From contig CAZAXD010000001.1 of NCBI GenBank assembly GCA_964489015.1, positions 168,532-232,531 of the forward strand: a stretch of 64,000 bases of DNA, written 5' to 3'. The notes below the pieces were generated by a model. The model searched no databases. It was not told the DNA's origin and worked only from the letters and a program-made list of their open reading frames with translations. The position numbers and the translations under genes are program-made. This document shows positions 1 through 64,000 of the stretch, piece after piece. Each line of letters starts with the position of its first letter. Positions within the stretch are counted from its first letter, which is position 1. The DNA is from an uncultured Sphingobacterium sp. Lineage in GTDB: Bacteria > Bacteroidota > Bacteroidia > SpSt-205.

Positions 1-236
1 TCCGGGTCTTCCCCAAGAAGGGCCTTGCTATTGTAGAGGGCATTGCCCTTATCAAAAAGCACGTGCGTAAAAGTCAGCGCTACCCCCAAGGCGGTGTCAT
101 CGAGGTCGAGCGTCCTATCCCAGTGTGTAAGCTGCAGGTGATTGATCCGGCTACGGGTAAGCCTACCCGTAGCGGCCGTCGTCTTGAAAATGGCCAGTGG
201 GTTCGTTACAGTAAAAAGAGTGGTAAAACCTTATGA
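1..236 (+). CDS. rplX: 50S ribosomal protein L24, C-terminal part (5' end outside window)
   Basis: Frame ending at TGA 234-236 translates to ...[60 protein letters not shown], typical of the L24 C-terminus. Its stop overlaps the rplE ATG (ATGA). Confidence 0.8.
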
Positions 237-808
237 GCTACGTACCGAGTCTTCTTCGATTATACCGAGAAACGGTCGTTCCGGCCCTTATGAAGGATTT
301 GGGCTACAAGAATATCATGCAGGTTCCGCGCATTGAAAAGATCGTAGTTTCACGCGGGGTAGGTGCGGCCGTTTCTGATAAAAAACTGCTTGAGCAAGCG
401 GTAGAGGAACTAGGGCTTATTACTGGACAAAAGCCTGTTATCGCTCTCTCTCGTAAAGACGTGGCTGGCTTTAAGCTCCGCAAGCGCATGCCTATCGGCG
501 TGAAGGTCACTTTGCGGGGGGCGCGCATGTATGAGTTTCTGGAGCGGCTGATTCATGTGGCGCTACCCCGTACCCGAGACTTTCGGGGCATTTCCCCGAA
601 CGGCTTTGATGGGCACGGTAATTACAATCTAGGTATTCGGGAGCAGCTTGTTTTTCCTGAAATTGACATTGACCGGATCTATAAGATTGCGGGGATGGAT
701 GTCACGATTGTAACAAGTGCTAAGAGCGATCGAGAAGCCTACGAGCTCCTCAAGGGCTTGGGATTGCCCTTTAGTGAAGGTTTGCCAGAAAAAAAGAAAA
801 AAGCATAA
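233..808 (+). CDS. rplE: 50S ribosomal protein L5
   Basis: 191-aa ORF showing L5 family similarity; its position after rplX matches the conserved spc operon. Confidence 0.95.
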
Positions 809-811
809 GAT

Positions 812-1081
812 ATGGCGACAGATGCTGTCATAGCGCGTGAGCGTAAACGTTGGAAGCTCTACCGTAAATACGCAGCTAAACGCGCGGCCCTGAAAAAGGC
901 CGGAGAATGGGAAAAGCTAGTCCTTCTGCCCAAAAACTCTTCCCCTGTACGGCTTCGCTTTCGATGTCAGCTGACAGGCCGGCCTCGGGGTAATTACTTT
1001 GCATTAGGACTTTGTCGTGTAAAACTCCGGGAGCTTGCCCTCGAAGGTAAGATACCCGGCATGCACAAAGCGAGTTGGTGA
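812..1081 (+). CDS. rpsN: 30S ribosomal protein S14
   Basis: 89-aa ORF ending ...[24 protein letters not shown], the S14 C-terminal signature. Confidence 0.93.
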
Positions 1082-1082
1082 T

Positions 1083-1472
1083 ATGGATACGATAGGAGAT
1101 TTTTTGACGCGGTTGCGTAACGCCTACCGGGCGAGACATCCCTATGTAGAAGTGCAGGCGTCGCGCACCCGAACGGCGATAGCTCAGATCCTGAAAGATC
1201 AGGGCTATGTGGCGGACTACCAGGTGCGCGAAGAGGGACCTAAGCGCTACCTTCGAGTCCTGCTGCGTTATGGGCCTCGGGGACAAGCTGCGCTCAAGGC
1301 TGTCACCCGTTATAGTAAGCCCGGGCGTCGCCTGTATGCGCCAGCCGGTAAGCTGCCCGAAGTGGCCAACGGTTTGGGTATTGCTATCATTTCTACCTCT
1401 CAAGGCATTATGACCGATAAAGAGGCCCGGATTCGGGGTATCGGTGGTGAAATCCTTTGTTTAGTCGAATAG
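1083..1472 (+). CDS. rpsH: 30S ribosomal protein S8
   Basis: Internal ATG at 1083 gives MDTIGDFLTRLRNA..., the S8 N-terminal motif. The longer upstream extension in the ORF track overlaps rpsN. Confidence 0.93.
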   Translation: MDTIGDFLTRLRNAYRARHPYVEVQASRTRTAIAQILKDQGYVADYQVREEGPKRYLRVLLRYGPRGQAALKAVTRYSKPGRRLYAPAGKLPEVANGLGIAIISTSQGIMTDKEARIRGIGGEILCLVE

Positions 1473-1475
1473 CCT

Positions 1476-2039
1476 ATGTCTCGCATTGGAAAGTTACCTA
1501 TACCTGTGCCGTCCACAGTCAAGGTGGACTGGACGCCGCCTCTCCTAAAAGTCAAAGGTCCAAAGGGCGAATTGGCGCTAACGTTGGGGCCCGGTTTCGA
1601 TCTGCAGCAGGCCTCTAACGCGCTCCACGTGGTGCGTCCCTCCGATGAAAAACATCATAAAGCCCTGCATGGTACCTACCGGGCATTGATTCACAACTTG
1701 ATTCTGGGGGTTTCAGAAGGATTTACGCGGACGCTTGAGATCGTGGGGGTCGGTTATCGCGTGGAGAAGAAAGCCGAAAATCTTTTACTTTTTACCTTAG
1801 GCTACTCCCATGAGATTGCGGTGGTCTTGCCGCCAGGTCTCAAGGCCGAGGTGATTCAAGAACGCGGGCAAAACCTCCAACTCCAGCTTTCAGGCATAGA
1901 CAAGCAGCTTGTCACGCAGATGGCCTCTGTGATTCGGGGCTTGCGTCCACCGGATCCTTACAAAGGCAAGGGGATACGTTATCAGGGCGAGGTGCTGAGC
2001 CTCCGTCAAGGTAAAGCCAAAGGCAAGGGCAAAAAGTAA
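1476..2039 (+). CDS. rplF: 50S ribosomal protein L6
   Basis: 187 aa beginning MSRIGKLPIPVP..., L6 family. Confidence 0.93.
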   Translation: MSRIGKLPIPVPSTVKVDWTPPLLKVKGPKGELALTLGPGFDLQQASNALHVVRPSDEKHHKALHGTYRALIHNLILGVSEGFTRTLEIVGVGYRVEKKAENLLLFTLGYSHEIAVVLPPGLKAEVIQERGQNLQLQLSGIDKQLVTQMASVIRGLRPPDPYKGKGIRYQGEVLSLRQGKAKGKGKK

Positions 2040-2045
2040 TCGGTT

Positions 2046-2405
2046 ATGAACATCACTAAAAAGATTTTACATAGGCTTCGGATCAAAAAACGAATTCGGA
2101 AAAAGGTTTCCGGTACGCCGGAGCGGCCGCGGCTCACCGTCTTTCGGAGTAATCGCTATGTCTATGCGCAGCTTATTGATGATGTGCATGGGCGCACTTT
2201 AGCGCAGGCTTCTTCTCGAGAAACGGCGATTGCGACCCAGAGCCTTTCTCGGATGGAAAAGAGTCGCGCCGTGGGGCAGCTCCTGGCTCAGCGTGCGCAG
2301 GAAAAGGGTATTACCCAGGTTGTCTTTGATCGAAATGGCTATAAATATCACGGGCACGTTTGGGAAATAGCCGAAGGCGCTCGGGCAAACGGTTTAGCAT
2401 TTTAG
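2046..2405 (+). CDS. rplR: 50S ribosomal protein L18
   Basis: 119 aa containing [18 protein letters not shown], an L18 motif. Confidence 0.93.
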
Positions 2406-2407
2406 GT

Positions 2408-2953
2408 ATGGCAAAGCGTGTGACTTCTCGGGAGGTTTCGGCCTTGATAGATCGGTTAGTCGATCTAAATCGAACGGCTAAAGTCGTCAAAGGTGGGCGT
2501 CGATTTGGCTTTGCGGCGCTCGTGGTAGTCGGTGATCAAAAGGGGATCGTCGGGTTTGGGTTAGGCAAGGCCAAAGAGGCTAATGACGCGATTCAGAAAG
2601 GCATCGATGCCGCGAAAAAGAACCTATATCGCGTGCCCCTTCGCAAAACGACGATTCCGCATACGGTCTCGGTCAAATACGAATCGACGCGCCTGATTCT
2701 CAAGCCAGCAGCGCCCGGTACGGGTCTCATTGCAGGGGGAGCCGTTCGGGCTGTACTCGAGGCCGCTGGCGTTAAAGACGTTTTGGCGAAAGTGATCGGC
2801 TCTTCTAATCCGCATAACGTCGTGCGCGCTACCATCAAAGCGCTCTTCCAGCTCGAAGACGCTGTGAGTGTGGCCCAGCGTCGTCAATTGCCGCTCAAGA
2901 AAGTATTCACAGGAAGCTATGAAGCCGCGAGTACGGATAACGCAAGTGCGTAG
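2408..2953 (+). CDS. rpsE: 30S ribosomal protein S5
   Basis: Start [10 protein letters not shown] at ATG 2408, just after the rplR stop. Contains the S5 dsRBD and S5 C-terminal domain motifs ([15 protein letters not shown]..). Confidence 0.92.
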
Positions 2954-3101
2954 TGCGATAGGCTGCCCACGGACTCAGAAGGCCACCCTTCGGGCCTTAG
3001 GGCTTCGCCATCGTCATCATACCATCGAAAAAGAAGTCGATAAGGCCATCTTAGGCATGTTACGGCGAGTCGTCCATTTAGTTAAAATCGAGCAAGTATG
3101 A
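2919..3101 (+). CDS. rpmD: 50S ribosomal protein L30
   Basis: [39 protein letters not shown]... is the L30 consensus. The start lies inside the rpsE 3' end, a 35-nt overlap. Confidence 0.85.
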
Positions 3102-3562
3102 GTCGCTTACTACATCAACTTCGGCCGGCGGCAGGAGCGACGCACGCCGAGAAGCGCCTCGGTCGGGGCGAAGGCAGCGGCCATGGAAAAACTTCCTCGC
3201 GCGGGCACAAGGGCGGTCAGTCGCGCTCTGGCTATCGTATCAAGCGCGGCTTTGAAGGCGGACAAATGCCTTATCAGCGCCGCATCCCTAAGTTTGGATT
3301 TCGGAATCCTTTCCGGGTAGCGTATGCCCCGCTGTCGTTGACGCGTATTAACCACCTTCTGGAAACCCATGCCGATCTGACGCATATTACGCCGGATTGG
3401 CTGGTAACGCACCGAGTGGTTCGACCGGGCCTTCCTATTAAGGTATTAGGTAAGGCGCCTCTTGTGCGGGCGGTTACGATAGAAGCCCATCGCTTTAGTA
3501 TGGGGGCCCGCCAAGCCATTGAATCCAGCGGCGGAAAAGCTGTATCTTTGAGCGGTTCATGA
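3098..3562 (+). CDS. rplO: 50S ribosomal protein L15
   Basis: 154 aa with Gly/Arg-rich L15 N-terminus (GRGEGSGHGKTSSRGHKGG). Confidence 0.93.
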   Translation: MSRLLHQLRPAAGATHAEKRLGRGEGSGHGKTSSRGHKGGQSRSGYRIKRGFEGGQMPYQRRIPKFGFRNPFRVAYAPLSLTRINHLLETHADLTHITPDWLVTHRVVRPGLPIKVLGKAPLVRAVTIEAHRFSMGARQAIESSGGKAVSLSGS

Positions 3563-4899
3563 GAGAGCTCATCCAGACCCTGCGGAATATCTTTAGTATT
3601 CCTGAGCTGCGGGAGCGTATCCTGTATACGCTATTCCTCTTAGCCATTTACCGCTTTGCTTCTTTCGTCATCTTACCAGGGATTGATTCGCAGGTGTTGT
3701 CGGAGGAATTTGCCCGTACGCAAGGCATGGGAATCCTAGGGCTACTGAATGCCTTTGTGGGAGGGGCTTTTTCGCGAGGCGCCATCCTAGCCCTAGGTAT
3801 CATGCCCTATATTTCCGCTTCGATTATTATCCAGCTCTTGACTGCAGCCCTGCCTAGCCTGCAAAAACTTCAAAAGGAAGGAGAGAGCGGCACGCGCAAG
3901 CTCAATCAGTATACTAAATTTTTGACCGTTGCTGTCGTGCTTGTGCAGGGCTCTGGCTATCTGGTGAACCTCCGAACCCAGTATGCTCCGGCTATCACGA
4001 TGTCAACGGGGCTTTTTACCGTTACAGCGCTGACGGCCATGCTGGCAGGCACCATGTTTTTAGTGTGGGTAGCGGACAAGATCACCGACAAAGGCATCGG
4101 CAATGGTAGCTCGATGATCATTGCGATAGGGATCGTGGCGGAACTGCCGCCGGCGCTCATGAACGAGCTTACGTCAAATGCGCCCATGGTCTTTTATATC
4201 GAGCTCCTAGCCCTTATGGTGGTGATTATGCTGGTGGTGCTGCTTCAGCAGGCCTCCCGGAAAATCCCCGTTCATTATGCCCGTCAGATGATGGGAGGGC
4301 GTTATCCTACGGGTATAGGGGGTGTGGCTTCGACGAGTCATATCCCGCTCAAGCTTATGTCCGCGGGTGTGATGCCGATCATCTTTGCCCAGTCTTTGAT
4401 GTTTCTGCCGGCGACGATCGCGCAGTATTTCCCTGAGAGTGATTTCTGGCTGGCGACAGGCAGCTGGTTTGCCGATTATACCAGCATTCCATACAATATC
4501 TTGTTTATTGGGCTGATCGTGCTCTTTACCTATTTTTACACGGCTATTGTGATCAATCCTCGTGATATTGCTGAGCAGCTCAAGCGCGGCGGGGGCTACA
4601 TTCCTGGCATCAAACCAGGAAAGCCCACGGCAGATTACATAGACACGGTTTTGACGCGGATTACATTACCCGGTTCGTTAGCGCTGGCCGGTATTGCGAT
4701 TTTGCCGGCCCTAGTGCGCTCGCTAGGGGTGTCTAATCAGTTCGCACAATTTTTTGGAGGTACTACCATTTTGATTATGATAGGGGTTGTCCTGGATACG
4801 CTTCAGCAGATCGAGAGCTTTATGCTCATGCGTCACTACGAGGGGCTTATGAAGACAGGGCGTATCCGAGGGCGTGCGGCGATTAGAGGGGCTGTATGA
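3559..4899 (+). CDS. secY: preprotein translocase subunit SecY
   Basis: 446 aa, 10-TM protein with the SecY signature. Position after rplO is conserved. Confidence 0.95.
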   Translation: MRELIQTLRNIFSIPELRERILYTLFLLAIYRFASFVILPGIDSQVLSEEFARTQGMGILGLLNAFVGGAFSRGAILALGIMPYISASIIIQLLTAALPSLQKLQKEGESGTRKLNQYTKFLTVAVVLVQGSGYLVNLRTQYAPAITMSTGLFTVTALTAMLAGTMFLVWVADKITDKGIGNGSSMIIAIGIVAELPPALMNELTSNAPMVFYIELLALMVVIMLVVLLQQASRKIPVHYARQMMGGRYPTGIGGVASTSHIPLKLMSAGVMPIIFAQSLMFLPATIAQYFPESDFWLATGSWFADYTSIPYNILFIGLIVLFTYFYTAIVINPRDIAEQLKRGGGYIPGIKPGKPTADYIDTVLTRITLPGSLALAGIAILPALVRSLGVSNQFAQFFGGTTILIMIGVVLDTLQQIESFMLMRHYEGLMKTGRIRGRAAIRGAV

Positions 4900-5711
4900 G
4901 GGTAGAAGAGTGGCCTATTTACGGTGAGACGGAGGTGGCTAAGATCGCAGCGGCCGCAGATATTCTCAGCCGATTATTTGGTCACCTGGCTCCCCATGTG
5001 CGTCCGGGGGTATCAACCCTCGAGCTAGATCAGATGGCAGAAGCGTTTATTCGACGAGAGGGCGCATACCCCGCCTTCAAGGGCTATCATCCACCTTTTG
5101 GCCATGAGCCCTATCCCTATACCCTTTGCATCTCTATCGACCATGAAGTCGTACATGGTTTGCCGGCTCCGGATAAGGTCCTTAGGCCGGGACAGATCGT
5201 TTCGATTGATTGTGGGGTAAACCTAGAAGGATTTCATGCGGATATGGCGTACACGTTTGGGGTGGGTATGATTAGTCCCTTGGCTACCCGTCTGCTAGCA
5301 GTGACCCAAGAGGCGCTATGGCGTGGGATTGCAGAGGCGAAAGCAGGGGCTTATGTGGGGGATATTGGTTACACCATCTCGACATTTGTAAAAAACTATA
5401 CCTTTGCCGTGGCTGAAAGCTTAACTGGACACGGTTTGGGACGCGCTATGCATATGCCACCGGACATCCCTAATGTAGGCAAGCCTCGTCGTGGTCCTCG
5501 CCTAGTGGAAGGGCTGGTCATCGCTATTGAACCCATGGTGCATACCGGCAAAAAGTACATTCGCCAGGCGGCGGATGGTTGGACTATCGAGACAGAGGAC
5601 CGCTCGCTGGCCGCGCATTTTGAGCATACCCTTGTCGTCCGAAAAGACAAGCCTCAGGTGCTCACCTCCTTCGAACCCATCCAAAGAGCCCTCGCGTATG
5701 TCGAAAGATGA
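4896..5711 (+). CDS. map: type I methionine aminopeptidase
   Basis: 271 aa, MetAP pita-bread fold motifs. Lies between secY and infA as in many bacteria. Confidence 0.9.
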
Positions 5712-5916
5712 TTTTATTCGGATGGACGGCAAGATCACAGAAGCGTTGCCCAACGCTATGTTTCGCGTGGAGCTGGAGAATGGTCATCAGGTCCTAGCGC
5801 ACTTATCGGGTAAAATGCGCAAGTACTTCATCCGTATCTTTCCAGGTGATCGGGTGACCGTGGAAATCTCGCCTTATGACCTCAGTAAAGGCCGTATCAT
5901 TTATCGCTATAAATAG
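5698..5916 (+). CDS. infA: translation initiation factor IF-1
   Basis: ATG at 5698 gives [72 protein letters not shown] (72 aa, IF-1 S1 domain). The longer ORF in the track is an upstream extension overlapping map. Confidence 0.92.
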
Positions 5917-5925
5917 AATCAGACT

Positions 5926-6042
5926 ATGAAGGTAAAGACTTCTGTACGTAAGCGGACGCCAGACTGCATCGTCGTTAGACGAAAAGGGCGCGTCTATATT
6001 ATCAGCAAGAAAAACCCGAAACACAAACAAAGACAAGGTTAG
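5926..6042 (+). CDS. rpmJ: 50S ribosomal protein L36
   Basis: 38-aa [41 protein letters not shown], absent from the ORF track because it is under 60 aa. C-terminus ...[13 protein letters not shown] fits the L36 consensus, and it sits between infA and rpsM. Confidence 0.88.
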
Positions 6043-6043
6043 C

Positions 6044-6424
6044 ATGGCACGGGTAGCAGGTGTGGATTTACCACGGAATAAGCCGGGCTTTATTGCGCTG
6101 CGCTATATTTATGGTATAGGGCGTAGTAATGCTTGGGAGGTGCTGGCAGAAGCGGGGATCGACCCGCGTAAGCGCGTTTCGGCTTGGACCGAAGACGAAG
6201 TCGCTCGGTTGCGAACTGTCCTCGAGCAGAAATATACCGTAGAAGGGCAGCTGAGGACGGAAGTGCAAATGAATATTAGGCGCCTCATCGAGATTGGGTG
6301 TTATCGGGGCCTTCGTCACAAATCGGGGCTTCCAGTCCGAGGCCAAAGGACTCGTACAAACGCCCGAACCCGAAAAGGGCGTCGAAAAACTGTCGCTGGT
6401 AAGAAAAAAGCTCCACGTAAATAA
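6044..6424 (+). CDS. rpsM: 30S ribosomal protein S13
   Basis: 126 aa beginning [13 protein letters not shown]..., S13. Confidence 0.95.
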
Positions 6425-6427
6425 CCT

Positions 6428-6820
6428 ATGATGGCCGTTTCTAAAGAAACCACTCGTCGTAAAAAGATTCGTGTCGCACCGGAAGGGCGAGTGTACGTTC
6501 AAGCTACGTTTAATAATATCATTATTACGTTTACCGATACAGCGGGGAATGTGATCGCCTGGAGCTCGGCAGGAAAAGTCGGCTTTCGAGGCGCCAAGAA
6601 AAATACGCCTTATGCGGGGCAGGTGGCAGCCCAAGATGCGGCTAAAGTCGCTTACGAAGCAGGGCTGCGCACGGTAGACGCTTTCCTAAAAGGTACGGGG
6701 GCTGGCCGCGAGGCCGCATTACGGGCGATCGACAGCCTTGGCATTCAAGTTCGGGCGATCCAAGACATTACGCCGATTCCGCACAACGGCTGCCGCCCGC
6801 CTAAACCTCGAAGAGTCTAA
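6428..6820 (+). CDS. rpsK: 30S ribosomal protein S11
   Basis: 130 aa containing ..[24 protein letters not shown].., S11. Confidence 0.95.
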
Positions 6821-6824
6821 GCCT

Positions 6825-7427
6825 ATGGCACGCTATACAGGACCTCGACAAAAGATTGCACGGCGGTATCGAGAACCGCTCTTTGGTCCCTCTCGGGCCC
6901 TCAGTCGCAAGAATTATCCACCCGGTCAGCATGGCCGTTTTAAGCGCGGTAAGCTAAGTGAATACGGGATTCAACTGATGGAAAAGCAGAAAGCTAAGTT
7001 TATTTACGGTTTGCTCGAGCGGCAGTTTCGGCGGTTCTTTGCCATCGCTTCTCGCATGAAGGGCAATACGGGTGAAAACCTTTTGCAGCTGCTGGAGCGA
7101 CGCCTTGACAATGTGGTGTATCGCCTGGGCTTTGCTCGCACGCGTCCGATGGCTCGTCAGCTTGTTTCCCACGGCCATATTCTTGTGAATGGTCGCCCCG
7201 TCACCATCCCGTCTTTCCTAGTCAAGCCCGGCACGGTGATAACCCTGGCACCCAAAGCCCGTGAGGTGGAGGCCTTGCGTAAGGTCTGGGAAGATAGTCG
7301 TAGCCAACACGCTTGGCTTGAAGTACGCAAGCCAGACTTTAGCGGGATATTTCTCTATGTGCCCGCTCGGGCTGAAATACCAGAAAATATTCAAGAACGT
7401 CTCATCGTCGAGCTATACTCGAAATAA
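6825..7427 (+). CDS. rpsD: 30S ribosomal protein S4
   Basis: ATG at 6825 gives [15 protein letters not shown]... (S4 N-terminus). The upstream extension in the ORF track overlaps rpsK. Confidence 0.93.
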
Positions 7428-7430
7428 CCT

Positions 7431-8435
7431 ATGGCGAAGCTCTTATCCGCACCGATTGTTTTACCGCAAGGCGTCGAAGTCGTTTCTGAGACGCCCTACT
7501 TGAGTAGGTATGTGTTTCGACCCTTGGAGGCTGGGTATGGTGCTACGATTGGCAATGCCCTGAGGCGGGTACTTCTCTCCTCGATAGAAGGGTATGCCAT
7601 TGTATCCCTCAAAGTGCCTGGTGTCCTGCATGAGTTTAGTACGATCCCCGGTGTCATTGAGGATGTGGTGGATATCGTGCTCAATCTCAAGCAGGTAGCG
7701 CTGCGGCCGCGTCACGAAAAAGCAGCTACGCGCCTCTTTCTGGAAATAAAAGGGCTTTCTGTCTTTACAGCGGGTGACATCGCTAATCAAGCGCCTGACT
7801 ATGAAGTAGCTAACCCCGATCTCGTGATCATGCACCTGGATCCAGATGCCCGTGTCCAGATGGAGCTCCAAGTGGCGCGCGGCCGGGGATATCACTTGGC
7901 AGAGGAGAATAAACAAATCCTCCGCGATACACTCGAGCCCCATGAGATTGTGCTTGATACGAGCTTTTCGCCGGTGCTGCGGGTGGTACCTCGGGTAGAG
8001 ACCATGCTCTATGAAGGGCGTGCCGACTACGAACAGCTCTTTTTGGAGATCGAAACCAAGGGGACGATTGCGCCCAGAAAAGCCTTGGCGGAAGCCGTGG
8101 ATATCTTACTAGCCCACTTCAACCGGTTTGGAGACAGGGGGTCCCGTGCGGGTTTGGCTTCCGAGCCTCACATCCAGTCGGTGGCCGATTTTTTGGCGTT
8201 GTCCCTCGAAGACTCGCCTTTGGCGAGCGTCCTGGATGCGGCGACTACTCGTGCCTTCTATAGTAAGGGGATTCGGCGCGTGATAGATCTCGTGGCCCTT
8301 TCCCCCAAGGAGATAGAGAAGTTTTATCCTCGTATCGGCAAAAAGACCCTGGAAGATATCCAGCGCATCATCGGGGATCGCAGCCTCAAGCTCGGTATGG
8401 ATGTATCTAATTATCGAAACCTCATTCCTTCGTAG
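7431..8435 (+). CDS. rpoA: DNA-directed RNA polymerase subunit alpha
   Basis: 334 aa with RpoA N-terminal dimerisation and C-terminal domain motifs. Confidence 0.95.
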   Translation: MAKLLSAPIVLPQGVEVVSETPYLSRYVFRPLEAGYGATIGNALRRVLLSSIEGYAIVSLKVPGVLHEFSTIPGVIEDVVDIVLNLKQVALRPRHEKAATRLFLEIKGLSVFTAGDIANQAPDYEVANPDLVIMHLDPDARVQMELQVARGRGYHLAEENKQILRDTLEPHEIVLDTSFSPVLRVVPRVETMLYEGRADYEQLFLEIETKGTIAPRKALAEAVDILLAHFNRFGDRGSRAGLASEPHIQSVADFLALSLEDSPLASVLDAATTRAFYSKGIRRVIDLVALSPKEIEKFYPRIGKKTLEDIQRIIGDRSLKLGMDVSNYRNLIPS

Positions 8436-8437
8436 TT

Positions 8438-8860
8438 ATGCGGCACGGTGACAAAGTCAATAACTTAGGGCGCAAAAAAGCACATCGCAAAGCCCTCCTA
8501 CGTAATTTAGCCCTCTCTTTGATTCAGCACAAGCGACTGATTACGACGGTGGCGAAGGCGAAGGCCTTACGTCGGTTCATAGAACCGCTGCTGACCCGGG
8601 CTAAGCAAGACACCCTCACGAATAGGCGGGTTCTCTTCTCGTATCTGCACCATAAGCAGGCCATCAAGGAGCTCTATAGCACGATAGGGCCGGCTATTTT
8701 GGATCGGCCAGGTGGGTATACCCGTGTGCTCAAGCTAGGCTTTCGACAAGGGGATGGCGCAGAAATGGCTTTGATAGAATTGGTAGACTTCAATCCTTTC
8801 TTGGGCCAGGAATCGCTTTCGCGTACCAAGAGCTCAGCGCGGCGCCGCCGGAATGCCTAA
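8438..8860 (+). CDS. rplQ: 50S ribosomal protein L17
   Basis: 140 aa beginning MRHGDKVNNLGRKKAHRKALLRNLA..., L17. Confidence 0.95.
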   Translation: MRHGDKVNNLGRKKAHRKALLRNLALSLIQHKRLITTVAKAKALRRFIEPLLTRAKQDTLTNRRVLFSYLHHKQAIKELYSTIGPAILDRPGGYTRVLKLGFRQGDGAEMALIELVDFNPFLGQESLSRTKSSARRRRNA

Positions 8861-8870
8861 TTTGACTTTA

Positions 8871-8944
8871 GGCCCCCTTAGCTCAGCGGTAGAGCAGCTG
8901 ATTTGTAATCAGCAGGTCGGCGGTTCGAATCCGTCAGGGGGCTC
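8871..8944 (+). tRNA. tRNA-Thr (anticodon UGU)
   Basis: Cloverleaf read by hand. Acceptor stem GGCCCCC/GGGGGCT, D-arm AGCTCAGCGGTAGAGC, anticodon stem GCTGA/TCAGC with loop TTTGTAA (anticodon TGT), T-arm GGTTCGAATCC. CCA is not encoded. Confidence 0.85.
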
Positions 8945-9586
8945 TTGCTGTTTTTGCAACTTACTACTGCTAGCTGGTACACCTATCGCTTGCTTTACGG
9001 TTTTCCTTCCGGCTTAGGGTTGCAGGGCATTCTCCACCACCGGCAGATAGCGGGAAAGCCGGCTCTGTCCTTTCTGGCAGGTGCGCTGGAATACCACTGG
9101 AGCCACTTCTATCTACACCTAAGTTCGCGTCTAGAGCAGGGTTTTGTGCGTGGCCGACCGAATGGCTGGCAAAGTCGAGTATTTGGGATGGTTTTCTGGC
9201 GTCAATCCTCTGCCCAGATTCTAACGGAACTGCGCCTGAGGTATGAGTATTTTTGGGATTGGGATGGTTTTTTCTCGGCGCATCAGCGCCTGCGCCCTGC
9301 TTTATTTATCAGCCATACTACCTGGCGTAGGATTCACCTGCAGTGTCAGATAGAGCCGATGTACTGGCTTAGCCATCGATGTTATGCCCCGTGGACAGTC
9401 AATCAGTGGCGGTTTTTTGGGATGGGGACCCTGCGGGGTGCCCGCTGGACGCTGCGGGCCGGTCCGGCTCTTTTTTATCAGGTGCAGCCGCGTGAAACGC
9501 AGCTTGTCCTAGTCCTAGAACTCCAATCCCGTATAAAGAAGCCCACCGCCAAAAGTATTTCCCCACCAGATCAAACTCTACATTGA
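8945..9586 (+). CDS. hypothetical Trp/Tyr-rich protein, possibly an outer-membrane beta-barrel-like remnant
   Basis: 213-aa ORF beginning with TTG immediately after the tRNA end. Rich in W, Y, F and R (YEYFWDWDGFF..). No ATG start and no signal peptide at this start. Its 3' end overlaps the convergent ribE by ~190 nt. Could be a degraded gene or spurious. Confidence 0.25.
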   Translation: MLFLQLTTASWYTYRLLYGFPSGLGLQGILHHRQIAGKPALSFLAGALEYHWSHFYLHLSSRLEQGFVRGRPNGWQSRVFGMVFWRQSSAQILTELRLRYEYFWDWDGFFSAHQRLRPALFISHTTWRRIHLQCQIEPMYWLSHRCYAPWTVNQWRFFGMGTLRGARWTLRAGPALFYQVQPRETQLVLVLELQSRIKKPTAKSISPPDQTLH

Positions 9587-10118
9587 CTCGCTCGCCCTGT
9601 CTGAGCTTGTGAAAGGTGGTCTGATGATACGTGTGGGGGATGATCGCCACCCGAAATGCACTTTCTGTGAGGGTGGCTACGGTCAGACTTACGCCATTGA
9701 GAGCGATCGACCCTTTCTCGACTACCAGATAAGCCCAGGCGGCCGGCAGCTCGAAAGTGAAATAGTAACTATCCTCACCTGCCTTTTCTATCTGAAGGAG
9801 GGTTAGAGTCGTGTCGACATGGCCTTGCACGAGGTGACCCTCCCAGCGACCGCCTAGGGAGAGGCTGCGCTCGAGATTAACAAAGTCGTTGAGTTCGAGC
9901 TGGCCTAAGGTGGTGCGACTTAGCGTTTCTCGGACTACTTCGACGCAGTAAAAGCGGTGCTTGATAGCGACGACGGTGAGACAAATGCCATTGTGCGCGA
10001 TACTCTGGCCGATCGATAGCTCTTGAATAAACGGTGCCTGGATCCAGAAGCGACGTCCGTTCGCAGTCGTTTCAATAGCTTGAACCGATCCTAGCGCCTC
10101 AATGATACCCGTAAACAT
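9399..10118 (-). CDS. ribE: riboflavin synthase alpha subunit with low-complexity C-terminal tail
   Basis: Begins MFTGIIEALGSVQAIE.. with two lumazine-binding repeats (riboflavin synthase). About 40 aa of Pro/Ala/Ser-rich C-terminal extension. Confidence 0.85.
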   Translation of the reverse strand: MFTGIIEALGSVQAIETTANGRRFWIQAPFIQELSIGQSIAHNGICLTVVAIKHRFYCVEVVRETLSRTTLGQLELNDFVNLERSLSLGGRWEGHLVQGHVDTTLTLLQIEKAGEDSYYFTFELPAAWAYLVVEKGSIALNGVSLTVATLTESAFRVAIIPHTYHQTTFHKLRQGERVNVEFDLVGKYFWRWASLYGIGVLGLGQAAFHAAAPDKKEPDRPAASSGHPAGSPSQKTATD

Positions 10119-10120
10119 AC

Positions 10121-12793
10121 TTAGCGTAGCAAAGTTAGGCTACCGGCCTTACGAAAAGAGCGGCCGTCTCGTGTATCCAGCACCGCTTCGATGACGTAGA
10201 AGTAAGTGCCCTCTGGGGCCGGCTGGCCCCGATACGTGCCATCCCACAAGCGGTTGATGTCTCGGCTTTCGGCGATGAGCCCCCCCCACCGATCATAAAT
10301 CCAGCAGCGAATCTCCCGAATGTTTCGGTAAACGAAGGGGCGGAAGATGTCGTTAATGCCGTCGTTATTAGGGGTAAACGTATTAGGCACCATGAGGATA
10401 GGGCAGTTGTCGAAGCAGAGGGGGGAACTGAGACTGCTTTCGTTGCCGGCAGTATCTCGAGCTGAGATAGCGAAGCACACCTGATGAGAACCTTCCCCTT
10501 GCCAGGTATAGGTGCGTTGGGGCTCTCGGACGTAGGTTAGCAGCTGAAACGGGCCTTCCGGGCGTGGGCTGAGGTAGATCCCATAAGCGCCGACATCCCC
10601 GCCGCATGTGCTGTCGGGGCGAGACCATTCTAGCGCGACCCGATACGTTTCGCAGTCGTCTCGGGTATCAATAGCGACGGGGAGACAGGGAGGAATCGTA
10701 TCAAAGGGTTCAGCACAGGCCTTATTAGAAGCATTCCAGAGGGGATCGCGAATGCCTGTTACTTGATAGGTTCCCCGGCTTAGCACGTAGTAACAATAGG
10801 TCTGGTTATTGGTGAGATTCTGGTCGAGGTAAGAAAAGGAGGCCAAGCCGGTGTGTCCCCCCGCTAAGGTCGCAATGAGTTGAAAATTACCTGGCTGGGG
10901 AGGGTCTGCCCGGTAGATAAAAAACGTGTCGTTGATCCATGGTACATTTTGCGTCCAGGTCAGCAAGATAGAACGGTCGCGAGGAGAGAGCGTAAGCAGG
11001 ATACTCGTCGTAGTGTTACTAGACGCGATTTCGCGGCCTTGGCCATCTAGGAGCCGTACCCGATAGCGGTAAGGGGTCGTCGTAGTAGCGGGCGCATTGG
11101 GGTCTAGATAGCTGTCACCTGTGAGGCCACTCGCAATCGGCACAAAGTTGGTCCCATTTAGGCCAGCAGCTCTTTCTAAAGTGTATGTGTAAGGTGGGGG
11201 GAAGAACGTACTATCTAGCACTAGCGGGGCATTCCAGGAGACCCATACTGCCCCGGCGACGGGGTCTGTGGTGTGGATGCTGTCCTGAGTCATTAGCGGG
11301 AAATTGATCGGCAAGTCGATACAGGCTTCATTGGTGGGGCAACTTTCGATGTCATTATAAAGGGCGCGCAAGCGGTAGCAGTAGCGCGGGCTAAACTCTA
11401 GGTCTGCATCGGTGTAACTGGTCTGGCTACCGGGCAGCGTAGCGATAAGGGAGTAGCCTGACAAGGACCCACGGCAACAGAGCGTATCCGGATAAGGCTG
11501 GGGGGCAGGCGAACGGTAGACGCGGTACGAGTCGGGTGGGCAGGGCGGTGCGATCCAGCTTAGGTTCATTTGGCGGGGCCCTGGGGTGACCGTGAGATTG
11601 GTAGGTGGCGGACCGATGACATACAAGCGCGTGACTTTATGCGCTGCCAAAGTAGGTCGGTTGGTAAGGTTGTCATGGGCATACCAGTCTATCTGGTAGG
11701 GGAGGCGCCGGATGTGCGCACAGGTCGTTTGCCAGGAAAAGGTGACCCCCGTCCTCGGTGGGTTGTAGCCTATGAGGGGGAATGTATTAGGGCTAAGGGT
11801 CGCTGGATTGGTTGGCACTTGAAAGGGGCCGTTAAATCCCTGGCCCCCATTATTGAGGTAAAAGTAGACACTGTCGCGGGTGTCAGGGTCGTAGGCGATA
11901 GCCTGAAACTGGAGGAGGCGGCCGGCGGTAATGCAGGTTTCGGCGGGGGCCTCGATGATAGGAGGATTATTTTGACAGGGCGCTACGAAGATCGCCATGT
12001 CGCGAATGACCTGACCGATCTTACGGCCGCGTCGGTACTCTTCAATGAGAATAGCGATGTTGTAGACGCCAATTTGCTGCGGGGTATTCCAGGTGACGAG
12101 CCCCGTTTGCCGGTCTATGGTAAAGGCGCCGCCAAAAGCGCTAGGATACTGGTAATTTCCGACGGGTATGGGGTTTTGCATGTTACCCGGATCGTACTGC
12201 TGACAAGGGATTAGCGAGTACACCAGGGAGTCCCCGTCTGGGTCAAAAGCGCCGGGGTTGTGCGTCCAGAGGCGATTAGTACAAGCATCATCGATCGGGT
12301 CATTCAAAAGGAGCGGCGAGTTATTGAGGCCAAGAAAGGGATTATTGGATAGGCGGGTCTCGATGTAAAAGGAGGTTGCTCCGGAGTTGGTCATATTACG
12401 CACGTAGTCTACGCGCGCAAAGTCGCTATAGCGTAACTCGTACTCGCCGGGGCCCGGTAGATTGATAGTAGTAATGTAGAAGTTCTTTTTAACGCGGGGC
12501 CGTAGCCAAATACCCAAACGGGCCGGGGCTCGGCAGCTCCCGCCACTGGGTCCATTGCTACGAGGAATATCGCGAATAACCTCAATGAGCACACGGCCAC
12601 TACTGGTGATGCTCCATATTTCCAGATCAGCCGTACAGCGATCTACACCGGCAGCGGTCGAGTCCGTGTAGGTGGTGATGGTGACTCGATACTGGTTGGG
12701 CCCCAGATACTCGTAGGTAATTTGCCCAGCTAGGTTGTGTGAAGCGTGGACAAGGCCAACCAAGCCGAGTAGTAGCGGGTGCTTTAAGCGCAT
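10121..12793 (-). CDS. large secreted adhesin-like protein with T9SS type B C-terminal sorting domain (gliding-motility-associated CTD)
   Basis: 890 aa with N-terminal signal peptide and Ig-like repeat motif (AFDPDGDSLVYSL). C-terminus ..CPILMVPNTFTPNNDGINDIFRP...WDGTYRGQPAPEGTYFYVIEA matches the type B (CHU_C / TIGR04131) CTD. Confidence 0.8.
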   Translation of the reverse strand: MRLKHPLLLGLVGLVHASHNLAGQITYEYLGPNQYRVTITTYTDSTAAGVDRCTADLEIWSITSSGRVLIEVIRDIPRSNGPSGGSCRAPARLGIWLRPRVKKNFYITTINLPGPGEYELRYSDFARVDYVRNMTNSGATSFYIETRLSNNPFLGLNNSPLLLNDPIDDACTNRLWTHNPGAFDPDGDSLVYSLIPCQQYDPGNMQNPIPVGNYQYPSAFGGAFTIDRQTGLVTWNTPQQIGVYNIAILIEEYRRGRKIGQVIRDMAIFVAPCQNNPPIIEAPAETCITAGRLLQFQAIAYDPDTRDSVYFYLNNGGQGFNGPFQVPTNPATLSPNTFPLIGYNPPRTGVTFSWQTTCAHIRRLPYQIDWYAHDNLTNRPTLAAHKVTRLYVIGPPPTNLTVTPGPRQMNLSWIAPPCPPDSYRVYRSPAPQPYPDTLCCRGSLSGYSLIATLPGSQTSYTDADLEFSPRYCYRLRALYNDIESCPTNEACIDLPINFPLMTQDSIHTTDPVAGAVWVSWNAPLVLDSTFFPPPYTYTLERAAGLNGTNFVPIASGLTGDSYLDPNAPATTTTPYRYRVRLLDGQGREIASSNTTTSILLTLSPRDRSILLTWTQNVPWINDTFFIYRADPPQPGNFQLIATLAGGHTGLASFSYLDQNLTNNQTYCYYVLSRGTYQVTGIRDPLWNASNKACAEPFDTIPPCLPVAIDTRDDCETYRVALEWSRPDSTCGGDVGAYGIYLSPRPEGPFQLLTYVREPQRTYTWQGEGSHQVCFAISARDTAGNESSLSSPLCFDNCPILMVPNTFTPNNDGINDIFRPFVYRNIREIRCWIYDRWGGLIAESRDINRLWDGTYRGQPAPEGTYFYVIEAVLDTRDGRSFRKAGSLTLLR

Positions 12794-12832
12794 AAGGCAG
12801 TTAAAATCCTCTGCAAAATAAACAATTTTGCG

Positions 12833-13777
12833 GTGGTGCGTATAGATGAGTTACTTCGGGCGGCGCAAGCCACCGTTATTGGTCAGCGGGAAGCTTTGGA
12901 GTCTTTGTGGATAGCCCTGATTAGTGGGGGACATGTCCTACTCGAAGGGGTGCCGGGCGTGGCTAAGACCCTGATGGCCAGTACAGTGGCCCATTTGTCT
13001 GGGCTTAGCTTCCAACGGGTCCAGTTTACGCCGGATATGTTGCCTTCCGACCTGCTGGGGGGGCTCGTTTATGAGGGACCAGGGCAATTTTCGGTGCGGA
13101 AGGGGCCTATCTTTACTCAGGTGCTCCTGGCGGATGAGGTAAACCGAGCTCCCGCCAAAGTGCAGAGCGCTCTCCTAGAGAGCATGCAGGAGGGGCAGGT
13201 CACCATCGGAGACACAACCTACCTCCTGCCTAAGCCCTTTTGGGTGTTGGCGACCCAAAATCCGATTGAGCAAGAAGGCACCTACGCGCTACCAGAAGCT
13301 CAGATAGATCGGTTTTTATTTCGGGTGATAGTGGAGTACCCTTCGCAAGCGGAGGAACAAGAGATTCTGCATCGGTGGGCATGGGCTTTGTATCCGCCTG
13401 TGCCGGCACCTATTCTGTCTCCCGAAGCGGTTTTACAGTTACAGGCAGCCCTTCAAGAAATAGAGGTATCTCCGGCCATGGAAGCTTACATGGTCCGGCT
13501 CGTGCGGGCCACGCGTGAGACCAATCAAGGCAAGCTACGGGATTGGAAGGGCTATGTGGCCTATGGCGCTTCACCACGGGCAGGACTCGCCTTACATCGG
13601 GCGGCGCGAGCGCGGGCGCTCCTCCACGGCCGCCATCAAGTCACCCCTGAGGACATCAAAGCCGTGGCCATGCCCGCCCTCAATCACCGTATCATCCTAG
13701 CCTACACGGCGCTAGCGGAGGGGCGAACGGCTCGAGCCTTTATAGAGGACCTCCTGCAAACGGTGCCGTATCAGTGA
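12833..13777 (+). CDS. MoxR-family AAA+ ATPase
   Basis: 314 aa. Walker A GVPGVAKT, Walker B LLADEVNRA and ..ATQNP.. motifs match MoxR. GTG start. Confidence 0.85.
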   Translation: MVRIDELLRAAQATVIGQREALESLWIALISGGHVLLEGVPGVAKTLMASTVAHLSGLSFQRVQFTPDMLPSDLLGGLVYEGPGQFSVRKGPIFTQVLLADEVNRAPAKVQSALLESMQEGQVTIGDTTYLLPKPFWVLATQNPIEQEGTYALPEAQIDRFLFRVIVEYPSQAEEQEILHRWAWALYPPVPAPILSPEAVLQLQAALQEIEVSPAMEAYMVRLVRATRETNQGKLRDWKGYVAYGASPRAGLALHRAARARALLHGRHQVTPEDIKAVAMPALNHRIILAYTALAEGRTARAFIEDLLQTVPYQ

Positions 13778-15006
13778 AGCTAGCTCCCGTCGACTTTTGG
13801 CTCTTTGCTCTTCCTCTCCTTCTGATGGGTATCGGTCTATTCAATCTATACTCGATAGAAAACGCACCCGCCGTATGGAATTGGGGGAATGCTTTTTATA
13901 AGCAACTAGTCTGGGCTTTTTTGGCGGCTTTGGGCATGTTACTTTTTAGCTTTTTAGAGGGAAATCTGTGGCGCTACATGGCGCCTCTGGCTTACATAGG
14001 AGGTGTAGGACTCATGACGTTGACCGTTTTTATCGGGCGGGAAGTAAATGGGGCCAAAGCTTGGTTGGAGCTAGGGGGCTTACGGCTACAGCCTTCGGAG
14101 TTTATGAAGGTGCTAGCGGCGCTTATGCTAGCCCGTGTCGCCAGTCCACCGGATTTTAAGTGGTCGCGGGGGCGGGATAGGCTGAGTGTCTTGGCGATAG
14201 TCGGTCTGCCGGCGTTACTGGCCCTTTTACAGCGGGATACAGGCACGGCGCTGACCTATGGGGCGCTAGTGATACCCCTCTATCGAATCGGGTTGTCGGG
14301 CTGGTTTATTGTGCTACCTCTGGTTGCTGGCCTCATGGCCTTGGGCAGCTTGAAGTACCCCTGGCCAGTATGGGCGGGGGTAGGGCTTGTCGTCGGCTTA
14401 CTATGGCATCTCTTCTGGCGCAAGGGGTGGTGGCCAGTGCTTCTTATCACGCTTGCGGCTGGGCTCTGGGCCTGGGCTGTGCCTAAGCTCTATCAGCACG
14501 TGCTAGCTCCCCATCAGCGCCAGCGTATAGAGGTCCTGTTTGATCCTTATCGTGATCCGCGTGGTGCCGGGTGGAATGTCATTCAGGCGCGCATCGCCAT
14601 AGAAGCAGGCGGCTTATGGGGACGCGGTTATGGTCAAGGCCTACAAAGTAAACTCGATTTCATTCCCCAGCGTCATACAGACTTCGCTTTCTGCAGTTTG
14701 GCTGAGGAGTGGGGATGGGCCGGTAGTACAGCGTACATCTTACTGTACATGGGCTTTCTGTGGTACTTATTGTGGATTTCTGAGCGAACGGGTAATCGCT
14801 TTGCCCTAGTATATGGTTATAGTCTAGCAGGCTTTCTGGGCTTACATTTAGTCATCAATGTAGGCATGATTCTGGGGCTCTTGCCTGTCATTGGGATTCC
14901 TCTGACATTTTTAAGCTACGGCGGCTCGTCGTGGGTGGCGATGGCGGCGGGCATAGGAATCCTTCAGCGGTGGTACCGTGAACGCACGCTTCGGTTATTT
15001 AGCTAG
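13774..15006 (+). CDS. SEDS-family peptidoglycan glycosyltransferase (FtsW/RodA-like)
   Basis: 410 aa, ~10 TM. Conserved SEDS motifs (..QRHTDFAFCSLAEEWGWAG.. and ..GIPLTFLSYGGSS..). GTG start overlaps the MoxR stop (GTGA). Confidence 0.8.
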   Translation: MKLAPVDFWLFALPLLLMGIGLFNLYSIENAPAVWNWGNAFYKQLVWAFLAALGMLLFSFLEGNLWRYMAPLAYIGGVGLMTLTVFIGREVNGAKAWLELGGLRLQPSEFMKVLAALMLARVASPPDFKWSRGRDRLSVLAIVGLPALLALLQRDTGTALTYGALVIPLYRIGLSGWFIVLPLVAGLMALGSLKYPWPVWAGVGLVVGLLWHLFWRKGWWPVLLITLAAGLWAWAVPKLYQHVLAPHQRQRIEVLFDPYRDPRGAGWNVIQARIAIEAGGLWGRGYGQGLQSKLDFIPQRHTDFAFCSLAEEWGWAGSTAYILLYMGFLWYLLWISERTGNRFALVYGYSLAGFLGLHLVINVGMILGLLPVIGIPLTFLSYGGSSWVAMAAGIGILQRWYRERTLRLFS

Positions 15007-15555
15007 GAGCACTTGCAAAACGGGCTCTTCATCGGCCTCGAGGCGAAGCGAGGGTTCTTCTTGCAGACACTTCTGTAAAAGGGCGCTCGCTTCCTCGTTT
15101 TTACCCAAGCGGGCTAAGAAGAGTGCTTGATAAAAACGAACTTGCGGCGACTGCTGGGGCAGTTCACTAGCTTTTTGCAAGGCAGCTTCGGCCTCTTCAT
15201 TCTGACCGAGATTGAGGGCCCAGAACGCTTTATGGACCCACCAACGGGGATTTTCGGGGTCTTTTTCTAAGATTTGCAGGAGGGTATGGTAAGCCTCCCG
15301 AATGCGACCCTGCCTAAGTAGCTCTTCGTAGTATGCCACGAGGCCAGCCAAGTAATCAGGCGCAATACGTCGGCACTCCACGAGAGCCTGCCAGGCTTCC
15401 TCTGTGTTGAGCCGACGTAATAGCTGGTATTTAGCAAGCCAGAGGGCTGGCTCATTAGGATATAGAGCTAGCCCTACATTCAGAGGCGTAAGGGCTTCCG
15501 TCAGTAGACCAGCTTCGGCCAGATGCCGACTTTGCGTTAAGTAGTTGGTGTACAT
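14995..15555 (-). CDS. tetratricopeptide-repeat protein
   Basis: TPR-like helical repeats. Start moved to the internal Met (MYTNYLTQ..) because the longer ORF overlaps the downstream oxidase gene. Confidence 0.55.
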   Translation of the reverse strand: MYTNYLTQSRHLAEAGLLTEALTPLNVGLALYPNEPALWLAKYQLLRRLNTEEAWQALVECRRIAPDYLAGLVAYYEELLRQGRIREAYHTLLQILEKDPENPRWWVHKAFWALNLGQNEEAEAALQKASELPQQSPQVRFYQALFLARLGKNEEASALLQKCLQEEPSLRLEADEEPVLQVLLAK

Positions 15556-15596
15556 GTGAAAGCGAAGGTAATAAATTATACGTAATGCAAGAGGGG

Positions 15597-16931
15597 TTAC
15601 AATCCCGTACGATGTATGGCATCGGTAGCCTGGATGGCGGCATGGAGAGCCCCTTCGATGTAGCCCATCCAATGCGCTGCGCGCTCGGTGCCAGCCCCAT
15701 AAAGCGGCGGTAAATGGTCTCGCAGGGTTTGGCCAAAGTACCGCCAGCCACCAGGACCTAAAAAGCCCACGTAACAGCCACCGATGTAGGGTTCATCCGC
15801 CCAACTCTTTTGGTAGAGAAATAGCGGCGCTTGGCCAAAGAGCTCGGTTACTTCCTGGGTATAGAAAGCATCTCGTTCGGGGCTTGGACGAGTGAGGAGG
15901 CTTCGGGCCAGCGGACCTACTGCAAAGCCCGTAATCTGGCCATAGCTCGCATCTGGCGGCGAGGTATCAAAAGTTAGACGAAGGGCGCCATGCGTGCGCA
16001 GGAGGTGGCCACTCCAGCCCTCTTCCCGCCAGAAAGGCTTCGGGTATATTGCGATGACTTTGGTGATGCTACCCATAGGCATGCGTTGCCCAAGCTGCTG
16101 CCAGAGGGGAGGCAGTGGGGGATCCCAGAGGATGCGATTGTGAACGGCAGGCGGTATCGCCAAAAGGAGAGCCCGAGCCTGGTAGCTTTGCTCAGCAGTC
16201 TGGATCGTGACCGTTTGAGTGCTTCGCTCCACGCGCAAAACAGCGGCATTGGTCTCGTAGGAAAGCCCTTCGGCTAGGGTCTCGATGAATCGACTAGCGC
16301 CTAGGGTAAACTTGTAGGCCTGGGCGCCTGTCTCCGTTTCGATTAGGGCTTCTAGGCTGCCCGCGCTCTGAATGTAGAAGAGTGTATGCCAGAGGGAGAC
16401 CTCATCTGGCTCACACCCCAGGACGGTGCTGAGCCCTATGTCAAATACACTACGAGCAAGGGGATGCCATAGGTGCTTTCGGCGCCAGGCTGCTAAGGTA
16501 ATCTCATCCCATTCGGGACGCTCTAGGCTCCAGGGTGCCTGCGCCGATACCCGGCGAGCCTGGGCTTTGATCTTTAGAAGCCCCCAGCCTAAGCTAAGAA
16601 GGGCTGGGAGCGGTAAGCGGGGAATGGTGCCTTTGTACGTATAGGTACGCTTCGGTGTGATAAGGCGGTGTCTCCCAGCGAAGTACGTAGCGTGTAACGG
16701 AACGTCATGCTTCTGACACCACGCTAAAACATGCTGATGCATGGGTCCGACCCACTGCCCGCCTAAGTCGATGGGGTGTCCTTCGGGTGAGTATATAGTA
16801 TGTAGTCGGCCGCCTAGCCGAGGCTGAGCTTCTAGTACATGCACGTGGAGCCCGGCTTCTTTGAGTAAACGCGCCGCATAAAGGCCACTGGCGCCGCCTC
16901 CCACGACGATGACATCCCAAAGCATACTCAA
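15597..16931 (-). CDS. FAD-dependent amine oxidase family oxidoreductase
   Basis: N-terminal dinucleotide-binding motif DVIVVGGGASGLYAARLL..VLEA..RLGGR. 444 aa. Confidence 0.7.
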   Translation of the reverse strand: MSMLWDVIVVGGGASGLYAARLLKEAGLHVHVLEAQPRLGGRLHTIYSPEGHPIDLGGQWVGPMHQHVLAWCQKHDVPLHATYFAGRHRLITPKRTYTYKGTIPRLPLPALLSLGWGLLKIKAQARRVSAQAPWSLERPEWDEITLAAWRRKHLWHPLARSVFDIGLSTVLGCEPDEVSLWHTLFYIQSAGSLEALIETETGAQAYKFTLGASRFIETLAEGLSYETNAAVLRVERSTQTVTIQTAEQSYQARALLLAIPPAVHNRILWDPPLPPLWQQLGQRMPMGSITKVIAIYPKPFWREEGWSGHLLRTHGALRLTFDTSPPDASYGQITGFAVGPLARSLLTRPSPERDAFYTQEVTELFGQAPLFLYQKSWADEPYIGGCYVGFLGPGGWRYFGQTLRDHLPPLYGAGTERAAHWMGYIEGALHAAIQATDAIHRTGL

Positions 16932-16957
16932 AAGTACAACTTCCTATCTTTGCGCGC

Positions 16958-18418
16958 ATGGCTAATGCGTATCCTACATCGGAGCTAAGGTCTGATGGGC
17001 CGGTGCTTTGGCTCGTATCGCCAAGTGCTCAGACTGCTTATGAAGGGGCCGTGACCCGCTACGGGCTTGACCCGCACGCCTTCAAGCCGGAGCGGCGCTT
17101 ACGCTTTTATGGAGATGGGCGATTGGAGGGGCTTATTCTGCCTTTGCCTGACGACGAGATCGAAACGCTCCGACGCGGGGTTTATTATGCGCTCCGAAAG
17201 GCCGAGGAAGTGGGCTGGACCCGAGTCCAGCTGCGTTGGGTCGAGCCGCCCGCCCACCCCGATCGGCTTTATGCCTATCAGACCTTAGGCGAGTTTGCCC
17301 GGATGAGCCTCTATCGCTTTGTGAAGTATGTCTTGGAGCCTCCGCTCTCGGTAGAGGAGATAGCGATATGGCGTCCAGACGAGCAGGCAGAGCAGGCCAT
17401 TCAAAAGGGGCTCTTAGTAGGGGCACTAGTCAATAGCACTCGGGACTGGGTGAATGAGCCCCCTAACGTGCTAACGGCCGTAGAGCTAGCACACCGCATC
17501 GCCGTCCTGGGTCAGACTTATGGCTTTTCGGTAGAGATATGGGATAAAAGTCGCATTCAGGCCGAAAAGATGGGAGGCCTCTTGGCTGTCAATCGCGGGA
17601 GCCTGCAGCCGCCGACTTTCACCATCGCTGAATACAAACCGGCCCAACCCCGCAACAAGAAGCCTCTCGTGCTCGTAGGAAAAGGGCTCATTTTTGATAC
17701 AGGAGGCCTTAGTCTCAAGCCCACCCCGGACAGCATGGATTACATGAAGGTTGACATGGCTGGCGGGGCTACGGTGGCCCATGCTTTGGCTCTGGTTGCG
17801 GCGCTTCGATTGCCATACCACGTGATAGCCCTTGTTCCGGCGACGGACAACCGTCCTGGTGAAGATGCCTACACGCCTAATGACATCATTCATTTTGCGG
17901 ATGGTACGCCGGTTGAGATTCGGAATACCGATGCAGAAGGCCGCCTCATTTTGGCCGATGCCTTGATTCATGCTCGACGGTATGATCCGGGATTAGTCGT
18001 GGATTTTGCGACGCTCACGGGGTCTGCGGCGATGGCGGTGGGGCCTTATGCCTCGGTACTTTTTACCAACGCCGGTCTGGCTATTCGGGATGCGCTACTC
18101 AACAGTGGGTTTCGGACCCATGAGCGCCTCGTCGAATTCCCGCTCTGGGACGACTACGGCTATCTCATCAAAAGTGATATTGCGGCGATTAAGAACTCCG
18201 CTAGCCGCGAAGCCGGTGCCATCACAGCGGCTAAGTTCTTGGAATATTTTGTACGCTATCCTTGGGCGCACTTTGATATTGCAGGCACTGCTTTTTACAA
18301 TAAACCCCTGCCACCCGATCGGGGTTTTCCCCGCCACTATCAAGTTAAGCACGCTACGGGGGTTGGGGTGCGCTTGCTCTTAGATTTTATCGAACGGCAT
18401 GGAGACCGAATCGGATAA
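16958..18418 (+). CDS. pepA: leucyl aminopeptidase (peptidase M17)
   Basis: M17 signature NTDAEGRLILADAL and metal-ligand motifs. 486 aa. Confidence 0.85.
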   Translation: MANAYPTSELRSDGPVLWLVSPSAQTAYEGAVTRYGLDPHAFKPERRLRFYGDGRLEGLILPLPDDEIETLRRGVYYALRKAEEVGWTRVQLRWVEPPAHPDRLYAYQTLGEFARMSLYRFVKYVLEPPLSVEEIAIWRPDEQAEQAIQKGLLVGALVNSTRDWVNEPPNVLTAVELAHRIAVLGQTYGFSVEIWDKSRIQAEKMGGLLAVNRGSLQPPTFTIAEYKPAQPRNKKPLVLVGKGLIFDTGGLSLKPTPDSMDYMKVDMAGGATVAHALALVAALRLPYHVIALVPATDNRPGEDAYTPNDIIHFADGTPVEIRNTDAEGRLILADALIHARRYDPGLVVDFATLTGSAAMAVGPYASVLFTNAGLAIRDALLNSGFRTHERLVEFPLWDDYGYLIKSDIAAIKNSASREAGAITAAKFLEYFVRYPWAHFDIAGTAFYNKPLPPDRGFPRHYQVKHATGVGVRLLLDFIERHGDRIG

Positions 18419-19424
18419 ACTGCCGCTAGTAGGCTTTACGATTGGGGAGCCTGGCGGAATCGGTCCTCAGCTCTTACTACAATTTTTCCAGCGGGAAGGC
18501 TGGCAGGAGGCTTTCATTCCGGTGGTTTACGCCCCTCGTCGGGTGATCGAGCAGTGGCGGGCTTTTTTAGGGCTCAACCAGTTTCGGTATCACCTGCTTC
18601 GTTCAATAGACCAGCCGCTTAGACCGGGCGATTTTTACCTCATAGACCTTGGGCCTCCCCCAGGGGAAGTCGTGCTACGCGCTTCGTCTCCTGTGAATGG
18701 CCACGTGGCTCGTGAGTCGCTGCGGCGAGCGGTCCATGATGCGCGCCAAGGCTTCCTTGACGTAGTAGTCACCCTCCCCACCGACAAAGCCACCTTGTAT
18801 GATGTCGAGACCTTCCCCTATCGAGGTCACACGGAGTATTTTCGAAGTCTGCCAGACGCTCAGCCTCTCATGATGATGGTGGGCCCCAGGCTAAAGGTGG
18901 CTGTGGCTACCGAGCATATCCCACTTAGTGCCGTTCCGACTGCCCTCAGTGAAGGGCTTATCGAGACAGCCCTGCGCCAGCTTAGGCAAACTTTACAGCG
19001 AGATTTTGCCATAGCAACTCCTCGCTTAGCGATTTTGGGTCTCAATCCACATGCGGGAGACCAGGGGCTCATTGGTACCGAAGAGGAGACCCTACTACGT
19101 CCTCTCCTGGCGCGTTTAGCGCAGGAGATGCTGGTCGCAGGGCCTTTTGCGGCGGATGGCTTCTTTGGCGCCGAAGCTTATCAGCGTTTTGATGCGGTTT
19201 TGGCGCTGTATCATGATCAAGGGCTGATTCCCTTCAAGCTTTTGGAGGGGTGGTTAGGCTATCAGTATACAGCGGGCTTACCCTTTGTGCGGACGGCGCC
19301 GGATCACGGTACGGCTTATGACAAGGTGGGGGCGGACGATGCGGCTATCGAGAGCCTCTCGGCGGCTATCTGGGAAGGGCTCATAATTGCGCAGCGCCGG
19401 TCCGGGTATCTCACCTCCGTATGA
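18399..19424 (+). CDS. pdxA: 4-hydroxythreonine-4-phosphate dehydrogenase
   Basis: PdxA motifs (GDPGGIGP.., ..LNPHAGD.., ..YHDQGLIPFK..). 341 aa. Confidence 0.8.
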   Translation: METESDKLPLVGFTIGEPGGIGPQLLLQFFQREGWQEAFIPVVYAPRRVIEQWRAFLGLNQFRYHLLRSIDQPLRPGDFYLIDLGPPPGEVVLRASSPVNGHVARESLRRAVHDARQGFLDVVVTLPTDKATLYDVETFPYRGHTEYFRSLPDAQPLMMMVGPRLKVAVATEHIPLSAVPTALSEGLIETALRQLRQTLQRDFAIATPRLAILGLNPHAGDQGLIGTEEETLLRPLLARLAQEMLVAGPFAADGFFGAEAYQRFDAVLALYHDQGLIPFKLLEGWLGYQYTAGLPFVRTAPDHGTAYDKVGADDAAIESLSAAIWEGLIIAQRRSGYLTSV

Positions 19425-20263
19425 AAGGCCTAGCCTGGCTCCTGCCAGCGGATCTCGCCACCCATGCAGATCTGGCAGCGGAGCCCATGTTTTATCTAGC
19501 CCAGGCGCTCAGTGCTCATGTGCCGATCTGGACTATCAGTTGGCATCCGCTTCCGGTGGCCCCAGGTTACCACCTTCGTTTTTGGGATGCTCAAGGTCGC
19601 GGGATAGTCTTTTGGGGCCAATGGCCGCTCTCCAAACTTCGCACCGAGATCGAGACTTACTGGCAGATGGAGGGGTTTGTGCCTCAAGTCGTCCTAAGCA
19701 CTGCCTGGGGGGGTAGGTTAGTTCATCGATGGCAGCAGCGCTTTGGTGCTCGGGTGATAGAGTGGGGCCGGGACTTAGCTTTCCAACTGCCAGGTACGGG
19801 CCTTGGCGAAAGGTCGCCAGCTTCGCGGCAGGGCAGTATCGCTATTCCCGCGGAGCCCTTCACTATAAACGCTAGTCTGCAGCTAGCAGCCGACCTGCTA
19901 GCTGCTCAGCAGAACGTGCTCTTAGTTGGGCACGCGCTTAGCGCTACGCCTTTTCGCAATTTCGCCCATGCCCATCTTCACCGGGTAAAGCTCGCTTTGG
20001 GCTTGAGCTGGTCGGAAATAGAGTCGGTTTTGGACCAGGCCAAAGTGGTGGCCTTAGCAAGTCCCTCACCACTTTTGGCTCGGCTGAGTTGGGGCCGTGT
20101 CGTGGCCTATCCGGAGCCGATAGATCTGCCCGGGGCCTTCCATTACGAGAGCGTCGCGGCGCTCCTTGAGATGCTCAAAGGATCGGAGCTTCCTAGCCCC
20201 GTTTACCTTGCTCCATCTGAGGCTGCCGAAGCCGCTTGGGCCTTACTTAGCGCTTACTTTTAG
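19421..20263 (+). CDS. hypothetical protein, weak glycosyltransferase family 9-like C-terminal region
   Basis: 280 aa, translationally coupled to pdxA (ATGA). C-terminal region resembles the nucleotide-sugar binding half of heptosyltransferase-like GT9 enzymes, but the match is degenerate. Confidence 0.35.
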   Translation: MKGLAWLLPADLATHADLAAEPMFYLAQALSAHVPIWTISWHPLPVAPGYHLRFWDAQGRGIVFWGQWPLSKLRTEIETYWQMEGFVPQVVLSTAWGGRLVHRWQQRFGARVIEWGRDLAFQLPGTGLGERSPASRQGSIAIPAEPFTINASLQLAADLLAAQQNVLLVGHALSATPFRNFAHAHLHRVKLALGLSWSEIESVLDQAKVVALASPSPLLARLSWGRVVAYPEPIDLPGAFHYESVAALLEMLKGSELPSPVYLAPSEAAEAAWALLSAYF

Positions 20264-20315
20264 ACGGGATCGCGCTGGCCGTGTCTCATGAAGAAGTGCC
20301 TGACCTCCTGACCGG

Positions 20316-22034
20316 TCAGAGTTGTACCCCAAATTCAAGCTGATCGTGTCGAAAGATAGCTCGGCGCTTAAGCAGAGGATAGGTGCTAGACTTCATCCAG
20401 TCATAGGTGGCCTTGAGCTTTTCCCAGAGAGCCAGATGCTCGGTCGGTATACCTAGCTTTAGATGGGCTTTTTCGGCGATCTGGGCTATGAGTGTATAAG
20501 AGGGGAGGCAATCGGGGATGAAAGCAGGATGGCGCCAGCGGTCCACCGGCTGGCCAGCCGCATCGAGTCGACTTTTAGATAGGTAAAACCAGTCCGTGGG
20601 TTTCATTTTTTGCCATTGTCGGGCGGGTTGGACCGTCTGAGCTAGACCATCTTCGTTGATAAAGGTGGCAAAGCTCTCGAGATGCGTCGCGGCGGGGAGC
20701 TGATACCAGAGCCGCTCCTGATATAGACTGTTTTGGTAAGTGTGGGCCACGATGCGCAAGGAAGAGGGGAGATGAGGCAGCAGCGCTGCTAAGGCTGTAT
20801 CATCTTCGACCCAGTATAGGATGGCATATTGGCTAGCCAGGCCAGCCAGCGCCTTGAGGTCGATGGGCTGAAAGCCGAGGGCCTGGGCTCCCTTGGCGTT
20901 GGGAGTCCGATCATCGCGCCGAAGGAGCTGGTCTCCCCAGCCCGGCTGAATATGCGGTACATAATGCAGTGGTGCTTCTGGGGACAAAGCATCCCGCAGC
21001 AGCTTGAGCGCATAAAGCGTTTCTACACTAGCATACGCTGACCCTACAAAAAGTATCCGGCCAGCTTCTGCTACGAGCGCTTTGGCAAGGTCTGCTAAGC
21101 CCTGAGTCCACTCTATCGGCTGACCATGCTGCCATAGCCCCGAGGTCCGGTTTTCGTTGTACTTGCGATAATCCAGCCGCCCTTCGTCACAGAGCCAGTA
21201 CTGATTGACCTGGAGATTTTTACGGGGGGTTAGCCGCATGACTAAGTTATCCCGGACCCAGGCCTGAGTATTGCAACCTTTAGCACAGCCGGTGCAGATC
21301 GAAGGCGTATAGTTCATTTCCCATACACGGGCCTTGAAGCGGTGATCGGCACTGGTCAGGGCACCCACTGGGCATATATCGACGGTATTAAGAGAGTACG
21401 GATCGTCAAAGGCCTGGCCAGGCGCCGTGGCGGGATAATTCTGGTTACCGCGTTGAATGATGGTGAGTTGGCGCGTCTGGGAGACCTCTTCGGTAAAGCG
21501 CACGCAGCGGGTACAGTTGATACAGCGCTCGGCATCGAGCACGACGCGCGGACCAAGTGGGATGCGTTTGGGCTTGTGTACTTTTTCGAGTTCGAAACGA
21601 GACCCTTCCGGGCCATACTTATAAGTCCAAATCTGAAGTGGACACTCGCCCGCTTGATCGCAAATGGGACAATCCAGCGGGTGATTGATGAGGATAAACT
21701 CCAGCACCCCCTGCTGCGTCTTTTGGATAAGGGGCGAGGAGCGGTGGGTGCGAACGTGGAGATCAGGCGTTAGGTCCGTGGTGCAAGAAGGGGTGGGTTT
21801 GGGGCCCCATTGAATGCGTAAGCTGCCATCTGCTTCTCGAAGGTATTCACCGGTGGAGCGGTCTTTCATGGGCAGCCCCGTTTCTACTAGACACATGCGG
21901 CAGTTGGCCGGAATGCTGAGAGCAGGGTGGTAGCAGAAGTAGGGTATATCTATCCCCTGTTCTAAGCAAAACTGAAGAAGCTTCATGGGACGCTCGTAGG
22001 TATAAGCCTGCCCATCAATGTAGACAGTTGGCAT
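20316..22034 (-). CDS. nuoG: NuoG-like iron-sulfur protein (NADH-quinone oxidoreductase 75-kDa subunit homolog) with truncated molybdopterin-type domain
   Basis: 2Fe-2S ferredoxin Cys pattern (C..C..C near the N-terminus). NADH-G 4Fe-4S motif HPLDCPICDQAGEC. 4Fe-4S motif CINCTRCVRF. Mo-pterin-domain 4Fe-4S motif CTGCAKGC. Start placed at MPTVYIDGQ. Confidence 0.7.
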   Translation of the reverse strand: MPTVYIDGQAYTYERPMKLLQFCLEQGIDIPYFCYHPALSIPANCRMCLVETGLPMKDRSTGEYLREADGSLRIQWGPKPTPSCTTDLTPDLHVRTHRSSPLIQKTQQGVLEFILINHPLDCPICDQAGECPLQIWTYKYGPEGSRFELEKVHKPKRIPLGPRVVLDAERCINCTRCVRFTEEVSQTRQLTIIQRGNQNYPATAPGQAFDDPYSLNTVDICPVGALTSADHRFKARVWEMNYTPSICTGCAKGCNTQAWVRDNLVMRLTPRKNLQVNQYWLCDEGRLDYRKYNENRTSGLWQHGQPIEWTQGLADLAKALVAEAGRILFVGSAYASVETLYALKLLRDALSPEAPLHYVPHIQPGWGDQLLRRDDRTPNAKGAQALGFQPIDLKALAGLASQYAILYWVEDDTALAALLPHLPSSLRIVAHTYQNSLYQERLWYQLPAATHLESFATFINEDGLAQTVQPARQWQKMKPTDWFYLSKSRLDAAGQPVDRWRHPAFIPDCLPSYTLIAQIAEKAHLKLGIPTEHLALWEKLKATYDWMKSSTYPLLKRRAIFRHDQLEFGVQL

Positions 22035-22062
22035 ACAGCAAAGAAACAAATAAGCCCCGATG

Positions 22063-22971
22063 CTAAAGTTGGGTTCTCTGGGCTAAGTGTGACCGGTAAA
22101 AGCTATAATTGATAGCAAAGCCCAATAGCAGCATCATGGAAAGCCAGTAAAAGAAGACCATCAGCGCAATGACCGCCGCAATGCTCCCGTAAAAGCGGCT
22201 GAAGTTGGCTACGGCTAAAAAGTACCAGGATAGCAGCTTGGTAACGACACCCATCAAAATGGTAGCGCTGATTGCACCCGGTGAGAGCCAGTAGGGCATC
22301 GATCGAAAGGGAAGAGCCGCCCGGTAAATCACCTCGATCGAGCTGGCCATGATAAGAAACAGAATTAGCCCCTTGAGTAGTCCTAAGAGCCACTCTGAGC
22401 CCGCGCTTAGCGGCCAATGCATCAGAGGCTGTATCAGAGCCGAAAGATGACTGTCCCGAATAAAAGCAAATAAGAGCCCAGAGGCTAGCACAAGCACAAT
22501 GAAAAATAAAAGCCCAAGAGCCTTGAGCCAGACGACCCAGAAAGGCTGCCACGGCACATCATCCTGATAAAAGGCCCGAAGGAGTGTCAGAACGCCCTGC
22601 CAGGCCGAGTACAGGGCTAAAATGAGAGAGGTCGATAGTAATGTGATATTTTGCCGCTGAAAGACCTCCTCAAATACAATGTCATGAATCAGTTGGTAGA
22701 GCATAGGCGGCAAAAGGGTGCCTAGCTCGCGCTCTAGTAGCTTCTCAAACTCGCTAAAGGATAGGTAGCTAATTAGCGTGGTCGCAAAGAGAAGGCCCGG
22801 GAAGAGGGCAAAGAAGAAGCTAAACGCCATGGCCCCGGCCTTTAGCGTAAAGGTAGGATGGGATACGATCTGCCAAAAGATAGTAGCGACGCTGCCTAGG
22901 GGGATACGTCGGTAGCCCGGTAGCCGAATGGCGCCTAAGCTATGAAGCAAGCTTTTGAGCCAAGGCCGCAT
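22063..22971 (-). CDS. YihY/BrkB family inner membrane protein
   Basis: Multi-pass membrane protein with the YihY-family pattern. Start moved to the internal Met (MRPWLKSLL) to remove the N-terminal extension overlapping the upstream gene. Confidence 0.6.
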   Translation of the reverse strand: MRPWLKSLLHSLGAIRLPGYRRIPLGSVATIFWQIVSHPTFTLKAGAMAFSFFFALFPGLLFATTLISYLSFSEFEKLLERELGTLLPPMLYQLIHDIVFEEVFQRQNITLLSTSLILALYSAWQGVLTLLRAFYQDDVPWQPFWVVWLKALGLLFFIVLVLASGLLFAFIRDSHLSALIQPLMHWPLSAGSEWLLGLLKGLILFLIMASSIEVIYRAALPFRSMPYWLSPGAISATILMGVVTKLLSWYFLAVANFSRFYGSIAAVIALMVFFYWLSMMLLLGFAINYSFYRSHLAQRTQL

Positions 22972-23392
22972 AAAAGGCCTCTGGTGGACGACAGGGCCGC
23001 CAAGTTTCCGCGCTGATGAAAATGAGCAGGACGCGCGCCTCAGCCAGAATCTCTTCGCCCCGGCATATGAGATGTTCGAAGGTGAACTTGGTGCCAGGTG
23101 GGGTGGGTAGCCAGGTGTAAATAAGGAGTTCGTCCTCGTAATAGGCAGGCCGATGGTAATCAATCGCAAAATGCCGCACGGGCAGCAACACCCCCAACTC
23201 CCGCTCTATGCGCGCATAGCTCAAACCTAAGTGCCGGATCCAGTCGGTGCGGGCTACTTCACAGTACTCGGCGTACCGACTATAGTATACGACGCCCATT
23301 TGGTCGGTTTCGCTATAACGCACCCGTAGGCGCGTCTGGTGTAGATAATGCTCGGGCCTCAGGGCCGCGAGCTTTTCTTGGAGGCTAACCAT
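22940..23392 (-). CDS. acyl-CoA thioesterase (YbgC/4HBT hotdog fold)
   Basis: 150 aa with hotdog-fold thioesterase motifs (..YSETDQMGVVYYSRYAEY..). Confidence 0.7.
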   Translation of the reverse strand: MVSLQEKLAALRPEHYLHQTRLRVRYSETDQMGVVYYSRYAEYCEVARTDWIRHLGLSYARIERELGVLLPVRHFAIDYHRPAYYEDELLIYTWLPTPPGTKFTFEHLICRGEEILAEARVLLIFISAETWRPCRPPEAFYAALAQKLAS

Positions 23393-24417
23393 CGACTTAA
23401 GGCTCTTTGATATGAACGCGCTTTCTGCATGTGCTCAGCGTACGATACAGAAAAATCATGATAACCAGAACCGTCAGGCCGTGCACAAAAGTATAAATAG
23501 TCGCTGGGAGTATAATCTAACACCGCGTCAATGCTCTCAGGTGAGGGGATGCCGATCGGTCCTGGGGGTAAGCCCAACCGCTTATAGGTATTATAAGGCG
23601 ATTCGACCGATGTGTGTCGACTGGTCACCCGACGGGCAGCAAAGTCTCCCGTCGCATAAATAACGGTGGGGTCCGCTTGGAGCGGCATTCCAAGCCGAAG
23701 CCGATTTAGGTACACCCCCGCAATGAGCGGTTTTTCGTTGCCTCGGCTTGTTTCCCACTCTACGATCGAGGCCAAAATCCCCACCTCGACTGGGGATAGC
23801 CCGATCGCTTCTGCTTTGCGCCGTCGTTCTGCCGTCCAAAAGCGTTCGTACCCCTCCTTGAGTCGATAAACCAGATTTTCCGGTGAGATGGTCCAGTATA
23901 CCTCATACAAATCGGGTATGAATAGCAAGAGCCAGGTTTCTTTCGTAAAGCCCACCGTTTCCCAGGCAAAGCTCGTGAAGAATAGACGCCAGGCTAGTGA
24001 ATCATAAGCCAGTTGCCGTCCGAGGTAGCGAGCCAGATAACCGGTGCTGCGCTGAGGCGCGATATACAGGCGAATGGGGGTCTGTAATCCATTCCGCAGT
24101 CGCCGATAAACGTGGTAAGCCTTCTCACCCGGCAGCAGTTCGTAATGGCCTGGCTTGGGCAGGGTGAATTGGGCCAGCCAATGCCAAACGGAGTACACAG
24201 GCAGTAGACGCTCTAAGCTATCGCGATAGGCACGTCTGCCCTGTACTGAAAGCGGGATTCGCCAGACACGTTTCTCTTCGAGCTGAACAGGCAGAATCAA
24301 TTGGGCCAAGCCTCCTACTAAGAGCAGCGCTATACCTAAGCCAGCCCAGCGTCCCCAACCTCTAAGTGATGGCTTCTTGTTGAGACGGGCGCGTCGGTTT
24401 TTCTTTTTCGATCGCAT
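23359..24417 (-). CDS. mltG: endolytic murein transglycosylase MltG (YceG family)
   Basis: 352 aa with N-terminal TM anchor and a YceG-like domain (..SIVEWETS..). Confidence 0.75.
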   Translation of the reverse strand: MRSKKKNRRARLNKKPSLRGWGRWAGLGIALLLVGGLAQLILPVQLEEKRVWRIPLSVQGRRAYRDSLERLLPVYSVWHWLAQFTLPKPGHYELLPGEKAYHVYRRLRNGLQTPIRLYIAPQRSTGYLARYLGRQLAYDSLAWRLFFTSFAWETVGFTKETWLLLFIPDLYEVYWTISPENLVYRLKEGYERFWTAERRRKAEAIGLSPVEVGILASIVEWETSRGNEKPLIAGVYLNRLRLGMPLQADPTVIYATGDFAARRVTSRHTSVESPYNTYKRLGLPPGPIGIPSPESIDAVLDYTPSDYLYFCARPDGSGYHDFSVSYAEHMQKARSYQRALSRWLASKKSSRP

Positions 24418-24988
24418 GCTGAATACGTCTTATGAGCACTCGTTTTTGTTCTAAAAACCACTTAGGCTTGTCTGGAGACTGGCCTAAGTGCGGGAAGCGC
24501 CGAAGCAGAAGCAGTTCGGCGATCTCCTCCAGGCTTAGGCTGGTGGGTGGTTTCGCAAAATAAGCCTGACTTGCGCCCCAAGCGCCCCATATCCGATCGC
24601 CCCAAGGCGCACCGGCCAGGTACAGATGCAGGAGCCGTTCTCGGCCCCACAAGGCTTCCAAGATCGCCCCCCACAGTTCGGCCCCTTTAGTGCCTTGGCG
24701 GGGTGGATAGAGAAGGGCTACCGCTGCTTGCGCCCGAGTAGAAAGCCGGGCGCAAGCCGTCGGGGACTCTAGGCCAATCCGAAAACCGTGGTAAAGGGCC
24801 GGTGGAATCTCGGCCTGCGACAGCCAGCGCCAACGCGGCGCCTCTCCCGCCAAGAAGCTCGTTACCACCGCAACCGGCACTAAAGGTAGCCAGCGAAAAG
24901 CCAATAAAAGCCCCCCCATCGCTAAGACCAGCACAAGCGCCAGTTCGAGGGTCTTTTGAATAAGCCACCGGATCGGCCACAAGAGCAT
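24362..24988 (-). CDS. divergent monofunctional peptidoglycan glycosyltransferase (GT51, MtgA-like)
   Basis: N-terminal TM. C-terminal region LLHLYLAGAPWGDRIWGAWGASQAYFAKPPTSLSLEEIAELLLL aligns with GT51 motif ILELYLNRIYFG.G.YG.EAA.Q.YFGK....LTL.EAALLAG. The GGSTITQQ motif is degenerate (ARLSTRAQ). Confidence 0.5.
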   Translation of the reverse strand: MLLWPIRWLIQKTLELALVLVLAMGGLLLAFRWLPLVPVAVVTSFLAGEAPRWRWLSQAEIPPALYHGFRIGLESPTACARLSTRAQAAVALLYPPRQGTKGAELWGAILEALWGRERLLHLYLAGAPWGDRIWGAWGASQAYFAKPPTSLSLEEIAELLLLRRFPHLGQSPDKPKWFLEQKRVLIRRIQHAIEKEKPTRPSQQEAIT

Positions 24989-25707
24989 TAGCCCAGGCGT
25001 AGCTGTTCAAACTGCTTGCGGTAGAATTCGTTGATAACTTGGACGACTTCGGGGGCTGTGTCGACGAGCTCAAATAAAAACATGTCCTCAGGGGAGACAT
25101 ACTGCCACTCTTCCAGCAGGGTGTGCCTAATCCACTCAACGAGAGGCTCCCAAAACGTTCGCCCCACCATTACGACGGGAAAGCGCTCAATCTTTCGGGT
25201 CTGAATCAGCGTAAGCGCTTCAAAGAGCTCATCCATCGTCCCAAAGCCGCCCGGCAATACCACAAAAGCCTGGGCATACTTCACAAACATCACCTTCCGC
25301 ACAAAAAAGTAGTCGAAGTTGATGAGTAGCTCAGGGTCTACGTAAGGGTTGGGGTGCTGCTCAAAGGGTAAGAGAATATTGAGCCCGACGGAGTAGCCCC
25401 CGAGTTCTTTGGCGCCTTTGTTGGCGGCCTCCATGATGCCAGGTCCGCCGCCGGTGATGATCCCATAGCCGTTCTCTACGAGGTGGCGGGCCACCTGTAC
25501 CGCTAATTCGTAGTGCGGGGAACCGGGCTTGCTGCGTGCCGAACCGAAAATCGAGACACAAGGACCGATTTGAGAAAGCGTTTCGAAACCATCGACAAAT
25601 TCAGCTATGATCCGAAAGATCTGCCAAGTATCGCTGACCCTTCGCTCTCGAAGATCCCGTGTTTTGTTGAAGAAGTTTTTGGGTAGTCCATTAGCTGGTG
25701 GCATCAT
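24988..25707 (-). CDS. LOG family protein (TIGR00730, cytokinin riboside 5'-monophosphate phosphoribohydrolase-like)
   Basis: Motifs ..VSIFGSAR.. and GGGPGIMEAANKGA.. and ..PGGFGTMDE... The N-terminal extension makes the start uncertain (alternative 25770). Confidence 0.7.
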   Translation of the reverse strand: MMPPANGLPKNFFNKTRDLRERRVSDTWQIFRIIAEFVDGFETLSQIGPCVSIFGSARSKPGSPHYELAVQVARHLVENGYGIITGGGPGIMEAANKGAKELGGYSVGLNILLPFEQHPNPYVDPELLINFDYFFVRKVMFVKYAQAFVVLPGGFGTMDELFEALTLIQTRKIERFPVVMVGRTFWEPLVEWIRHTLLEEWQYVSPEDMFLFELVDTAPEVVQVINEFYRKQFEQLRLG

Positions 25708-25733
25708 AGCTAGGCGAATATACGAAATCGCGT

Positions 25734-26306
25734 TTAGAGGGCTTTTTGCCAGTGGATCGCTTCGTTCCAAAAGGCTGTTAGCAAGGGCTCCAGGGCCGGG
25801 TGGTGCTGCTCGAGCGTCCGCTGTATCACGCTCGCTTCTAAAGGAATGCGGCGCCGTTCTGCAAACCGCTCTATGTGCTGCAGCATTCCCGCATAACTCG
25901 CAAAGGCATGGAGCAAATCAGAACTTACCAGCGCATGAAAGAACGCCTGCCAACTAGGAGGGCCGTACGCTTCATAAGTGTGGACGGTCTGGCGTAGCTC
26001 TTGTATAAATTCTTCTAGGGGTTGCTTTTGCCAGCGAGTCCAGTTTTCGCCGAGGACACTGTCGAGCCATAAGTCGACAAAGATGCCGGCGTAGCGTCCC
26101 AAGGGCTCGCGAAGCATGGCTCGTGCCTCTAAGAAGGCGGGATGGTGATCGGTCTTCCAGTCGATTTCGCGATGAAACGCCACACCAGCGCGGATGAGTG
26201 GGGGCAGGAGAGCCTCCCTGGCCGCGCGTACCCCATCTGCGATGAGTGCCCCAAATCGAAAGGGGGGCGGTGCTAGCGCCAAGGCCGTGTGTCCCAAGTG
26301 GTGCAT
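25734..26306 (-). CDS. acpH: acyl carrier protein phosphodiesterase
   Basis: 190 aa. N-terminus MHHLGHTALA....ADGVRA resembles the AcpH start (MNFLAHLHLA...DFVRG). Confidence 0.5.
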   Translation of the reverse strand: MHHLGHTALALAPPPFRFGALIADGVRAAREALLPPLIRAGVAFHREIDWKTDHHPAFLEARAMLREPLGRYAGIFVDLWLDSVLGENWTRWQKQPLEEFIQELRQTVHTYEAYGPPSWQAFFHALVSSDLLHAFASYAGMLQHIERFAERRRIPLEASVIQRTLEQHHPALEPLLTAFWNEAIHWQKAL

Positions 26307-27115
26307 TAGAGGCGCCCCAGCCTTTCAAGGGCCTCGCGCAAGCTGCCCGTTTCTCTAAGCAAAGCTACCGCTTCCGCTTCAGATAGGCCCCCTAGCTCCA
26401 TGAGGTAGCGAGTCGCGCGCTGCTGGAGCTTCCGATTTACTAGCTGTAAATCTATCATGCGAGTCCCCTTCACACGACCCAAACGGATAAAAATAGCCGT
26501 GGAGATCATATTTAGCACGAGCTTCGTGGCGGTGCCGGCTTTGAGCCGCGTGCTTCCTGTGATAAACTCCGGTCCTGTCACGACCACGATGGGATGCGCC
26601 ACGCTGTGAATGAGAGGCGCCTCCGGATTCGCACAAAATCCGCCAGTCAGCGCACCGAGGCTGTGCGCGTAGCGAGCGCCTGCCAAAGCATAAGGTGTAC
26701 GACCACTAGCACTAATGACAAACACGACATCCTTGTCAGTCAGGTGGATAGCGGAAAGGTCGCAGACCGCTGCCTCTTCATTGTCTTCGGCGGCTTCGAT
26801 GGGGCCCTTCAGGGCATTAGGCCCTCCTGCAATAAGGCCGATGACCTTACCAGGAGGGACACCGAAGGTGGGGGGGCATTCTGCCGCATCGAGTACGCCT
26901 AGGCGGCCGCTTGTTCCGCTTCCCATGTAGATGAGACGTCCTTCGCCTTGCAAGCGCGCCGCAGCTGCCTCTACAAAAGCGGTGAGAGCGGGTAACGCCT
27001 GCTGAACCGCTCGGGGGACCGTAGCGTCTTCCGCGTTCATGGCTTCTAGGAGCGCCTGGACTTCCCAGCGCTCCAAGTCCTGATAAGGGGGGTCCGCTTC
27101 GGTGAGCCAGCTCAT
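26306..27115 (-). CDS. murQ: N-acetylmuramic acid 6-phosphate etherase
   Basis: SIS domain with MurQ motifs (..RLIYMGSGTSGRLGVLDAAECPPTFG..). 269 aa. Confidence 0.85.
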   Translation of the reverse strand: MSWLTEADPPYQDLERWEVQALLEAMNAEDATVPRAVQQALPALTAFVEAAAARLQGEGRLIYMGSGTSGRLGVLDAAECPPTFGVPPGKVIGLIAGGPNALKGPIEAAEDNEEAAVCDLSAIHLTDKDVVFVISASGRTPYALAGARYAHSLGALTGGFCANPEAPLIHSVAHPIVVVTGPEFITGSTRLKAGTATKLVLNMISTAIFIRLGRVKGTRMIDLQLVNRKLQQRATRYLMELGGLSEAEAVALLRETGSLREALERLGRL

Positions 27116-28896
27116 AGCGGGCTGATCTCGTAAGCCCGCCGCTGCGCGCGGGCTTCGTAGTACGCTAAAAAGGTACGGTTCACCTGACGGTAACCACCTG
27201 GTGTAGGGTAGTGCCCCGTGAAGTACCAGGTGCCCTCATGCCGGCTAAAGGCTTTGGGTAGGTGCTCCACCGGCTGGAATAGGATTTCTAACGGACAGCT
27301 AAGCTGCGGTGGTCGTACGAGCTCTGCGATCTTGGCGGCGATCTGCTCTTCTGTGAAAGGCGCATATAAGGCCCGTACGAAGTTGGTAGTCGTAAATGCC
27401 TCTGTGCCTTCTGCAGCTTTGCACAGGGCATAAGTCTGATCTAAGAGGGCGGTCTGCCCTGTCTCACGCAGAAGGGCGATCGCCGCTTGAAAAGCCACAA
27501 GCTCGCCCAGAGAGGCCATGTCAATCCCATAAAAGTCGGGATAGCGGATCTGCGGAGCTGCCGAAACAAAGACGATACGAGCGGGCTGCAGACGGCCTAA
27601 AGTGGGCAGCAAGGTTCGCCGCAAGGTGGTTCCTCGTACGATCGAATCATCTAAGCAAACGACTGTGTCTGTAGGCGAGACCAAGCCCATCACCACGTCA
27701 TACGTATGCCGCGAAAGCGTTTCTCGTAAATCGGGTGAAGCAATGAAGGTGCGGCCTTCGGTGTCTTTCCAGATAAGCTTTTCAGCTCGGATGGGCTGGT
27801 CTGGTACTAGCTCGCGAAGCTCCCGAATAAGCCCGAGGAATGCAGTCTCAGAGGTATTGGGGACGTAGGTAAAGATCACTTGGCTCGGGTCCACTCGGCG
27901 CAGGATGGCAGGGGCAAGCAGTCCCCCTAAGCGCTGCCTTTCACTGTAGATATGGGGCGAGTTGCCCCGGGAGAAGTAAATGCGCTCAAAGACGCAGCGG
28001 GTGGGCTTCGCAGCCGGCTCTGTGAAAGGCGCCACTTCCCAAGCCCCGTTGGGACTCACGGCAAGGGCATGACCCGGGGGCAATTCCTGAACGGCGCTGG
28101 GCATCACCTCAAAGACATTATGTAAGGCAGCGGCTTCCGAAGCGGCCGCTAAACAGGTGTCTGTCGCTAAGTAGTAAACTGGCCGGATGCCCCACGGATC
28201 CCGCATGACAAACCCCCATCCTGTCCCCAAAAAACCTGCAATGACATAACCGCCATCCCATCGGCGGGCGGCCCGACCCAGCCACGCCAAAAGCGGAAAG
28301 CGCTCCTTGATGTAAGTCGTAGCCTCGGGCTTGGAGTACCCCTCGGCCTTGGCTTCATGGTAAAGCGCTTCGACATACTCATCCAAAAAATGGCCCATCC
28401 GCTCTAAAATGGTGTACGTGTCACTCGCATAAAGGGGATGCTGCCCTAGCGCCACTAAGCGCTCGAATAGCTCATCGGCATTGGTGAGGTTAAAATTGCC
28501 CGCTATCGCTAGCGAGCGGGCCGGCCAGCTGCTTTGGCGGATGACAGGATGCGTCTCCTCTAAGGTGTAGCCACCGAAGGTACCATAGCGTAGGTGGGCC
28601 AGGTAACCCGTGCCTGCAAAAGGAAACGCATCTGGCGGCTGACCCTCTGCTTGCCACTTTTCCCAGGCCTCCCAAATCTCCTGGGATAGGAAGCGCCAGG
28701 GCGGGGTAGGGGCGATCTTGCGGATACGGTGAAAGTAGGGCTGTCCATGAGGAACGTCGCCTTTATAACACAATAGACCGGCTCCGTCTTGGCCGCGATT
28801 ACGCTGTTTGTGCAGGAGGAGAAGGGCTTGCTTGAGACCCCAGATGGGAGACGACGGCACCGGCTGTAGAAGCCTCAGCCACACTAAGCCGCACAT
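27112..28896 (-). CDS. purF: amidophosphoribosyltransferase (long Bacteroidota-type form)
   Basis: Start placed at Met preceding the Cys nucleophile (MCGLV..). PRTase motif VVCLDDSIVRGTT. About 594 aa. Confidence 0.8.
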   Translation of the reverse strand: MCGLVWLRLLQPVPSSPIWGLKQALLLLHKQRNRGQDGAGLLCYKGDVPHGQPYFHRIRKIAPTPPWRFLSQEIWEAWEKWQAEGQPPDAFPFAGTGYLAHLRYGTFGGYTLEETHPVIRQSSWPARSLAIAGNFNLTNADELFERLVALGQHPLYASDTYTILERMGHFLDEYVEALYHEAKAEGYSKPEATTYIKERFPLLAWLGRAARRWDGGYVIAGFLGTGWGFVMRDPWGIRPVYYLATDTCLAAASEAAALHNVFEVMPSAVQELPPGHALAVSPNGAWEVAPFTEPAAKPTRCVFERIYFSRGNSPHIYSERQRLGGLLAPAILRRVDPSQVIFTYVPNTSETAFLGLIRELRELVPDQPIRAEKLIWKDTEGRTFIASPDLRETLSRHTYDVVMGLVSPTDTVVCLDDSIVRGTTLRRTLLPTLGRLQPARIVFVSAAPQIRYPDFYGIDMASLGELVAFQAAIALLRETGQTALLDQTYALCKAAEGTEAFTTTNFVRALYAPFTEEQIAAKIAELVRPPQLSCPLEILFQPVEHLPKAFSRHEGTWYFTGHYPTPGGYRQVNRTFLAYYEARAQRRAYEISPL

Positions 28897-30070
28897 GTGA
28901 AGCAAAGGTAACAATCTTTTGCAGCATTTGAGCCGCCAGCTGCCCTCGGTCAAAATACTTTTCCGCTAGAAGGCGAGCTCGAGCTTGAGCAGCCCGCCAT
29001 CCTCCTCGATCCCAGTAATACTCTAAAATCGCCTGTGCAAACGCCGCTGGATTTGTCGCCGAAAAGCCGCAAGCCCATCGCTCAAGACACACCTTCTGCC
29101 AGCCGCCGTAGTTGATGCCGACGACAAGCCCAGCCGCCAAGTAATTATAAAACTTAGAGGCGCTATTACTGGCTAAGATAGGGATAGGCCGCACAGTCGA
29201 TACACCGATGTGACAATCGTGGAGAAACCAGCTGAGTTCGGCTGGCGGCAGCGGCGGATGCAAGTGAACATTAGGAAGAAGTTGTGCCTTGGCCGCAATG
29301 ACGGCCTGCTCATAACCATCTCCCACGAGCCAAAATTGGATACCGGCCCAGTCCCGTAGAGCATGCGCTACCTCCAGGATAAAGCCCACGCCATTTACCC
29401 GGCCAAAGGTGCCAGCGTATACGACCCGAAATGGCAAAAAAGCAGGAACTCGGCGCCTTCGAAAAATATCCAAGCGCGTGCCGTTATAAGATAACACCGT
29501 GTTACTGGTGGGAACGACTTCTCGCAAGGCTTGTGCAATGTCTGGGGAATAAGCGGCCAAAAAGTCCGCACGCGCATAGGCCCAGCGAAAAAGGTGTCGA
29601 ATCGGCTTCCAGAAGAGCCTTGGAAAGATACGCAGACCCTCTAAGACCTGTGGCCACGCATCGGTAACCTCCACAGCGTAAGGCTTTTTGTAGCACCAGC
29701 GCCACAGCGCCGCAAGCCACAGGCTGACCGGTGGTGGGGAAACTACGACTACGTACAGGGGCACGTGGCGCATTCTATGCAAAATATACAGGCTAAATAA
29801 GCTAAAACGTACAAGGTCGCCTATCCTTCTATAAAGAGATTGGTACTGGTGATAGGGGGTAGGGAGGGCCAAGATGGCTATCCCTTCCGGTGTGCGAAAG
29901 ACGCGGCGTCTGCTAAGCCGAGCTCGCAGCGCTTGGGGAAAGTAAGTGCTGCTGGTAAGCACCCAGACTTGATACCCTCGTCGCTTCCAGTACGTCGTAA
30001 AATCTAAACCGCGTGTGTCGCCCCAGCCGCCTGGCGGCGTAAAAAAGTAACGCCAGTATAGAAGCCTCAC
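28799..30070 (-). CDS. glycosyltransferase family 4 protein
   Basis: 423 aa with GT-B fold and a GT4-like C-terminal domain. Its 3' end overlaps the purF start. Confidence 0.6.
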   Translation of the reverse strand: MRLLYWRYFFTPPGGWGDTRGLDFTTYWKRRGYQVWVLTSSTYFPQALRARLSRRRVFRTPEGIAILALPTPYHQYQSLYRRIGDLVRFSLFSLYILHRMRHVPLYVVVVSPPPVSLWLAALWRWCYKKPYAVEVTDAWPQVLEGLRIFPRLFWKPIRHLFRWAYARADFLAAYSPDIAQALREVVPTSNTVLSYNGTRLDIFRRRRVPAFLPFRVVYAGTFGRVNGVGFILEVAHALRDWAGIQFWLVGDGYEQAVIAAKAQLLPNVHLHPPLPPAELSWFLHDCHIGVSTVRPIPILASNSASKFYNYLAAGLVVGINYGGWQKVCLERWACGFSATNPAAFAQAILEYYWDRGGWRAAQARARLLAEKYFDRGQLAAQMLQKIVTFASHVRLSVAEASTAGAVVSHLGSQASPSPPAQTA

Positions 30071-31089
30071 CGGGTCGCGCGGGCCTTTGGCAGACTAGAG
30101 ACCTGCACAAGTTCACGTATGTGTACGAGACCGATCACACTCCCCATGAGAGCAATTATCAATAGCATTAGCCAGACCTGCTTGGGATCATCTAAGTCCT
30201 GCCAGACAGGATAGCTTACTAAGCATAAAAGCCCCTGCGTAATCAAGAAAGACAGCGCCACCAAGGAAGGAGGTATCCCCAGGCGGGCTAGACGATGGCT
30301 CAGATGGTCGGTTCCGCCTACAAAAGGGCTCTTTCCCCTGGCAAGACGAGCTGCGATTACCCAAAATGTGTCACCGGCTAACAAGCTATACACCTGCACA
30401 AGCGCTAAGATAGCAAGCCAGGGGAGGCTTGCGTGATGCCTGGCGATGTCGAGCCCTAAATAAGCCAAAACATAGCCTAAAAACTGACTGCCGTTATCCC
30501 CCATGTAAAAGGCAGCGGGTGGCCAATTTCGTATCAGAAAGGCGATAAGTGCCGCGGCTAAGGCTATGTATACGGCACCTGCCGTAGGACCCACTAAAAA
30601 GTAGCCCCACAACAGGAGGGGCAGAACTACACTTGCTGCTACCCCATCCATATTGTCCATCATGTTTAGGGCATTCATGACCGCTGTAAACCAGAAAAGC
30701 GTAAATCCTGCCGATAAGGAGGGATGCCCCAAGTCGATTTGAGGGCCACCTAGCAAAATCGTAAGTCCACCGGCCGCTAGCTGCCCAAGAAACTTGGAGT
30801 AGGGTAGCATCACGTAAGCGTCATCAGCTAAGCCTACCAAAAACGATAAGTTTCCCCCTGCTAAAAAGGCTAGGGGTATCGTATAGCCATTCGGCTGCCA
30901 AGCACCGACCCCTAGCATAACGATGAAAAAACCGATCCCACCAATGATAGGCTTTCGGCTACTATCCCAGCGCTTCTGGTTCGGGATACCTTGACTAAGA
31001 GCGCCTAAACGGTGGGTTAATCGAAAAAAGATCTCGTTCCACACCCAGCAAAAGAGGAGAGCGGCTAACACAATCTCAATGAGAGTCAT
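30067..31089 (-). CDS. MraY/WecA-family polyprenyl-phosphate N-acetylhexosamine-1-phosphate transferase
   Basis: 340 aa, ~10 TM. Motifs ..GLADD.., ..NMMDNMDG.. and ..FMGDNGSQFLG.. are typical of the WecA/MraY family. Confidence 0.75.
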   Translation of the reverse strand: MTLIEIVLAALLFCWVWNEIFFRLTHRLGALSQGIPNQKRWDSSRKPIIGGIGFFIVMLGVGAWQPNGYTIPLAFLAGGNLSFLVGLADDAYVMLPYSKFLGQLAAGGLTILLGGPQIDLGHPSLSAGFTLFWFTAVMNALNMMDNMDGVAASVVLPLLLWGYFLVGPTAGAVYIALAAALIAFLIRNWPPAAFYMGDNGSQFLGYVLAYLGLDIARHHASLPWLAILALVQVYSLLAGDTFWVIAARLARGKSPFVGGTDHLSHRLARLGIPPSLVALSFLITQGLLCLVSYPVWQDLDDPKQVWLMLLIIALMGSVIGLVHIRELVQVSSLPKARATR

Positions 31090-31131
31090 AGCTAATCCTC
31101 AACACCTCTCAAAGATAATAGCTTCTTAGCA

Positions 31132-31139
31132 TACCTTTG
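31132..31139 (+). promoter_or_regulatory. putative Bacteroidota sigma-A -7 box (TAccTTTG = TAnnTTTG) for gcvT
   Basis: Motif TACCTTTG lies 5 nt upstream of the gcvT GTG start. This implies a leaderless or very short-leader transcript. Confidence 0.3.
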
Positions 31140-31143
31140 CAAG

Positions 31144-32268
31144 GTGCTTAAAGAATCACCACTACGATCAGTTCATGAGGCAGGGGGCGCGACCTTTATG
31201 CCCTTTGGCGGCTGGCAAATGCCGCTGCGGTATCAAAGTGAAGTCGCTGAACATCACACCGTGCGGCAGAAGGTCGGGCTTTTTGATTTGTCTCATATGG
31301 GGGAATTTCTAGTTCGGGGCGATCAGGCCGAGGCTTTCCTGCAAAGCCTGCTTACGAACGACCTAAGCCGCCTGCCCGTGGGAAAAGCCCAGTATACCTT
31401 CCTCCTCAATGCGGAGGGGGGAATCCTCGATGACCTAATCGCCTACAAAATAGCCCCTGATCTTTTCATGCTCGTAGTCAATGCAGCCAATACGCCTAAA
31501 GACTGGGCTTGGCTGAACGAGCGAGTGCCTGCAGGCGTTACGTTGGAGGATATCTCTGATCGAACCGTGCTGATAGCCCTGTCAGGCCCTCATAGCACTG
31601 CCATCCTTGCGCCCCTCACAGAGGCTCCTATTGCAAGCTTACCCTATTATGCCTTCGTGAAAGGAACCGTAGCGGGTATTCCCAATGTCCTCATCGCAAC
31701 TACCGGTTATACCGGAGAGTGGACGTATGAGTTATTTGTGCTGGCTGAGGAAGGCATTAGGCTCTGGCAAGCGCTCATGAAGGCAGGCGAATCTCATGGT
31801 CTGCAGCCGGCCGGCTTGGCAGCTCGCAACACGCTCCGCCTCGAAATGGGGTACCTTCTGTGCGGCACGGATATCGACGAGACGACGACACCACTCGAAG
31901 CGGGCGCCGGCTGGGCTGTCAAGCTGCAAAAGGGGCCGTTCTTGGGTCGGGAGGCGCTCCTGCGTCAAAAGACCGAAGGGCTAACTCGGCGTCTGGTGGG
32001 GCTTGTTACCACCGAAGCGCGCTTTATTCCGAGAGGCGGCATGCCTATCCTGGATGCCCATCGGACGCCAATCGGCCGTATCACCTCGGGCTCGATTAGT
32101 CCTACGCTCAAAGTGGGCATTGGCTTGGGGTATGTCCCCGCTCCTTATCAGGAAGGCGACACCGTCTATCTTGATCTTCGTGGCCAACTGGTCCCCCTGA
32201 CTATCCGAAAACCCCCCTTCGTTGGTCCCACTTCTCTGACGCAGCGTCTCCAATCGGCAGCATCATGA
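31144..32268 (+). CDS. gcvT: glycine cleavage system aminomethyltransferase T
   Basis: MLKESPLRSVHEAGGATFMPFGGWQMPLRYQS.. matches the GcvT N-terminus (..TPL...H...GA.M..F.GW.MP..Y). 374 aa. GTG start. Confidence 0.88.
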   Translation: MLKESPLRSVHEAGGATFMPFGGWQMPLRYQSEVAEHHTVRQKVGLFDLSHMGEFLVRGDQAEAFLQSLLTNDLSRLPVGKAQYTFLLNAEGGILDDLIAYKIAPDLFMLVVNAANTPKDWAWLNERVPAGVTLEDISDRTVLIALSGPHSTAILAPLTEAPIASLPYYAFVKGTVAGIPNVLIATTGYTGEWTYELFVLAEEGIRLWQALMKAGESHGLQPAGLAARNTLRLEMGYLLCGTDIDETTTPLEAGAGWAVKLQKGPFLGREALLRQKTEGLTRRLVGLVTTEARFIPRGGMPILDAHRTPIGRITSGSISPTLKVGIGLGYVPAPYQEGDTVYLDLRGQLVPLTIRKPPFVGPTSLTQRLQSAAS

Positions 32269-32990
32269 AAGCTCTGCCCCTTCTGCGCGTTTGTCTCACC
32301 ACCGCCCTCATCTCGACCTTTGAGGTCAGGGACTATATCGTCGTGGTGATAGATATTTTGCGGGCTACGACGAGCTTTTGTGTAGCGCTGGATAGGGGAG
32401 TTTCCGAAATTCGGCCCGTCCGTTCGCTGCGGGAATGTCGTGAGTGGGGGCGGCGCGGTTACCTGACGGCCGCTGAGCGCGGCGCCCAGAAGGTCCCCGG
32501 CTTTGACTTTGGAAACTCACCCTTTGATTTCTTAGAGGCCGATCTAGCCGGGAAGCGACTGGCTTTTACGACCACCAATGGCACGCGAGCCCTGTGGGCT
32601 GTGCGTGAAGCTAAAAAGGTCGTAGCGGGCGCCTTTGTCAATATGTCTGTTCTCCTAAGCTGGCTCCGTCAACAAGCGGAGCCGGTCCTCCTCGTATGCT
32701 CAGGCTGGAAGGACCACGTTAACCTCGAGGATACGCTTTTTGCTGGTGCCGTGGCGACCTATTTAGAGGGCGATTTTCGGGTCTCAGATGACGCTACCCT
32801 CATTGCTATGAGCTTATATCAGCAAGCGGAAGCCCGCAAAAAGTACTATATCGAGCACTCCGCCCATTTTGATCGGCTTGTTCAGCTCGGTATGCAGCGG
32901 GATGTCAAGTATGCGCTGCGGCGCGACTTGCATCCTGTCTTGCCCTCCTATCAAGCGGGCGTTTTAACCAACGCCCTCACGCATGCCTAA
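32265..32990 (+). CDS. 2-phosphosulfolactate phosphatase family protein (ComB-like)
   Basis: 241 aa with motifs ..VIDILRATT.. and ..GNSP.. of the ComB family. Translationally coupled to gcvT. Confidence 0.6.
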   Translation: MKALPLLRVCLTTALISTFEVRDYIVVVIDILRATTSFCVALDRGVSEIRPVRSLRECREWGRRGYLTAAERGAQKVPGFDFGNSPFDFLEADLAGKRLAFTTTNGTRALWAVREAKKVVAGAFVNMSVLLSWLRQQAEPVLLVCSGWKDHVNLEDTLFAGAVATYLEGDFRVSDDATLIAMSLYQQAEARKKYYIEHSAHFDRLVQLGMQRDVKYALRRDLHPVLPSYQAGVLTNALTHA

Positions 32991-34161
32991 AATTCCTAGA
33001 ATTCGTTTACGCGCCGACAAAGTGGAGAAGCTGCGTCAGCAGCGCCATCCCTGGGTCTTTTCAGGAGCCCTGGTGCCCGATGATGTGGCTGAGAGCGGCG
33101 ACACCGTCCTCCTGACCGACGAAAAGGGCAATCCTGTCGCCTATGCGCACTGGGATGCAGAACACTCCATTCGAGCTCGCGTTTGGGCCTGGGTTGAACG
33201 GAATAAGCCTTTGCCGCCCACGGGCAAGGCTTTCTGGCAGGCGCGTTGGCAAGCCGCCCTCAAGCTGCGCCAGCAGCTCAATCTGGCCGCCGTCACCAAT
33301 AGCTATCGCCTTCTCAATAGCGAAGGCGATTACTGCCCTGGGATGATTGTAGACGTATATGACACCGTGGCAGTGCTCCAATTACGTACCCCCGGCGCTC
33401 AGCGGCTCCTCCCTGAGCTCGTACGCTTTTTGACCGACCATTTGCCCCTGCAGGGCATTTATCTGCGTGCCGAGACGTCAGAGGCATCCCACTGGGTGTG
33501 GGGGACGCCCCAGCCCACCGTGACCGTCATCGAGCATGGCTTGCAGTTCCTCACCGCTATCGAGACGGGGCAAAAGACAGGCTTTTTTTTAGATCAGCGG
33601 GATAACCGCCGACTTCTGGCAAGCTATGCCGCCGGCCGGCGTGTTGCCAACTTTTTCGCGTACACAGGGGGGTTTTCGCTTTATGCGGCTGCCGCCGGCG
33701 CCCAAGCCGTCCTTTCGGTCGAGATCATGGCAGAGCCCGTGCAGCTATTAGAGAAAAATTTTGAACGCAACGGCTTCTCTCAGAAAATCGACCATATCCT
33801 CCGGACGGAGGATGCTTTTCGGGTGCTTCCTACGCTAGAGCCGGGCGCTTGGGATGTCATCGTTCTCGATCCGCCCGCCTTTACCCATCATCAGGAAGCG
33901 CTGCCCCAGGCCCTGCGCGGCTATCGGTACATCAACCTGCATGCGCTGAGAGCCCTTCCCCCCGGGGGGCTTTTGTTTACCTTTTCATGTAGCGGCCACG
34001 TGACACCGCAGCTTTTTCGGGATGTCATTTTTCAAGCGGCCATGGAGGCCGATCGGCCTGTCCGTCTTCTTCACTTTCTACATGCAGCGCCTGACCATCC
34101 CGTGGATCTCTTTCACCCACAGGGTGAGTATCTTAAGGGATTTGTTTTGCAAGTTTATTGA
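32983..34161 (+). CDS. rlmI: class I SAM-dependent rRNA methyltransferase (RlmI/YccW-like, PUA + MTase)
   Basis: 392 aa with N-terminal PUA-like region and Rossmann methyltransferase motifs (..VANFFAYTGGFS..). Confidence 0.65.
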   Translation: MPKIPRIRLRADKVEKLRQQRHPWVFSGALVPDDVAESGDTVLLTDEKGNPVAYAHWDAEHSIRARVWAWVERNKPLPPTGKAFWQARWQAALKLRQQLNLAAVTNSYRLLNSEGDYCPGMIVDVYDTVAVLQLRTPGAQRLLPELVRFLTDHLPLQGIYLRAETSEASHWVWGTPQPTVTVIEHGLQFLTAIETGQKTGFFLDQRDNRRLLASYAAGRRVANFFAYTGGFSLYAAAAGAQAVLSVEIMAEPVQLLEKNFERNGFSQKIDHILRTEDAFRVLPTLEPGAWDVIVLDPPAFTHHQEALPQALRGYRYINLHALRALPPGGLLFTFSCSGHVTPQLFRDVIFQAAMEADRPVRLLHFLHAAPDHPVDLFHPQGEYLKGFVLQVY

Positions 34162-34183
34162 GGGAAGTTCGTACATTTGCCAC

Positions 34184-34846
34184 ATGTCTCACTTATCCAT
34201 TTCTGTGATTTTCAATCAGTCTTGGAGCCTCTTCAAAGCGAATTGGATGACACTAGTTGGCTTATTTTTGCTTTTTATCTTAGTGTCTCTTATTCCATTC
34301 ATCGGTAGCTTGCTGAGTGGCCTAATCTTTGGTCCGGCTCTCAGCATGGCGGCACTCTTAGCAGCCCGTCGAGGGCAGGTGGCCTTTGGCGAGGCTTTTT
34401 CAAATATAGGTCGCCTGTTACTTGTCTTTGTGTATCAGCTTATCTTATTTGCAGTGCCTATCCTCTTATCATTTTTGCCGTTCTTTTATGCTGCTCGTGA
34501 GTCTTTCGAGTATGCGGAGCCGATGATCACGGCTAGCCCAGGGATCGTGATTATGTCTGTTATGGGGGGGATTTTAGCCCTTATCATGTCAATATGGGGC
34601 TGGTCCGGATTCTATTTCATCCTAGATGGCAAGAAAGGGGTTTTTGGCGCGCTTAGTGCTAGCTTCTCCACGACTACCCAGAACATCGGTAGCGTGATAT
34701 TAGCCTTTCTACTACTTATAGGAATCAACATTTTGGGGGCATTCGCTTGTGGACTAGGGCTGATTGTCACCATGCCGCTCAGTTTTGTCTTTTTAGCGCT
34801 TTTATATTTGAGATTAACGGAGGGCACTCCCCACAGTCTGGCCTGA
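34184..34846 (+). CDS. hypothetical multi-pass membrane protein
   Basis: Start moved to MSHLSISVIF.. after the rlmI stop. About 6 TM helices. Markedly lower GC than its neighbours. Confidence 0.5.
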   Translation: MSHLSISVIFNQSWSLFKANWMTLVGLFLLFILVSLIPFIGSLLSGLIFGPALSMAALLAARRGQVAFGEAFSNIGRLLLVFVYQLILFAVPILLSFLPFFYAARESFEYAEPMITASPGIVIMSVMGGILALIMSIWGWSGFYFILDGKKGVFGALSASFSTTTQNIGSVILAFLLLIGINILGAFACGLGLIVTMPLSFVFLALLYLRLTEGTPHSLA

Positions 34847-34893
34847 GCCTCTATGCACTCTCGCTTTCTACGGTTGGGCGTTTAGCGCCTCTA

Positions 34894-35352
34894 ATGTGGA
34901 TGGCGCTTGCCCAGGCGCAAAATCAATCGTTACTGATTGTAGGCGTGGTTACCTCTAGTACCACTCAGACTACATCCGGCTGGTATCCAATGGTGCTCGA
35001 GCTGCAAATGCGGGGTAAAAAGGTACGTGGTACCAGCTTGTACCTGGTTCCCACTCAGTGGGAAGATTTCGTTTGCTATAGCCTAGAGGGAGAGCGGGAG
35101 GGGGATACCTATCACCTCACGGAGAAGGCCGTGCTTAAGGCTACCGCTATAGAAGGGGTATGGTTACGCAAGGCTATGACCCTTACTGTTACCGATGAGC
35201 ATGTGCAGGGTGAGTGGGAAGATATTGACGGCTTTCGGCAGCGCGGTGAGGTCCGGGCTAGCATTCGGCCTCTGCACTCAAGTGGCAAAAAGGGTAAAAA
35301 GGCCCCTACTTATACACGGCCTTTGCGGACTGACGCTAGTCCGGGGTCCTAA
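34894..35352 (+). CDS. hypothetical protein
   Basis: About 150 aa, from the internal Met (MWMALAQAQ..) after the previous stop. No recognisable domain. Lower GC. Confidence 0.35.
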   Translation: MWMALAQAQNQSLLIVGVVTSSTTQTTSGWYPMVLELQMRGKKVRGTSLYLVPTQWEDFVCYSLEGEREGDTYHLTEKAVLKATAIEGVWLRKAMTLTVTDEHVQGEWEDIDGFRQRGEVRASIRPLHSSGKKGKKAPTYTRPLRTDASPGS

Positions 35353-38300
35353 GCTGCTAGCCATTGATTCCACCGTCGCCATAGCCTGGCTAATCGTAAG
35401 CCGGCGGCATGGTGCAGGTAATACAGTGTTGGTACCACGACGAGCGTAATGACCGTAGCCACACTAAGCCCGAAGATAATCGTACTAGCCAGCGGTAGCC
35501 AGAAGAATGTCGTATCACCTCCAAAGAAGATTTTGGGGTCCCATTCCGTAAAGAGAGAGACAAAGTCTATGTTGAGTCCCACGGCTAAGGGGATTAATCC
35601 CAAAATCGTCGAGGCTGCTGTGAGTAGTACAGGCTTTAGCCGCAAGGAAGCACCGAGCACAATCGCTTCTCGGGTTCGGTGTCCCCGCGTCTTGAGCTCG
35701 TCAATGAATTCGACGAGGAGGATCCCGTTCTTGACTACGATGCCGATGAGCGCTACGATCCCAATCCCAGCTAGAACTACCGAAAATTCAATCCGGCTTA
35801 GCGCAAAGCCCCATATCACGCCAATCAGGCTAAAGAGCACTTGAGACAGGATAATAAACACCTTGCCCAGCGAGCGAAACTGCAAGATAAGCACAAAGAG
35901 TACGAGAGCCATTGCAACCAGAAAGGCGATCTGAAGGAATCGAGCCGCTTTAGCCTGCTCTTCCTGCTCGCCTCCGATGCGGATCTCCACACCGGCTGGG
36001 GCGGGATAAGCACGTAGGACCTGTCGGATCTGATTATTGACCTCGGTGGGGTTGTAGCCGGGCAGTACATCGGACGAGAGCGTCACGGCGCGTTTGAGGT
36101 TTTTGCGGCGGATGAGCCCTGATCCGCTGGCGTATTCCAGAGAGACGAAGTTAGCTAGGGGCAGCTGTTTGAGGCGACCATCGCTCATATCACGAAAGGT
36201 GATTTTATGCGCCAGAAGCTGAGAGGGATACGCCTGATAGCCTTCTTGATAGCGGATTTGGATAGGAAATTCCTCTTCAAGCTCTCGGAATTTACTGGCT
36301 TCTTTGCCGTAGATGGCTGTGCGTAGTTCGCTGCCGATCTGGGCGGCTGAGAGGCCGGCCCTTAGGACGCGGTCCCGATCGAGACGTACCAAGATTTCGG
36401 GCTGACTGAGTACTAAGTCGCTGGTAAGTTCTTGAACCCCTGGCACCCGCAGAGAGTCGAGATAGCGTTTGAGGGCGATAGCGGTTTGATTGACGAGCTT
36501 GGGGTCTTCGCCTAACACTTCGATCGTGACGGGCTTACCGGCGGGGGGACCAGCGCGGTCTGGCTCAACGCGTAGCTCCACGCCGGGCAGGTCCTTGAGG
36601 GCGTCATAAACCTTCTGTAAGTAGGGATGCGTCGAGATGCCGCTTCGCCGGCGAAACTCTACAAAGGCTACCGTTACTTTGGCACGGTTGGGGCTACTTG
36701 ACTGTATACTATTGAAGGGGTCGCCCGCACCTATGCCTACGTTTACGAGCACAGACGCCACCAACGGATTGTTAGGCCCGATGGCCTCTAATACCCGCGC
36801 ATAAGCTGCCTTAGCTACCGAGAAGGTGTAGTCGGCTGAGGTTCCTTCGGGCAGCTTGAGGTAGGCATAAATGTAATTTGGGTCTCGAGTCGGGAAAAAG
36901 ACAACTTTGGGCGGCCGTAACGCAAAAACCGTCAGGCCACCTACAAAGACCAGCCCTGTGCTAAGCAGCACCCATTTGGGATGGCCTCGCTGAATGCTCC
37001 AGCGTAAGATGCGCTGATGGAGGCTTACAAGGGCGGGGATGGCTCGTTCCTGCGCATACCGAATAAGGGCCCGAATGACACTACGGGCCAGGATGAAAAC
37101 AACGCCCAGAAAAACAATAAAGTTACCAAGTCCATGCGAACCGCTTAGATAGCTGATCCCAGCCAGGGCGGCCATGAGCCCTAGTACGAGCAAAAATCCT
37201 CGGGTAAATATGCGCTGCTTGGGGTTTTGGGGCCGCATGAAGTCTACCGCAAAAACAGGGTTGATGATGTACGCAACAAAGAGCGAAGCAAAAAGGGTGA
37301 TGAGCAGTGTCACAGGCAGGTAGTAGAGGAACTTGCCAGGAATGCTATTCCAGAAAAGCAGTGGGAAAAAGGGGGCAGCAGTCACTAAGGTCCCCGCTAA
37401 GACCGGCAAAAAGACCTCGGCGGCAGCCCAATTCGTAGTCTCAAGGATAGGGCGTCGGCCATTCTCAAAGAGGCGGTAGGTGTTTTCGACGACGACGATG
37501 GCATCATCCACGACAATGCCCAAGGCTAAAAGAAAGGAAAACAGCACGACTAAATTGAGAGAGTAGCCTAGGCTGGGCAGCAAAATAAACGCAACAAAGG
37601 AGGACAGAGGCACCGATAGCCCGACAAAGAGCGCGTTTTCCAGCCCAATGAAAAACATCATCACAAGCGTGACCAGGACGAAGCCGATGATGATCGAGTT
37701 TACCAGGTCGTCGAGCTGAAGCCGAGTCCGCTCGGACTGGTCATTCGTGATGACGATCTTCATGTTAGAGGGTAGGAGGTTCGGTTGGCGGAGAATAGCT
37801 TGGATAGCATCGGCCGTTTCGACGAGGTTTTCGCCTGCTTTTTTGATCACATTCAGGGTAATAACCGGGTTTCCATCGAGCAGGGCATAGCTATCTTGTC
37901 GTTTATAGCCGTCGTAGACAGTCGCTACGTCTTTGAGAAAGACCGGTGCACCAAAGCCAGAACGAACGACAAGGTCCTGGATCTCGCGGACAGAGCGAAA
38001 TCGGGCATCTAGGCGTAAGGTGCGGTTTTGTCGGCCGAGGTCCACCTCACCCGCTGAAATGAGGATGTTATCGCGAGCGATGGCGTTTTCGATGTCGCTA
38101 AAAGCCAGTCCGTAAGCCTGTAGCTTTTGCATGTCCACGTCGATCCGGATCTCGCGTTCGAGGGCCCCGATAATATCCACCCGACGCACCTGGGGCAGGG
38201 CCTCGATGCGGTCCTTCAGGTCATCGGCAAGCCGCTTGAGCTGCGCCGGGGTGTAGGGCCCAGAGAGATTGATATTCATGATCGGAAACTCAGAAAAGTC

Positions 38301-38705
38301 TACATCCGTGACGGTGGGCTCTTTAGGGAGGTCGGAGGGGAGGTCTGGGCGGGCCTTGTCGACCGCGTCTTTTACCAGGTCTTTACACTCCTTTGGGTCT
38401 TTATTGATGGTAAACTCAATCACGATGGTGGAGACGTCCTGCTGAGAATGGCTATTTATCTTTTCAATGCCGCTGAGGCCCTTCAGGCGCTTTTCGATGG
38501 GGCGCGTGACAAGGTTTTCAATGTCGGCCGGCGAAGAGCCAGGATACACGGTATTCACCACTATCGTGGGAATGACGAGGTCGGGAAATAGCTCTTTGGG
38601 CAGCGTGATGTAGCTGTAAATGCCCAGCCCGGTAATAAGAAGGGATAAGACATAAATCGCTAAGCGATTGTGGGTAGCCCAAAAGGTGGGACCGAAACGC
38701 TGCAT
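35349..38705 (-). CDS. efflux RND transporter permease subunit (AcrB/HAE-like)
   Basis: 1118 aa with the 12-TM, two-large-periplasmic-loop RND architecture. N-terminus ..LAIYVLSLLITGLGIYSYITLPKELFPDLVIPTIVV.. is typical of the family. Confidence 0.85.
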   Translation of the reverse strand: MQRFGPTFWATHNRLAIYVLSLLITGLGIYSYITLPKELFPDLVIPTIVVNTVYPGSSPADIENLVTRPIEKRLKGLSGIEKINSHSQQDVSTIVIEFTINKDPKECKDLVKDAVDKARPDLPSDLPKEPTVTDVDFSEFPIMNINLSGPYTPAQLKRLADDLKDRIEALPQVRRVDIIGALEREIRIDVDMQKLQAYGLAFSDIENAIARDNILISAGEVDLGRQNRTLRLDARFRSVREIQDLVVRSGFGAPVFLKDVATVYDGYKRQDSYALLDGNPVITLNVIKKAGENLVETADAIQAILRQPNLLPSNMKIVITNDQSERTRLQLDDLVNSIIIGFVLVTLVMMFFIGLENALFVGLSVPLSSFVAFILLPSLGYSLNLVVLFSFLLALGIVVDDAIVVVENTYRLFENGRRPILETTNWAAAEVFLPVLAGTLVTAAPFFPLLFWNSIPGKFLYYLPVTLLITLFASLFVAYIINPVFAVDFMRPQNPKQRIFTRGFLLVLGLMAALAGISYLSGSHGLGNFIVFLGVVFILARSVIRALIRYAQERAIPALVSLHQRILRWSIQRGHPKWVLLSTGLVFVGGLTVFALRPPKVVFFPTRDPNYIYAYLKLPEGTSADYTFSVAKAAYARVLEAIGPNNPLVASVLVNVGIGAGDPFNSIQSSSPNRAKVTVAFVEFRRRSGISTHPYLQKVYDALKDLPGVELRVEPDRAGPPAGKPVTIEVLGEDPKLVNQTAIALKRYLDSLRVPGVQELTSDLVLSQPEILVRLDRDRVLRAGLSAAQIGSELRTAIYGKEASKFRELEEEFPIQIRYQEGYQAYPSQLLAHKITFRDMSDGRLKQLPLANFVSLEYASGSGLIRRKNLKRAVTLSSDVLPGYNPTEVNNQIRQVLRAYPAPAGVEIRIGGEQEEQAKAARFLQIAFLVAMALVLFVLILQFRSLGKVFIILSQVLFSLIGVIWGFALSRIEFSVVLAGIGIVALIGIVVKNGILLVEFIDELKTRGHRTREAIVLGASLRLKPVLLTAASTILGLIPLAVGLNIDFVSLFTEWDPKIFFGGDTTFFWLPLASTIIFGLSVATVITLVVVPTLYYLHHAAGLRLARLWRRWNQWLAA

Positions 38706-38786
38706 ATCCCCAAAAACTCAAAAAACTCAGAAAAAGTTCCGAGTTTCCGACATTAGGGTTCGGCCACGGCTTGACGGCTTTGGTCG

Positions 38787-38794
38787 TATATTTG
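38787..38794 (+). promoter_or_regulatory. putative -7 box TATATTTG (TAnnTTTG) inside a 15-nt tandem duplication upstream of the C25 peptidase gene
   Basis: TATATTTG at 38787-38794. tatttgtatgtctat is directly repeated twice across 38789-38818. aaaaactca is repeated twice at ~38721-38738. Confidence 0.3.
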
Positions 38795-38810
38795 TATGTC
38801 TATTATTTGT

Positions 38811-41800
38811 ATGTCTATGCGTTGGTTTTGGGTAGGGCTTGCATGGGTTTGGGCTCAGTCTTATGAATACGGCAATAGCTGGTACAATCCGACGCAGTCT
38901 TATCGGAAGCTTCTTGTAGGCGAATCAGGGGTGTATAGGGTTCGCGCTTCGGACGTCGGGCTTAGTGGCGTGCCCGTTAGTAGTCTGCAGCTTCTGTGGC
39001 GTGGTAGGGAGGTTCCACTGTATGTGGCCGACCTTGATGGGTCCGGTACCTTTGAAGGGAATGACTACTTAGAGTTTGTGGGACTGCGGAATGACGGGGA
39101 ACCGGACTCGGTGGCGTTTCGACATCCACAGCTCCTTCGGCGTTTGCCCGGCCTCCAGGGCAATAAGTACATGAGTCTCAATCAAAACGACACGTCGGCG
39201 TACTTTCTCACGTGGGGTGGGGGGCCAGGGCGTCGTTATGCCACTTATGAAGACGGGCAGGCCCTCAGTCGGCCGTCCCTGTCCTGGTTTTGGTATCAAA
39301 TGGTGGAGTCGTTTCATAATGCAGGCTATTGGCCGGGACCAGGAGGATATGGGATTGGTGGCTATGAGCAGTTTAGCAACCCCATGTACATCAGTGGGGA
39401 GGGACGCGGTGCGAGCTTCAATCCCTATGCGCGAGGATATAGCTTACCAGGTGCGCTCCCCTCTGCCTCGCCTTTTTACAAGATAGAAGTGTCGCATGCC
39501 TCTCTCAACTTTAGCGGCACTTTTACGCTCAACTGGCAGGTTGAGTTGGGCTCTAATACCTATGCGGCTGCCTCCCAGACTCTGAATGCGCCCTATTTTC
39601 AACGGATGCAGTTGGTGGTGCCAACGACTTATCTAGGTTCTTACATCATCGTCCATTGTCAGAGTCCCACCACCGGGTACAGTGGTGAGCTGGTGCACTA
39701 TGCGGAAATTACCTACCCAAGGGCCGGTAATAGCTTAGGGGCAGCGGAGGTTTTTCTGAGCTTGGGTGTAGTAAACTCGGACCCTACTCCCAGGGTGCTA
39801 GCGGTCTCGGGGCTCAGCGTGAGCGGAGGGGATTCCGTGCTTGTCTATGACACGGTGCACCAGCTGCGTATGCGAGCTTACCGGGATGGTAGCCAGTGGC
39901 TTATCCCGCTACCGGGTTTGGCCGACACGTTTGCGCTCTTTCTGGTGCGGGGCGAGAGTATTCGTACGCCCCTTGTGACGACTCCTCGCTTAGAGAATTA
40001 TAGCGGGCAGGCTGGAGCCGAAATCATTCTGGTGACGTCTCCAAGCTTACAGGCGTCGGCCGAGGCATATAAGGCCTATCGAGAAACCCACCCGACGAAT
40101 CCCCGCTCAGTACTAATAGCGTATACGGACGCCATTGATGATGAGTTTGGATGGGGGCGGGTGCGGCACCCCTTAGCTATCCGAAACTTAGTACGGTGGG
40201 CATTGGATCACTGGACCACCAAACCGAAGTACTTGCTCCTGTGGGGAGATGTAGTCAGTCCGGCTGCTCTGCGCATGGCTTACAATGGGGCCCCGCCAGC
40301 CTGGCACAAGGTGCCCGGGTATGGCATTTTAGGTACGGTGGGGGAGCTTCCCTCCTCTGATTGGGGTTTTGTGTCGGACTTTTATGGGGATGGCACGGTA
40401 ATCCCAGCTATTCCTGTTGGACGCGTGCCTGTCCAGAATGACCAGCAAGGTTATGCTTATATCGACAAGCTACGCACTTACGAATCGCAGGGGCTTGCCC
40501 CGTGGCGTAAGTGGGCTTTGCATCTCGGAGGCGGTTCTAGTGCCGTGGAGCAAGCGCTGATTCGGGCCCAGCTGGTAGCCTGTCAAAACGTCTTGGAGGG
40601 ATCGCCTTACGCCGGTAGTACGGTTTACTATCAGAAGCAGACGGGTGGTATGCAGGCCCCGCCAGGCACCCCCACCATCAAGGAACGGATGGACAGCGGC
40701 GTGGTCATATTACAAACGTTTGGCCATACAGGGGGGGATCTCTTTGACGTCGCTTTTTATGAGCCGCAGGACTACGAGAACTGGGGCAGGTATCCATTCG
40801 TGATTGTGAACGGCTGCTATCAGGGGGATGTGAGTGGTATCATCAACGGTTCTCAGTCCCATGGGGAACGGTTTGTCATGGCCCCCGGGCGTGGTAGTCT
40901 GTGGTACTGGGCCTTGGCTGGAGCTGGTTTTATCGGCCCCCTAGGCAATCAGACCCGTCGGATTTATGAGGTTTTATTCCGAGATTCACTGGGGATTTCT
41001 GTAGGCGATGCGATTGTCGAGGCTTTTCGCCGGCTCTTTTCCCAGGGGGTTGGGTCTTTCGAATATTATCACATGGCGGCTTCCTTACTGCTTGGCGATC
41101 CGTCGGTGCCGCTGATCGTGCCTAAGCTGCCCGATTTGGCGATTAGTCGGGCTGATCTCGTGGTAGTGCCAGCAGAGCCCTCTGCTGAGCAGAGCAGCTT
41201 CGAACTGCGCATTCGGTATCACAACTTAGGTTTAGCGGTACAGGATTCCTTTACCGTGCAGGTGGTGCATCAGGTCCAGAGTACTGGTCAGGTCTACACC
41301 TACACGTATCGGCGGCCTCCTTTTTTGCGGACGGATAGCCTTAGCGTGCTCTTGCCTGCGCCGGCCGGCGAGTGGGCGGGGACCAACTTTATCACGGTGA
41401 CGCTGGATGCCCTGCTCGAAGTGCAAGAGGAGCGCGAAGACAATAATACCGTTACGCTCGACTTTTTTGTCAAGTCAGCTCGCCCCATTTTGATTTATCC
41501 CTGGCCGTTTGCGGTAATAAATAAAGATTCTATTGCTCTCATTGCCGGCACTTATAATCAAAGTGGTTATCAGACCCAGGGTTATTACTTCGAGATTGAT
41601 ACGAGCTATCTTTTCAATTCGCCGATGCTGCGCCAGAGCGGGCTCGTGCAAGGGTCTACGGTATTTGGGCAATGGGTAGTGCCTTATCGTTTGCAGGACA
41701 GTGTGGTGTATTACTGGCGAGTTCGTTTAGCCAACGCTGCGCCAAATGAGTGGGCCGAGGCTTCTTTCCAGTACATCGCTGGTGACAAGGAGGGATGGGG

Positions 41801-43844
41801 GCAAAGCGGGCGGGCTCAATTTCTTTCTAATACCCATCAGGGGCTAAGCTATGGCGCACCGGGCTTTACTTGGCAGTTTCAATCGCGTCAGGTGCGTTTA
41901 GAGGTGCGGGACACGTGGGGACCGACGGGTAATCGGCGGTTTCTGATTTTGAATGATCGGGTGCTTTCCTCGGAGATTAGTCATACGCTGACTCGGTATG
42001 TGAACCCCAGCAATCCAGCGCAGGGTTATTATACGCTCGGCTGGTGGTGGGGTGCTTTTATTCCAGGCGTGTTTATTGCGGCTTTTGATGGTAATACCTA
42101 TGAACCGCTGATCGCGGATACCCTGTTTGGGGGCTGGCGGCTTTTCTGTCCGCGGTATTGTGCGCATGCTATCGGCTCTATGTCTCCGGCGCAGATGGCG
42201 GACTCCCTTTGGCAGACGATCGACCGGCTCCCGAATGGCAGCATCGTGGTCCTGCTCTTTACCCAGTTCTTTAAAGCATCTCAGGAATTTGTGAGGCCCA
42301 CCATGGATAATGTACTCGGCGCGATTGGCGCCTCTTCGGCTATTCTGTCCCTCGACTCCTTGCAGAAGGCGATCGTTGTGGGCCGAAAAGGCGCCCCCGC
42401 TAGCAGCGCTATCGAAGTCATCACAGCCGACACGCTTACGGCAGAAGTCATTCAAGACTACACGACGACCTATCCGATTGGGTGGATGAGTAGTCCGCTC
42501 ATTCCTCGGCCGGTGGACTGGGAAGACTTTTTCTTTGCCTTTGACTCCCTAAACGGACGGGGCAAGATTCTCAGTACCGTTTACGCTCGTAAGCCCGATA
42601 ATTCGGAAGTGGTCGTTCATCGGCGAGTCTCCTCCGATGGGGTATATGACCTGCGAGGACTCAATACCACGGACTACACGAGCCTTCGGCTAGAGGGTTA
42701 TTTCATGGATACGCTTATGGCGATAGCCCCCTCCATGCGATACTGGTATGTGCTGTTTCGGCCTTTCCCTGATGTAGCTGTCGATCCAGGTCTACGCTGG
42801 GTACTTTTGCGGGATACCGTGCAGGAGGGAGAGACACTTTATGTGGCGCTTGGGCTTCGAAACCTTTTGTCAGCGCCCACGCCGGATAGCATTTGGGTAC
42901 AACTGAGCATTCAAAAGGCGGATGGTTCGTGGCTTGACGTAGGACGGGTGCGGGTCCGACCGTTGGCAGGGCTAGATACGACTATCGTGGCATTTAGCTT
43001 CTCTTCTATAGGGCTGGGGGGGCTAAATCGGCTTCGCATTGTGGCTAATCCCGATCCCAGCTTTGGGGAGCGGACCTTCGCTAACAATCGCTGGGAAGCT
43101 GCCTTTTTCGTACAAGCGGATATCTACAATCCCGTCGTGGATGTACTCTTTGATGGGGTGCGGATCCAAAATGGGGATATCGTCTCGCCTTCGCCCGTGA
43201 TCCTGGTCGAAGCCAAAGACGAAAACCCGTTTTTAGCTTTGGATGACACCGCTAGTATGACGATTCGCCTGCGGCGGGTGGAGGAACGTAGCCTGGGCGA
43301 GCGGATCAGCTATGCGTCGGGCAAGCTTCGCTTTGAGGGGGCTCGGCTGCCGGACAATCGGGCTCGGGTGGAGTTTCGCCCAGGTCGACTGGAAGACGGG
43401 GACTATGTTTTAGCCGTAGAGGCCCAAGACAAGCGCTACAACCGCTCGGGTACCAAGCCCTATGAAATCCAGTTTCGGATTATCAATGAAAGTGCGATTA
43501 CGCATGTGGTTAATTATCCAAACCCTTTTTCGACATCGACTCGGTTTTATTATGAACTGACAGGCTCGAGTTTGCCTGAAGTGTTTCAGATTCATATCTA
43601 CACGGTAACGGGTCGTTTAGTCAAGGTCATCGATCTGAAGGCTTTGGGGGAGGTGCGGATTGGTCGGCACCTAACGCAGTACGCCTGGGATGGCACGGAT
43701 GAGTACGGTGATCGGTTGGCGAATGGGGTGTATTTGTATCGGGTGGTCCTTCGGATGCCGGGCGAAGCCGCGATCCAGCGCCGCGAAGATGGCCTAGAGG
43801 GCTACTTCAAGAGCGGCTGGGGTAAAATGGTGCTCATGCGGTGA
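38811..43844 (+). CDS. giant secreted peptidase C25 (gingipain/PorU-like) protein with T9SS type A C-terminal sorting domain
   Basis: Likely start MSMRWFWVGLAWVWAQ (signal peptide). The ORF-track start 38796 lies inside the promoter motif. Caspase-fold His/Cys dyad ..TFGHTGGD..(30 aa)..VIVNGCYQGD resembles gingipain. C-terminus VNYPNPFSTSTRFYYEL...HIYTVTGRLVKVIDL..WDGTDEYGDRLANGVYLYRV matches the type A CTD (TIGR04183). Confidence 0.7.
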   Translation: MSMRWFWVGLAWVWAQSYEYGNSWYNPTQSYRKLLVGESGVYRVRASDVGLSGVPVSSLQLLWRGREVPLYVADLDGSGTFEGNDYLEFVGLRNDGEPDSVAFRHPQLLRRLPGLQGNKYMSLNQNDTSAYFLTWGGGPGRRYATYEDGQALSRPSLSWFWYQMVESFHNAGYWPGPGGYGIGGYEQFSNPMYISGEGRGASFNPYARGYSLPGALPSASPFYKIEVSHASLNFSGTFTLNWQVELGSNTYAAASQTLNAPYFQRMQLVVPTTYLGSYIIVHCQSPTTGYSGELVHYAEITYPRAGNSLGAAEVFLSLGVVNSDPTPRVLAVSGLSVSGGDSVLVYDTVHQLRMRAYRDGSQWLIPLPGLADTFALFLVRGESIRTPLVTTPRLENYSGQAGAEIILVTSPSLQASAEAYKAYRETHPTNPRSVLIAYTDAIDDEFGWGRVRHPLAIRNLVRWALDHWTTKPKYLLLWGDVVSPAALRMAYNGAPPAWHKVPGYGILGTVGELPSSDWGFVSDFYGDGTVIPAIPVGRVPVQNDQQGYAYIDKLRTYESQGLAPWRKWALHLGGGSSAVEQALIRAQLVACQNVLEGSPYAGSTVYYQKQTGGMQAPPGTPTIKERMDSGVVILQTFGHTGGDLFDVAFYEPQDYENWGRYPFVIVNGCYQGDVSGIINGSQSHGERFVMAPGRGSLWYWALAGAGFIGPLGNQTRRIYEVLFRDSLGISVGDAIVEAFRRLFSQGVGSFEYYHMAASLLLGDPSVPLIVPKLPDLAISRADLVVVPAEPSAEQSSFELRIRYHNLGLAVQDSFTVQVVHQVQSTGQVYTYTYRRPPFLRTDSLSVLLPAPAGEWAGTNFITVTLDALLEVQEEREDNNTVTLDFFVKSARPILIYPWPFAVINKDSIALIAGTYNQSGYQTQGYYFEIDTSYLFNSPMLRQSGLVQGSTVFGQWVVPYRLQDSVVYYWRVRLANAAPNEWAEASFQYIAGDKEGWGQSGRAQFLSNTHQGLSYGAPGFTWQFQSRQVRLEVRDTWGPTGNRRFLILNDRVLSSEISHTLTRYVNPSNPAQGYYTLGWWWGAFIPGVFIAAFDGNTYEPLIADTLFGGWRLFCPRYCAHAIGSMSPAQMADSLWQTIDRLPNGSIVVLLFTQFFKASQEFVRPTMDNVLGAIGASSAILSLDSLQKAIVVGRKGAPASSAIEVITADTLTAEVIQDYTTTYPIGWMSSPLIPRPVDWEDFFFAFDSLNGRGKILSTVYARKPDNSEVVVHRRVSSDGVYDLRGLNTTDYTSLRLEGYFMDTLMAIAPSMRYWYVLFRPFPDVAVDPGLRWVLLRDTVQEGETLYVALGLRNLLSAPTPDSIWVQLSIQKADGSWLDVGRVRVRPLAGLDTTIVAFSFSSIGLGGLNRLRIVANPDPSFGERTFANNRWEAAFFVQADIYNPVVDVLFDGVRIQNGDIVSPSPVILVEAKDENPFLALDDTASMTIRLRRVEERSLGERISYASGKLRFEGARLPDNRARVEFRPGRLEDGDYVLAVEAQDKRYNRSGTKPYEIQFRIINESAITHVVNYPNPFSTSTRFYYELTGSSLPEVFQIHIYTVTGRLVKVIDLKALGEVRIGRHLTQYAWDGTDEYGDRLANGVYLYRVVLRMPGEAAIQRREDGLEGYFKSGWGKMVLMR

Positions 43845-43881
43845 CTTGACAAGAGCAATTTTTTTGTACCTTTGCAGTGCT

Positions 43882-43957
43882 GCGGCAGTAGCTCAGCTGG
43901 TAGAGCGCAACCTTGCCAAGGTTGAGGTCGCGGGTTCGAGCCCCGTCTGCCGCTCCA
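43882..43957 (+). tRNA. tRNA-Gly (anticodon GCC), CCA encoded
   Basis: Acceptor GCGGCAG/CTGCCGC, D-arm TAGCTCAGCTGGTAGAGC, anticodon loop TTGCCAA, T-arm GGGTTCGAGCCCC, discriminator T followed by CCA. Confidence 0.88.
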
Positions 43958-43958
43958 A

Positions 43959-44045
43959 GCCGAGGTGGTGGAAGTGGTAGACACGCAGGACTTAAAATCC
44001 TGTCGCCCGAAAACGGCGGTACGGGTTCGAGTCCCGTCCTCGGCA
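43959..44045 (+). tRNA. tRNA-Leu (anticodon UAA), type II with long variable arm
   Basis: Acceptor GCCGAGG/CCTCGGC, anticodon stem CAGGA/TCCTG with loop CTTAAAA, long variable arm CGCCCGAAAACGGCGGTAC, T-arm GGGTTCGAGTCCC, discriminator A. Only 1 nt after tRNA-Gly. Confidence 0.88.
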
Positions 44046-44204
44046 TTTGGACTTGGCTTTTTCCGCATTTTTACAAGACAAAAAGATAGATCCCTCTTGC
44101 TGGATGCGCCTCTTGTCTCAAGCCGAACAGGAAGCCCATTTGGTTGCCTTTCGAAGCTTGGGTCGCTCTGCTTATGAGGCACGTTATTTGTTTTATATCA
44201 ATCG

Positions 44205-45392
44205 TTGGCGAAAAGCGTGTCCATTAGCTGGGTCGAATTAGGGCTGCGCCTCTTAGTCGGGGTAGGACTTCGGCGGCAGCGCGTCATTTTTGGCGTCGCG
44301 GTGGGCGTGGTAGCCATGGCCATAGCAGGCGCTATCCTAACCCTGGTCTTTGCTCGCTCCTTTGAGAAAGCTATCGTAGACCGTCTTTATAGCTATCTAG
44401 GTGCAGCTTGGATCCGAACCTACGGGGGTGAGTTTGAGAGTGAGCCTTCCCCCACATCTAAGGAGCGGCTGGTACGGCTTAGAGATTATCACATCCTTCC
44501 GGCGGTACATCTGCCCATGCTCATAGAAGCTCGGCCGGGCCACTACGAAGGGATTGAGCTTTTGTGTGTAGACACAAACTGGTTTCAGGGGGTCTGGGCT
44601 TTTCGGCCCCCTACATGGGAGGGAAACGTCCTGCTGCTGTCTCGAAGCTTGGCTGCTCGTCTCGGTATCAAGGTAGGTGATGATGTCGTCTTAGCCTGGC
44701 TCCAAGAACCTATCCGCTTTCGACGCGTGCGTCTCCTCGGCACTTTTGAGAGCGGGCTCGCGGAGGTAGACCAGCATCTGGGTTTAGCTCCCCTGGCTCT
44801 GGGCCAGCAGCTTCGTGGGTGGAATCCCGATCAGGTACAGGTTGGCCATGTCTTCCTCTCCCGAGAAACGGCGCCGGCCTGGCTTTATGACCTCCAAGAG
44901 CGACTCACTGTCCAAGATGAGATGGTGCCGATAGAATCCATTTTCTCGGATATTTTTGACTGGCTAGGGCTCATTCAGCAAAACATATGGTTGATTCTGG
45001 GGATTGTTTTAGCGATGAGCTTCTTTGTGCTTTGTGCGGCTTTTTTGGTGCTCGGGCTAGCGCAGCGTGTACGGTTCCAGGTTCTTCACTTTTTGGGTAT
45101 GAGTCGCTTTCGACTTTGGCGGCTAGTGGTAGTTCAAGCTCTAGTTACCGTCGGGCTGGGCGCGCTCATTGGGAGTTTCGTTGCTACGCTCCTTTTATAC
45201 ACGCAATATGCTTGGGGTTGGATCCGACTGGATCCGGAGAGTTACTTACTTGATCGCGTGCCTGTGATATGGGAAATCCGTGCTTATCTGCAAGTATGGG
45301 CTATGGTTTTGAGCTTAGCGGTGGTGGTGGGGGTATTAGTAGCCCCGCTCAGTGTGGAGCCCGAAGGGCGTCTGACCGAGACTGCGCTATGA
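44205..45392 (+). CDS. FtsX-like ABC transporter permease (LolC/E-MacB family)
   Basis: 395 aa. N-terminal TM then periplasmic domain, and 3 C-terminal TM helices. ..AMAIAGAILTLVFARSFEKAIVDRL.. aligns with LolC ..LSAMNGFERELQNRIL... Start TTG 44205 or GTG 44217. Confidence 0.65.
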   Translation: MAKSVSISWVELGLRLLVGVGLRRQRVIFGVAVGVVAMAIAGAILTLVFARSFEKAIVDRLYSYLGAAWIRTYGGEFESEPSPTSKERLVRLRDYHILPAVHLPMLIEARPGHYEGIELLCVDTNWFQGVWAFRPPTWEGNVLLLSRSLAARLGIKVGDDVVLAWLQEPIRFRRVRLLGTFESGLAEVDQHLGLAPLALGQQLRGWNPDQVQVGHVFLSRETAPAWLYDLQERLTVQDEMVPIESIFSDIFDWLGLIQQNIWLILGIVLAMSFFVLCAAFLVLGLAQRVRFQVLHFLGMSRFRLWRLVVVQALVTVGLGALIGSFVATLLLYTQYAWGWIRLDPESYLLDRVPVIWEIRAYLQVWAMVLSLAVVVGVLVAPLSVEPEGRLTETAL

Positions 45393-46894
45393 GTCGCTTG
45401 CTAGTTTTCCTAGCGCTGGGGCTGCATCTGCTTTGGGGCCAAAGGATGCCGCTACCTAATCTCTCTACGTCCCTCCATGAAAGTGCGCCCTTGCCTTCGG
45501 TGGACGGGCGAAGGCTCTTTTTCTGGCGACTAGATGACCCCGTCGGGCTGGGTGCGCAGGATATTTTCGTAGCGGAGTGGGATGATAGCAGCGCAACCTA
45601 TGGCCCGGCGCGTCCTCTGAGTGGAGGCGTCAACGACCCCCGCGGTAATATCCCGCTCGGGATCACCCCCAATGGCCAATCTCTGCTTGTTTATAAGGAA
45701 TTTCGTAATCCTCGTAATGCCTGTGAGCTTGGCCTCTCTCGACGATTAGGAGGGGATATCTGGATGGCACCCGTTCAGCTCAAGGTCAATAACTTCCATA
45801 GCGAAAGCGGTAGCGCCCTAACCGCTTTTTTAGGCTGGGATGGTCGCACGCTGCTTTTATCCATGAAGAGTCATGGTACCCTCGGCGGCGAGGATCTTTA
45901 TGTAAGCTTTTATGAGAGTGAGCATAAGCTATGGTCGGCCCCCCTTCATCTGGGGAGTATCCTTAATACACCGGGCGATGAAATCACGCCTTATTTAGCG
46001 CCAGATGGGGTCACGCTGTATTTTTCCAGCAACGGGCGTGCAGATAGCAAGGGCTTTGATATCTATCTAACTCGGCGACTAGATGATAGCTGGCGCCGTT
46101 GGAGTCCGCCGGTACGGCTGCCGGACGGAATCAACTCGGATGCCGATGATTTCTACTTTCGGATGCCGGCTCTGCGGCCAGAAGTCGGGTTTCTCGTGTC
46201 GTCGGATCATCCGGAGAAGGGGCGGGAAATTTACCAGGTGCCAGTGCCTCAAGCTTATCGGCCGCGGCCTGTAGTGACGGTGACAGGCCAGGTTCGTGAG
46301 CTTCATAGCCAGCGGCCCGTGGGGGAGCTCGAAGTGCGGTATTACGACCTAGAGAAGCAGCAGCTTGTCGGCACCGTGTACTCTGATCCGCAGGATGGGC
46401 GTTATCGCGTGCTTTTGCCAGCGGGTTACCGGTACGGGATCGTAGCGGTGGGCGCCACCTACTTTAGCATTAGTGAACAGATCGATTTGCGGGGGGGCAT
46501 GGAAGCTGGTGACCAGGTGCAGGATATCCAAGTGGTCCCCTTGGTGACAGGTGGGGTTATTCGACTTAGTGGCTTATACTTTGGGGTGGGGGATAGTATG
46601 CTGCGGCCGGAGAGCTTGGTGGAGCTTGAACGGCTAGTCTGGCTGATGAGTGAAAAACCTTCGCTGCGCATCGAGGTGGTAGGGCACACGGATAGCACCG
46701 GGCGGCCGGACCTAAACGATCGGCTTTCTTTAGCCCGAGCCGTGGCCGTGGTGCGGTACCTAGAAGGGCGGGGCATCGCTCCAGACCGCATGAAAGCCCG
46801 AGGCGCAGGGGCCCGAGAACCGGTCGCGGACAACGCGACGCCTGCCGGGCGTGCTCAAAATCGGCGCGTGGAGATCCGCATCGTCTCTCTGTAA
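45389..46894 (+). CDS. OmpA-family protein with TolB-like (PD40) beta-propeller repeats
   Basis: Signal peptide MSRLLVFLALGLHLLWG. Repeated ..YFSSNGRAD../..GGEDLYVS.. PD40-like repeats. C-terminal OmpA domain (..VVGHTDSTGRPDLNDRLSLARAVAVVRYL..NRRVEIRIV). Confidence 0.75.
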   Translation: MSRLLVFLALGLHLLWGQRMPLPNLSTSLHESAPLPSVDGRRLFFWRLDDPVGLGAQDIFVAEWDDSSATYGPARPLSGGVNDPRGNIPLGITPNGQSLLVYKEFRNPRNACELGLSRRLGGDIWMAPVQLKVNNFHSESGSALTAFLGWDGRTLLLSMKSHGTLGGEDLYVSFYESEHKLWSAPLHLGSILNTPGDEITPYLAPDGVTLYFSSNGRADSKGFDIYLTRRLDDSWRRWSPPVRLPDGINSDADDFYFRMPALRPEVGFLVSSDHPEKGREIYQVPVPQAYRPRPVVTVTGQVRELHSQRPVGELEVRYYDLEKQQLVGTVYSDPQDGRYRVLLPAGYRYGIVAVGATYFSISEQIDLRGGMEAGDQVQDIQVVPLVTGGVIRLSGLYFGVGDSMLRPESLVELERLVWLMSEKPSLRIEVVGHTDSTGRPDLNDRLSLARAVAVVRYLEGRGIAPDRMKARGAGAREPVADNATPAGRAQNRRVEIRIVSL

Positions 46895-46930
46895 CAAAGC
46901 CGCCTAAAAACTCCTAACTTTGCCGCCCAG

Positions 46931-49879
46931 ATGCTCAGACATAAGACCTTTATCGTCACGCTACTGACCCTATTTTTTCTAATCGTCGTCTACAACTTAT
47001 ACTGGGCAGTAGAGCGTCTCCGATTAGACTACAAGCTTAGCAATCTACCTGCTGAGAAGCGCGCGGATTGGCTAAAGAACCCTGATAATTACAAGTACTA
47101 CAAGCGAGCGGTGGAAAATTCCTTTACCTTAGGGCTCGACCTACAAGGGGGGATGTATGTGACGCTGGAGGTCGGAGCCGAGGACATTCTCAGGGGGCTT
47201 AGCGAGGTGCCGGATGACTCGATATTCCAGGCGGCTCTCAATGAGGCGGTGCGCCGCTATCGCTTAGGCCAGGGGGACCTGGTCTCTCTCTTTAGCCAGG
47301 TCCTCAAAGAGCGAGCTCCTCAAGTCCGTCTCGCTCAGTTTTTTGCTGGGCCCAAACTCGGTTTGTCTTACAATGCCTCGGATGAAGAGGTCCTTCGTAA
47401 GCTTCAGCAAGAGGTAGAAGATGCTGTAGATCGCTCTTATCGCATCTTGCGCACACGGATTGATCAGTTTGGCGTCGTGTCTCCTAATATCCAACGTCAA
47501 CCGGGGACGGGTCGCATTCTGCTTGAACTGCCAGGGGTCAAAGACAGCGAGCGGGTTCGCCGTCTTCTGCGCACGACGGCCAAGCTCGAATTCTGGCCCA
47601 CTTACACCGTGAAAGAAGTATTCCCGCTCTTAGCTCGAGCCAACGAAAAACTCGGGGCCATCGCTAAAGGTGATACCGCGGCGACTGACACCCTTCGCGC
47701 GCGTGACTCTGTGAGCGTCCCTACCTCTACCGAAGAGCTTTTGATCGGCCAAAAGGTCGATACGGCTAAAGCCAAAGCTGATACCGCGCTTTCCGATGAG
47801 CAAAAGCGCGAAAAATTCCTTCGTGAAAACCCGCTGTTTGCCGTCCTGATTCCCCCGCAAAACCCACCAGAGAATAGTCCTATTGTGGGCTATGCTCGTA
47901 TCGTAGACACAGCCAAGGTGAATGCTTATCTGGCCTCACCGGAGGTAAAGCTCCTTTTCCCTGAAAACTTGGCTTTTGCCTGGACTGCTAAAGGCGAAGG
48001 AGACAACGCGGATGTTCTGACGCTTATTGCTCTCAAGGTTACGCCAGGCGGAGAAGCGCCGCTGACGGGGGAGGTTATCGAGGATGCCCGGCAGGATTTC
48101 AATCCGGATGATGGGCGGCCCATGGTGACTATGCGCATGAATCCCGAAGGTGCCCGCATCTGGAAGCGGCTCACGACTGATTACTTGGGCAAATCGGTGG
48201 CCGTCACGCTCGATGGTCTGGTCTACACATACCCCACGGTCCAGAGTGTCATTGCAAATGGTCACTCCCAAATCACGGGGAATTTTACCGTGGATGAAGC
48301 GAAAGACCTGGCGAATGTGCTCAAAGCGGGGCGGCTGCCTGCCACGATCCGAATCGAAGCCGAAGAGATTATCGGCCCTTCCCTGGGAGAAACCACTATT
48401 CGCCAGGGACTGGTCGCACTCGTGGCTGCTTTTGTAGCGATCCTGCTTGTGATGTGGCTCTTTTATAGCACGGCGGGGCTGATTGCGGACCTGGCTTTAG
48501 TACTGCTTTTACTATTCATTGGGGGCGTGATGGCGGCTATGCAGGTTGTGCTGACCCTGCCGGGCATCGCAGGTATCGTATTGACCTTAGGCATGGCTGT
48601 CGACGCGAATGTCCTCATCTACGAGCGGATCCTTGAAGAGCTTCGGCAGGGCCGCTCCCTCAAGGGCGCCATCGAAGGCGGCTCTGGCAATGCCCTTTCT
48701 GCGATCGTCGACTCCAACTTGACGACGTTACTAACGGGTATCATTTTGTACATTTTCGGGATTGGACCGATTCGCGGCTTTGCTGTGACTCTCATCATCG
48801 GGATCATTGGTACGCTGCTGACAGGCGTGCTGATTACTCGACTCCTGGTAGAAATGTTCTACAATTCGCCGCGTCTTGCTCGTTCGCTTCGATTCCGTAC
48901 ACCGTGGATGAGCCCAGTCTTAGATCGCAGTTGGCAGATATCCTTTGAGCGGCACTGGCGCTATACACGGTATGGCGTTTTAGTGCTGGTAATTGGTGCG
49001 GTAGGCCTTGTACTGGGTTTAGGGGTTCGTCGCGGGTTGGAATTTACGGGGGGATACCAGTTCCAGCTTGCGCTAGGCCAAGCCGTAGATATCGACGTCG
49101 TACAAAAAGATCTCTCGGCTGCCATGCAGGGCGCCTCGGTTGTGGTTAAAACCGTCGGAGCTAAGAACGACCTTCTAATCAGCACGAGCTATCTGTACGA
49201 TCAGCCTAATAAGCAGGAGGAGGTCCAACGAGCCGTCTTAGCGGGGCTAAGCATGCATTATGCGCAAGCGCAGCCGCAAATCATTCGCTCGGTGCTCATC
49301 GGTCCCTCTATCGCCGAAGATATCCAGGCTTCTGCGTACAAGTCCGTGCTCTTTGGCATATTGAGCATTGCGCTGTATATTCTATTCCGCTTCCGTAGTG
49401 TCGCTTACTCTATTGGTAGTGCGGTTTCCCTCGCGGCTACAGTATCCGTGGCCCTAGGCCTGTATACCCTGCTGAGCCACTTAGAGATCTTCAGCTTTCC
49501 AACAGAAGCTAATCAAGATACCATCGCAGTCCTGCTCACGATCATCGGTTTTGTGATCAATGATGCCGTGATTTTCTTTGATCGGGTTCGGGAAGAGCGA
49601 AGGCGGCCAGGCGGCAATGACTTAGCGATCGAGGCCCTTCATGCCCGTAGTATTAACTTAGTCCTTACGCGAACTGTCCTCACGACCCTAACATCTGTTT
49701 TGGTTTTGGTCGTTCTTTTACTCTTGGGTGGAGAAAATACGAAGGGTTTTGCACTACTGATGACGATTGGGTTTACGATCGGGATCTTTAGTACCATTTA
49801 TGTAGCCGCTGATGTGTCTGGTTTATTGTGGAATGCTTTGCAAGGTCGTGCGCAGCGTAAGCCGGTTTCTACTCGTTAG
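46931..49879 (+). CDS. secDF: fused protein translocase subunit SecDF
   Basis: 982 aa, SecD and SecF halves each with 6 TM and periplasmic domains. The fused form is typical of Bacteroidota. Confidence 0.88.
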   Translation: MLRHKTFIVTLLTLFFLIVVYNLYWAVERLRLDYKLSNLPAEKRADWLKNPDNYKYYKRAVENSFTLGLDLQGGMYVTLEVGAEDILRGLSEVPDDSIFQAALNEAVRRYRLGQGDLVSLFSQVLKERAPQVRLAQFFAGPKLGLSYNASDEEVLRKLQQEVEDAVDRSYRILRTRIDQFGVVSPNIQRQPGTGRILLELPGVKDSERVRRLLRTTAKLEFWPTYTVKEVFPLLARANEKLGAIAKGDTAATDTLRARDSVSVPTSTEELLIGQKVDTAKAKADTALSDEQKREKFLRENPLFAVLIPPQNPPENSPIVGYARIVDTAKVNAYLASPEVKLLFPENLAFAWTAKGEGDNADVLTLIALKVTPGGEAPLTGEVIEDARQDFNPDDGRPMVTMRMNPEGARIWKRLTTDYLGKSVAVTLDGLVYTYPTVQSVIANGHSQITGNFTVDEAKDLANVLKAGRLPATIRIEAEEIIGPSLGETTIRQGLVALVAAFVAILLVMWLFYSTAGLIADLALVLLLLFIGGVMAAMQVVLTLPGIAGIVLTLGMAVDANVLIYERILEELRQGRSLKGAIEGGSGNALSAIVDSNLTTLLTGIILYIFGIGPIRGFAVTLIIGIIGTLLTGVLITRLLVEMFYNSPRLARSLRFRTPWMSPVLDRSWQISFERHWRYTRYGVLVLVIGAVGLVLGLGVRRGLEFTGGYQFQLALGQAVDIDVVQKDLSAAMQGASVVVKTVGAKNDLLISTSYLYDQPNKQEEVQRAVLAGLSMHYAQAQPQIIRSVLIGPSIAEDIQASAYKSVLFGILSIALYILFRFRSVAYSIGSAVSLAATVSVALGLYTLLSHLEIFSFPTEANQDTIAVLLTIIGFVINDAVIFFDRVREERRRPGGNDLAIEALHARSINLVLTRTVLTTLTSVLVLVVLLLLGGENTKGFALLMTIGFTIGIFSTIYVAADVSGLLWNALQGRAQRKPVSTR

Positions 49880-50741
49880 TATTGGGCTGTGGGGGTGTGG
49901 TGGAGACGGTAATGCTGAGGGCCCCATGCGGGGTCGTGCCGTAGTAGTTGTAGACCCCACCCTCAGGCCAGCTATCGAGCTCGTAGCTGAAGCCTTTGAG
50001 CGGTCATATCCGCAGGCCCGCCTTGAGCTGCGCTATCAGGAGGAGGCCCGAGCGGTGGCGGCTCTTTTGGCGGACAGCGTAGCGGCGGCTATCGTGACGC
50101 GTCCGTTTTCCGTGGAAGAGAGTACCGCCCTGGCGGAGCAGCGGATTCGCCCTAAACAAGTTTTGGTGGCCTGGGATGGTCTGGCCCTGGTAGCGCATCC
50201 GAGTCGCTCTGACAGCCTACTCAAGCTAGATAGCTTACGCGCCTGGCTTCAACGTCCTCGCCCCCCGTATCGGTTTGTGGTCGAAGGCGGGTCGGGGTCA
50301 GGCATTTACCGATATATTCGGGACTCGCTCTGTGGGGGTCAAGCGCTGCTAGCGCCCCTTTATCGTGCGGATAGTGTGGGCGGGGTCTTCGCTTACGTGC
50401 AGCAGGAGATTCGGGCGCTTGGATGGATCGGGGCGGCGTGGGTCTGCGATCGCGAAGACTCCACAGCTCAGCGTTTTACGCGGACCGTGCGCGTGTATGC
50501 GATTGCACCGTCAGGGGCGTCAGATTATTACTTTCCCTATGCAGGCTGGCTAAGGCCGGGGTATTATCCCCTGGTGCGTACAGTTTATGCTCTTAATCGG
50601 GAGCCTCGGCAGGGTGTGGCGACTAGCTTCATTGCTTATTTGGCAGGTCCTGAGGGGCAGCGTATCCTACTCAAGTCGGGGTTATTTCCAGCTAGAGCGC
50701 CTACGCGTATTATCGAGCTCAAAGAGCAAACAATACCCTAA
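49833..50741 (+). CDS. PBP-like (PstS/PhoT family) substrate-binding lipoprotein
   Basis: Putative lipobox LLVSIGLWGC. Periplasmic-binding-protein type 2 fold motifs (..VVVVDPTLRPAIELV.., ..EGGSGSGIYRYI..). Start chosen downstream of the secDF overlap. Confidence 0.5.
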   Translation: MLCKVVRSVSRFLLVSIGLWGCGGDGNAEGPMRGRAVVVVDPTLRPAIELVAEAFERSYPQARLELRYQEEARAVAALLADSVAAAIVTRPFSVEESTALAEQRIRPKQVLVAWDGLALVAHPSRSDSLLKLDSLRAWLQRPRPPYRFVVEGGSGSGIYRYIRDSLCGGQALLAPLYRADSVGGVFAYVQQEIRALGWIGAAWVCDREDSTAQRFTRTVRVYAIAPSGASDYYFPYAGWLRPGYYPLVRTVYALNREPRQGVATSFIAYLAGPEGQRILLKSGLFPARAPTRIIELKEQTIP

Positions 50742-52240
50742 TCTTCGTCCTCGTCCTCGTCCTCATCGGAGCTAGGTCGCAGCATATCTCCCAAAATGTC
50801 CTTGAAAGAAAGCTCCCGCTCAGAGAGGGTACGACCGATTAGGGACAAGTCGGCAAGGCCATGCAGAATAAGCTCCATCCAGGTATAAGGGGAGCCTGGT
50901 AAGCCGGCGGATTCTACAAGCGTTTGGAGGTGGGGTATGCGGCGCAGTTCACGGTGAAAGTCCGCATCTGGCGCCCATCGCGACAGAGTCAAGGTATTGC
51001 CGCTCCCAAACCAGTCGATGATAGGTTGGTACGGATTAGGTTGGGTGCTCCGGCGAAACTTCTCAGGCGAGGGGAAATAGGTTAGAAACTCTTCCCGCAT
51101 GGCGCGATGACATAAATACAACGCCACGGGCTGAATACCTTCCTTTTCTCCTTCGTATACCAGCTCGACTTTACCAATAATGGCTGGGATCGTGCCGTAC
51201 AAGTCTAGAAAACGTATGGTGGTATGCGGTTCGTTATTGAGTAGGCAGCGCTGCTCTGCGGCTGCCACGACACACTCGTAAGCCGAAATGGCTAGCCGCG
51301 CAGAGACGCCGCTTTTCTGATCGATGTACTCGCTTTCTCGGGCTAACATCCCGATGCGTTCAATGGCGTTTGCGATGGGATCAGGCACATGAATCCGGCT
51401 TTTCTGCTCTGCTAAGAGGCGGGCTTCCTGCTGGGTGATTTTACGGCTGGCTTGAAGGGAGCGCGGGTAGTGCGTCAGGATCTGGCTACCAATGCGGTCT
51501 TTGAGGGGTGTGATGATGGTACCCCGCTGGGTATAATCCTCTGGATTGGCCGTAAATACAAACTGAATGTCTAGTGGCAAGCGAAAGGCATAGCCCCGAA
51601 CTTGAATATCCTTTTCCTGCAGGATATTGAAAAGCGCGACTTGGATTCGGGGCTGTAGGTCCGGCAGTTCGTTGATGACAAAGATTCCCCGATGAGCACG
51701 GGGGATAAGCCCATAGTGAATGACGCGCGGGTCACTGTAGGGCAGCTTAAGGGTGGCGGCGCGAATCGGGTCAATATCCCCAATCAGGTCGGCTACGGAG
51801 ACGTCAGGCGTGGCTAGCTTTTCGACGTAGCGGGCCTCGCGGGGGATCCATCGGATAGGCGTATCATCCCCGGCTTCGGCCAAGATCATTTTTCCCTGGC
51901 TCGTAATCGGGTTAAAGGGGTCTTCTGGCAATTCCGTCCCCTCTATGGCCGGGATGTAGGGGTCGAGCAGTTCGACTAAGAGGCGGGACAGGCGGGTTTT
52001 GGCTTGCCCCCGCAGCCCCAGTAGTAAGATATCATGCCTAGCTAAGATAGCGCTGCGTAACTGGGGCAGCACGGTTTCCTCGTAGTCGTAGATGCCTTGA
52101 AAGAGCGGCTTGCCTTGTCGCAGGGCTGCGATGAGATTCTCTCGAAGCTCCACTTTGACAGGGCGGGAGCGATAGCCCGCTGTTTTTAGCTGCCCAAGGG
52201 TTCGTAAAGCGGTTAGTTTGTGCATGACGTGCGGAAACAA
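50738..52240 (-). CDS. ChlI/BchI-like (magnesium-chelatase family) AAA+ ATPase with acidic poly-ED C-terminal tail
   Basis: 500 aa. N-terminal ..ILLLGLRGQAKTRLSRLL.. is Walker A-like in ChlI family context, with a sensor/arginine finger region. Ends ..SSDEDEDEDED. Confidence 0.6.
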   Translation of the reverse strand: MFPHVMHKLTALRTLGQLKTAGYRSRPVKVELRENLIAALRQGKPLFQGIYDYEETVLPQLRSAILARHDILLLGLRGQAKTRLSRLLVELLDPYIPAIEGTELPEDPFNPITSQGKMILAEAGDDTPIRWIPREARYVEKLATPDVSVADLIGDIDPIRAATLKLPYSDPRVIHYGLIPRAHRGIFVINELPDLQPRIQVALFNILQEKDIQVRGYAFRLPLDIQFVFTANPEDYTQRGTIITPLKDRIGSQILTHYPRSLQASRKITQQEARLLAEQKSRIHVPDPIANAIERIGMLARESEYIDQKSGVSARLAISAYECVVAAAEQRCLLNNEPHTTIRFLDLYGTIPAIIGKVELVYEGEKEGIQPVALYLCHRAMREEFLTYFPSPEKFRRSTQPNPYQPIIDWFGSGNTLTLSRWAPDADFHRELRRIPHLQTLVESAGLPGSPYTWMELILHGLADLSLIGRTLSERELSFKDILGDMLRPSSDEDEDEDED

Positions 52241-52242
52241 AA

Positions 52243-52884
52243 TTAGGGAGCTAGGCGCATTCGTTGCCAGCCGTCGGCGGTTTGTTGATAGACTATTCGA
52301 TCATGGAGGCGGCCGGGGCGTCCCTGCCAAAATTCGATTTGGCGCACCTGGATGCGATAACCGCCCCAGTGGGGTGGGCGAGGTAGGGGACCAGGGGGCG
52401 GGTATAAAGCGCGGACGGCTTTGAAGCGGGCTTCTAAAAAAGCACGGCTCGGAACAGGCTGACTTTGGGGCGAGGCGTAGGCTCCTACTTGGCTCTCATA
52501 GGGGCGACTCTGGAAGTAAGCGTCGCTTACTTCAGCGGGTAAGCGCTCCGCTGGCCCCTCAAATCGTACTTGCCTTTCGAGCTTATCCCACCAAAAGCAG
52601 CCCGCCACCCACGTCTGGCTAGCGATCTCTTGTCCTTTGGCACTGTGGTAATTGGTATAAAAGTGTAGGTAGGGAGGCTCTAGCCCCTTGAGTAAGACGA
52701 TACGCACATGCGGGCGTCCCGTCGCGTCACTCGTCGCTAACGCAAAGGCATTGGGCTCAGGCAACTGCGCTTGAAGGGCCTCTTCGAGCCATTGAGCCAA
52801 TAGCGGAAAAGGTTCAGGAGGAAGGGCTTCTTCTGATAAGCGCCCCTGAGTATACTCTCGTCTGAGCTGTTCTATATTAGCCAT
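52243..52884 (-). CDS. pdxH: pyridoxamine 5'-phosphate oxidase
   Basis: 213 aa with PdxH FMN-binding motifs (..RIVLLKG..YTNY.S.KG.., ..IEFWQGRP.RLHDR..). Confidence 0.85.
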   Translation of the reverse strand: MANIEQLRREYTQGRLSEEALPPEPFPLLAQWLEEALQAQLPEPNAFALATSDATGRPHVRIVLLKGLEPPYLHFYTNYHSAKGQEIASQTWVAGCFWWDKLERQVRFEGPAERLPAEVSDAYFQSRPYESQVGAYASPQSQPVPSRAFLEARFKAVRALYPPPGPLPRPPHWGGYRIQVRQIEFWQGRPGRLHDRIVYQQTADGWQRMRLAP

Positions 52885-53927
52885 AGCCAGTCTGGTTTGG
52901 CGGGCAGGGTGCCCTCGAGCAGTTGATAGTAGGCTTGGCGAGCCTTTTCGGCTACAGGAGAGCTAGGTGGGAGGGCGAGCTCCTGGCCTTGATAGACAAG
53001 TCCCTTGAGGGGTATGATCGTAGTGGCTGTGCCTGTCCCAAATACTTCTACAATGTCTCCCTGAACGATACCTGTCAAGAGCTCATCGATCGATACGTCG
53101 CGCTCTTCTACGCTATGGCCTATTAAGGGTAGCAGGTAGAGGATAGTATCCCGGGTGATGCCGGCGAGGATAGTTTGACGAGCCAGGGCTGGCGTCGTCA
53201 CGGACCCATCTCGCCAAACGAAAAAGACGTTCATGTTGCTAAACTCTTCGATCCATTTTTTATGGCAAGCGTCGAGCCAGAGAGAGACCTGACAGCCGGC
53301 GGCTTGGGCCTTCTGACTGCTGAGAAGCGCGGCGGCATAGTTGCCTGCCATCTTGATTGCGCCGGTGCCACCTGGGGCCGCGCGGCTATACTCCGTCTCC
53401 ACATAAGCTTTGACGGGGCTGCTATAATAGGGCCCCGCTGGCGACAAAAAAATCGCAAAGATATAGGTCTCTGATACGCGTATGCCCACATAGGGGTCAG
53501 CAGCGAAATAAAAAGGTCGAATGTAAATAGCTTGTTGTAGCGAGGGGGGAAACAGGTGTTTTTCGCGTTGGAGCAGGCCGCGCAGTAGGTTTTCAAAGAG
53601 ATCAAAAGGGATAGGAGGCATGGCTAAGCGGGCCGCAGACCGATTGAGGCGAAGGGCGTGATCTTTCACGCGAAAGGCGAAGCAGGTTCCATCCGGACGC
53701 TGATAAGCTTTGAGGCCCTCAAAGAGCGCTTGTCCGTAATGCAGCGCGTGAGTCGCAGGATGAAGGACAAGCTCCCGAAAGGGCTGTATCCGCGCCTCGT
53801 CCCACTTACCATTCTGGTAAGTAGCCAGGGCGATGTGCTGGCTAAAAACCCGACCAAAGGGTAGCTTTTCCCAGTCGATGGGGGGCGGGGGTACAGCCGG
53901 TGCCTCGTAGGCGATAAGCCAACTCAT
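52872..53927 (-). CDS. ilvE: branched-chain amino acid aminotransferase (class IV)
   Basis: 351 aa with PLP fold type IV motifs (..GQALFEGLKAY.., ..E.SRAAPGGTGAIKMAGNYA..). Confidence 0.82.
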   Translation of the reverse strand: MSWLIAYEAPAVPPPPIDWEKLPFGRVFSQHIALATYQNGKWDEARIQPFRELVLHPATHALHYGQALFEGLKAYQRPDGTCFAFRVKDHALRLNRSAARLAMPPIPFDLFENLLRGLLQREKHLFPPSLQQAIYIRPFYFAADPYVGIRVSETYIFAIFLSPAGPYYSSPVKAYVETEYSRAAPGGTGAIKMAGNYAAALLSSQKAQAAGCQVSLWLDACHKKWIEEFSNMNVFFVWRDGSVTTPALARQTILAGITRDTILYLLPLIGHSVEERDVSIDELLTGIVQGDIVEVFGTGTATTIIPLKGLVYQGQELALPPSSPVAEKARQAYYQLLEGTLPAKPDWLWLI

Positions 53928-54896
53928 ATGGCAAAGATAAGCCCTTCCTATAAAAACCGTTTCTTTGGACTTATGCGGTGGCCTGCCCCTCTCGAGGCTG
54001 GCAGTCGAGTAGCCTTAGTCGCACCCGCTCGGCGCGTACAGCCGGCCGATTTGCAGCCTTTCATGGAGTTTGTGCGACGGCAGGGGTGGTCTCTCGTTTT
54101 TCAGCCCGAGGCTCTCTATGCGCAGGATGGTTTTTTTGCAGGGTCAGATAAGCATCGGCTTGATAGGCTACAGGCAGCCTTGGATGACCCGGATCTCGGA
54201 GCGATCTGGTTAGCCAGGGGAGGACACGGTCTTAGTCGCCTGTGGCCGAAGCTCCGCTGGGATCGCTTTGTGAGCCATCCAAAATGGATTATTGGCTTTA
54301 GTGATGGGACGCCGCTTTTGTGGGCGGCTGCCCGACAGGGCGTCGTTGCGCTTCACGCGCCCGTCGCGGCGTATATCCCGCATCGAACGGCACCCGAGGC
54401 ACTTAATCGCCTTCTACGTCTGCTGCGTGGAGAGCCTCTTCCACCCATCCTGTGGAGGCGTCAGCCCTGGTACGCCTGGCAGATCGGGCAAGCGCAGGGT
54501 CGCCTCTGGGGCGGAAACCTGTCCCTGCTTGCCACCCTAGCTGGCACGCCGCTGGACTTTAGCCATGACAAAAACGCCGCATTACTCTTTTTCGAGGAAG
54601 TGGGCGAATACGCCTATCGCCTTGATCGCCTTTTGTGGCACCTCCATAATACTGGCTGGTTTGATCAGGCGGCAGCCGTGCTGGTGGGCACGCTCTCCGC
54701 CCTCCTCGATGATCAAGACCTGCCTTTCAGCCGTACTCCCAAGGAGATGATCCTCGATGTCTTGCAAGCCTGTCCTAAGCCTTTCGCCATGGGCCTTCCC
54801 AGCGGACACGTCGCAGAAAACTATCCTCTGCCCATAGGTGCTACTGCTGATTTCGTCGTTGAAGCCAGGCAAGCTATTTTGACGATTCAGCGGTAA
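53928..54896 (+). CDS. ldcA: LD-carboxypeptidase (peptidase S66)
   Basis: 322 aa with S66 motif ..IIGFSDGTPLL.. and a C-terminal His/Glu region. Confidence 0.75.
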   Translation: MAKISPSYKNRFFGLMRWPAPLEAGSRVALVAPARRVQPADLQPFMEFVRRQGWSLVFQPEALYAQDGFFAGSDKHRLDRLQAALDDPDLGAIWLARGGHGLSRLWPKLRWDRFVSHPKWIIGFSDGTPLLWAAARQGVVALHAPVAAYIPHRTAPEALNRLLRLLRGEPLPPILWRRQPWYAWQIGQAQGRLWGGNLSLLATLAGTPLDFSHDKNAALLFFEEVGEYAYRLDRLLWHLHNTGWFDQAAAVLVGTLSALLDDQDLPFSRTPKEMILDVLQACPKPFAMGLPSGHVAENYPLPIGATADFVVEARQAILTIQR

Positions 54897-55947
54897 GGGG
54901 CTTGGTCGTTGGCGGACGAGCGCCCGCCTTCGTGTCCGCAGGTGTGCGGGACGACGGGCTTGAGCTAGTCTCAGAAGAAGGCGAGTTAGGGTCTGGTGCA
55001 GTTTGGGGCCCTACCTGACTAGTAGTACTGCTATCAGGCTTGGCCTTAGAGAGGGAGTCACCGGGCTGGGTGGTGTCAGGCACGGAAGGAGGTGTGGATC
55101 GGCGAGGAAGGAGATGCCAGGCACCTACCCCTATTAACGTAAGCAGGCCTAACCCAATCAACGTGCCCGCCAGCGCCTTAGCTACTTGCCTTCTAGTAGC
55201 CACGCCTTGGGAAGCGGGGCTGACGAGCATGACAGTGATATTATCATAGCCGCCAGCATCGAGTGCAGCACGGACGAGATGACGAACCTTTTCACTGAGC
55301 GAAGTCTTTTTCGTGAGGATGTGGGCGATGCGCTCCTCGGAGATATAACCCGTCAGCCCATCAGAGCACAGGAGAAATACATCGTCTGGCCGCACTGGCA
55401 GTGGGAACGTAGTAGCCTCTACGAGCATGAGGTCCCGAGAGGCGCCGATAGCCAAAAGAAGTTGATTGCTTTCAGAATGGCCGAAGCTTTGCTCAGGCGC
55501 TAAATGCCCTGTTTCAATGTACCACCATACGAGACTGTGATCGCGAGTCAAGCGAGAGAGGCGACCCTGACGCCAGAGATAGAGACGGCTGTCCCCGATA
55601 TGGGCCCACCAAGCCTCGTTTTGGGGGGTGAGCAGTAATAAGACGAGCGTGGTGCCCATGTGAGTCGTGCCGAGGCCCATTTGTGGGGCCTTAAGAACAT
55701 GGTAATGGGCGTTTTGAATAGCACGTCGTAACCAGTAGTCAGGGCTATATGACGTGGGCGTCGCTTTTTGTAAGGTTTGCTGAACGGCTTCGATCGCAAG
55801 GCTTGCTGCTATATCGCCCGCGCCATGTCCGCCCATGCCATCGCAGACCACATAAACCGACCCCAAAGGGCATTCTAAGTGAGTGTAGCGATCTTCATTG
55901 ACCTGGCGATGATAGCCCAGGTGTGACTCGCTGGCAAAGCTAGCCAT
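54874..55947 (-). CDS. PP2C-family Ser/Thr protein phosphatase with C-terminal TM helix and S/T/P-rich tail
   Basis: PP2C motifs ..VVCDGMGGHGAGDIAS.., ..LLCSDGL.. and ..DNITVMLV... TM LIGLGLLTLIGVGAW, then a low-complexity Ser/Thr/Pro tail. Confidence 0.85.
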   Translation of the reverse strand: MASFASESHLGYHRQVNEDRYTHLECPLGSVYVVCDGMGGHGAGDIAASLAIEAVQQTLQKATPTSYSPDYWLRRAIQNAHYHVLKAPQMGLGTTHMGTTLVLLLLTPQNEAWWAHIGDSRLYLWRQGRLSRLTRDHSLVWWYIETGHLAPEQSFGHSESNQLLLAIGASRDLMLVEATTFPLPVRPDDVFLLCSDGLTGYISEERIAHILTKKTSLSEKVRHLVRAALDAGGYDNITVMLVSPASQGVATRRQVAKALAGTLIGLGLLTLIGVGAWHLLPRRSTPPSVPDTTQPGDSLSKAKPDSSTTSQVGPQTAPDPNSPSSETSSSPSSRTPADTKAGARPPTTKPLTAESSK

Positions 55948-55949
55948 GA

Positions 55950-57116
55950 TTAGCCGGCTATTTGAATCACGATGGCGCCCAGTCGGAGCTGGTCACCGAT
56001 TTGAATGGGGTGTTGCGTGATGCGATTATTATTGACGAAGGTGCCATTGGTGCTCCCCAGGTCTTGTATGTACCACCAGCTACCCTGTAAGAATAAGCGG
56101 GCGTGCCGACTCGATACAGTGGGGTCGTTGATGACGATCGTATTGTCAGGAGCACGACCTAGGGTAATCGGCGCAGTCGAAGGGGGTAACTGCACGTCTT
56201 GATGGCCATGGGGATAGTAAACGATGAGTCGGCGAATCACCGGGGATGGTGGCTGGACCGGGGCAGGGGCTGGCGCCGGTGGCGGTACTGCCGGTGCCTG
56301 AGGCTGCTTATTCCCTGAGGTCAAGGCAATAATCACCCCTACTACAACCAGCGTTCCCGCTCCAATCAAGATCCAGTGCCAGAGCGCTGACCCACCTTTG
56401 AGGGTAGCCTTCTCTATGAGGGGTGACTGTTCTCCACCCAGGCTAGTTCCGGGCATACCAGCGCTGGGCTCAGCAGGCGGCGAAGGCACGCCGGGGCTTC
56501 CTATGGCGTTCTGCAAAAACTGAGCGATGCCCTCTGCCAGGTCACCGCTGTTTGGCTTGACGAGGGCGTACTGCTGGGACGATCCGCCTTCAAATTGGCC
56601 AGATAACCGCTTGAGTAGAGTTTGGGCGGCTTGATTCTCGGAGCCCCAGCCGATGGATAGCGCGTAAATGGTAGTCTGGCGGGCATCGGCGAGACGCACA
56701 ATGTCATCATAGCGAAGGCCCGGGCTATTATCCGAGCCAGAAGCTAAGAGGATGAGCTTAGGAGCGCGTACAAATTCTCCTCGCAGCGCTTCTTCTAGGG
56801 CCCCTAAAAGCTCTACCGCGTAAATCGAGTCGCAACGTGGACGAAGATTCTGTAAAACCTGATTGCAGGTATAGCCCTCCGCTTCCAAAATGGGAGTGGT
56901 GAGCCAGTCGATATAACGACCGTTGTGCTTGCGGTAAAAGGTGCCTATCGCCACACGCCCCGCCGGCTTACCGCATAGGACCTGCTTTAGCGCACTGCGC
57001 GCCGACAGGATAGGCGCGCCGCAGGTTAGCTGAGAAGCTTCAACTAAGATGATGTAATCGGCCGAGGGCTGTGCAAAAGCGAGAAAAATACTCAAGGCTA
57101 GGGCGACTTGCTTCAT
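55950..57116 (-). CDS. membrane protein: signal peptide, vWA-like domain (degenerate MIDAS), TM helix, Pro-rich linker, C-terminal FHA domain
   Basis: Signal peptide MKQVALALSIFLAFAQ. vWA-like strands YIILVEAS.., ..LILLASGSDNS.. and ..TTIYALSIGWGS... TM ALWHWILIGAGTLVVVGVIIALT. Linker PPPAPAPAPVQPP. FHA motif ..ITLGRAPDNTIVINDPTVSSRHARL.......IQDLGSTNGTFVN. Confidence 0.8.
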   Translation of the reverse strand: MKQVALALSIFLAFAQPSADYIILVEASQLTCGAPILSARSALKQVLCGKPAGRVAIGTFYRKHNGRYIDWLTTPILEAEGYTCNQVLQNLRPRCDSIYAVELLGALEEALRGEFVRAPKLILLASGSDNSPGLRYDDIVRLADARQTTIYALSIGWGSENQAAQTLLKRLSGQFEGGSSQQYALVKPNSGDLAEGIAQFLQNAIGSPGVPSPPAEPSAGMPGTSLGGEQSPLIEKATLKGGSALWHWILIGAGTLVVVGVIIALTSGNKQPQAPAVPPPAPAPAPVQPPSPVIRRLIVYYPHGHQDVQLPPSTAPITLGRAPDNTIVINDPTVSSRHARLFLQGSWWYIQDLGSTNGTFVNNNRITQHPIQIGDQLRLGAIVIQIAG

Positions 57117-57136
57117 ATCCTTACAAAGGTAAAGGT

Positions 57137-57688
57137 CTATACGCTCCGAAAGCGAAGCTCTGTATTGCCTATTTTGAGCATATCCCCATCTTGCAAGACG
57201 CCTTCGTCGACGAGCTCACCATTGAGGAGCGTGCCGTTGGTGGAGAATTCATCCTTGAAGCGGACGGTATTGGTCCCAGGTCGAGCTAAGATCGTTAGGT
57301 GATGACCGGAAGCGCCGGGGTCTTGTAAAACGATGTCGCAGTGGGGGGCGGAGCCGATGGTGTTTTTGCCCTCATATAAGCGAAAGTCTACTCCATTAGG
57401 GTGCAAGGTAAAGCTCACGAGCCAACCGATCAATTTACGGTTGGAGGGCGCGCTCCGTTGGGTAGGGCTTATGCCGGGGCCCTGGTAGACTTGCGTTTTG
57501 CCCGGATCAAAAGGGGTGGCTTGACCTGGCGTGCCTCCTAAAATTTGTGTTTTTTTAGGGTCGAAGCTGGGGCTAGGCATGGCCGGCGGAATCGGGGCCG
57601 GAGCCGGGGGCTGGTCTGGGCCCATGACCTGTGTGCGCTTGAATTCATCTCCTTGGTGCAGCTGAGTATTCTCAAAAGGTGAGTTCAT
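57137..57688 (-). CDS. FHA domain-containing protein with N-terminal Pro-rich, TQ-repeat region
   Basis: 183 aa. C-terminal FHA motif (..NTIGSAPHCDIVLQDPGASGHHLTI.......FKDEFSTNGTLLNG..). N-terminus has three K-x-TQ-h-h-G repeats. Confidence 0.8.
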   Translation of the reverse strand: MNSPFENTQLHQGDEFKRTQVMGPDQPPAPAPIPPAMPSPSFDPKKTQILGGTPGQATPFDPGKTQVYQGPGISPTQRSAPSNRKLIGWLVSFTLHPNGVDFRLYEGKNTIGSAPHCDIVLQDPGASGHHLTILARPGTNTVRFKDEFSTNGTLLNGELVDEGVLQDGDMLKIGNTELRFRSV

Positions 57689-57727
57689 AAGGCAAAAATA
57701 AGGTTTTTAAGTAGTCTGGGGTCTCTA

Positions 57728-57735
57728 TACTTTTG
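57728..57735 (+). promoter_or_regulatory. putative -7 box TACTTTTG (TAnnTTTG) for the CzcA-like RND gene
   Basis: Motif TACTTTTG ends 6 nt before the ATG at 57742. Lies in the 44-nt divergent intergenic region shared with the FHA operon. Confidence 0.3.
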
Positions 57736-57741
57736 CGGCAT

Positions 57742-60700
57742 ATGTGGTCGGCCCTCTTACGGCTTAGTGTGCGCTCGACGCTTTTTACGCTGGGTGTGGT
57801 GCTAGTGGTCATGGGGCTCGGTCTGTATGGCGTTTTGCATATCGCCGTGGATGCCATTCCCGACATCACAAACAATCAGGTTCAGGTTTATGCGTACGGA
57901 CCGGGGTATTCGGCTGCTGAGATGGAGTTGCTTGTCACGCGTCCCTTAGAGCAGGCTCTGGCTACCGTTCCTAAACGGATAGAGTGGCGCTCCATTTCTC
58001 GAGCGGGTCTTTCCCTCGTTACAGTCGTATTTTCGGAGGAGGAAGACCCTGTTCGGGCTCGTAGCGCTGTGTATGAGCGCATCGGCGCTGTCACCTTGCC
58101 CGCCGGTGTGCAAGCGGAGATGGGTCCTTTGAGCACAGGCCTTAGTGAGGCCTATCAGTACTACCTCAAGCCGCAAATGCCAGTAAGCCTCCAGGAACTG
58201 CGGCTGATCCAGGATTGGGTGATTCGTCGGGAGCTACTAAATGTGCCGGGCGTAGCCGATATCAGCAGCTTTGGTGGGAGCGTACGCCGCTGGGAGGTGC
58301 TTATCGACCCTGCTGCGCTGCTGCGCTGGAACCTGAGCTTACAAGAGATAGAAGTCGCCCTTCAGAGATCCAATCAGCTCTTAGGGGGCGGCTATATTGA
58401 AAAGCAAGGGCAAACCGTTGCCTTCCGCATAGATGGATTGTGGCGAAATCCGGAGGAGATCGCAAGAACCGTCATTGGTGTGTATCAGGGGCGTCCTTTG
58501 CTATTACGAGATGTCGCTCGCATCCAGGAGGGAGCACTGCCCCGTTATGGCGCCTTGGTCAAGGACACCCTTGGAGAAATCGTGGGGGGCATCGTACTTC
58601 TGCGGCGCGGCGAAAATACCGCTCGCGTGGTGGCAGACCTCAAGGCCCACATTGCCGCCTTAGCGCCTAGACTACCTTATGGTATCCAAATCGTGTCTTT
58701 TCTAGATCGGGAGGCGCTCATCCATCGCTTGATTCGTACCGTTACGCAAAATCTGGTCGAGGCTGCCCTCATTGTCATAGGACTATTGACGTTTTTGCTG
58801 GCCAGCTGGCGGGCTGGGCTCTTAGCGGGGCTCGTCATACCCCTCTCTATGCTCTTTGCACTGGGCCTGATGCAACTGTCAGGCGTATCGGCTAATCTCA
58901 TGAGCTTGGGTGCGATAGATTTTGGCCTTATCGTCGACGGTACGGTCATCCTCATAGAAGCCGTTTTAGTTCGTCTGCGGTCTGAGCCGCAGCCCCTGCT
59001 TGCCGCCGAAGAGGCTAGCATCCAGATCCGCCAAGCTAGTCTCTTCGGAGAGCTCGTAGTCCTCTCAGTCTATTTACCGCTACTTTTTCTGCGAGGCGTC
59101 GAAGGGAAGCTCTTTCGGCCGATGGTGCTGACGATGATTTATGCGCTTGTCGGGGCTTTGGTGCTTTCGCTGACGCTAATACCCTGGCTTTCGGCCCGCT
59201 TCTTACGGCCCATTGCCCGTCATGGGCTGGCAGAACGTTTTTTTGATCGATTGGGCGTGCAATTCTGGAATCTTTACCGCTGGAGCGTGCGTCATCCGGT
59301 GATTCCGATACTGGTCTGGGTACTATGGGTGGTAGGCGGAGGTCTTCTCCTTCTAGGGCGGGAGAAAGTTTTTATGCCCGAGCTAGATGAAGGCGATTTC
59401 GCAGTAGAGACGCGTTTGCCCTTAGGGCGGGCTTTATCTGAAACCATCTCTTATACGCAAAAGCTAGCGAAAACTCTCCTTACTGAGATGCCCTGGGCCT
59501 TTTCGAGTGTGGTAGCTAAAATCGGTACTTCGGAGATCCCGATGGACCCCATGTTTGTGGAATCAGCCGACCTAATCGTGCATATTCGGCCCGAGGCGCC
59601 GCTCCCTAGAGTCCAGTTAGCTGATTCACTCAAGGCTGTGCTCGCCAGGCAGTACCCCGGCATTTTTTTCGGCGTACAGCAGCCCATCCAAATGCGGTTT
59701 AATGAGCTTTTAGCCGGGGCGCGCATGGATATCGTGGTCAAGCTCCTAGGACCCGATTTAGATACCCTTCTCAAGTATGGGGAAAAGTTAGCCGATTTGT
59801 GTGCAAACGTTCCTGGCGTCTCTGACCTAAGCCGTCCGCTCTTTTTTGGGGCTCAGACGATCGAGGTACGATGGAAACCGGAGCTTGTCTTGTTTTACGA
59901 GGTGGATTTGGTAGAGGCGCAAAAGCGCTTACAGGCTTTTAGGGCCGGTATACCCGTTTCCTGGCTGTATGAGGGGGAAAGGCGTATACCCGTTGCCCTT
60001 CGGCTCGAGGTTGAGCCTAGCTTAGCGACCTTAGAGGCGTTACCTATTCCGACTCGACGAGGCGGATATGTGACGCTCTCCAGCATTGCAGAGGTGAGGC
60101 TGCGCCCTGCTTACAATGAGATTCCTCATGCAGATGGGCAGCGGGCTTACGTCATTGGCATCAACGTTCGGGGGCGCGGGGTGTTCAGTGTCGTGACAGA
60201 AATTCAGCGACAAGCGAAGGCCCTGGCTTTGCCGCCAGGCTATTACCTGCGTTACGGCGGACAATGGCAAAACTACTTAGAGGCCCGCGAACGTCTCTTC
60301 TGGATAGCTCCCCTAACGGTCGCTCTCGTGGCTCTGCTCATGTACCTTACGTTAGCACGCTGGTGGGCCGTCGGACTGATTCTGCTGCTTTCGCTGAGTG
60401 CACCGGCGGGAGGCCTGCTAGCGCTGGCTGTACGGGACATGCCTTTTAGCTTATCGGCGGCCATAGGCCTGATTAGCGTTTTGGGTTTAGCTACCTTGCA
60501 AGGGACTGTACTCCTCAATCGACTACACGCTCTCATCAAGCAGGGGCATAAACCCCTTTACGCTTGGAAGGCAGCTATTCAGGAGCGAATCCGCCCCATC
60601 TGGGCCACGACCCTTGTCGCTTCAGCCGGGTTTCTGCCCATGGCCTTTTCTACCCAAGCCGGCGCAGAAGTTCAACGGCCCCTAGCTACCGTGGTGCTCG

Positions 60701-60846
60701 GCGGGCTGCTGATTAGTGCCTTTTTTACGTTATGGGTGTTGCCTCTAGTCTATAACCCGAAGCACCTCGTTGAGCCAGCTAAAAATTATAACCCAGGAAC
60801 AGGCCGACCTCCGTTAGATCGGTCCGAATCGGAGCCGAGTAGTTGA
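57742..60846 (+). CDS. CzcA/CusA-family heavy-metal efflux RND transporter permease
   Basis: ATG 57742 gives MWSALLRLSVRSTLFTLGVVLVVMGLGLYGV.., a CzcA-type N-terminus. The track start 57733 is a TTG extension. About 1035 aa, 12 TM. Confidence 0.85.
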   Translation: MWSALLRLSVRSTLFTLGVVLVVMGLGLYGVLHIAVDAIPDITNNQVQVYAYGPGYSAAEMELLVTRPLEQALATVPKRIEWRSISRAGLSLVTVVFSEEEDPVRARSAVYERIGAVTLPAGVQAEMGPLSTGLSEAYQYYLKPQMPVSLQELRLIQDWVIRRELLNVPGVADISSFGGSVRRWEVLIDPAALLRWNLSLQEIEVALQRSNQLLGGGYIEKQGQTVAFRIDGLWRNPEEIARTVIGVYQGRPLLLRDVARIQEGALPRYGALVKDTLGEIVGGIVLLRRGENTARVVADLKAHIAALAPRLPYGIQIVSFLDREALIHRLIRTVTQNLVEAALIVIGLLTFLLASWRAGLLAGLVIPLSMLFALGLMQLSGVSANLMSLGAIDFGLIVDGTVILIEAVLVRLRSEPQPLLAAEEASIQIRQASLFGELVVLSVYLPLLFLRGVEGKLFRPMVLTMIYALVGALVLSLTLIPWLSARFLRPIARHGLAERFFDRLGVQFWNLYRWSVRHPVIPILVWVLWVVGGGLLLLGREKVFMPELDEGDFAVETRLPLGRALSETISYTQKLAKTLLTEMPWAFSSVVAKIGTSEIPMDPMFVESADLIVHIRPEAPLPRVQLADSLKAVLARQYPGIFFGVQQPIQMRFNELLAGARMDIVVKLLGPDLDTLLKYGEKLADLCANVPGVSDLSRPLFFGAQTIEVRWKPELVLFYEVDLVEAQKRLQAFRAGIPVSWLYEGERRIPVALRLEVEPSLATLEALPIPTRRGGYVTLSSIAEVRLRPAYNEIPHADGQRAYVIGINVRGRGVFSVVTEIQRQAKALALPPGYYLRYGGQWQNYLEARERLFWIAPLTVALVALLMYLTLARWWAVGLILLLSLSAPAGGLLALAVRDMPFSLSAAIGLISVLGLATLQGTVLLNRLHALIKQGHKPLYAWKAAIQERIRPIWATTLVASAGFLPMAFSTQAGAEVQRPLATVVLGGLLISAFFTLWVLPLVYNPKHLVEPAKNYNPGTGRPPLDRSESEPSS

Positions 60847-61480
60847 CCACAAAGTCCACATTCCCGCTGTCATAGCGTCGCCGTTCGAAGGTCTGTGTCC
60901 CACTCGAAGCGGTCGTAAACAGTATAGAGAGCCCTAGTTGCAAGGTCTCTAGCACATTCACGCCGAAAACGACGCCGGTTGTCACGCCTAGTTGGAAGGC
61001 TGAGTGTTTATCTTGAATCCAGTACTTGGTGGCGCTTTGCTGGGCTCGGATTTCAGGAGCGCTGTATATATTCATCGCCAGATATAGCGGTACATACACA
61101 GATAGAATATCTAGCCGTCCGCCAGTACCCACACCAAATCCAACGCTCGTATGAGAGACACTCGGTACTTTGTCTAAAACGACGCCAGCGGGAAAGAGGC
61201 TATTGGGTTTGCCCAGCGCTTCTCTATCCATCGTTAGAAAGCTTTGGCTAAGACGCAGATTAAGACTCAGGTACGGCATGATAAAGGTCGTAACCTGAAA
61301 GCCTAAAGCAGCCCCAGACTTGAGATAGCCATGAGTGGGATAAATAGCCCCTTTGGCCGCCGAAGGCCCACTTGGCACAGCGCTGCCTAAAATCAAAGCC
61401 ACATAGCTATTAGCACTTTCGATCTGGGCCCATAATAGCCCTCCTGCGAGCAGCCCGATTAGTAGTCGCATCACCAGCAA
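60779..61480 (-). CDS. outer-membrane beta-barrel protein (OMP_b-brl_2 / PorT-like family)
   Basis: Signal peptide MLVMRLLIGLLAGGLLWAQ. Alternating amphipathic strands. C-terminal aromatic residue (..FLGYNF). 233 aa. Confidence 0.5.
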   Translation of the reverse strand: MLVMRLLIGLLAGGLLWAQIESANSYVALILGSAVPSGPSAAKGAIYPTHGYLKSGAALGFQVTTFIMPYLSLNLRLSQSFLTMDREALGKPNSLFPAGVVLDKVPSVSHTSVGFGVGTGGRLDILSVYVPLYLAMNIYSAPEIRAQQSATKYWIQDKHSAFQLGVTTGVVFGVNVLETLQLGLSILFTTASSGTQTFERRRYDSGNVDFVVNYSAPIRTDLTEVGLFLGYNF

Positions 61481-61519
61481 AGTTAGGTCTAAGCTTTCGA
61501 AGGATATTCCTCAGACTCC

Positions 61520-62215
61520 TTAGGCTACCCATTCTAATACGCCATCCCACAGGCTAGAGGCTTTGTATTGGAGCTTTCCCTCAGCGATCCAATTTAGCAA
61601 GATTAGGAGCGCAGCTACCCGATAGAGGCTAATCGCTGGCAGACTTTGCCATAAGGCCTTTAGCGTCTGGTAGGGCTCTCGGGCAAAGCGGCCCTGCAAA
61701 TCATGCTCGACTAGCTCTAGCCGGATAGGCGGCGGGGCGACTTGATAGGTAGTTTGGGCCTGCTCTTGTCTGGCAAGCACCGCCTGATAAGCCTGAAGCA
61801 GTTTCCAGGGAGAGATAGGTAAGAGTTCTGATTTAGTTGGCAGGTTTTCTTCGGATAGGCGGGCTACTCGATAGCTGTAGGTGGCTATTCGTTCCGCTAG
61901 CCATACCAAAGGCAGGTTGCTTAGCCCCGCAGCCGCTTGGGTAGGACTGACTAGCGTATCCGGCTCTGGCTCTGCAGTGGGTAAAAGAAAATGCGCTTTT
62001 AATCGGGAGAGATGCGCAAAAAACAGCAAAACACTGAGTCTATCCTCTAGGGGTAAGGCTTCTAAAAGTCTTAGTGCGGTCTGAATCATGTCCGATAGCG
62101 TAAGCTGCGTGAGGGGTACCTTTCCCCGTTCCGCAAAAAATAATAGCAGTTCTGAGGGCCCCTCATATAAGTCGGAGCTGAGCCAGAGTTCCCCGTCTTG
62201 CCAGTGAACCTCCAC
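61520..62215 (-). CDS. scpA: segregation and condensation protein A (kleisin)
   Basis: ..YEGPSELLLFFAERGKVPLTQLTLSDMIQTAL.. fits ScpA N-terminal motif FEGPLDLLL.LI.K.K.DI.DI.I..IT.QYL. Confidence 0.6.
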   Translation of the reverse strand: MEVHWQDGELWLSSDLYEGPSELLLFFAERGKVPLTQLTLSDMIQTALRLLEALPLEDRLSVLLFFAHLSRLKAHFLLPTAEPEPDTLVSPTQAAAGLSNLPLVWLAERIATYSYRVARLSEENLPTKSELLPISPWKLLQAYQAVLARQEQAQTTYQVAPPPIRLELVEHDLQGRFAREPYQTLKALWQSLPAISLYRVAALLILLNWIAEGKLQYKASSLWDGVLEWVA

Positions 62216-62247
62216 TCCCCAAAGGTACAGTCTCCTATCTTTGCGGC

Positions 62248-63987
62248 GTGAATCGTGGAGCGTGGATCGGTATATTCCTCATCACCGTGCTGATGTTCTT
62301 ATGGACGTTGTGGATAGCCCAGACAGCGAGTCCGGCCTCGGCTGTGTCTAAGCCGGATACGACGGTAGCTCGGGCAGATACCACGGTAGGCCTCGTGAGC
62401 ACGGCAGATTCCCTGGAGCTAGGCCCTTATGCGCCTTTCTTAGCGCAAACCGAGAGCTTATTGACGGTGGAAACGCCTCTATATCGGCTTGTTTTGAGTA
62501 CGAAGGGCGGGCAGATCCGTGCGCAGGCGCTCGCAGCGTACCAGGATGCAAACGGCGCTTCAGTTCGTTTGTGGCAGGAGAGCTATCATAGTCGGCTGAC
62601 CTTTGGAGATGGGCGCTACTTGGTGCCGCTACATAGCCTAGGTTTTAGTGTACTTTATACCCCACGCGCCTCCCTCCGTCAGGGACGAGATAGTGTAGTC
62701 TTTCGACTCAGCATCGCGCCGGACACATTCATTCAGATTAGCTACCTTCTGACAGCGGACGATTATCACATCACACGCCGGGTTTATTTTCATAATCTCC
62801 GTAACCGCTTGCGTAATCCTTATGTCACCCATAGTGTGAGCTTGACTACTCCCCAGACGGAGCAGTCTGCTGACTTGATGCGTCCCCATTGTGGGCTCTA
62901 CTACAAGCAAGCAGACGATGTCGAGCACCTCACGCCTGAAGACGAAGATCTTATTCAGAAAAACTTACAGGGGCGGATTCGATGGGTCTCGGTAAAGGGG
63001 CATTTTTTTGCGCAGATCTTTCGGGCTGGTGGGTTTTATGAGGCTGCTCGTTTGCGCAGTCTCCCCGTCCCAGGGCTACCCCAATACGAGCTTGAATTTC
63101 AACTGCCCCTGCAAGGTGAGACGGTAGAGGAGTCCTGGTACTTAGGACCGCTAAAGTTTAGCCTGGTGCGTCAGTATAAAGAGGACTATGACCGTCAGCT
63201 GAATCTGGGTTGGGCCTTTATTCGGTACATTAATACTGGCTTCATCCTGCCTATCTTCAGCTTTTTGGAGCAGTTTATTCCTTCCTATGGAATTATCATT
63301 TTGATACTGGCGGTCCTGGTCAAGCTCATCTTGTCGCCCCTTACTTGGCAGAGTTATCTGGCCACGGCACGCATGCAGGTCGTCAATGAACTGCCCGAGA
63401 TCAAGGCCCTAGACGAAAAGTACAAAGACGATCCTAATAAGCTCATGATTGAGAAATCGCTCCTTTACCGTCAGCTGGGTATCAATCCGCTCAGTGGCTG
63501 CTTGCCCCTGCTTTTACAAATGCCGCTCTTTTTTGCGATGGTGTCCTTTTTCCCTTCTGCTTTCGAGTTGCGTCAACAAAGCTTCTTATGGGCCAAGGAT
63601 TTATCGACGTACGATGCGCTAATAGCTTGGGGTGTTAAGATCCCTATCTTGGGTGATCACCTGAGTTTGTTTGCGCTGCTTACAGCGCTAACGACCTTAG
63701 CCTATACGTATTTATCGCCGCAGAGCACTTCAGCTACACCGGGCATGCGATGGCTACCCTATCTCACCCCGGTGATATTCTTTTTATTTCTAAACAGCTA
63801 TTCTGCAGCGCTAAGCTGGTACTACACGGTGCTAAATGTCCTAACCATAGGGCAGACCCTGCTTATGAAGCGATTTATTGATAAAGAAGCTATTATAGCT
63901 AGACTTCGTCAGCGCCAAAAGGCTAAGAATCCGGCGATAGGGCGGCAGCGCCAGCAGATGAGACGATGGGCACGGGGACGCCGCTAA
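62248..63987 (+). CDS. yidC: membrane protein insertase YidC (long form)
   Basis: 579 aa with large periplasmic domain. C-terminal 5-TM core has YidC motifs (..GCLPLLLQMPLFFAM..). Confidence 0.85.
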   Translation: MNRGAWIGIFLITVLMFLWTLWIAQTASPASAVSKPDTTVARADTTVGLVSTADSLELGPYAPFLAQTESLLTVETPLYRLVLSTKGGQIRAQALAAYQDANGASVRLWQESYHSRLTFGDGRYLVPLHSLGFSVLYTPRASLRQGRDSVVFRLSIAPDTFIQISYLLTADDYHITRRVYFHNLRNRLRNPYVTHSVSLTTPQTEQSADLMRPHCGLYYKQADDVEHLTPEDEDLIQKNLQGRIRWVSVKGHFFAQIFRAGGFYEAARLRSLPVPGLPQYELEFQLPLQGETVEESWYLGPLKFSLVRQYKEDYDRQLNLGWAFIRYINTGFILPIFSFLEQFIPSYGIIILILAVLVKLILSPLTWQSYLATARMQVVNELPEIKALDEKYKDDPNKLMIEKSLLYRQLGINPLSGCLPLLLQMPLFFAMVSFFPSAFELRQQSFLWAKDLSTYDALIAWGVKIPILGDHLSLFALLTALTTLAYTYLSPQSTSATPGMRWLPYLTPVIFFLFLNSYSAALSWYYTVLNVLTIGQTLLMKRFIDKEAIIARLRQRQKAKNPAIGRQRQQMRRWARGRR

Positions 63988-64000
63988 AATGGATAGGTTG

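Follow-up and report, generated by a model that had tools for sequence, protein, structure and literature searches.

The 64-kb stretch of DNA that we analyzed (the window) contained a moxR gene (positions 12833 to 13777, + strand) followed directly by a rodA gene (13774 to 15006, + strand), and both open reading frames (ORFs) were intact. The original prediction had called the two genes a MoxR ATPase and a SEDS gene, and matches to Pfam AAA_3/AAA_lid_2 and to FTSW_RODA_SPOVE and NF037961, respectively, bore out these identities. Both genes had a GTG start; moxR encoded an MRP-type MoxR AAA+ ATPase of 314 amino acids (aa), and rodA encoded a SEDS peptidoglycan glycosyltransferase of 410 aa. The end of moxR read ...TAT CAG TGA and the GTG of rodA was located at 13774, which placed the moxR TGA inside the rodA GTG-A; the predicted GTGA stop/start overlap of 4 nt (13774 to 13777, + strand) was indeed present in the sequence.

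Upstream of moxR, and divergent from it, was a gene for a T9SS type-B (CHU_C) sorting-domain protein of 890 aa (10121 to 12793, - strand; CHU_C, 3.5e-18; TIGR04131, 5.1e-17). Based on the ORF coordinates, the intergenic region between the two genes was 39 nt (12794 to 12832). Beyond the T9SS gene was ribE, which encoded riboflavin synthase (9399 to 10118, - strand; Pfam Lum_binding, 1.1e-48) and was the outermost gene of a conserved five-gene block. The next gene after rodA was, as had been predicted, a convergent gene for a TPR protein (14995 to 15555, - strand; TPR_19, 6.2e-13, plus other TPR matches), and its 3' end overlapped the 3' end of rodA by 12 nt. The longest ORF of the TPR gene ran to 15672, but the length of 186 aa was counted from the ATG that matched the homologues, which were 186 to 191 aa long and aligned from about residue 38 to 40 of the long ORF. 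No hydrophobic segment was found in the TPR protein in a Kyte-Doolittle analysis, and the protein was predicted to be soluble. The GC content was flat (0.53 to 0.57). An Rfam scan of the window identified three tRNAs and nothing else.

The related loci, which we refer to together with the window as the clade, were L001 to L012 and L091, and the clade represented about 10 distinct sequence types. The clade loci were read to about 10 kb around, and ribE was scored where a locus extended that far. The block (ribE and the T9SS gene on one strand, the divergent moxR and rodA genes, and the convergent TPR gene) was found in 13 of the 13 related loci, which corresponded to about 10 distinct relatives. 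The original prediction had proposed a search for the moxR-rodA adjacency in related taxa and had considered that it might be found in only this genome; instead, the adjacency was conserved across the lineage. Identity to the window proteins was 45 to 81% for RodA and down to 57% for MoxR, and the DNA outside the block was variable, with at least five different left flanks and at least four different right flanks among the clade loci. The MoxR-RodA pairing was absent from 76 of 76 unrelated RodA loci and from 79 of 79 unrelated MoxR loci, the latter being the background set from a metagenome scan with MoxR that returned a single clade locus (L091). The moxR-rodA adjacency is far above chance, and the pairing is real, conserved, and specific to one lineage of uncultured Bacteroidia. 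We also considered whether the pair had been acquired horizontally, but rejected this, as the flat GC content argued against a recently imported island and the block was common to the whole lineage.

The junction between moxR and rodA was always within -4 to +2 nt across the clade. Specifically, the 10 sequence types carried GTGA or ATGA (-4 nt), TGATG (-1 nt), TGAtATG (+1 nt), or TAAtcATG (+2 nt). Neither σ70-like promoters nor intrinsic terminators were found around the junction above the shuffled expectation, and the + strand from 12300 to 15100 contained no exact copy of the Bacteroidota -7 box (TAnnTTTG). The 39-nt spacer upstream of moxR did contain CAATTTTG (12823 to 12830), which matched this box at 7 of 8 positions, and the spacer presumably holds or abuts the predicted promoters of both the T9SS gene and moxR. 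Because the two genes overlap or lie only a few nucleotides apart at every clade junction, with no internal signal, moxR and rodA are predicted to be a translationally coupled operon pair, and we propose that the GTGA overlap is the site of termination-reinitiation coupling.

In the case of MoxR, an AAA_3 core (PF07726; 3e-59, 199.1 bits versus a cut-off of 27) was followed by AAA_lid_2 (PF17863; 5e-23, 81.1 bits versus a cut-off of 22.7), and residues 4 to 311 matched the C. hutchinsonii MoxR structure (PDB 2R44) with an E-value of 7.7e-91. The N-terminus was about 15 residues shorter than those of 2R44 and the outgroup MoxRs, and no hydrophobic segment was found in a Kyte-Doolittle analysis, which suggested a soluble protein. 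The sequence contained a Walker A motif (GVPGVAKT, residues 39 to 46), a Walker B motif (LLADEVNR, 98 to 105), a sensor-1 region (ATQNP, 140 to 144), and the motifs DRF (159 to 161) and GASPRA (245 to 250); the roles of these motifs (Walker A and B and the sensor-1, Arg-finger, and sensor-2 regions) are assigned by analogy with AAA+ proteins in general. All of the motifs were kept in 10 clade sequences, and the sole change was a T-to-S substitution in the last Walker A residue of L007 (GVPGLAKS). The dN/dS of moxR within the clade was about 0.04 to 0.09. The first ORF of the pair thus reads as a standard MRP-type MoxR with all of its ATPase motifs, and an ATP-dependent, chaperone-like activity as a hexamer is predicted.

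One explanation for the block is that MoxR serves its other neighbors, with the T9SS type-B protein or the TPR protein as its client, and that RodA is a passenger that uses the moxR promoter. The start of the T9SS gene lies 39 nt from moxR, and the T9SS protein was 60 to 87% identical across the clade, which was above the conservation of RodA. Bat-type MoxR operons include genes for TPR proteins, and the TPR gene was found at every clade locus. On the other hand, full-length T9SS orthologs outside the clade (39 to 50% identity; L171 to L173) were located with ribE and had no MoxR neighbor, and no vWA domain was detected in the T9SS protein with Pfam at the thresholds used. Furthermore, the TPR gene is transcribed from the other strand and was the least conserved member of the block, with identities of 37 to 85%. 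We consider it very improbable that MoxR serves these neighbors. In addition, ribE was present in every clade locus that reached that far, and in the outgroups L172 and L173 it likewise follows the ortholog of the T9SS gene. The association of ribE with the T9SS gene is older and exists in the absence of MoxR, and because this pair is also frozen in the block, part of the conservation of the block is plain synteny.

The second protein of the pair matched FTSW_RODA_SPOVE (PF01098; 9.8e-77, 258.8 bits versus a cut-off of 26.4) and the NCBIfam RodA_shape model NF037961 (301.7 bits versus a cut-off of 150), and it was below the cut-offs of the FtsW model TIGR02614 (233.1 versus 337.5) and the SpoVE model (171.7 versus 448.8). 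The best structural matches were E. coli MrdB (PDB 8TJ3_B; 1e-48) and Thermus thermophilus RodA (6BAR; 9.3e-48), whereas FtsW chains reached only 1e-29. The alignments to 8TJ3_B and 6BAR covered residues 11 to 404, approximately, and both the length of the protein and the alignment were ordinary. Kyte-Doolittle analysis identified at least seven strong hydrophobic segments, as in a polytopic membrane protein. The essential residues of RodA include the catalytic Asp (D255 in T. thermophilus) and the Glu108/Lys111 pair. We found E109 and K112 in the sequence QPSEFMK and the catalytic Asp, D303, in the sequence RHTDF; all three aligned to the corresponding positions of 6BAR and were invariant among 10 clade sequences. 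The dN/dS of rodA within the clade was about 0.06 to 0.07. Judged by subfamily model, catalytic residues, and dN/dS, the protein looks like a housekeeping enzyme, and it is an ordinary RodA ortholog with intact catalytic residues. A 554-aa "long RodA" (P0041) that we considered as a possible fusion contained an internal duplication instead and was probably an assembly artefact.

We also weighed whether the SEDS protein could be a second, specialized RodA/FtsW-like polymerase, with a canonical mrdA-rodA pair elsewhere in the same genomes. Its score on the older equivalog TIGR02210 was 307.6, under the cut-off of 336.7, and the source genome was read over 64 kb, both of which leave room for such a paralogue. 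The NF037961 score was twice the cut-off, however, and the E-values of the RodA structures were 19 orders of magnitude better than those of FtsW. Among the best 80 genome matches listed, which included Bacteroidota RodAs with as little as about 31% identity, each clade genome was represented by a single RodA locus, and there was no second RodA match from clade contigs among the best 120 proteins listed. In addition, a near relative, L172, had an mreC-mreD-mrdA cluster with no rodA downstream, as expected if a single rodA had moved, and the dN/dS of about 0.06 is in the range usual for housekeeping genes. A specialized second polymerase is therefore very improbable, and this RodA is probably the sole RodA of the clade genomes. 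For the same reasons, the suggestion in the original prediction of an alternative elongation or division polymerase is unlikely to be correct.

The usual partners of both genes were missing from the locus. Searches with Pfam and NCBIfam of the large window ORFs outside the 5' ribosomal-protein cluster identified no PBP_dimer/Transpeptidase, MreB, MreC, MreD, DUF58, or vWA domain, and MreB, MreC, MreD, and PBP2 probes had no tblastn match anywhere in the 64-kb window. Neither tblastn nor Pfam gave a PBP2 match in the window and 12 clade loci, and no clade locus had a DUF58 or vWA gene over the approximately 10 kb read. It had been noted that no vWA or PBP gene was adjacent, with the caveat that one might lie just outside the genes examined; there was none in the whole 64 kb. 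The premises behind that observation also held up in the comparison loci, as PBP2 immediately preceded RodA in 74 of the 74 non-clade loci that could be assessed, and DUF58 immediately followed MoxR in 52 of 58. The closest non-clade MoxR (P0188; 58% identical) was also without DUF58 and was located between fmt and an HPr kinase gene. Like the frozen pair of ribE and the T9SS gene and the separate mrdA of L172, this MoxR is evidence that moxR and rodA may be associated with no functional link. As for PBP2, the fact that L172 keeps mrdA without an adjacent rodA suggests that it is simply encoded elsewhere. The description of the SEDS gene as an orphan is apt for its gene order, but not for its product, which is a RodA ortholog of the ordinary kind and keeps the catalytic residues.

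The explanation that we favor, with somewhat better than even confidence, is a lineage-specific re-assortment of operons, in which moxR and rodA are co-transcribed and translationally coupled, PBP2 is supplied from a distal gene, and the two proteins need not depend on each other. According to this explanation, rodA would have left its near-universal place after mrdA (PBP2) and come to lie immediately behind moxR, which would likewise have lost its usual DUF58/vWA follower. A single inversion between a moxR/DUF58 junction and an mrdA/rodA junction would produce exactly such an arrangement. Both genes would then be carried on a single mRNA with its start in or close to the 39-nt divergent spacer 5' of moxR, and ribosomes that end translation of moxR would re-initiate at the overlapping rodA start, tying RodA synthesis to MoxR synthesis. 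RodA would still polymerize lipid II with a PBP2 encoded elsewhere in the genome, and MoxR would remain a general chaperone or one that is separately partnered, with a distal partner. The pairing may persist mainly because the block is compact: given the 39-nt divergent spacer, the moxR/rodA overlap, and the convergent rodA/TPR overlap, any breakpoint would harm a gene or a promoter. Both moxR and rodA are intact, under purifying selection, and in possession of all of their catalytic motifs. Two observations speak against re-assortment alone. Both genes left almost universal partners and joined each other, and their junction stayed within 6 nt down to a RodA identity of 45%, while both flanks were reshuffled several times. 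Such persistence of a junction exceeds the usual neutral synteny and fits selection for co-expression or a functional link.

A functional link would make MoxR an AAA+ chaperone or remodeller dedicated to RodA or to the elongasome. MoxR might help to insert or fold the 10-TM polymerase or to assemble its complexes, or it might take RodA-PBP2 complexes apart, and the coupling would fix the ratio of the two proteins and bring newly made RodA close to MoxR. This idea draws on the abandonment by both genes of their near-universal partners and their pairing only with each other, on a tight junction reached in three different sequence solutions, and on the strong purifying selection on both genes, in which the ATPase and glycosyltransferase motifs are intact. 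It also has precedents: in R. leguminosarum, the MRP-type MoxR RL3499 is important both for the integrity of the membrane and for the morphology of the cell (PMC3893208), and MoxR1 of M. tuberculosis binds and chaperones the peptidoglycan hydrolase RipA (PMC4810496). These ties of MRP-type MoxRs to the envelope, morphology, and a peptidoglycan hydrolase make a functional link less far-fetched. However, known MoxR systems act via a vWA/MIDAS adaptor (PMC3893208), and none was found in the block or the 64-kb window. Moreover, the alignment to 8TJ3 and 6BAR revealed no clade-specific cytoplasmic extension in RodA, the pairing was confined to one lineage among the RodA and MoxR loci compared, and the unrelated ribE is equally frozen in the block. 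Our literature search found no paper linking MoxR and RodA. The chaperone-assisted SEDS that the original prediction suggested is compatible with the data, but we think a true MoxR-RodA chaperone relationship, as a dedicated module of this kind, is rather unlikely. Less likely still is its most specific form, in which MoxR would have been recruited as a RodA assembly or remodelling factor without a DUF58/vWA adaptor and RodA would be made in a fixed ratio by termination-reinitiation.

RodA and MoxR are among the most context-faithful bacterial genes, and a lineage in which both dropped their partners and came to form a predicted coupled pair offers a natural experiment. Should the link prove functional, MRP-type MoxRs, whose clients are mostly unknown, would gain a concrete membrane-protein client, and an ATP-dependent factor would be added to SEDS and elongasome biology; with MoxR as a RodA factor, an AAA+ chaperone would for the first time be assigned to a SEDS enzyme or to the elongasome. 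If operon re-assortment is the whole explanation, then the locus would be a clean case of operon tail-swapping and a caution about inferring function from conserved adjacency inside one compact lineage.

The locus resembles several known systems in part. Like the MoxR(MRP)-DUF58-vWA operons, including the Bat (aerotolerance) operons of Bacteroidota and spirochaetes, it has a standard MRP-type MoxR, but the downstream gene is rodA, and no DUF58, vWA, or BatA to BatE gene was found in the window. In the case of the Bat operon, which consists of moxR, DUF58, the vWA genes batA and batB, batC, batD, and batE on one strand, only moxR was found here, and the sole TPR gene was small, encoded a protein predicted to be soluble, and was on the opposite strand. 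RL3499-RL3502 and MoxR1-RipA share with this MoxR the MRP subfamily, and they are tied to the envelope or a peptidoglycan enzyme. Where the client in those systems is known, it is a periplasmic or secreted hydrolase, and genes for DUF58/vWA proteins accompany them, whereas here the link is one of gene order only; the literature search found no SEDS polymerase as a client of an envelope-linked MoxR.

With regard to RodA, the closest comparison is the elongasome operon mreB-mreC-mreD-mrdA(PBP2)-rodA and its RodA-PBP2 synthase (6PL5, 8TJ3). The RodA is of the same type, with equivalents of the catalytic Asp and the Glu/Lys pair, but mrdA and mreBCD were found neither upstream nor within the 64 kb, and the gene upstream, predicted to be translationally coupled to rodA, is that of a MoxR ATPase. 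The rodA gene of B. subtilis, which we take to be a stand-alone gene that adjoins neither pbpA nor pbpH, indicates together with L172 that RodA can work with a class B PBP encoded elsewhere. Unlike the rodA gene described here, such stand-alone rodA genes are not coupled to a gene for an AAA+ ATPase.

The moxR gene (12833-13777, + strand) and the rodA gene (13774-15006, + strand) were intact ORFs with GTG start codons, and their products were 314 aa and 410 aa, respectively. The moxR product was identified as a MoxR ATPase by Pfam matches to AAA_3 (3e-59) and AAA_lid_2 (5e-23), and it aligned end to end with the solved Cytophaga hutchinsonii MoxR (2R44; E value, 7.7e-91). The rodA product was a RodA-type SEDS protein: it matched Pfam FTSW_RODA_SPOVE (9.8e-77), passed the NCBIfam RodA subfamily model NF037961 (301.7 bits versus a cutoff of 150), fell slightly under the cutoff of the older RodA equivalog TIGR02210 (307.6 versus 336.7), and scored far under the cutoffs of the FtsW and SpoVE models. 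Its top solved structures were Escherichia coli MrdB (8TJ3_B; 1e-48) and Thermus thermophilus RodA (6BAR; 9.3e-48), and FtsW chains did no better than 1e-29. In the structure-match alignments, D303 (RHTDF) aligned with T. thermophilus D255, and E109 and K112 (QPSEFMK) aligned with E108 and K111. RodA had at least seven strong hydrophobic segments, and MoxR had none. The junction read TAT CAG TGA with the rodA GTG at 13774; thus, the moxR stop codon and the start codon of rodA overlapped in GTGA. The ORFs, the Pfam matches, and the DNA itself therefore bore out the original prediction of overlapping MoxR and SEDS genes at 12833-15006. The convergent tetratricopeptide repeat (TPR) gene that it placed next was also found (14995-15555, - strand; 186 aa, soluble), with a 12-nt overlap with the rodA 3' end and an amine-oxidase-like flavoprotein gene behind it. 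On the other side, 39 nt from moxR, was a divergent gene for an 890-aa T9SS type-B (CHU_C) sorting-domain protein (10121-12793, - strand), followed by ribE (9399-10118, - strand).

This arrangement was shared by a clade of related genomes. We compared the context of homologues across the identity range, four species representatives from a genome collection (the MAGs KatS3mg025, SKYG92, and DT_Bin_56, plus RSWP8, labelled "Sphingobacterium sp."), and one metagenome contig. The block, with ribE and the CHU_C gene on one strand, moxR and rodA on the other, and the TPR gene facing rodA, was present in 13 of 13 loci, representing about 10 distinct sequence types, so the adjacency did co-occur in related taxa. 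Identity to the window proteins was 60-87% for the T9SS protein, 57-90% for MoxR, 45-81% for RodA, and 37-85% for the TPR protein. The flanks outside the block varied: at least five contexts occurred on the left and at least four on the right. The junction took the form GTGA or ATGA (4-nt overlap), TGATG (1-nt overlap), TGA-t-ATG (1-nt gap), or TAA-tc-ATG (2-nt gap), so that the same close spacing was reached by three different kinds of sequence. The key SEDS residues and the ATPase motifs were kept across the clade, with a single conservative T-to-S change in Walker A at one locus (L007). Both genes were under strong purifying selection, with dN/dS values of about 0.04-0.09 that are rough because dS was near saturation. 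Among the matches listed, RodA homologues formed 40 clusters at 46-100% identity and then dropped to 43% or less; MoxR homologues in the protein search formed a 57-100% group, followed by matches of 58% or less from other phyla. The pairing was thus confirmed as genuinely conserved and lineage specific. One RodA homologue in ENA (P0041, 554 aa) carried a stretch of ~140 residues that was exactly duplicated within the protein; an assembly artifact is the most likely cause, rather than a domain fusion.

Outside the clade, each gene kept different company. In the genome scan, a PBP2 gene was directly upstream of RodA in 74 of 76 loci (the other two lacked upstream DNA), usually preceded by mreB-mreC-mreD, and MoxR was within 10 kb of RodA in none of the 76. 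The sister RodA group (P0043; 42% identity) also had the usual PBP2-RodA order. RodA was near none of the 79 MoxR loci, and in 52 of the 58 whose downstream sequence extended for at least 900 bp, the next same-strand ORF after MoxR was DUF58 (25 of these 52 also matched VWA_2). The same association of MoxR with vWA cofactors is described in the literature (PMC3893208). These comparisons upheld the norms on which the original prediction relied, and they indicated that in a single lineage moxR and rodA had each been separated from an almost universal partner and brought together. The closest non-clade MoxR among the matches listed (P0188, 58%; 8001-10142 of locus L089, on a 2.58-Mb contig) had fmt on one side and an HPr kinase gene on the other and lacked a DUF58 follower; "orphan" MRP-type MoxR genes may form a wider subgroup.

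Full-length orthologs of the T9SS protein well outside the clade were 39-50% identical to it over about 99% of its length. In two outgroup loci, L172 (9001-12428) and L173 (9001-12444), the ortholog was followed by ribE, as in the clade, and its divergent neighbor was an rplM-rpsI-rpsB operon rather than moxR. T9SS-ribE is thus the older half of this very compact block, and part of the block's conservation is ordinary synteny. Because the T9SS-ribE pair occurred without MoxR in the outgroups, and because the TPR protein was the least conserved block member and was encoded on the opposite strand, we consider it very unlikely that MoxR serves these neighbors with rodA as a passenger. The ~890- to 970-aa T9SS type-B protein was conserved at full length in many Bacteroidia MAGs, with ribE next to it even in distant outgroups, and this conservation and synteny are unusually strong for T9SS cargo. 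The sorting domain at its C terminus and a weak match to fn3 were the only domains recognized in it.

The near relative represented by L172 (GC, 0.547; CHU_C and RibE 45% and 52% identical to those of the window) also carried mreC-mreD-mrdA (17575-20802, - strand) only ~6 kb from its T9SS-ribE pair, but rodA was absent there: mrdA was followed, 61 nt on, by rlmN in convergent orientation. This relative thus retained PBP2, with rodA elsewhere, as expected if the clade RodA still works with a distal PBP2. Separation of the rodA and mrdA genes may thus not be confined to the MoxR-RodA clade. Each clade genome had one RodA locus among the best genome matches, and no second RodA match was found on clade contigs among the top 120 proteins listed, which argues that the window RodA is probably the housekeeping enzyme. 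Together with the L172 arrangement, this makes an extra, specialized SEDS paralogue highly improbable. The original interpretation was partly supported: the pairing that it described stood, and an alternative elongation/division polymerase is unlikely.

The original prediction found no vWA or PBP gene adjacent, and there was none in the 64-kb window. Pfam (and, for several ORFs, NCBIfam) scans of the large ORFs, minus the 5' ribosomal-protein cluster (bases 1-8860), and tblastn with MreB, MreC, MreD, and PBP2 probes from the comparison loci found no PBP2, MreB/C/D, DUF58, or vWA. GC across the locus was flat (0.53-0.57), and Rfam identified three tRNAs and nothing else. A 500-aa product (50738-52240, - strand) with weak N-terminal AAA_5, Mg-chelatase, and BchD-like matches (E values, ~1e-6 to 1e-9) was the window's second AAA+-like protein; it was unclassified, and no vWA domain was detected. 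At 23359-24988 (- strand), MltG/YceG (TIGR00247, 127 bits) preceded a gene for a 208-aa protein that matched GT51 transglycosylase only weakly and over part of the domain (44 bits versus a cutoff of 183); this protein, encoded ~9 kb from rodA, may represent an MtgA that has degenerated or diverged.

We somewhat favor an operon-tail swap as the origin of the pair. A rearrangement in the lineage ancestor would have exchanged operon tails, for which one inversion between the moxR|DUF58 and mrdA|rodA junctions would be enough, and placed rodA behind moxR, beside the older T9SS-ribE pair. RodA would then work with a distal PBP2, and the vWA partner of MoxR would be distal or absent. Both genes would be cotranscribed from around the 39-nt divergent spacer, and rodA would be translated by termination-reinitiation at the overlapping stop and start. 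Shine-Dalgarno pairing is little used in Bacteroidota, so such reinitiation suits the group. Promoter- and terminator-like matches around moxR-rodA did not exceed shuffled expectation, and no exact Bacteroidota -7 box (TAnnTTTG) able to drive rodA separately was found inside moxR. The sequence CAATTTTG (12823-12830) matched this box at 7 of 8 positions and ended 2 nt before the moxR GTG, after which another GTG codon came. Transcription from this box, if it occurs, would give a moxR-rodA mRNA with almost no leader.

A true chaperone relationship, in which RodA is a MoxR client, fits the double separation from former partners and the maintained junction, and comparable cases are known: RL3499, an MRP-type MoxR of Rhizobium leguminosarum, affects membrane integrity and morphology (PMC3893208), and MoxR1 of Mycobacterium tuberculosis chaperones the peptidoglycan hydrolase RipA (PMC4810496). 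However, the vWA adaptor of known MoxR systems has no counterpart in the window and the link is one of gene order, and we regard this relationship as doubtful beside the tail swap. Five observations limit a functional reading: the greater age of the T9SS-ribE unit, the DUF58-less context of P0188, the mrdA locus of L172, the PBP2-RodA order in the sister group, and the single RodA locus per clade genome among the best matches. A text search of the literature found no paper linking MoxR and RodA. The pairing makes it possible to ask, at little cost and with a clear-cut answer, whether SEDS proteins are among the clients of MRP-type MoxR ATPases.

Elsewhere in the window, an FHA (183 aa)-FHA (388 aa)-PP2C phosphatase (357 aa) cluster (54874-57688, - strand) abutted an LD-carboxypeptidase gene (53928-54896, + strand). 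The cluster resembled the first genes of a cell-wall operon of actinobacteria, fhaA-fhaB-pstP-rodA-pbpA-pknAB; unlike that operon, it did not continue with a SEDS, PBP, or kinase gene. As for moxR-rodA, it is a new operon architecture assembled from two ordinary, known families rather than a new kind of system.

Follow-up and report, generated by a model that had tools for sequence, protein, structure and literature searches.

Three adjacent genes in a 64,000 nucleotide stretch of DNA from an uncultured Sphingobacterium sp. of the Bacteroidia (the window) encode a small FHA protein, a protein with a signal peptide, a vWA domain, a transmembrane helix (TM) and a second FHA domain, and a PP2C phosphatase with a TM and a tail. 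Two potential readers of phosphothreonine (pThr) beside a potential eraser raise the question of which kinase they serve, if any. [quoted passage not shown] Our analysis favours the second, with a presumed kinase elsewhere in the genome.

The three genes are conserved as a unit

The features of the locus are given in Table 1. Reading of the open reading frames and profile searches bore out the described layout, with three minus-strand genes separated by gaps of 20 and 2 nt and flanked by genes for a Peptidase_S66 LD-carboxypeptidase and a CusA/CzcA-family RND pump. About 30 loci of a single Bacteroidia clade (19 from genomes and assemblies and 11 from metagenomes) show this trio in unchanged order, the genes being separated by tiny gaps or overlapping. 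Neighbouring genes differ between these family loci, and the trio, conserved as a unit, are the only genes common to all of them.

Table 1. Features of the three-gene locus (window positions; aa, amino acids of the encoded protein).
Feature	Position	Strand	Description or basis
Putative Bacteroidota -7 promoter box	57693..57700	-	TATTTTTG, matches TAnnTTTG; 12 nt before gene 1 ATG
Gene 1, small cytoplasmic FHA protein, 183 aa	57137..57688	-	Disordered N-terminal half and C-terminal FHA
Gene 1 N-terminal disordered region, aa 5-70, T-Q repeats	57479..57676	-	Repeat counts and AlphaFold
Gene 1 FHA domain, aa 89-183, non-canonical pocket	57140..57424	-	Alignments
Gene 2, bitopic protein, 388 aa	55950..57116	-	Signal peptide, periplasmic vWA, P/S-rich linker, TM, Pro-rich linker, cytoplasmic FHA
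Gene 2 vWA-like ectodomain, aa 20-205	56502..57059	-	Foldseek, VWA_3 in homologues, hhalign
Gene 2 TM, aa 246-267	56316..56381	-	Hydrophobic stretch WHWILIGAGTLVVVGVIIALTS, then basic residues (K/R)
Gene 2 cytoplasmic FHA domain, aa 294-388	55953..56237	-	Pfam FHA E 7e-22
Gene 3, PP2C phosphatase, 357 aa	54874..55947	-	Pfam PP2C_2, PP2C, SpoIIE; Stp1/IreP model
Gene 3 cytoplasmic catalytic domain, aa 1-245	55213-55947	-	
Gene 3 TM, about aa 257-281	55105-55179	-	
Gene 3 extracytoplasmic tail	54877-55104	-	Variable, S/T/P-rich, low-complexity

Of 13 family loci, 11 have the motif of the putative -7 box at -12 or -13, the remaining upstream sequence being unconserved. If it acts as a promoter, its closeness to the start codon implies that the operon transcript would be nearly leaderless. 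As part of the best explanation developed below, we think it probable that the three genes form one operon for a reader, a second reader and an eraser on the membrane. In one lineage (L089) the PP2C gene is retained but both FHA genes have been lost, and in another locus (L090) the gene 2 copy is frameshifted, so the trio is dispensable in some backgrounds. Housekeeping genes, their synteny partly conserved, surround the locus, and the window ORFs scanned included no mobile-element genes.

Genes 2 and 3 encode a bitopic vWA-FHA protein and a phosphatase with intact catalytic residues

Profile searches and an ectodomain model confirmed all four domain assignments. The topology proposed for the gene 2 product also held: a signal peptide that on sequence reading is cleavable between AFA and QP precedes the ectodomain, and the TM, which AlphaFold models as a helix at 244–266, is followed by K/R residues. 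The window's own copy has no Pfam vWA match; six of seven close homologues match VWA_3 (best E 2.3e-5), and an AlphaFold model of the ectodomain (pLDDT ~80) was matched by Foldseek to vWA domains, integrin I-domains among them (best E 2e-7; TM-score, normalised to the target, of at most 0.72). A search of 1.84 billion representative proteins detected no sequence relatives of the ectodomain beyond its own small family. Four cysteines (32, 48, 84 and 95) are invariant in it and its MIDAS is degenerate, with E26-x-S28-x-L30 for DxSxS and A125-S126-G127 for T-D-G; hhalign against the CD11b I-domain aligned ASG with TDG at low probability.

The FHA domain of gene 2 has a canonical pThr pocket (G320-R321, S335..H338, N357-G358), all residues of which are invariant, and its best NCBIfam model is FhaB/FipA (89.8 bits, residues 270–385). 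The two FHA domains of genes 1 and 2 are the most conserved parts of the module, and mean pairwise identity across the clade is 0.75 for that of gene 2 against 0.46 for the vWA domain. Gene 3 matches Pfam PP2C_2 (E 1e-15) and the NCBIfam Stp1/IreP model (211.8 bits, E 9e-63), and no signal peptide was seen on sequence reading. Its motifs NED17, DGMGG36, GDSR118, SDG195 and GYDN233 are invariant across orthologues; the position of its TM is conserved whereas the tail is not. Selection has maintained the catalytic and binding sites: the PP2C motifs are invariant, and the gene 2 FHA domain is 75% identical across the clade and retains GR, SxxH and NG.

Gene 1 combines threonine repeats with an arginine-less FHA pocket

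Gene 1, which occupies the same position in all family loci, carries a clear FHA domain (Pfam FHA E 8e-16) behind a region, residues 1–80, that has no secondary structure in the AlphaFold model. The T-Q threonines T8, T19, T47 and T65 lie within aa 5–70 and T76 just downstream, T47 and T65 falling within conserved FDPx(K/R)TQ(V/I) units. Each gene 1 protein has two to six conserved (D-P-x-K/R-)T-Q repeats, and orthologues contain 2–6 [KR]T[QH] units where ~0.07 are expected; the observed count was reached in 0/2000 shuffles for 16 of 17 orthologues and in 3/2000 for the remaining one (L017). T65 is invariant in 18 sequences from the family and sister tiers. FHA ligands include the pattern pTxx(hydrophobic), and the hydrophobic residue (M/L/V/Y) at +3 of the repeats fits it. 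The T-Q threonines are candidate phospho-acceptor and FHA-docking sites; the AlphaFold model gave no sign of motif docking.

The pocket of the gene 1 FHA domain has G112-S113 where the canonical sequence is Gly-Arg, with SxxH and NG retained. At the Arg position, none of the 18 family and sister sequences has R; the residue is S, T, A or K. One 'reader' at least may therefore not read pThr. In GarA/OdhI and in the SCD-FHA arrangement of Rad53, a disordered N-terminal region of phospho-acceptor threonines (TQ clusters in Rad53) adjoins an FHA domain within the same small protein, as in gene 1. Gene 1 differs in having several repeats and an Arg-less pocket of its own, and its likely reader would be the FHA domain of gene 2.

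Sister clusters include Hanks kinases

As the sequence-only reading had stated, no Hanks kinase is encoded in the window, either by tblastn with a positive control or by Pfam searches of 49 larger ORFs that include all the long non-nested ones; nor was a kinase found in the ~450 kb of clade DNA examined. In more distant Bacteroidota, sister operons (L092/L093, L094/L095 and L096) keep true homologues of the three genes in this order, and receptor-type Hanks kinases come after them. The gene 2 homology between family and sisters is full-length (hhalign probability 99.3%, E 7.5e-21), and the nearest non-family PP2C gene (L091) has a PknB-like kinase gene directly after it. A kinase lies within 7 kb in six of seven sister loci having gene 2 and PP2C, against none of 18 informative family loci (Fisher p 4e-5, a value that is no evolutionary test because the contrast may stem from a single ancestral event).

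The sister clusters are assembled from a Zn-ribbon/KTx-repeat FHA protein, SP-vWA-TM-FHA, PP2C-TM-(LysM), Hanks kinase-TM-(SH3b), FHA-FHA-TM-trypsin and FHA-RDD proteins. They share with the window's clade the signal peptide/vWA/TM/FHA layout of gene 2 and the Arg-less pocket and invariant repeat Thr of gene 1. The window's clade lacks the adjacent kinase, FHA-trypsin and FHA-RDD genes; its gene 1 has no zinc ribbon and its PP2C no LysM. In one cluster (L092) two LysM domains are found on the PP2C and SH3_3 on the kinase, alongside an FHA-FHA-TM-trypsin protein; these partners provide a link to the envelope. No paper describing the sister cluster was found in the literature searched.

Since sister operons pair the same vWA-TM-FHA protein with a separate Hanks kinase, the earlier proposal that FHA had replaced a kinase domain does not hold. 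It is the neighbouring kinase gene that is missing from this clade's locus, rather than a domain that was swapped. On balance we regard the trio as a trimmed version, without a kinase gene, of a larger Bacteroidota cluster for envelope signalling that has not been described so far.

A reader/eraser unit and its alternatives

Our preferred reading, which we hold with some confidence, is that the trio is a membrane-associated pThr reader/eraser unit, reduced from the wider cluster and served by a kinase encoded elsewhere. A Hanks-type Ser/Thr kinase, probably with other substrates too, would phosphorylate threonines in the (FDPxK/R)TQ repeats of gene 1; gene 2 would then dock on these sites through its canonical FHA domain, at the inner membrane face. 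The periplasmic vWA domain may bind an envelope ligand, in which case periplasmic state and cytoplasmic pThr state would be coupled in one complex, and the membrane-anchored PP2C would strip the phosphates and reset the system. The physiological field is likely to be cell-envelope or peptidoglycan homeostasis. Several points sit less easily with this reading: no kinase turned up in ~450 kb of DNA from the clade, the FHA of gene 1 is Arg-less, genes of the trio are lost in L089 and frameshifted in L090, the MIDAS is degenerate, and the gene 1 model shows no motif docking.

Alternatively, the kinase may have been lost altogether. In that case the FHA domains would be phospho-independent scaffolds linking the vWA ectodomain with a partner in the cytoplasm, and the PP2C would act on other substrates or be disappearing. 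We consider this unlikely. It would account for the absence of a kinase from the ~30 family loci and the 64-kb window, the missing Arg of gene 1, the solitary PP2C of L089 and the frameshift in L090, and it matches the pattern of reduction, the clade having also lost the gene 1 zinc ribbon and the PP2C LysM ectodomain. However, the gene 2 pocket, the five PP2C metal/catalytic motifs and Thr65 are invariant while the vWA domain falls to ~45% identity, which is hard to explain without phospho-signalling. The Arg loss, moreover, is common to the kinase-containing sister clusters and is therefore older than the loss of the kinase.

It is very improbable that the trio is part of a biological-conflict or anti-phage system, of the kind in which effector-associated domains are combined with vWA, kinases and proteases. 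vWA-centred conflict systems and kinase, PP2C and vWA triads have been described (Kaur et al., 2020; PMC7159879), the L096 cluster includes a kinase fused to EAD11 and an FHA-FHA-trypsin protein, and the PP2C has a weak PADLOC match (PDC-M21C, 30.9 bits). That match is, however, at the level of generic PP2C similarity, and PADLOC is blank for both FHA proteins. The trio's vWA domain is a secreted one, not a cytoplasmic one, neither a MoxR nor an effector gene is linked to the triad, and the housekeeping neighbours, partly conserved synteny and lack of mobile-element genes among the scanned ORFs also speak against a conflict role.

A T6SS-type checkpoint gating a secretion machine encoded elsewhere is largely refuted and the likeness is superficial: PpkA-PppA-Fha1 of the Pseudomonas aeruginosa H1-T6SS also combines FHA and PP2C proteins with a signalling protein that crosses the membrane once and bears an extracytoplasmic vWA sensor domain (PMC3224232), but that domain is C-terminal on the kinase, giving kinase-in, TM, vWA-out, the reverse of signal peptide, vWA-out, TM, FHA-in in gene 2. 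The two vWA domains have no detectable sequence relationship, and the only sequence relatives of the ectodomain are in its own family. Both FHA proteins match the TagH model weakly, at 31 and 47 bits, far under its cut-off of 120.25. No T6SS genes occur in the window or in the variable flanks of family loci, and the sister clusters keep company with LysM, SH3b, trypsin and RDD proteins instead.

Comparison with known systems

A close parallel in gene order is the actinobacterial cell-wall/division operon fhaA-fhaB(fipA)-pstP-rodA-pbpA-pknA-pknB (PMC11898655; PMC6213207), the fhaA-fhaB-pstP order of which we also read directly in two loci (L025 and L067). Its FHA / TM-FHA / PP2C-TM order is that of the trio. 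FhaA, like gene 1, is soluble with a disordered region and a C-terminal FHA; FhaB, like gene 2, crosses the membrane once and has its C-terminal FHA in the cytoplasm; and PstP has a PP2C domain, a TM and an extracytoplasmic tail, gene 3 being of Stp1/PstP type. In contrast, no SEDS, PBP or kinase genes follow the trio, gene 2 has an additional signal peptide and periplasmic vWA domain, and gene 1 lacks the N-terminal globular domain of FhaA and has TQ repeats and a non-canonical pocket. Scores are under the equivalog cut-offs, and reciprocal similarity gives weak evidence for orthology of gene 1 to FhaA.

The Deinococcus radiodurans operon DRA0331-DRA0334 (bioRxiv 10.64898/2026.01.23.701218) and the actinobacterial kinase-PP2C-vWA triads (PMC7159879) likewise co-encode vWA, Ser/Thr kinase, FHA and PP2C, with FHA proteins as kinase-phosphatase adaptors. 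There the vWA domain is separate and the kinase is in the operon, whereas the trio has no kinase and joins vWA to FHA in one membrane-spanning protein. In Sulfolobus, ArnA (FHA) and ArnB (vWA) form a phosphorylation-dependent complex (PMC6509490), a pThr-dependent assembly of the same two domain types that is reset by a phosphatase; it differs in being archaeal and cytoplasmic, in comprising two separate proteins with a PP2A phosphatase, and in regulating the archaellum.

The triad is a conserved operon

The three minus-strand open reading frames proposed in the sequence-only reading were confirmed in coordinates and strand (see table). They encode a small FHA protein (gene 1), a bitopic protein ending in an FHA domain (gene 2) and a PP2C phosphatase (gene 3), and are separated by gaps of 20 and 2 nt. 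Allowing for genes truncated at contig ends, the three are adjacent and in the same order in 19 assembly loci and 11 metagenome loci; the flanks differ among these family loci, and only the triad genes are common to all. The triad is therefore conserved as a unit in related genomes, which leaves the three-gene module standing. A TAnnTTTG sequence matching the Bacteroidota -7 promoter box lies 12-13 nt upstream of the gene 1 start codon in 11/13 family loci, and its closeness to the ATG suggests that the operon mRNA is nearly leaderless. Mean identity is highest for the two FHA domains (75%), falling to 61% for the PP2C, 46% for the vWA domain and less than 20% for the linkers and tail.

Table. 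Triad features in the window and gene content of homologous clusters in more distant Bacteroidota (sister loci). SP, signal peptide; TM, transmembrane helix.
Feature	Position	Strand	Description
Gene 1, small FHA protein	57137-57688	minus	183 aa
Gene 2, vWA-TM-FHA protein	55950-57116	minus	388 aa
Gene 3, PP2C	54874-55947	minus	357 aa
Putative Bacteroidota -7 promoter box (TAnnTTTG)	57693-57700	minus	TATTTTTG; 12 nt 5' of the small FHA ATG
Sister loci L092/L093			small FHA; SP-vWA-TM-FHA (491 aa); PP2C-TM-LysM x2; Pkinase-TM-SH3_3; FHA-FHA-TM-trypsin
Sister loci L094/L095			small FHA; SP-ectodomain-TM-FHA (541 aa); PP2C-TM; three Pkinase genes interspersed with FHA-RDD
Sister locus L096			two Pkinase genes, FHA-RDD, FHA-FHA-trypsin, then small FHA, VWA+FHA protein, PP2C

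The ectodomain family of gene 2 is very narrow, with seven clusters at 90% identity among 5.8 billion proteins. Full-length relatives were found only in approximately 11 species-level metagenome-assembled genomes (MAGs) labelled Bacteroidia or Bacteroidota, and no exact match to the window's own gene 2 protein is on record. An exhaustive ectodomain profile search gave eight representatives at 50% identity among 1.84 billion proteins; it missed the sister homologues, which emerged later through the small FHA protein.

In the window the triad is flanked by genes for an LD-carboxypeptidase and a CusA/CzcA-family RND pump. The former (plus strand) overlaps the PP2C gene tail-to-tail by 23 nt (54874-54896). 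The pump gene (57733-60846, plus strand), which has no membrane-fusion or outer-membrane partner gene adjoining it, diverges from the triad across an intergenic gap of about 45 nt, an arrangement shared with at least eight other loci including L089, a MAG locus described below. A further gene (50738-52240, minus strand) encodes a 500-aa AAA+ protein with marginal matches to Mg-chelatase, sigma-54 and AAA_5 models and an acidic SSDEDEDEDED C-terminal tail; its synteny near the triad is confined to L003, L009 and L010. Elsewhere in the window (12833-15006, plus strand) lies an unusual pair, a MoxR-type AAA_3 ATPase gene and an FtsW/RodA/SpoVE-family gene whose start it overlaps by 4 nt.

Domain structure and active-site residues of the three proteins

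Pfam identified both of the proposed FHA domains and the PP2C domain; the proposed vWA domain was not recognised in the window's own copy and was recovered through homologues and a fold search. Gene 1 has a C-terminal FHA domain (E 8e-16) preceded by 80-90 low-complexity residues that lack secondary structure in the AlphaFold model, according to which the N-terminal half is predicted to be disordered; the model is of low confidence and uninformative on motif docking. This half of the protein carries (F)DPx(K/R)TQ(V/I) units, among them those of T47 and T65, at 2-6 per orthologue against approximately 0.07 expected by chance. The threonine of the last unit, T65, is invariant even among distant relatives, and the residues at +3 of the TQ sites are hydrophobic. 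FHA ligands are usually hydrophobic at this position, and PknB-type kinases have a preference for TQ motifs, although our searches returned no usable literature on this preference or on Bacteroidota Hanks kinases. The FHA domain of gene 1 departs from the canonical Gly-Arg/Ser-x-x-His/Asn-Gly pocket at the arginine position: the residue after G112 is S, T, A or K in place of the phosphate-contacting arginine of canonical domains.

Gene 2 encodes a cleavable signal peptide, an ectodomain with four invariant cysteines, a single TM helix with basic residues after it, a linker rich in proline and a C-terminal FHA domain (Pfam E 7e-22), a layout that indicates an N-out/C-in topology. Its FHA pocket is canonical, with G320-R321, S335, H338 and N357-G358 all invariant. 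The ectodomain of the window's protein had no vWA match by Pfam or NCBIfam, and a profile search of PDB sequences gave only noise (E > 0.3) and a weak match to integrin alpha-X; Pfam VWA_3, however, matches six of seven close homologues. When the AlphaFold model of the ectodomain (pLDDT approximately 80) was searched with Foldseek, all 50 matches listed were vWA or integrin I-domains or vWA-containing chains, the best E being 2e-7 and the highest target-normalised TM-score 0.72. The ectodomain is thus predicted to adopt an integrin-I-domain-like alpha/beta (vWA) fold. Its MIDAS appears degenerate from the alignments, the family consensus being E26-x-S28-x-(L/Y)30 against DxSxS, with A-S126-G aligned to T-D-G of the CD11b I-domain; this mapping is tentative because the hhalign alignment to CD11b is partial and of low probability.

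Gene 3 has a PP2C domain (Pfam E 1e-15) in which the motifs checked are all present and conserved. It lacks a signal peptide; a TM helix and then a tail of variable, low-complexity sequence come after the catalytic domain. Against the NCBIfam model for Stp1/IreP/PstP-type PP2C (NF033484) it scores 211.8 bits, just under the cut-off of 230, and the nearest PP2C gene outside the family (L091) is followed by a gene for a PknB-like kinase. Partner-switching signalling of the RsbU/SpoIIE type was rejected on these two grounds, the best model being Stp1/IreP and the closest outgroup PP2C having a PknB-like kinase as its partner.

Two related loci are incomplete. At L089 (6893-10846), in the MAG GCA_025054525.1, neither FHA gene is present, and a 281-aa PP2C-TM orthologue in which GDSP replaces GDSR directly adjoins the divergent CzcA-like gene. 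In GCA_017880035.1 a frameshift splits the vWA-TM-FHA gene on a 2.72-Mb contig (L090, 8834-10001), which may be an assembly error or reflect a second strain because an intact copy is found on another contig (L006) of the same assembly.

The triad lacks the kinase found in sister clusters

In agreement with the sequence-only reading, tblastn with Hanks kinase domains found none in the window (as a positive control, the same search detected kinases in 22/69 unrelated FHA loci). A Pfam scan of 49 larger window ORFs, including all long non-nested ones, found no kinase of any type; these are ordinary Bacteroidota housekeeping genes with T9SS-type cargo. None of approximately 30 family loci contains a Hanks kinase.

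Operons in other Bacteroidota are headed by distant homologues of the small FHA protein (see table). These homologues share its unusual FHA domain and KTx repeats, and have a zinc ribbon at the N-terminus in addition. Gene 2 is homologous to its L092 counterpart over the full length (hhalign probability 99.3%, E 7.5e-21), and precomputed Pfam annotation of the L096 protein gives VWA (weak) and FHA. The window's triad has the KTx-repeat small FHA protein, the Arg-less FHA pocket and the SP-vWA-TM-FHA protein of these clusters, but in its clade there is no adjacent receptor-type Hanks kinase, no zinc ribbon on gene 1 and no LysM on the PP2C. When metagenome loci that extend 5 kb or more downstream are compared, a Hanks kinase lies within 7 kb in 6/7 sister loci with gene 2 and PP2C and in 0/18 family loci (Fisher p 4e-5, although the family loci are relatives and the contrast could stem from a single ancestral loss). 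Together with the kinase beside the nearest outgroup PP2C, the homology and the kinase contrast indicate that the triad derives from a larger Bacteroidota cluster and is a reduced form of it that has no kinase.

A shorter sister variant (L153, L164, L165, L108, L128, L170, L173, L174) has the order small FHA, PP2C, Hanks kinase; no vWA-TM-FHA gene was detected in these loci. Within a limited literature search we found no description of the Bacteroidota cluster as a whole, of a secreted vWA-TM-FHA fusion or of a TQ-repeat small FHA protein.

The gene order parallels fhaA-fhaB-pstP

In order, the triad matches the opening three genes of the fhaA-fhaB-pstP-rodA-pbpA-pknA-pknB operon, which encode a soluble FHA protein, a TM-FHA protein and a PP2C-TM protein (PMC11898655). 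We observed this order, followed by SEDS, PBP and PknB-like genes, in L025 (Nanopelagicales) and L067 (Clostridia). The SEDS (RodA), bPBP and PknA/PknB genes that continue the actinobacterial operon do not follow the triad in the window or in any family locus. The best NCBIfam model for gene 2 is that of mycobacterial FhaB/FipA (NF049868; 89.8 bits over residues 270-385, under the cut-off of 125), and its FHA domain prefers the FhaB-position protein (73.6 versus 56.6 bits). These similarities support gene 2 being FhaB-like, with an extra vWA ectodomain. For gene 1 as an FhaA orthologue the evidence is only positional. Gene 1 is missing the N-terminal globular domain of FhaA, and the reciprocal-similarity test, whose loci were chosen by means of the FHA domain of gene 2, is not strong enough to establish this orthology.

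Operons combining vWA, kinase, FHA and PP2C genes are known in Deinococcus (bioRxiv 10.64898/2026.01.23.701218) and Actinobacteria (PMC7159879), and FHA-vWA cooperation is known from ArnA/ArnB of Sulfolobus (PMC6509490). In each of these the vWA domain is a separate protein, whereas in the window it is fused through a TM helix to FHA.

A candidate membrane phosphothreonine reader/eraser unit

Considering the domains, topology, operon unity, intact catalytic and phosphothreonine (pThr)-binding residues, and the kinase-linked homologous clusters with peptidoglycan-binding ectodomains, we infer with moderate confidence that the triad is a membrane pThr reader/eraser unit served by a kinase encoded elsewhere and acting in the field of the envelope or peptidoglycan. 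The LysM, SH3b and periplasmic trypsin-like domains of sister clusters, and the FhaA/FhaB/PstP parallel, suggest this field. Such a kinase would phosphorylate the TQ repeats of gene 1, on which the canonical FHA domain of gene 2 would dock while its periplasmic vWA domain binds an envelope ligand, and the PP2C would reset the state.

In the main rival explanation, phospho-signalling at this locus has been lost from the clade, leaving proteins that now function independently of pThr. In keeping with it are the absence of a kinase, the FHA domain of gene 1 without the arginine, the loss of both FHA genes from L089 with retention of the PP2C, and the frameshift in L090. However, every residue needed for reading or erasing pThr is invariant, and the Arg-less pocket is older than the loss of the kinase; we consider this explanation improbable.

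A broader reading, which we regard as speculative and rather doubtful, is that the wider cluster is an unrecognised kind of trans-envelope signalling hub in which cytoplasmic pThr-FHA contacts assemble single-pass proteins, each bearing its own periplasmic module (vWA, LysM, SH3b, trypsin-like protease or RDD). On this reading the clade of the window would serve as a "kinase-less" natural experiment, with the hub running on a non-dedicated or non-Hanks kinase or having become a phospho-independent, vWA-anchored scaffold.

The analogy with the T6SS checkpoint PpkA-PppA-Fha1 drawn in the sequence-only reading fails on topology, sequence, the TagH model and gene context, and a T6SS role is unlikely. 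The likeness to PpkA goes no further than "vWA outside, signalling domain inside" (PMC3224232): the PpkA pathway has a Hanks kinase with a periplasmic vWA domain whereas the window has no kinase, a vWA domain fused to FHA and the opposite topology. The two FHA proteins score 31.0 and 47.1 bits against the TagH/Fha1-type model TIGR03354 (cut-off 120.25), and Pfam gave no T6SS structural genes in the window or in the precomputed annotation of the family flanks. An anti-phage defence system is likewise unlikely and was rejected with PADLOC, which had no match for either FHA protein and only a generic 30.9-bit match of the PP2C to PDC-M21C.

Ser/Thr phospho-signalling has been studied in depth in Actinobacteria, Firmicutes and a few Proteobacteria, and is little explored in Bacteroidota. 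What emerges here is a conserved set of Bacteroidota genes whose FHA domains, PP2C and receptor kinases are each joined by a single membrane helix to a different periplasmic domain, an extension of the known FHA/PP2C/STPK logic. Candidate sites that it singles out are the TQ repeats, of which T65 is invariant, R321 in the FHA domain of gene 2 and the apparently degenerate MIDAS. Persistence of the reader/eraser core as an operon without a kinase gene bears on how such units are wired to distant kinases. Practical impact is limited for now, as the clade is uncultured and known only from MAGs.

Further FHA fusions occur in the sister clusters (L092 15744-17027; L094 6967-9834 and 15265-16269; L096 412-7392), namely an FHA-FHA-TM-trypsin-like protease and an FHA-RDD membrane protein; the same spans hold a triple-FHA ABC transporter and a kinase fused to the effector-associated domain EAD11. 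Outside the family, the closest relative of the gene 2 FHA domain is that of tail-anchored proteins of Verrucomicrobiota (L020-L039, for example L020 9796-10299), which are approximately 165 aa long with an N-terminal FHA domain and a C-terminal TM helix.
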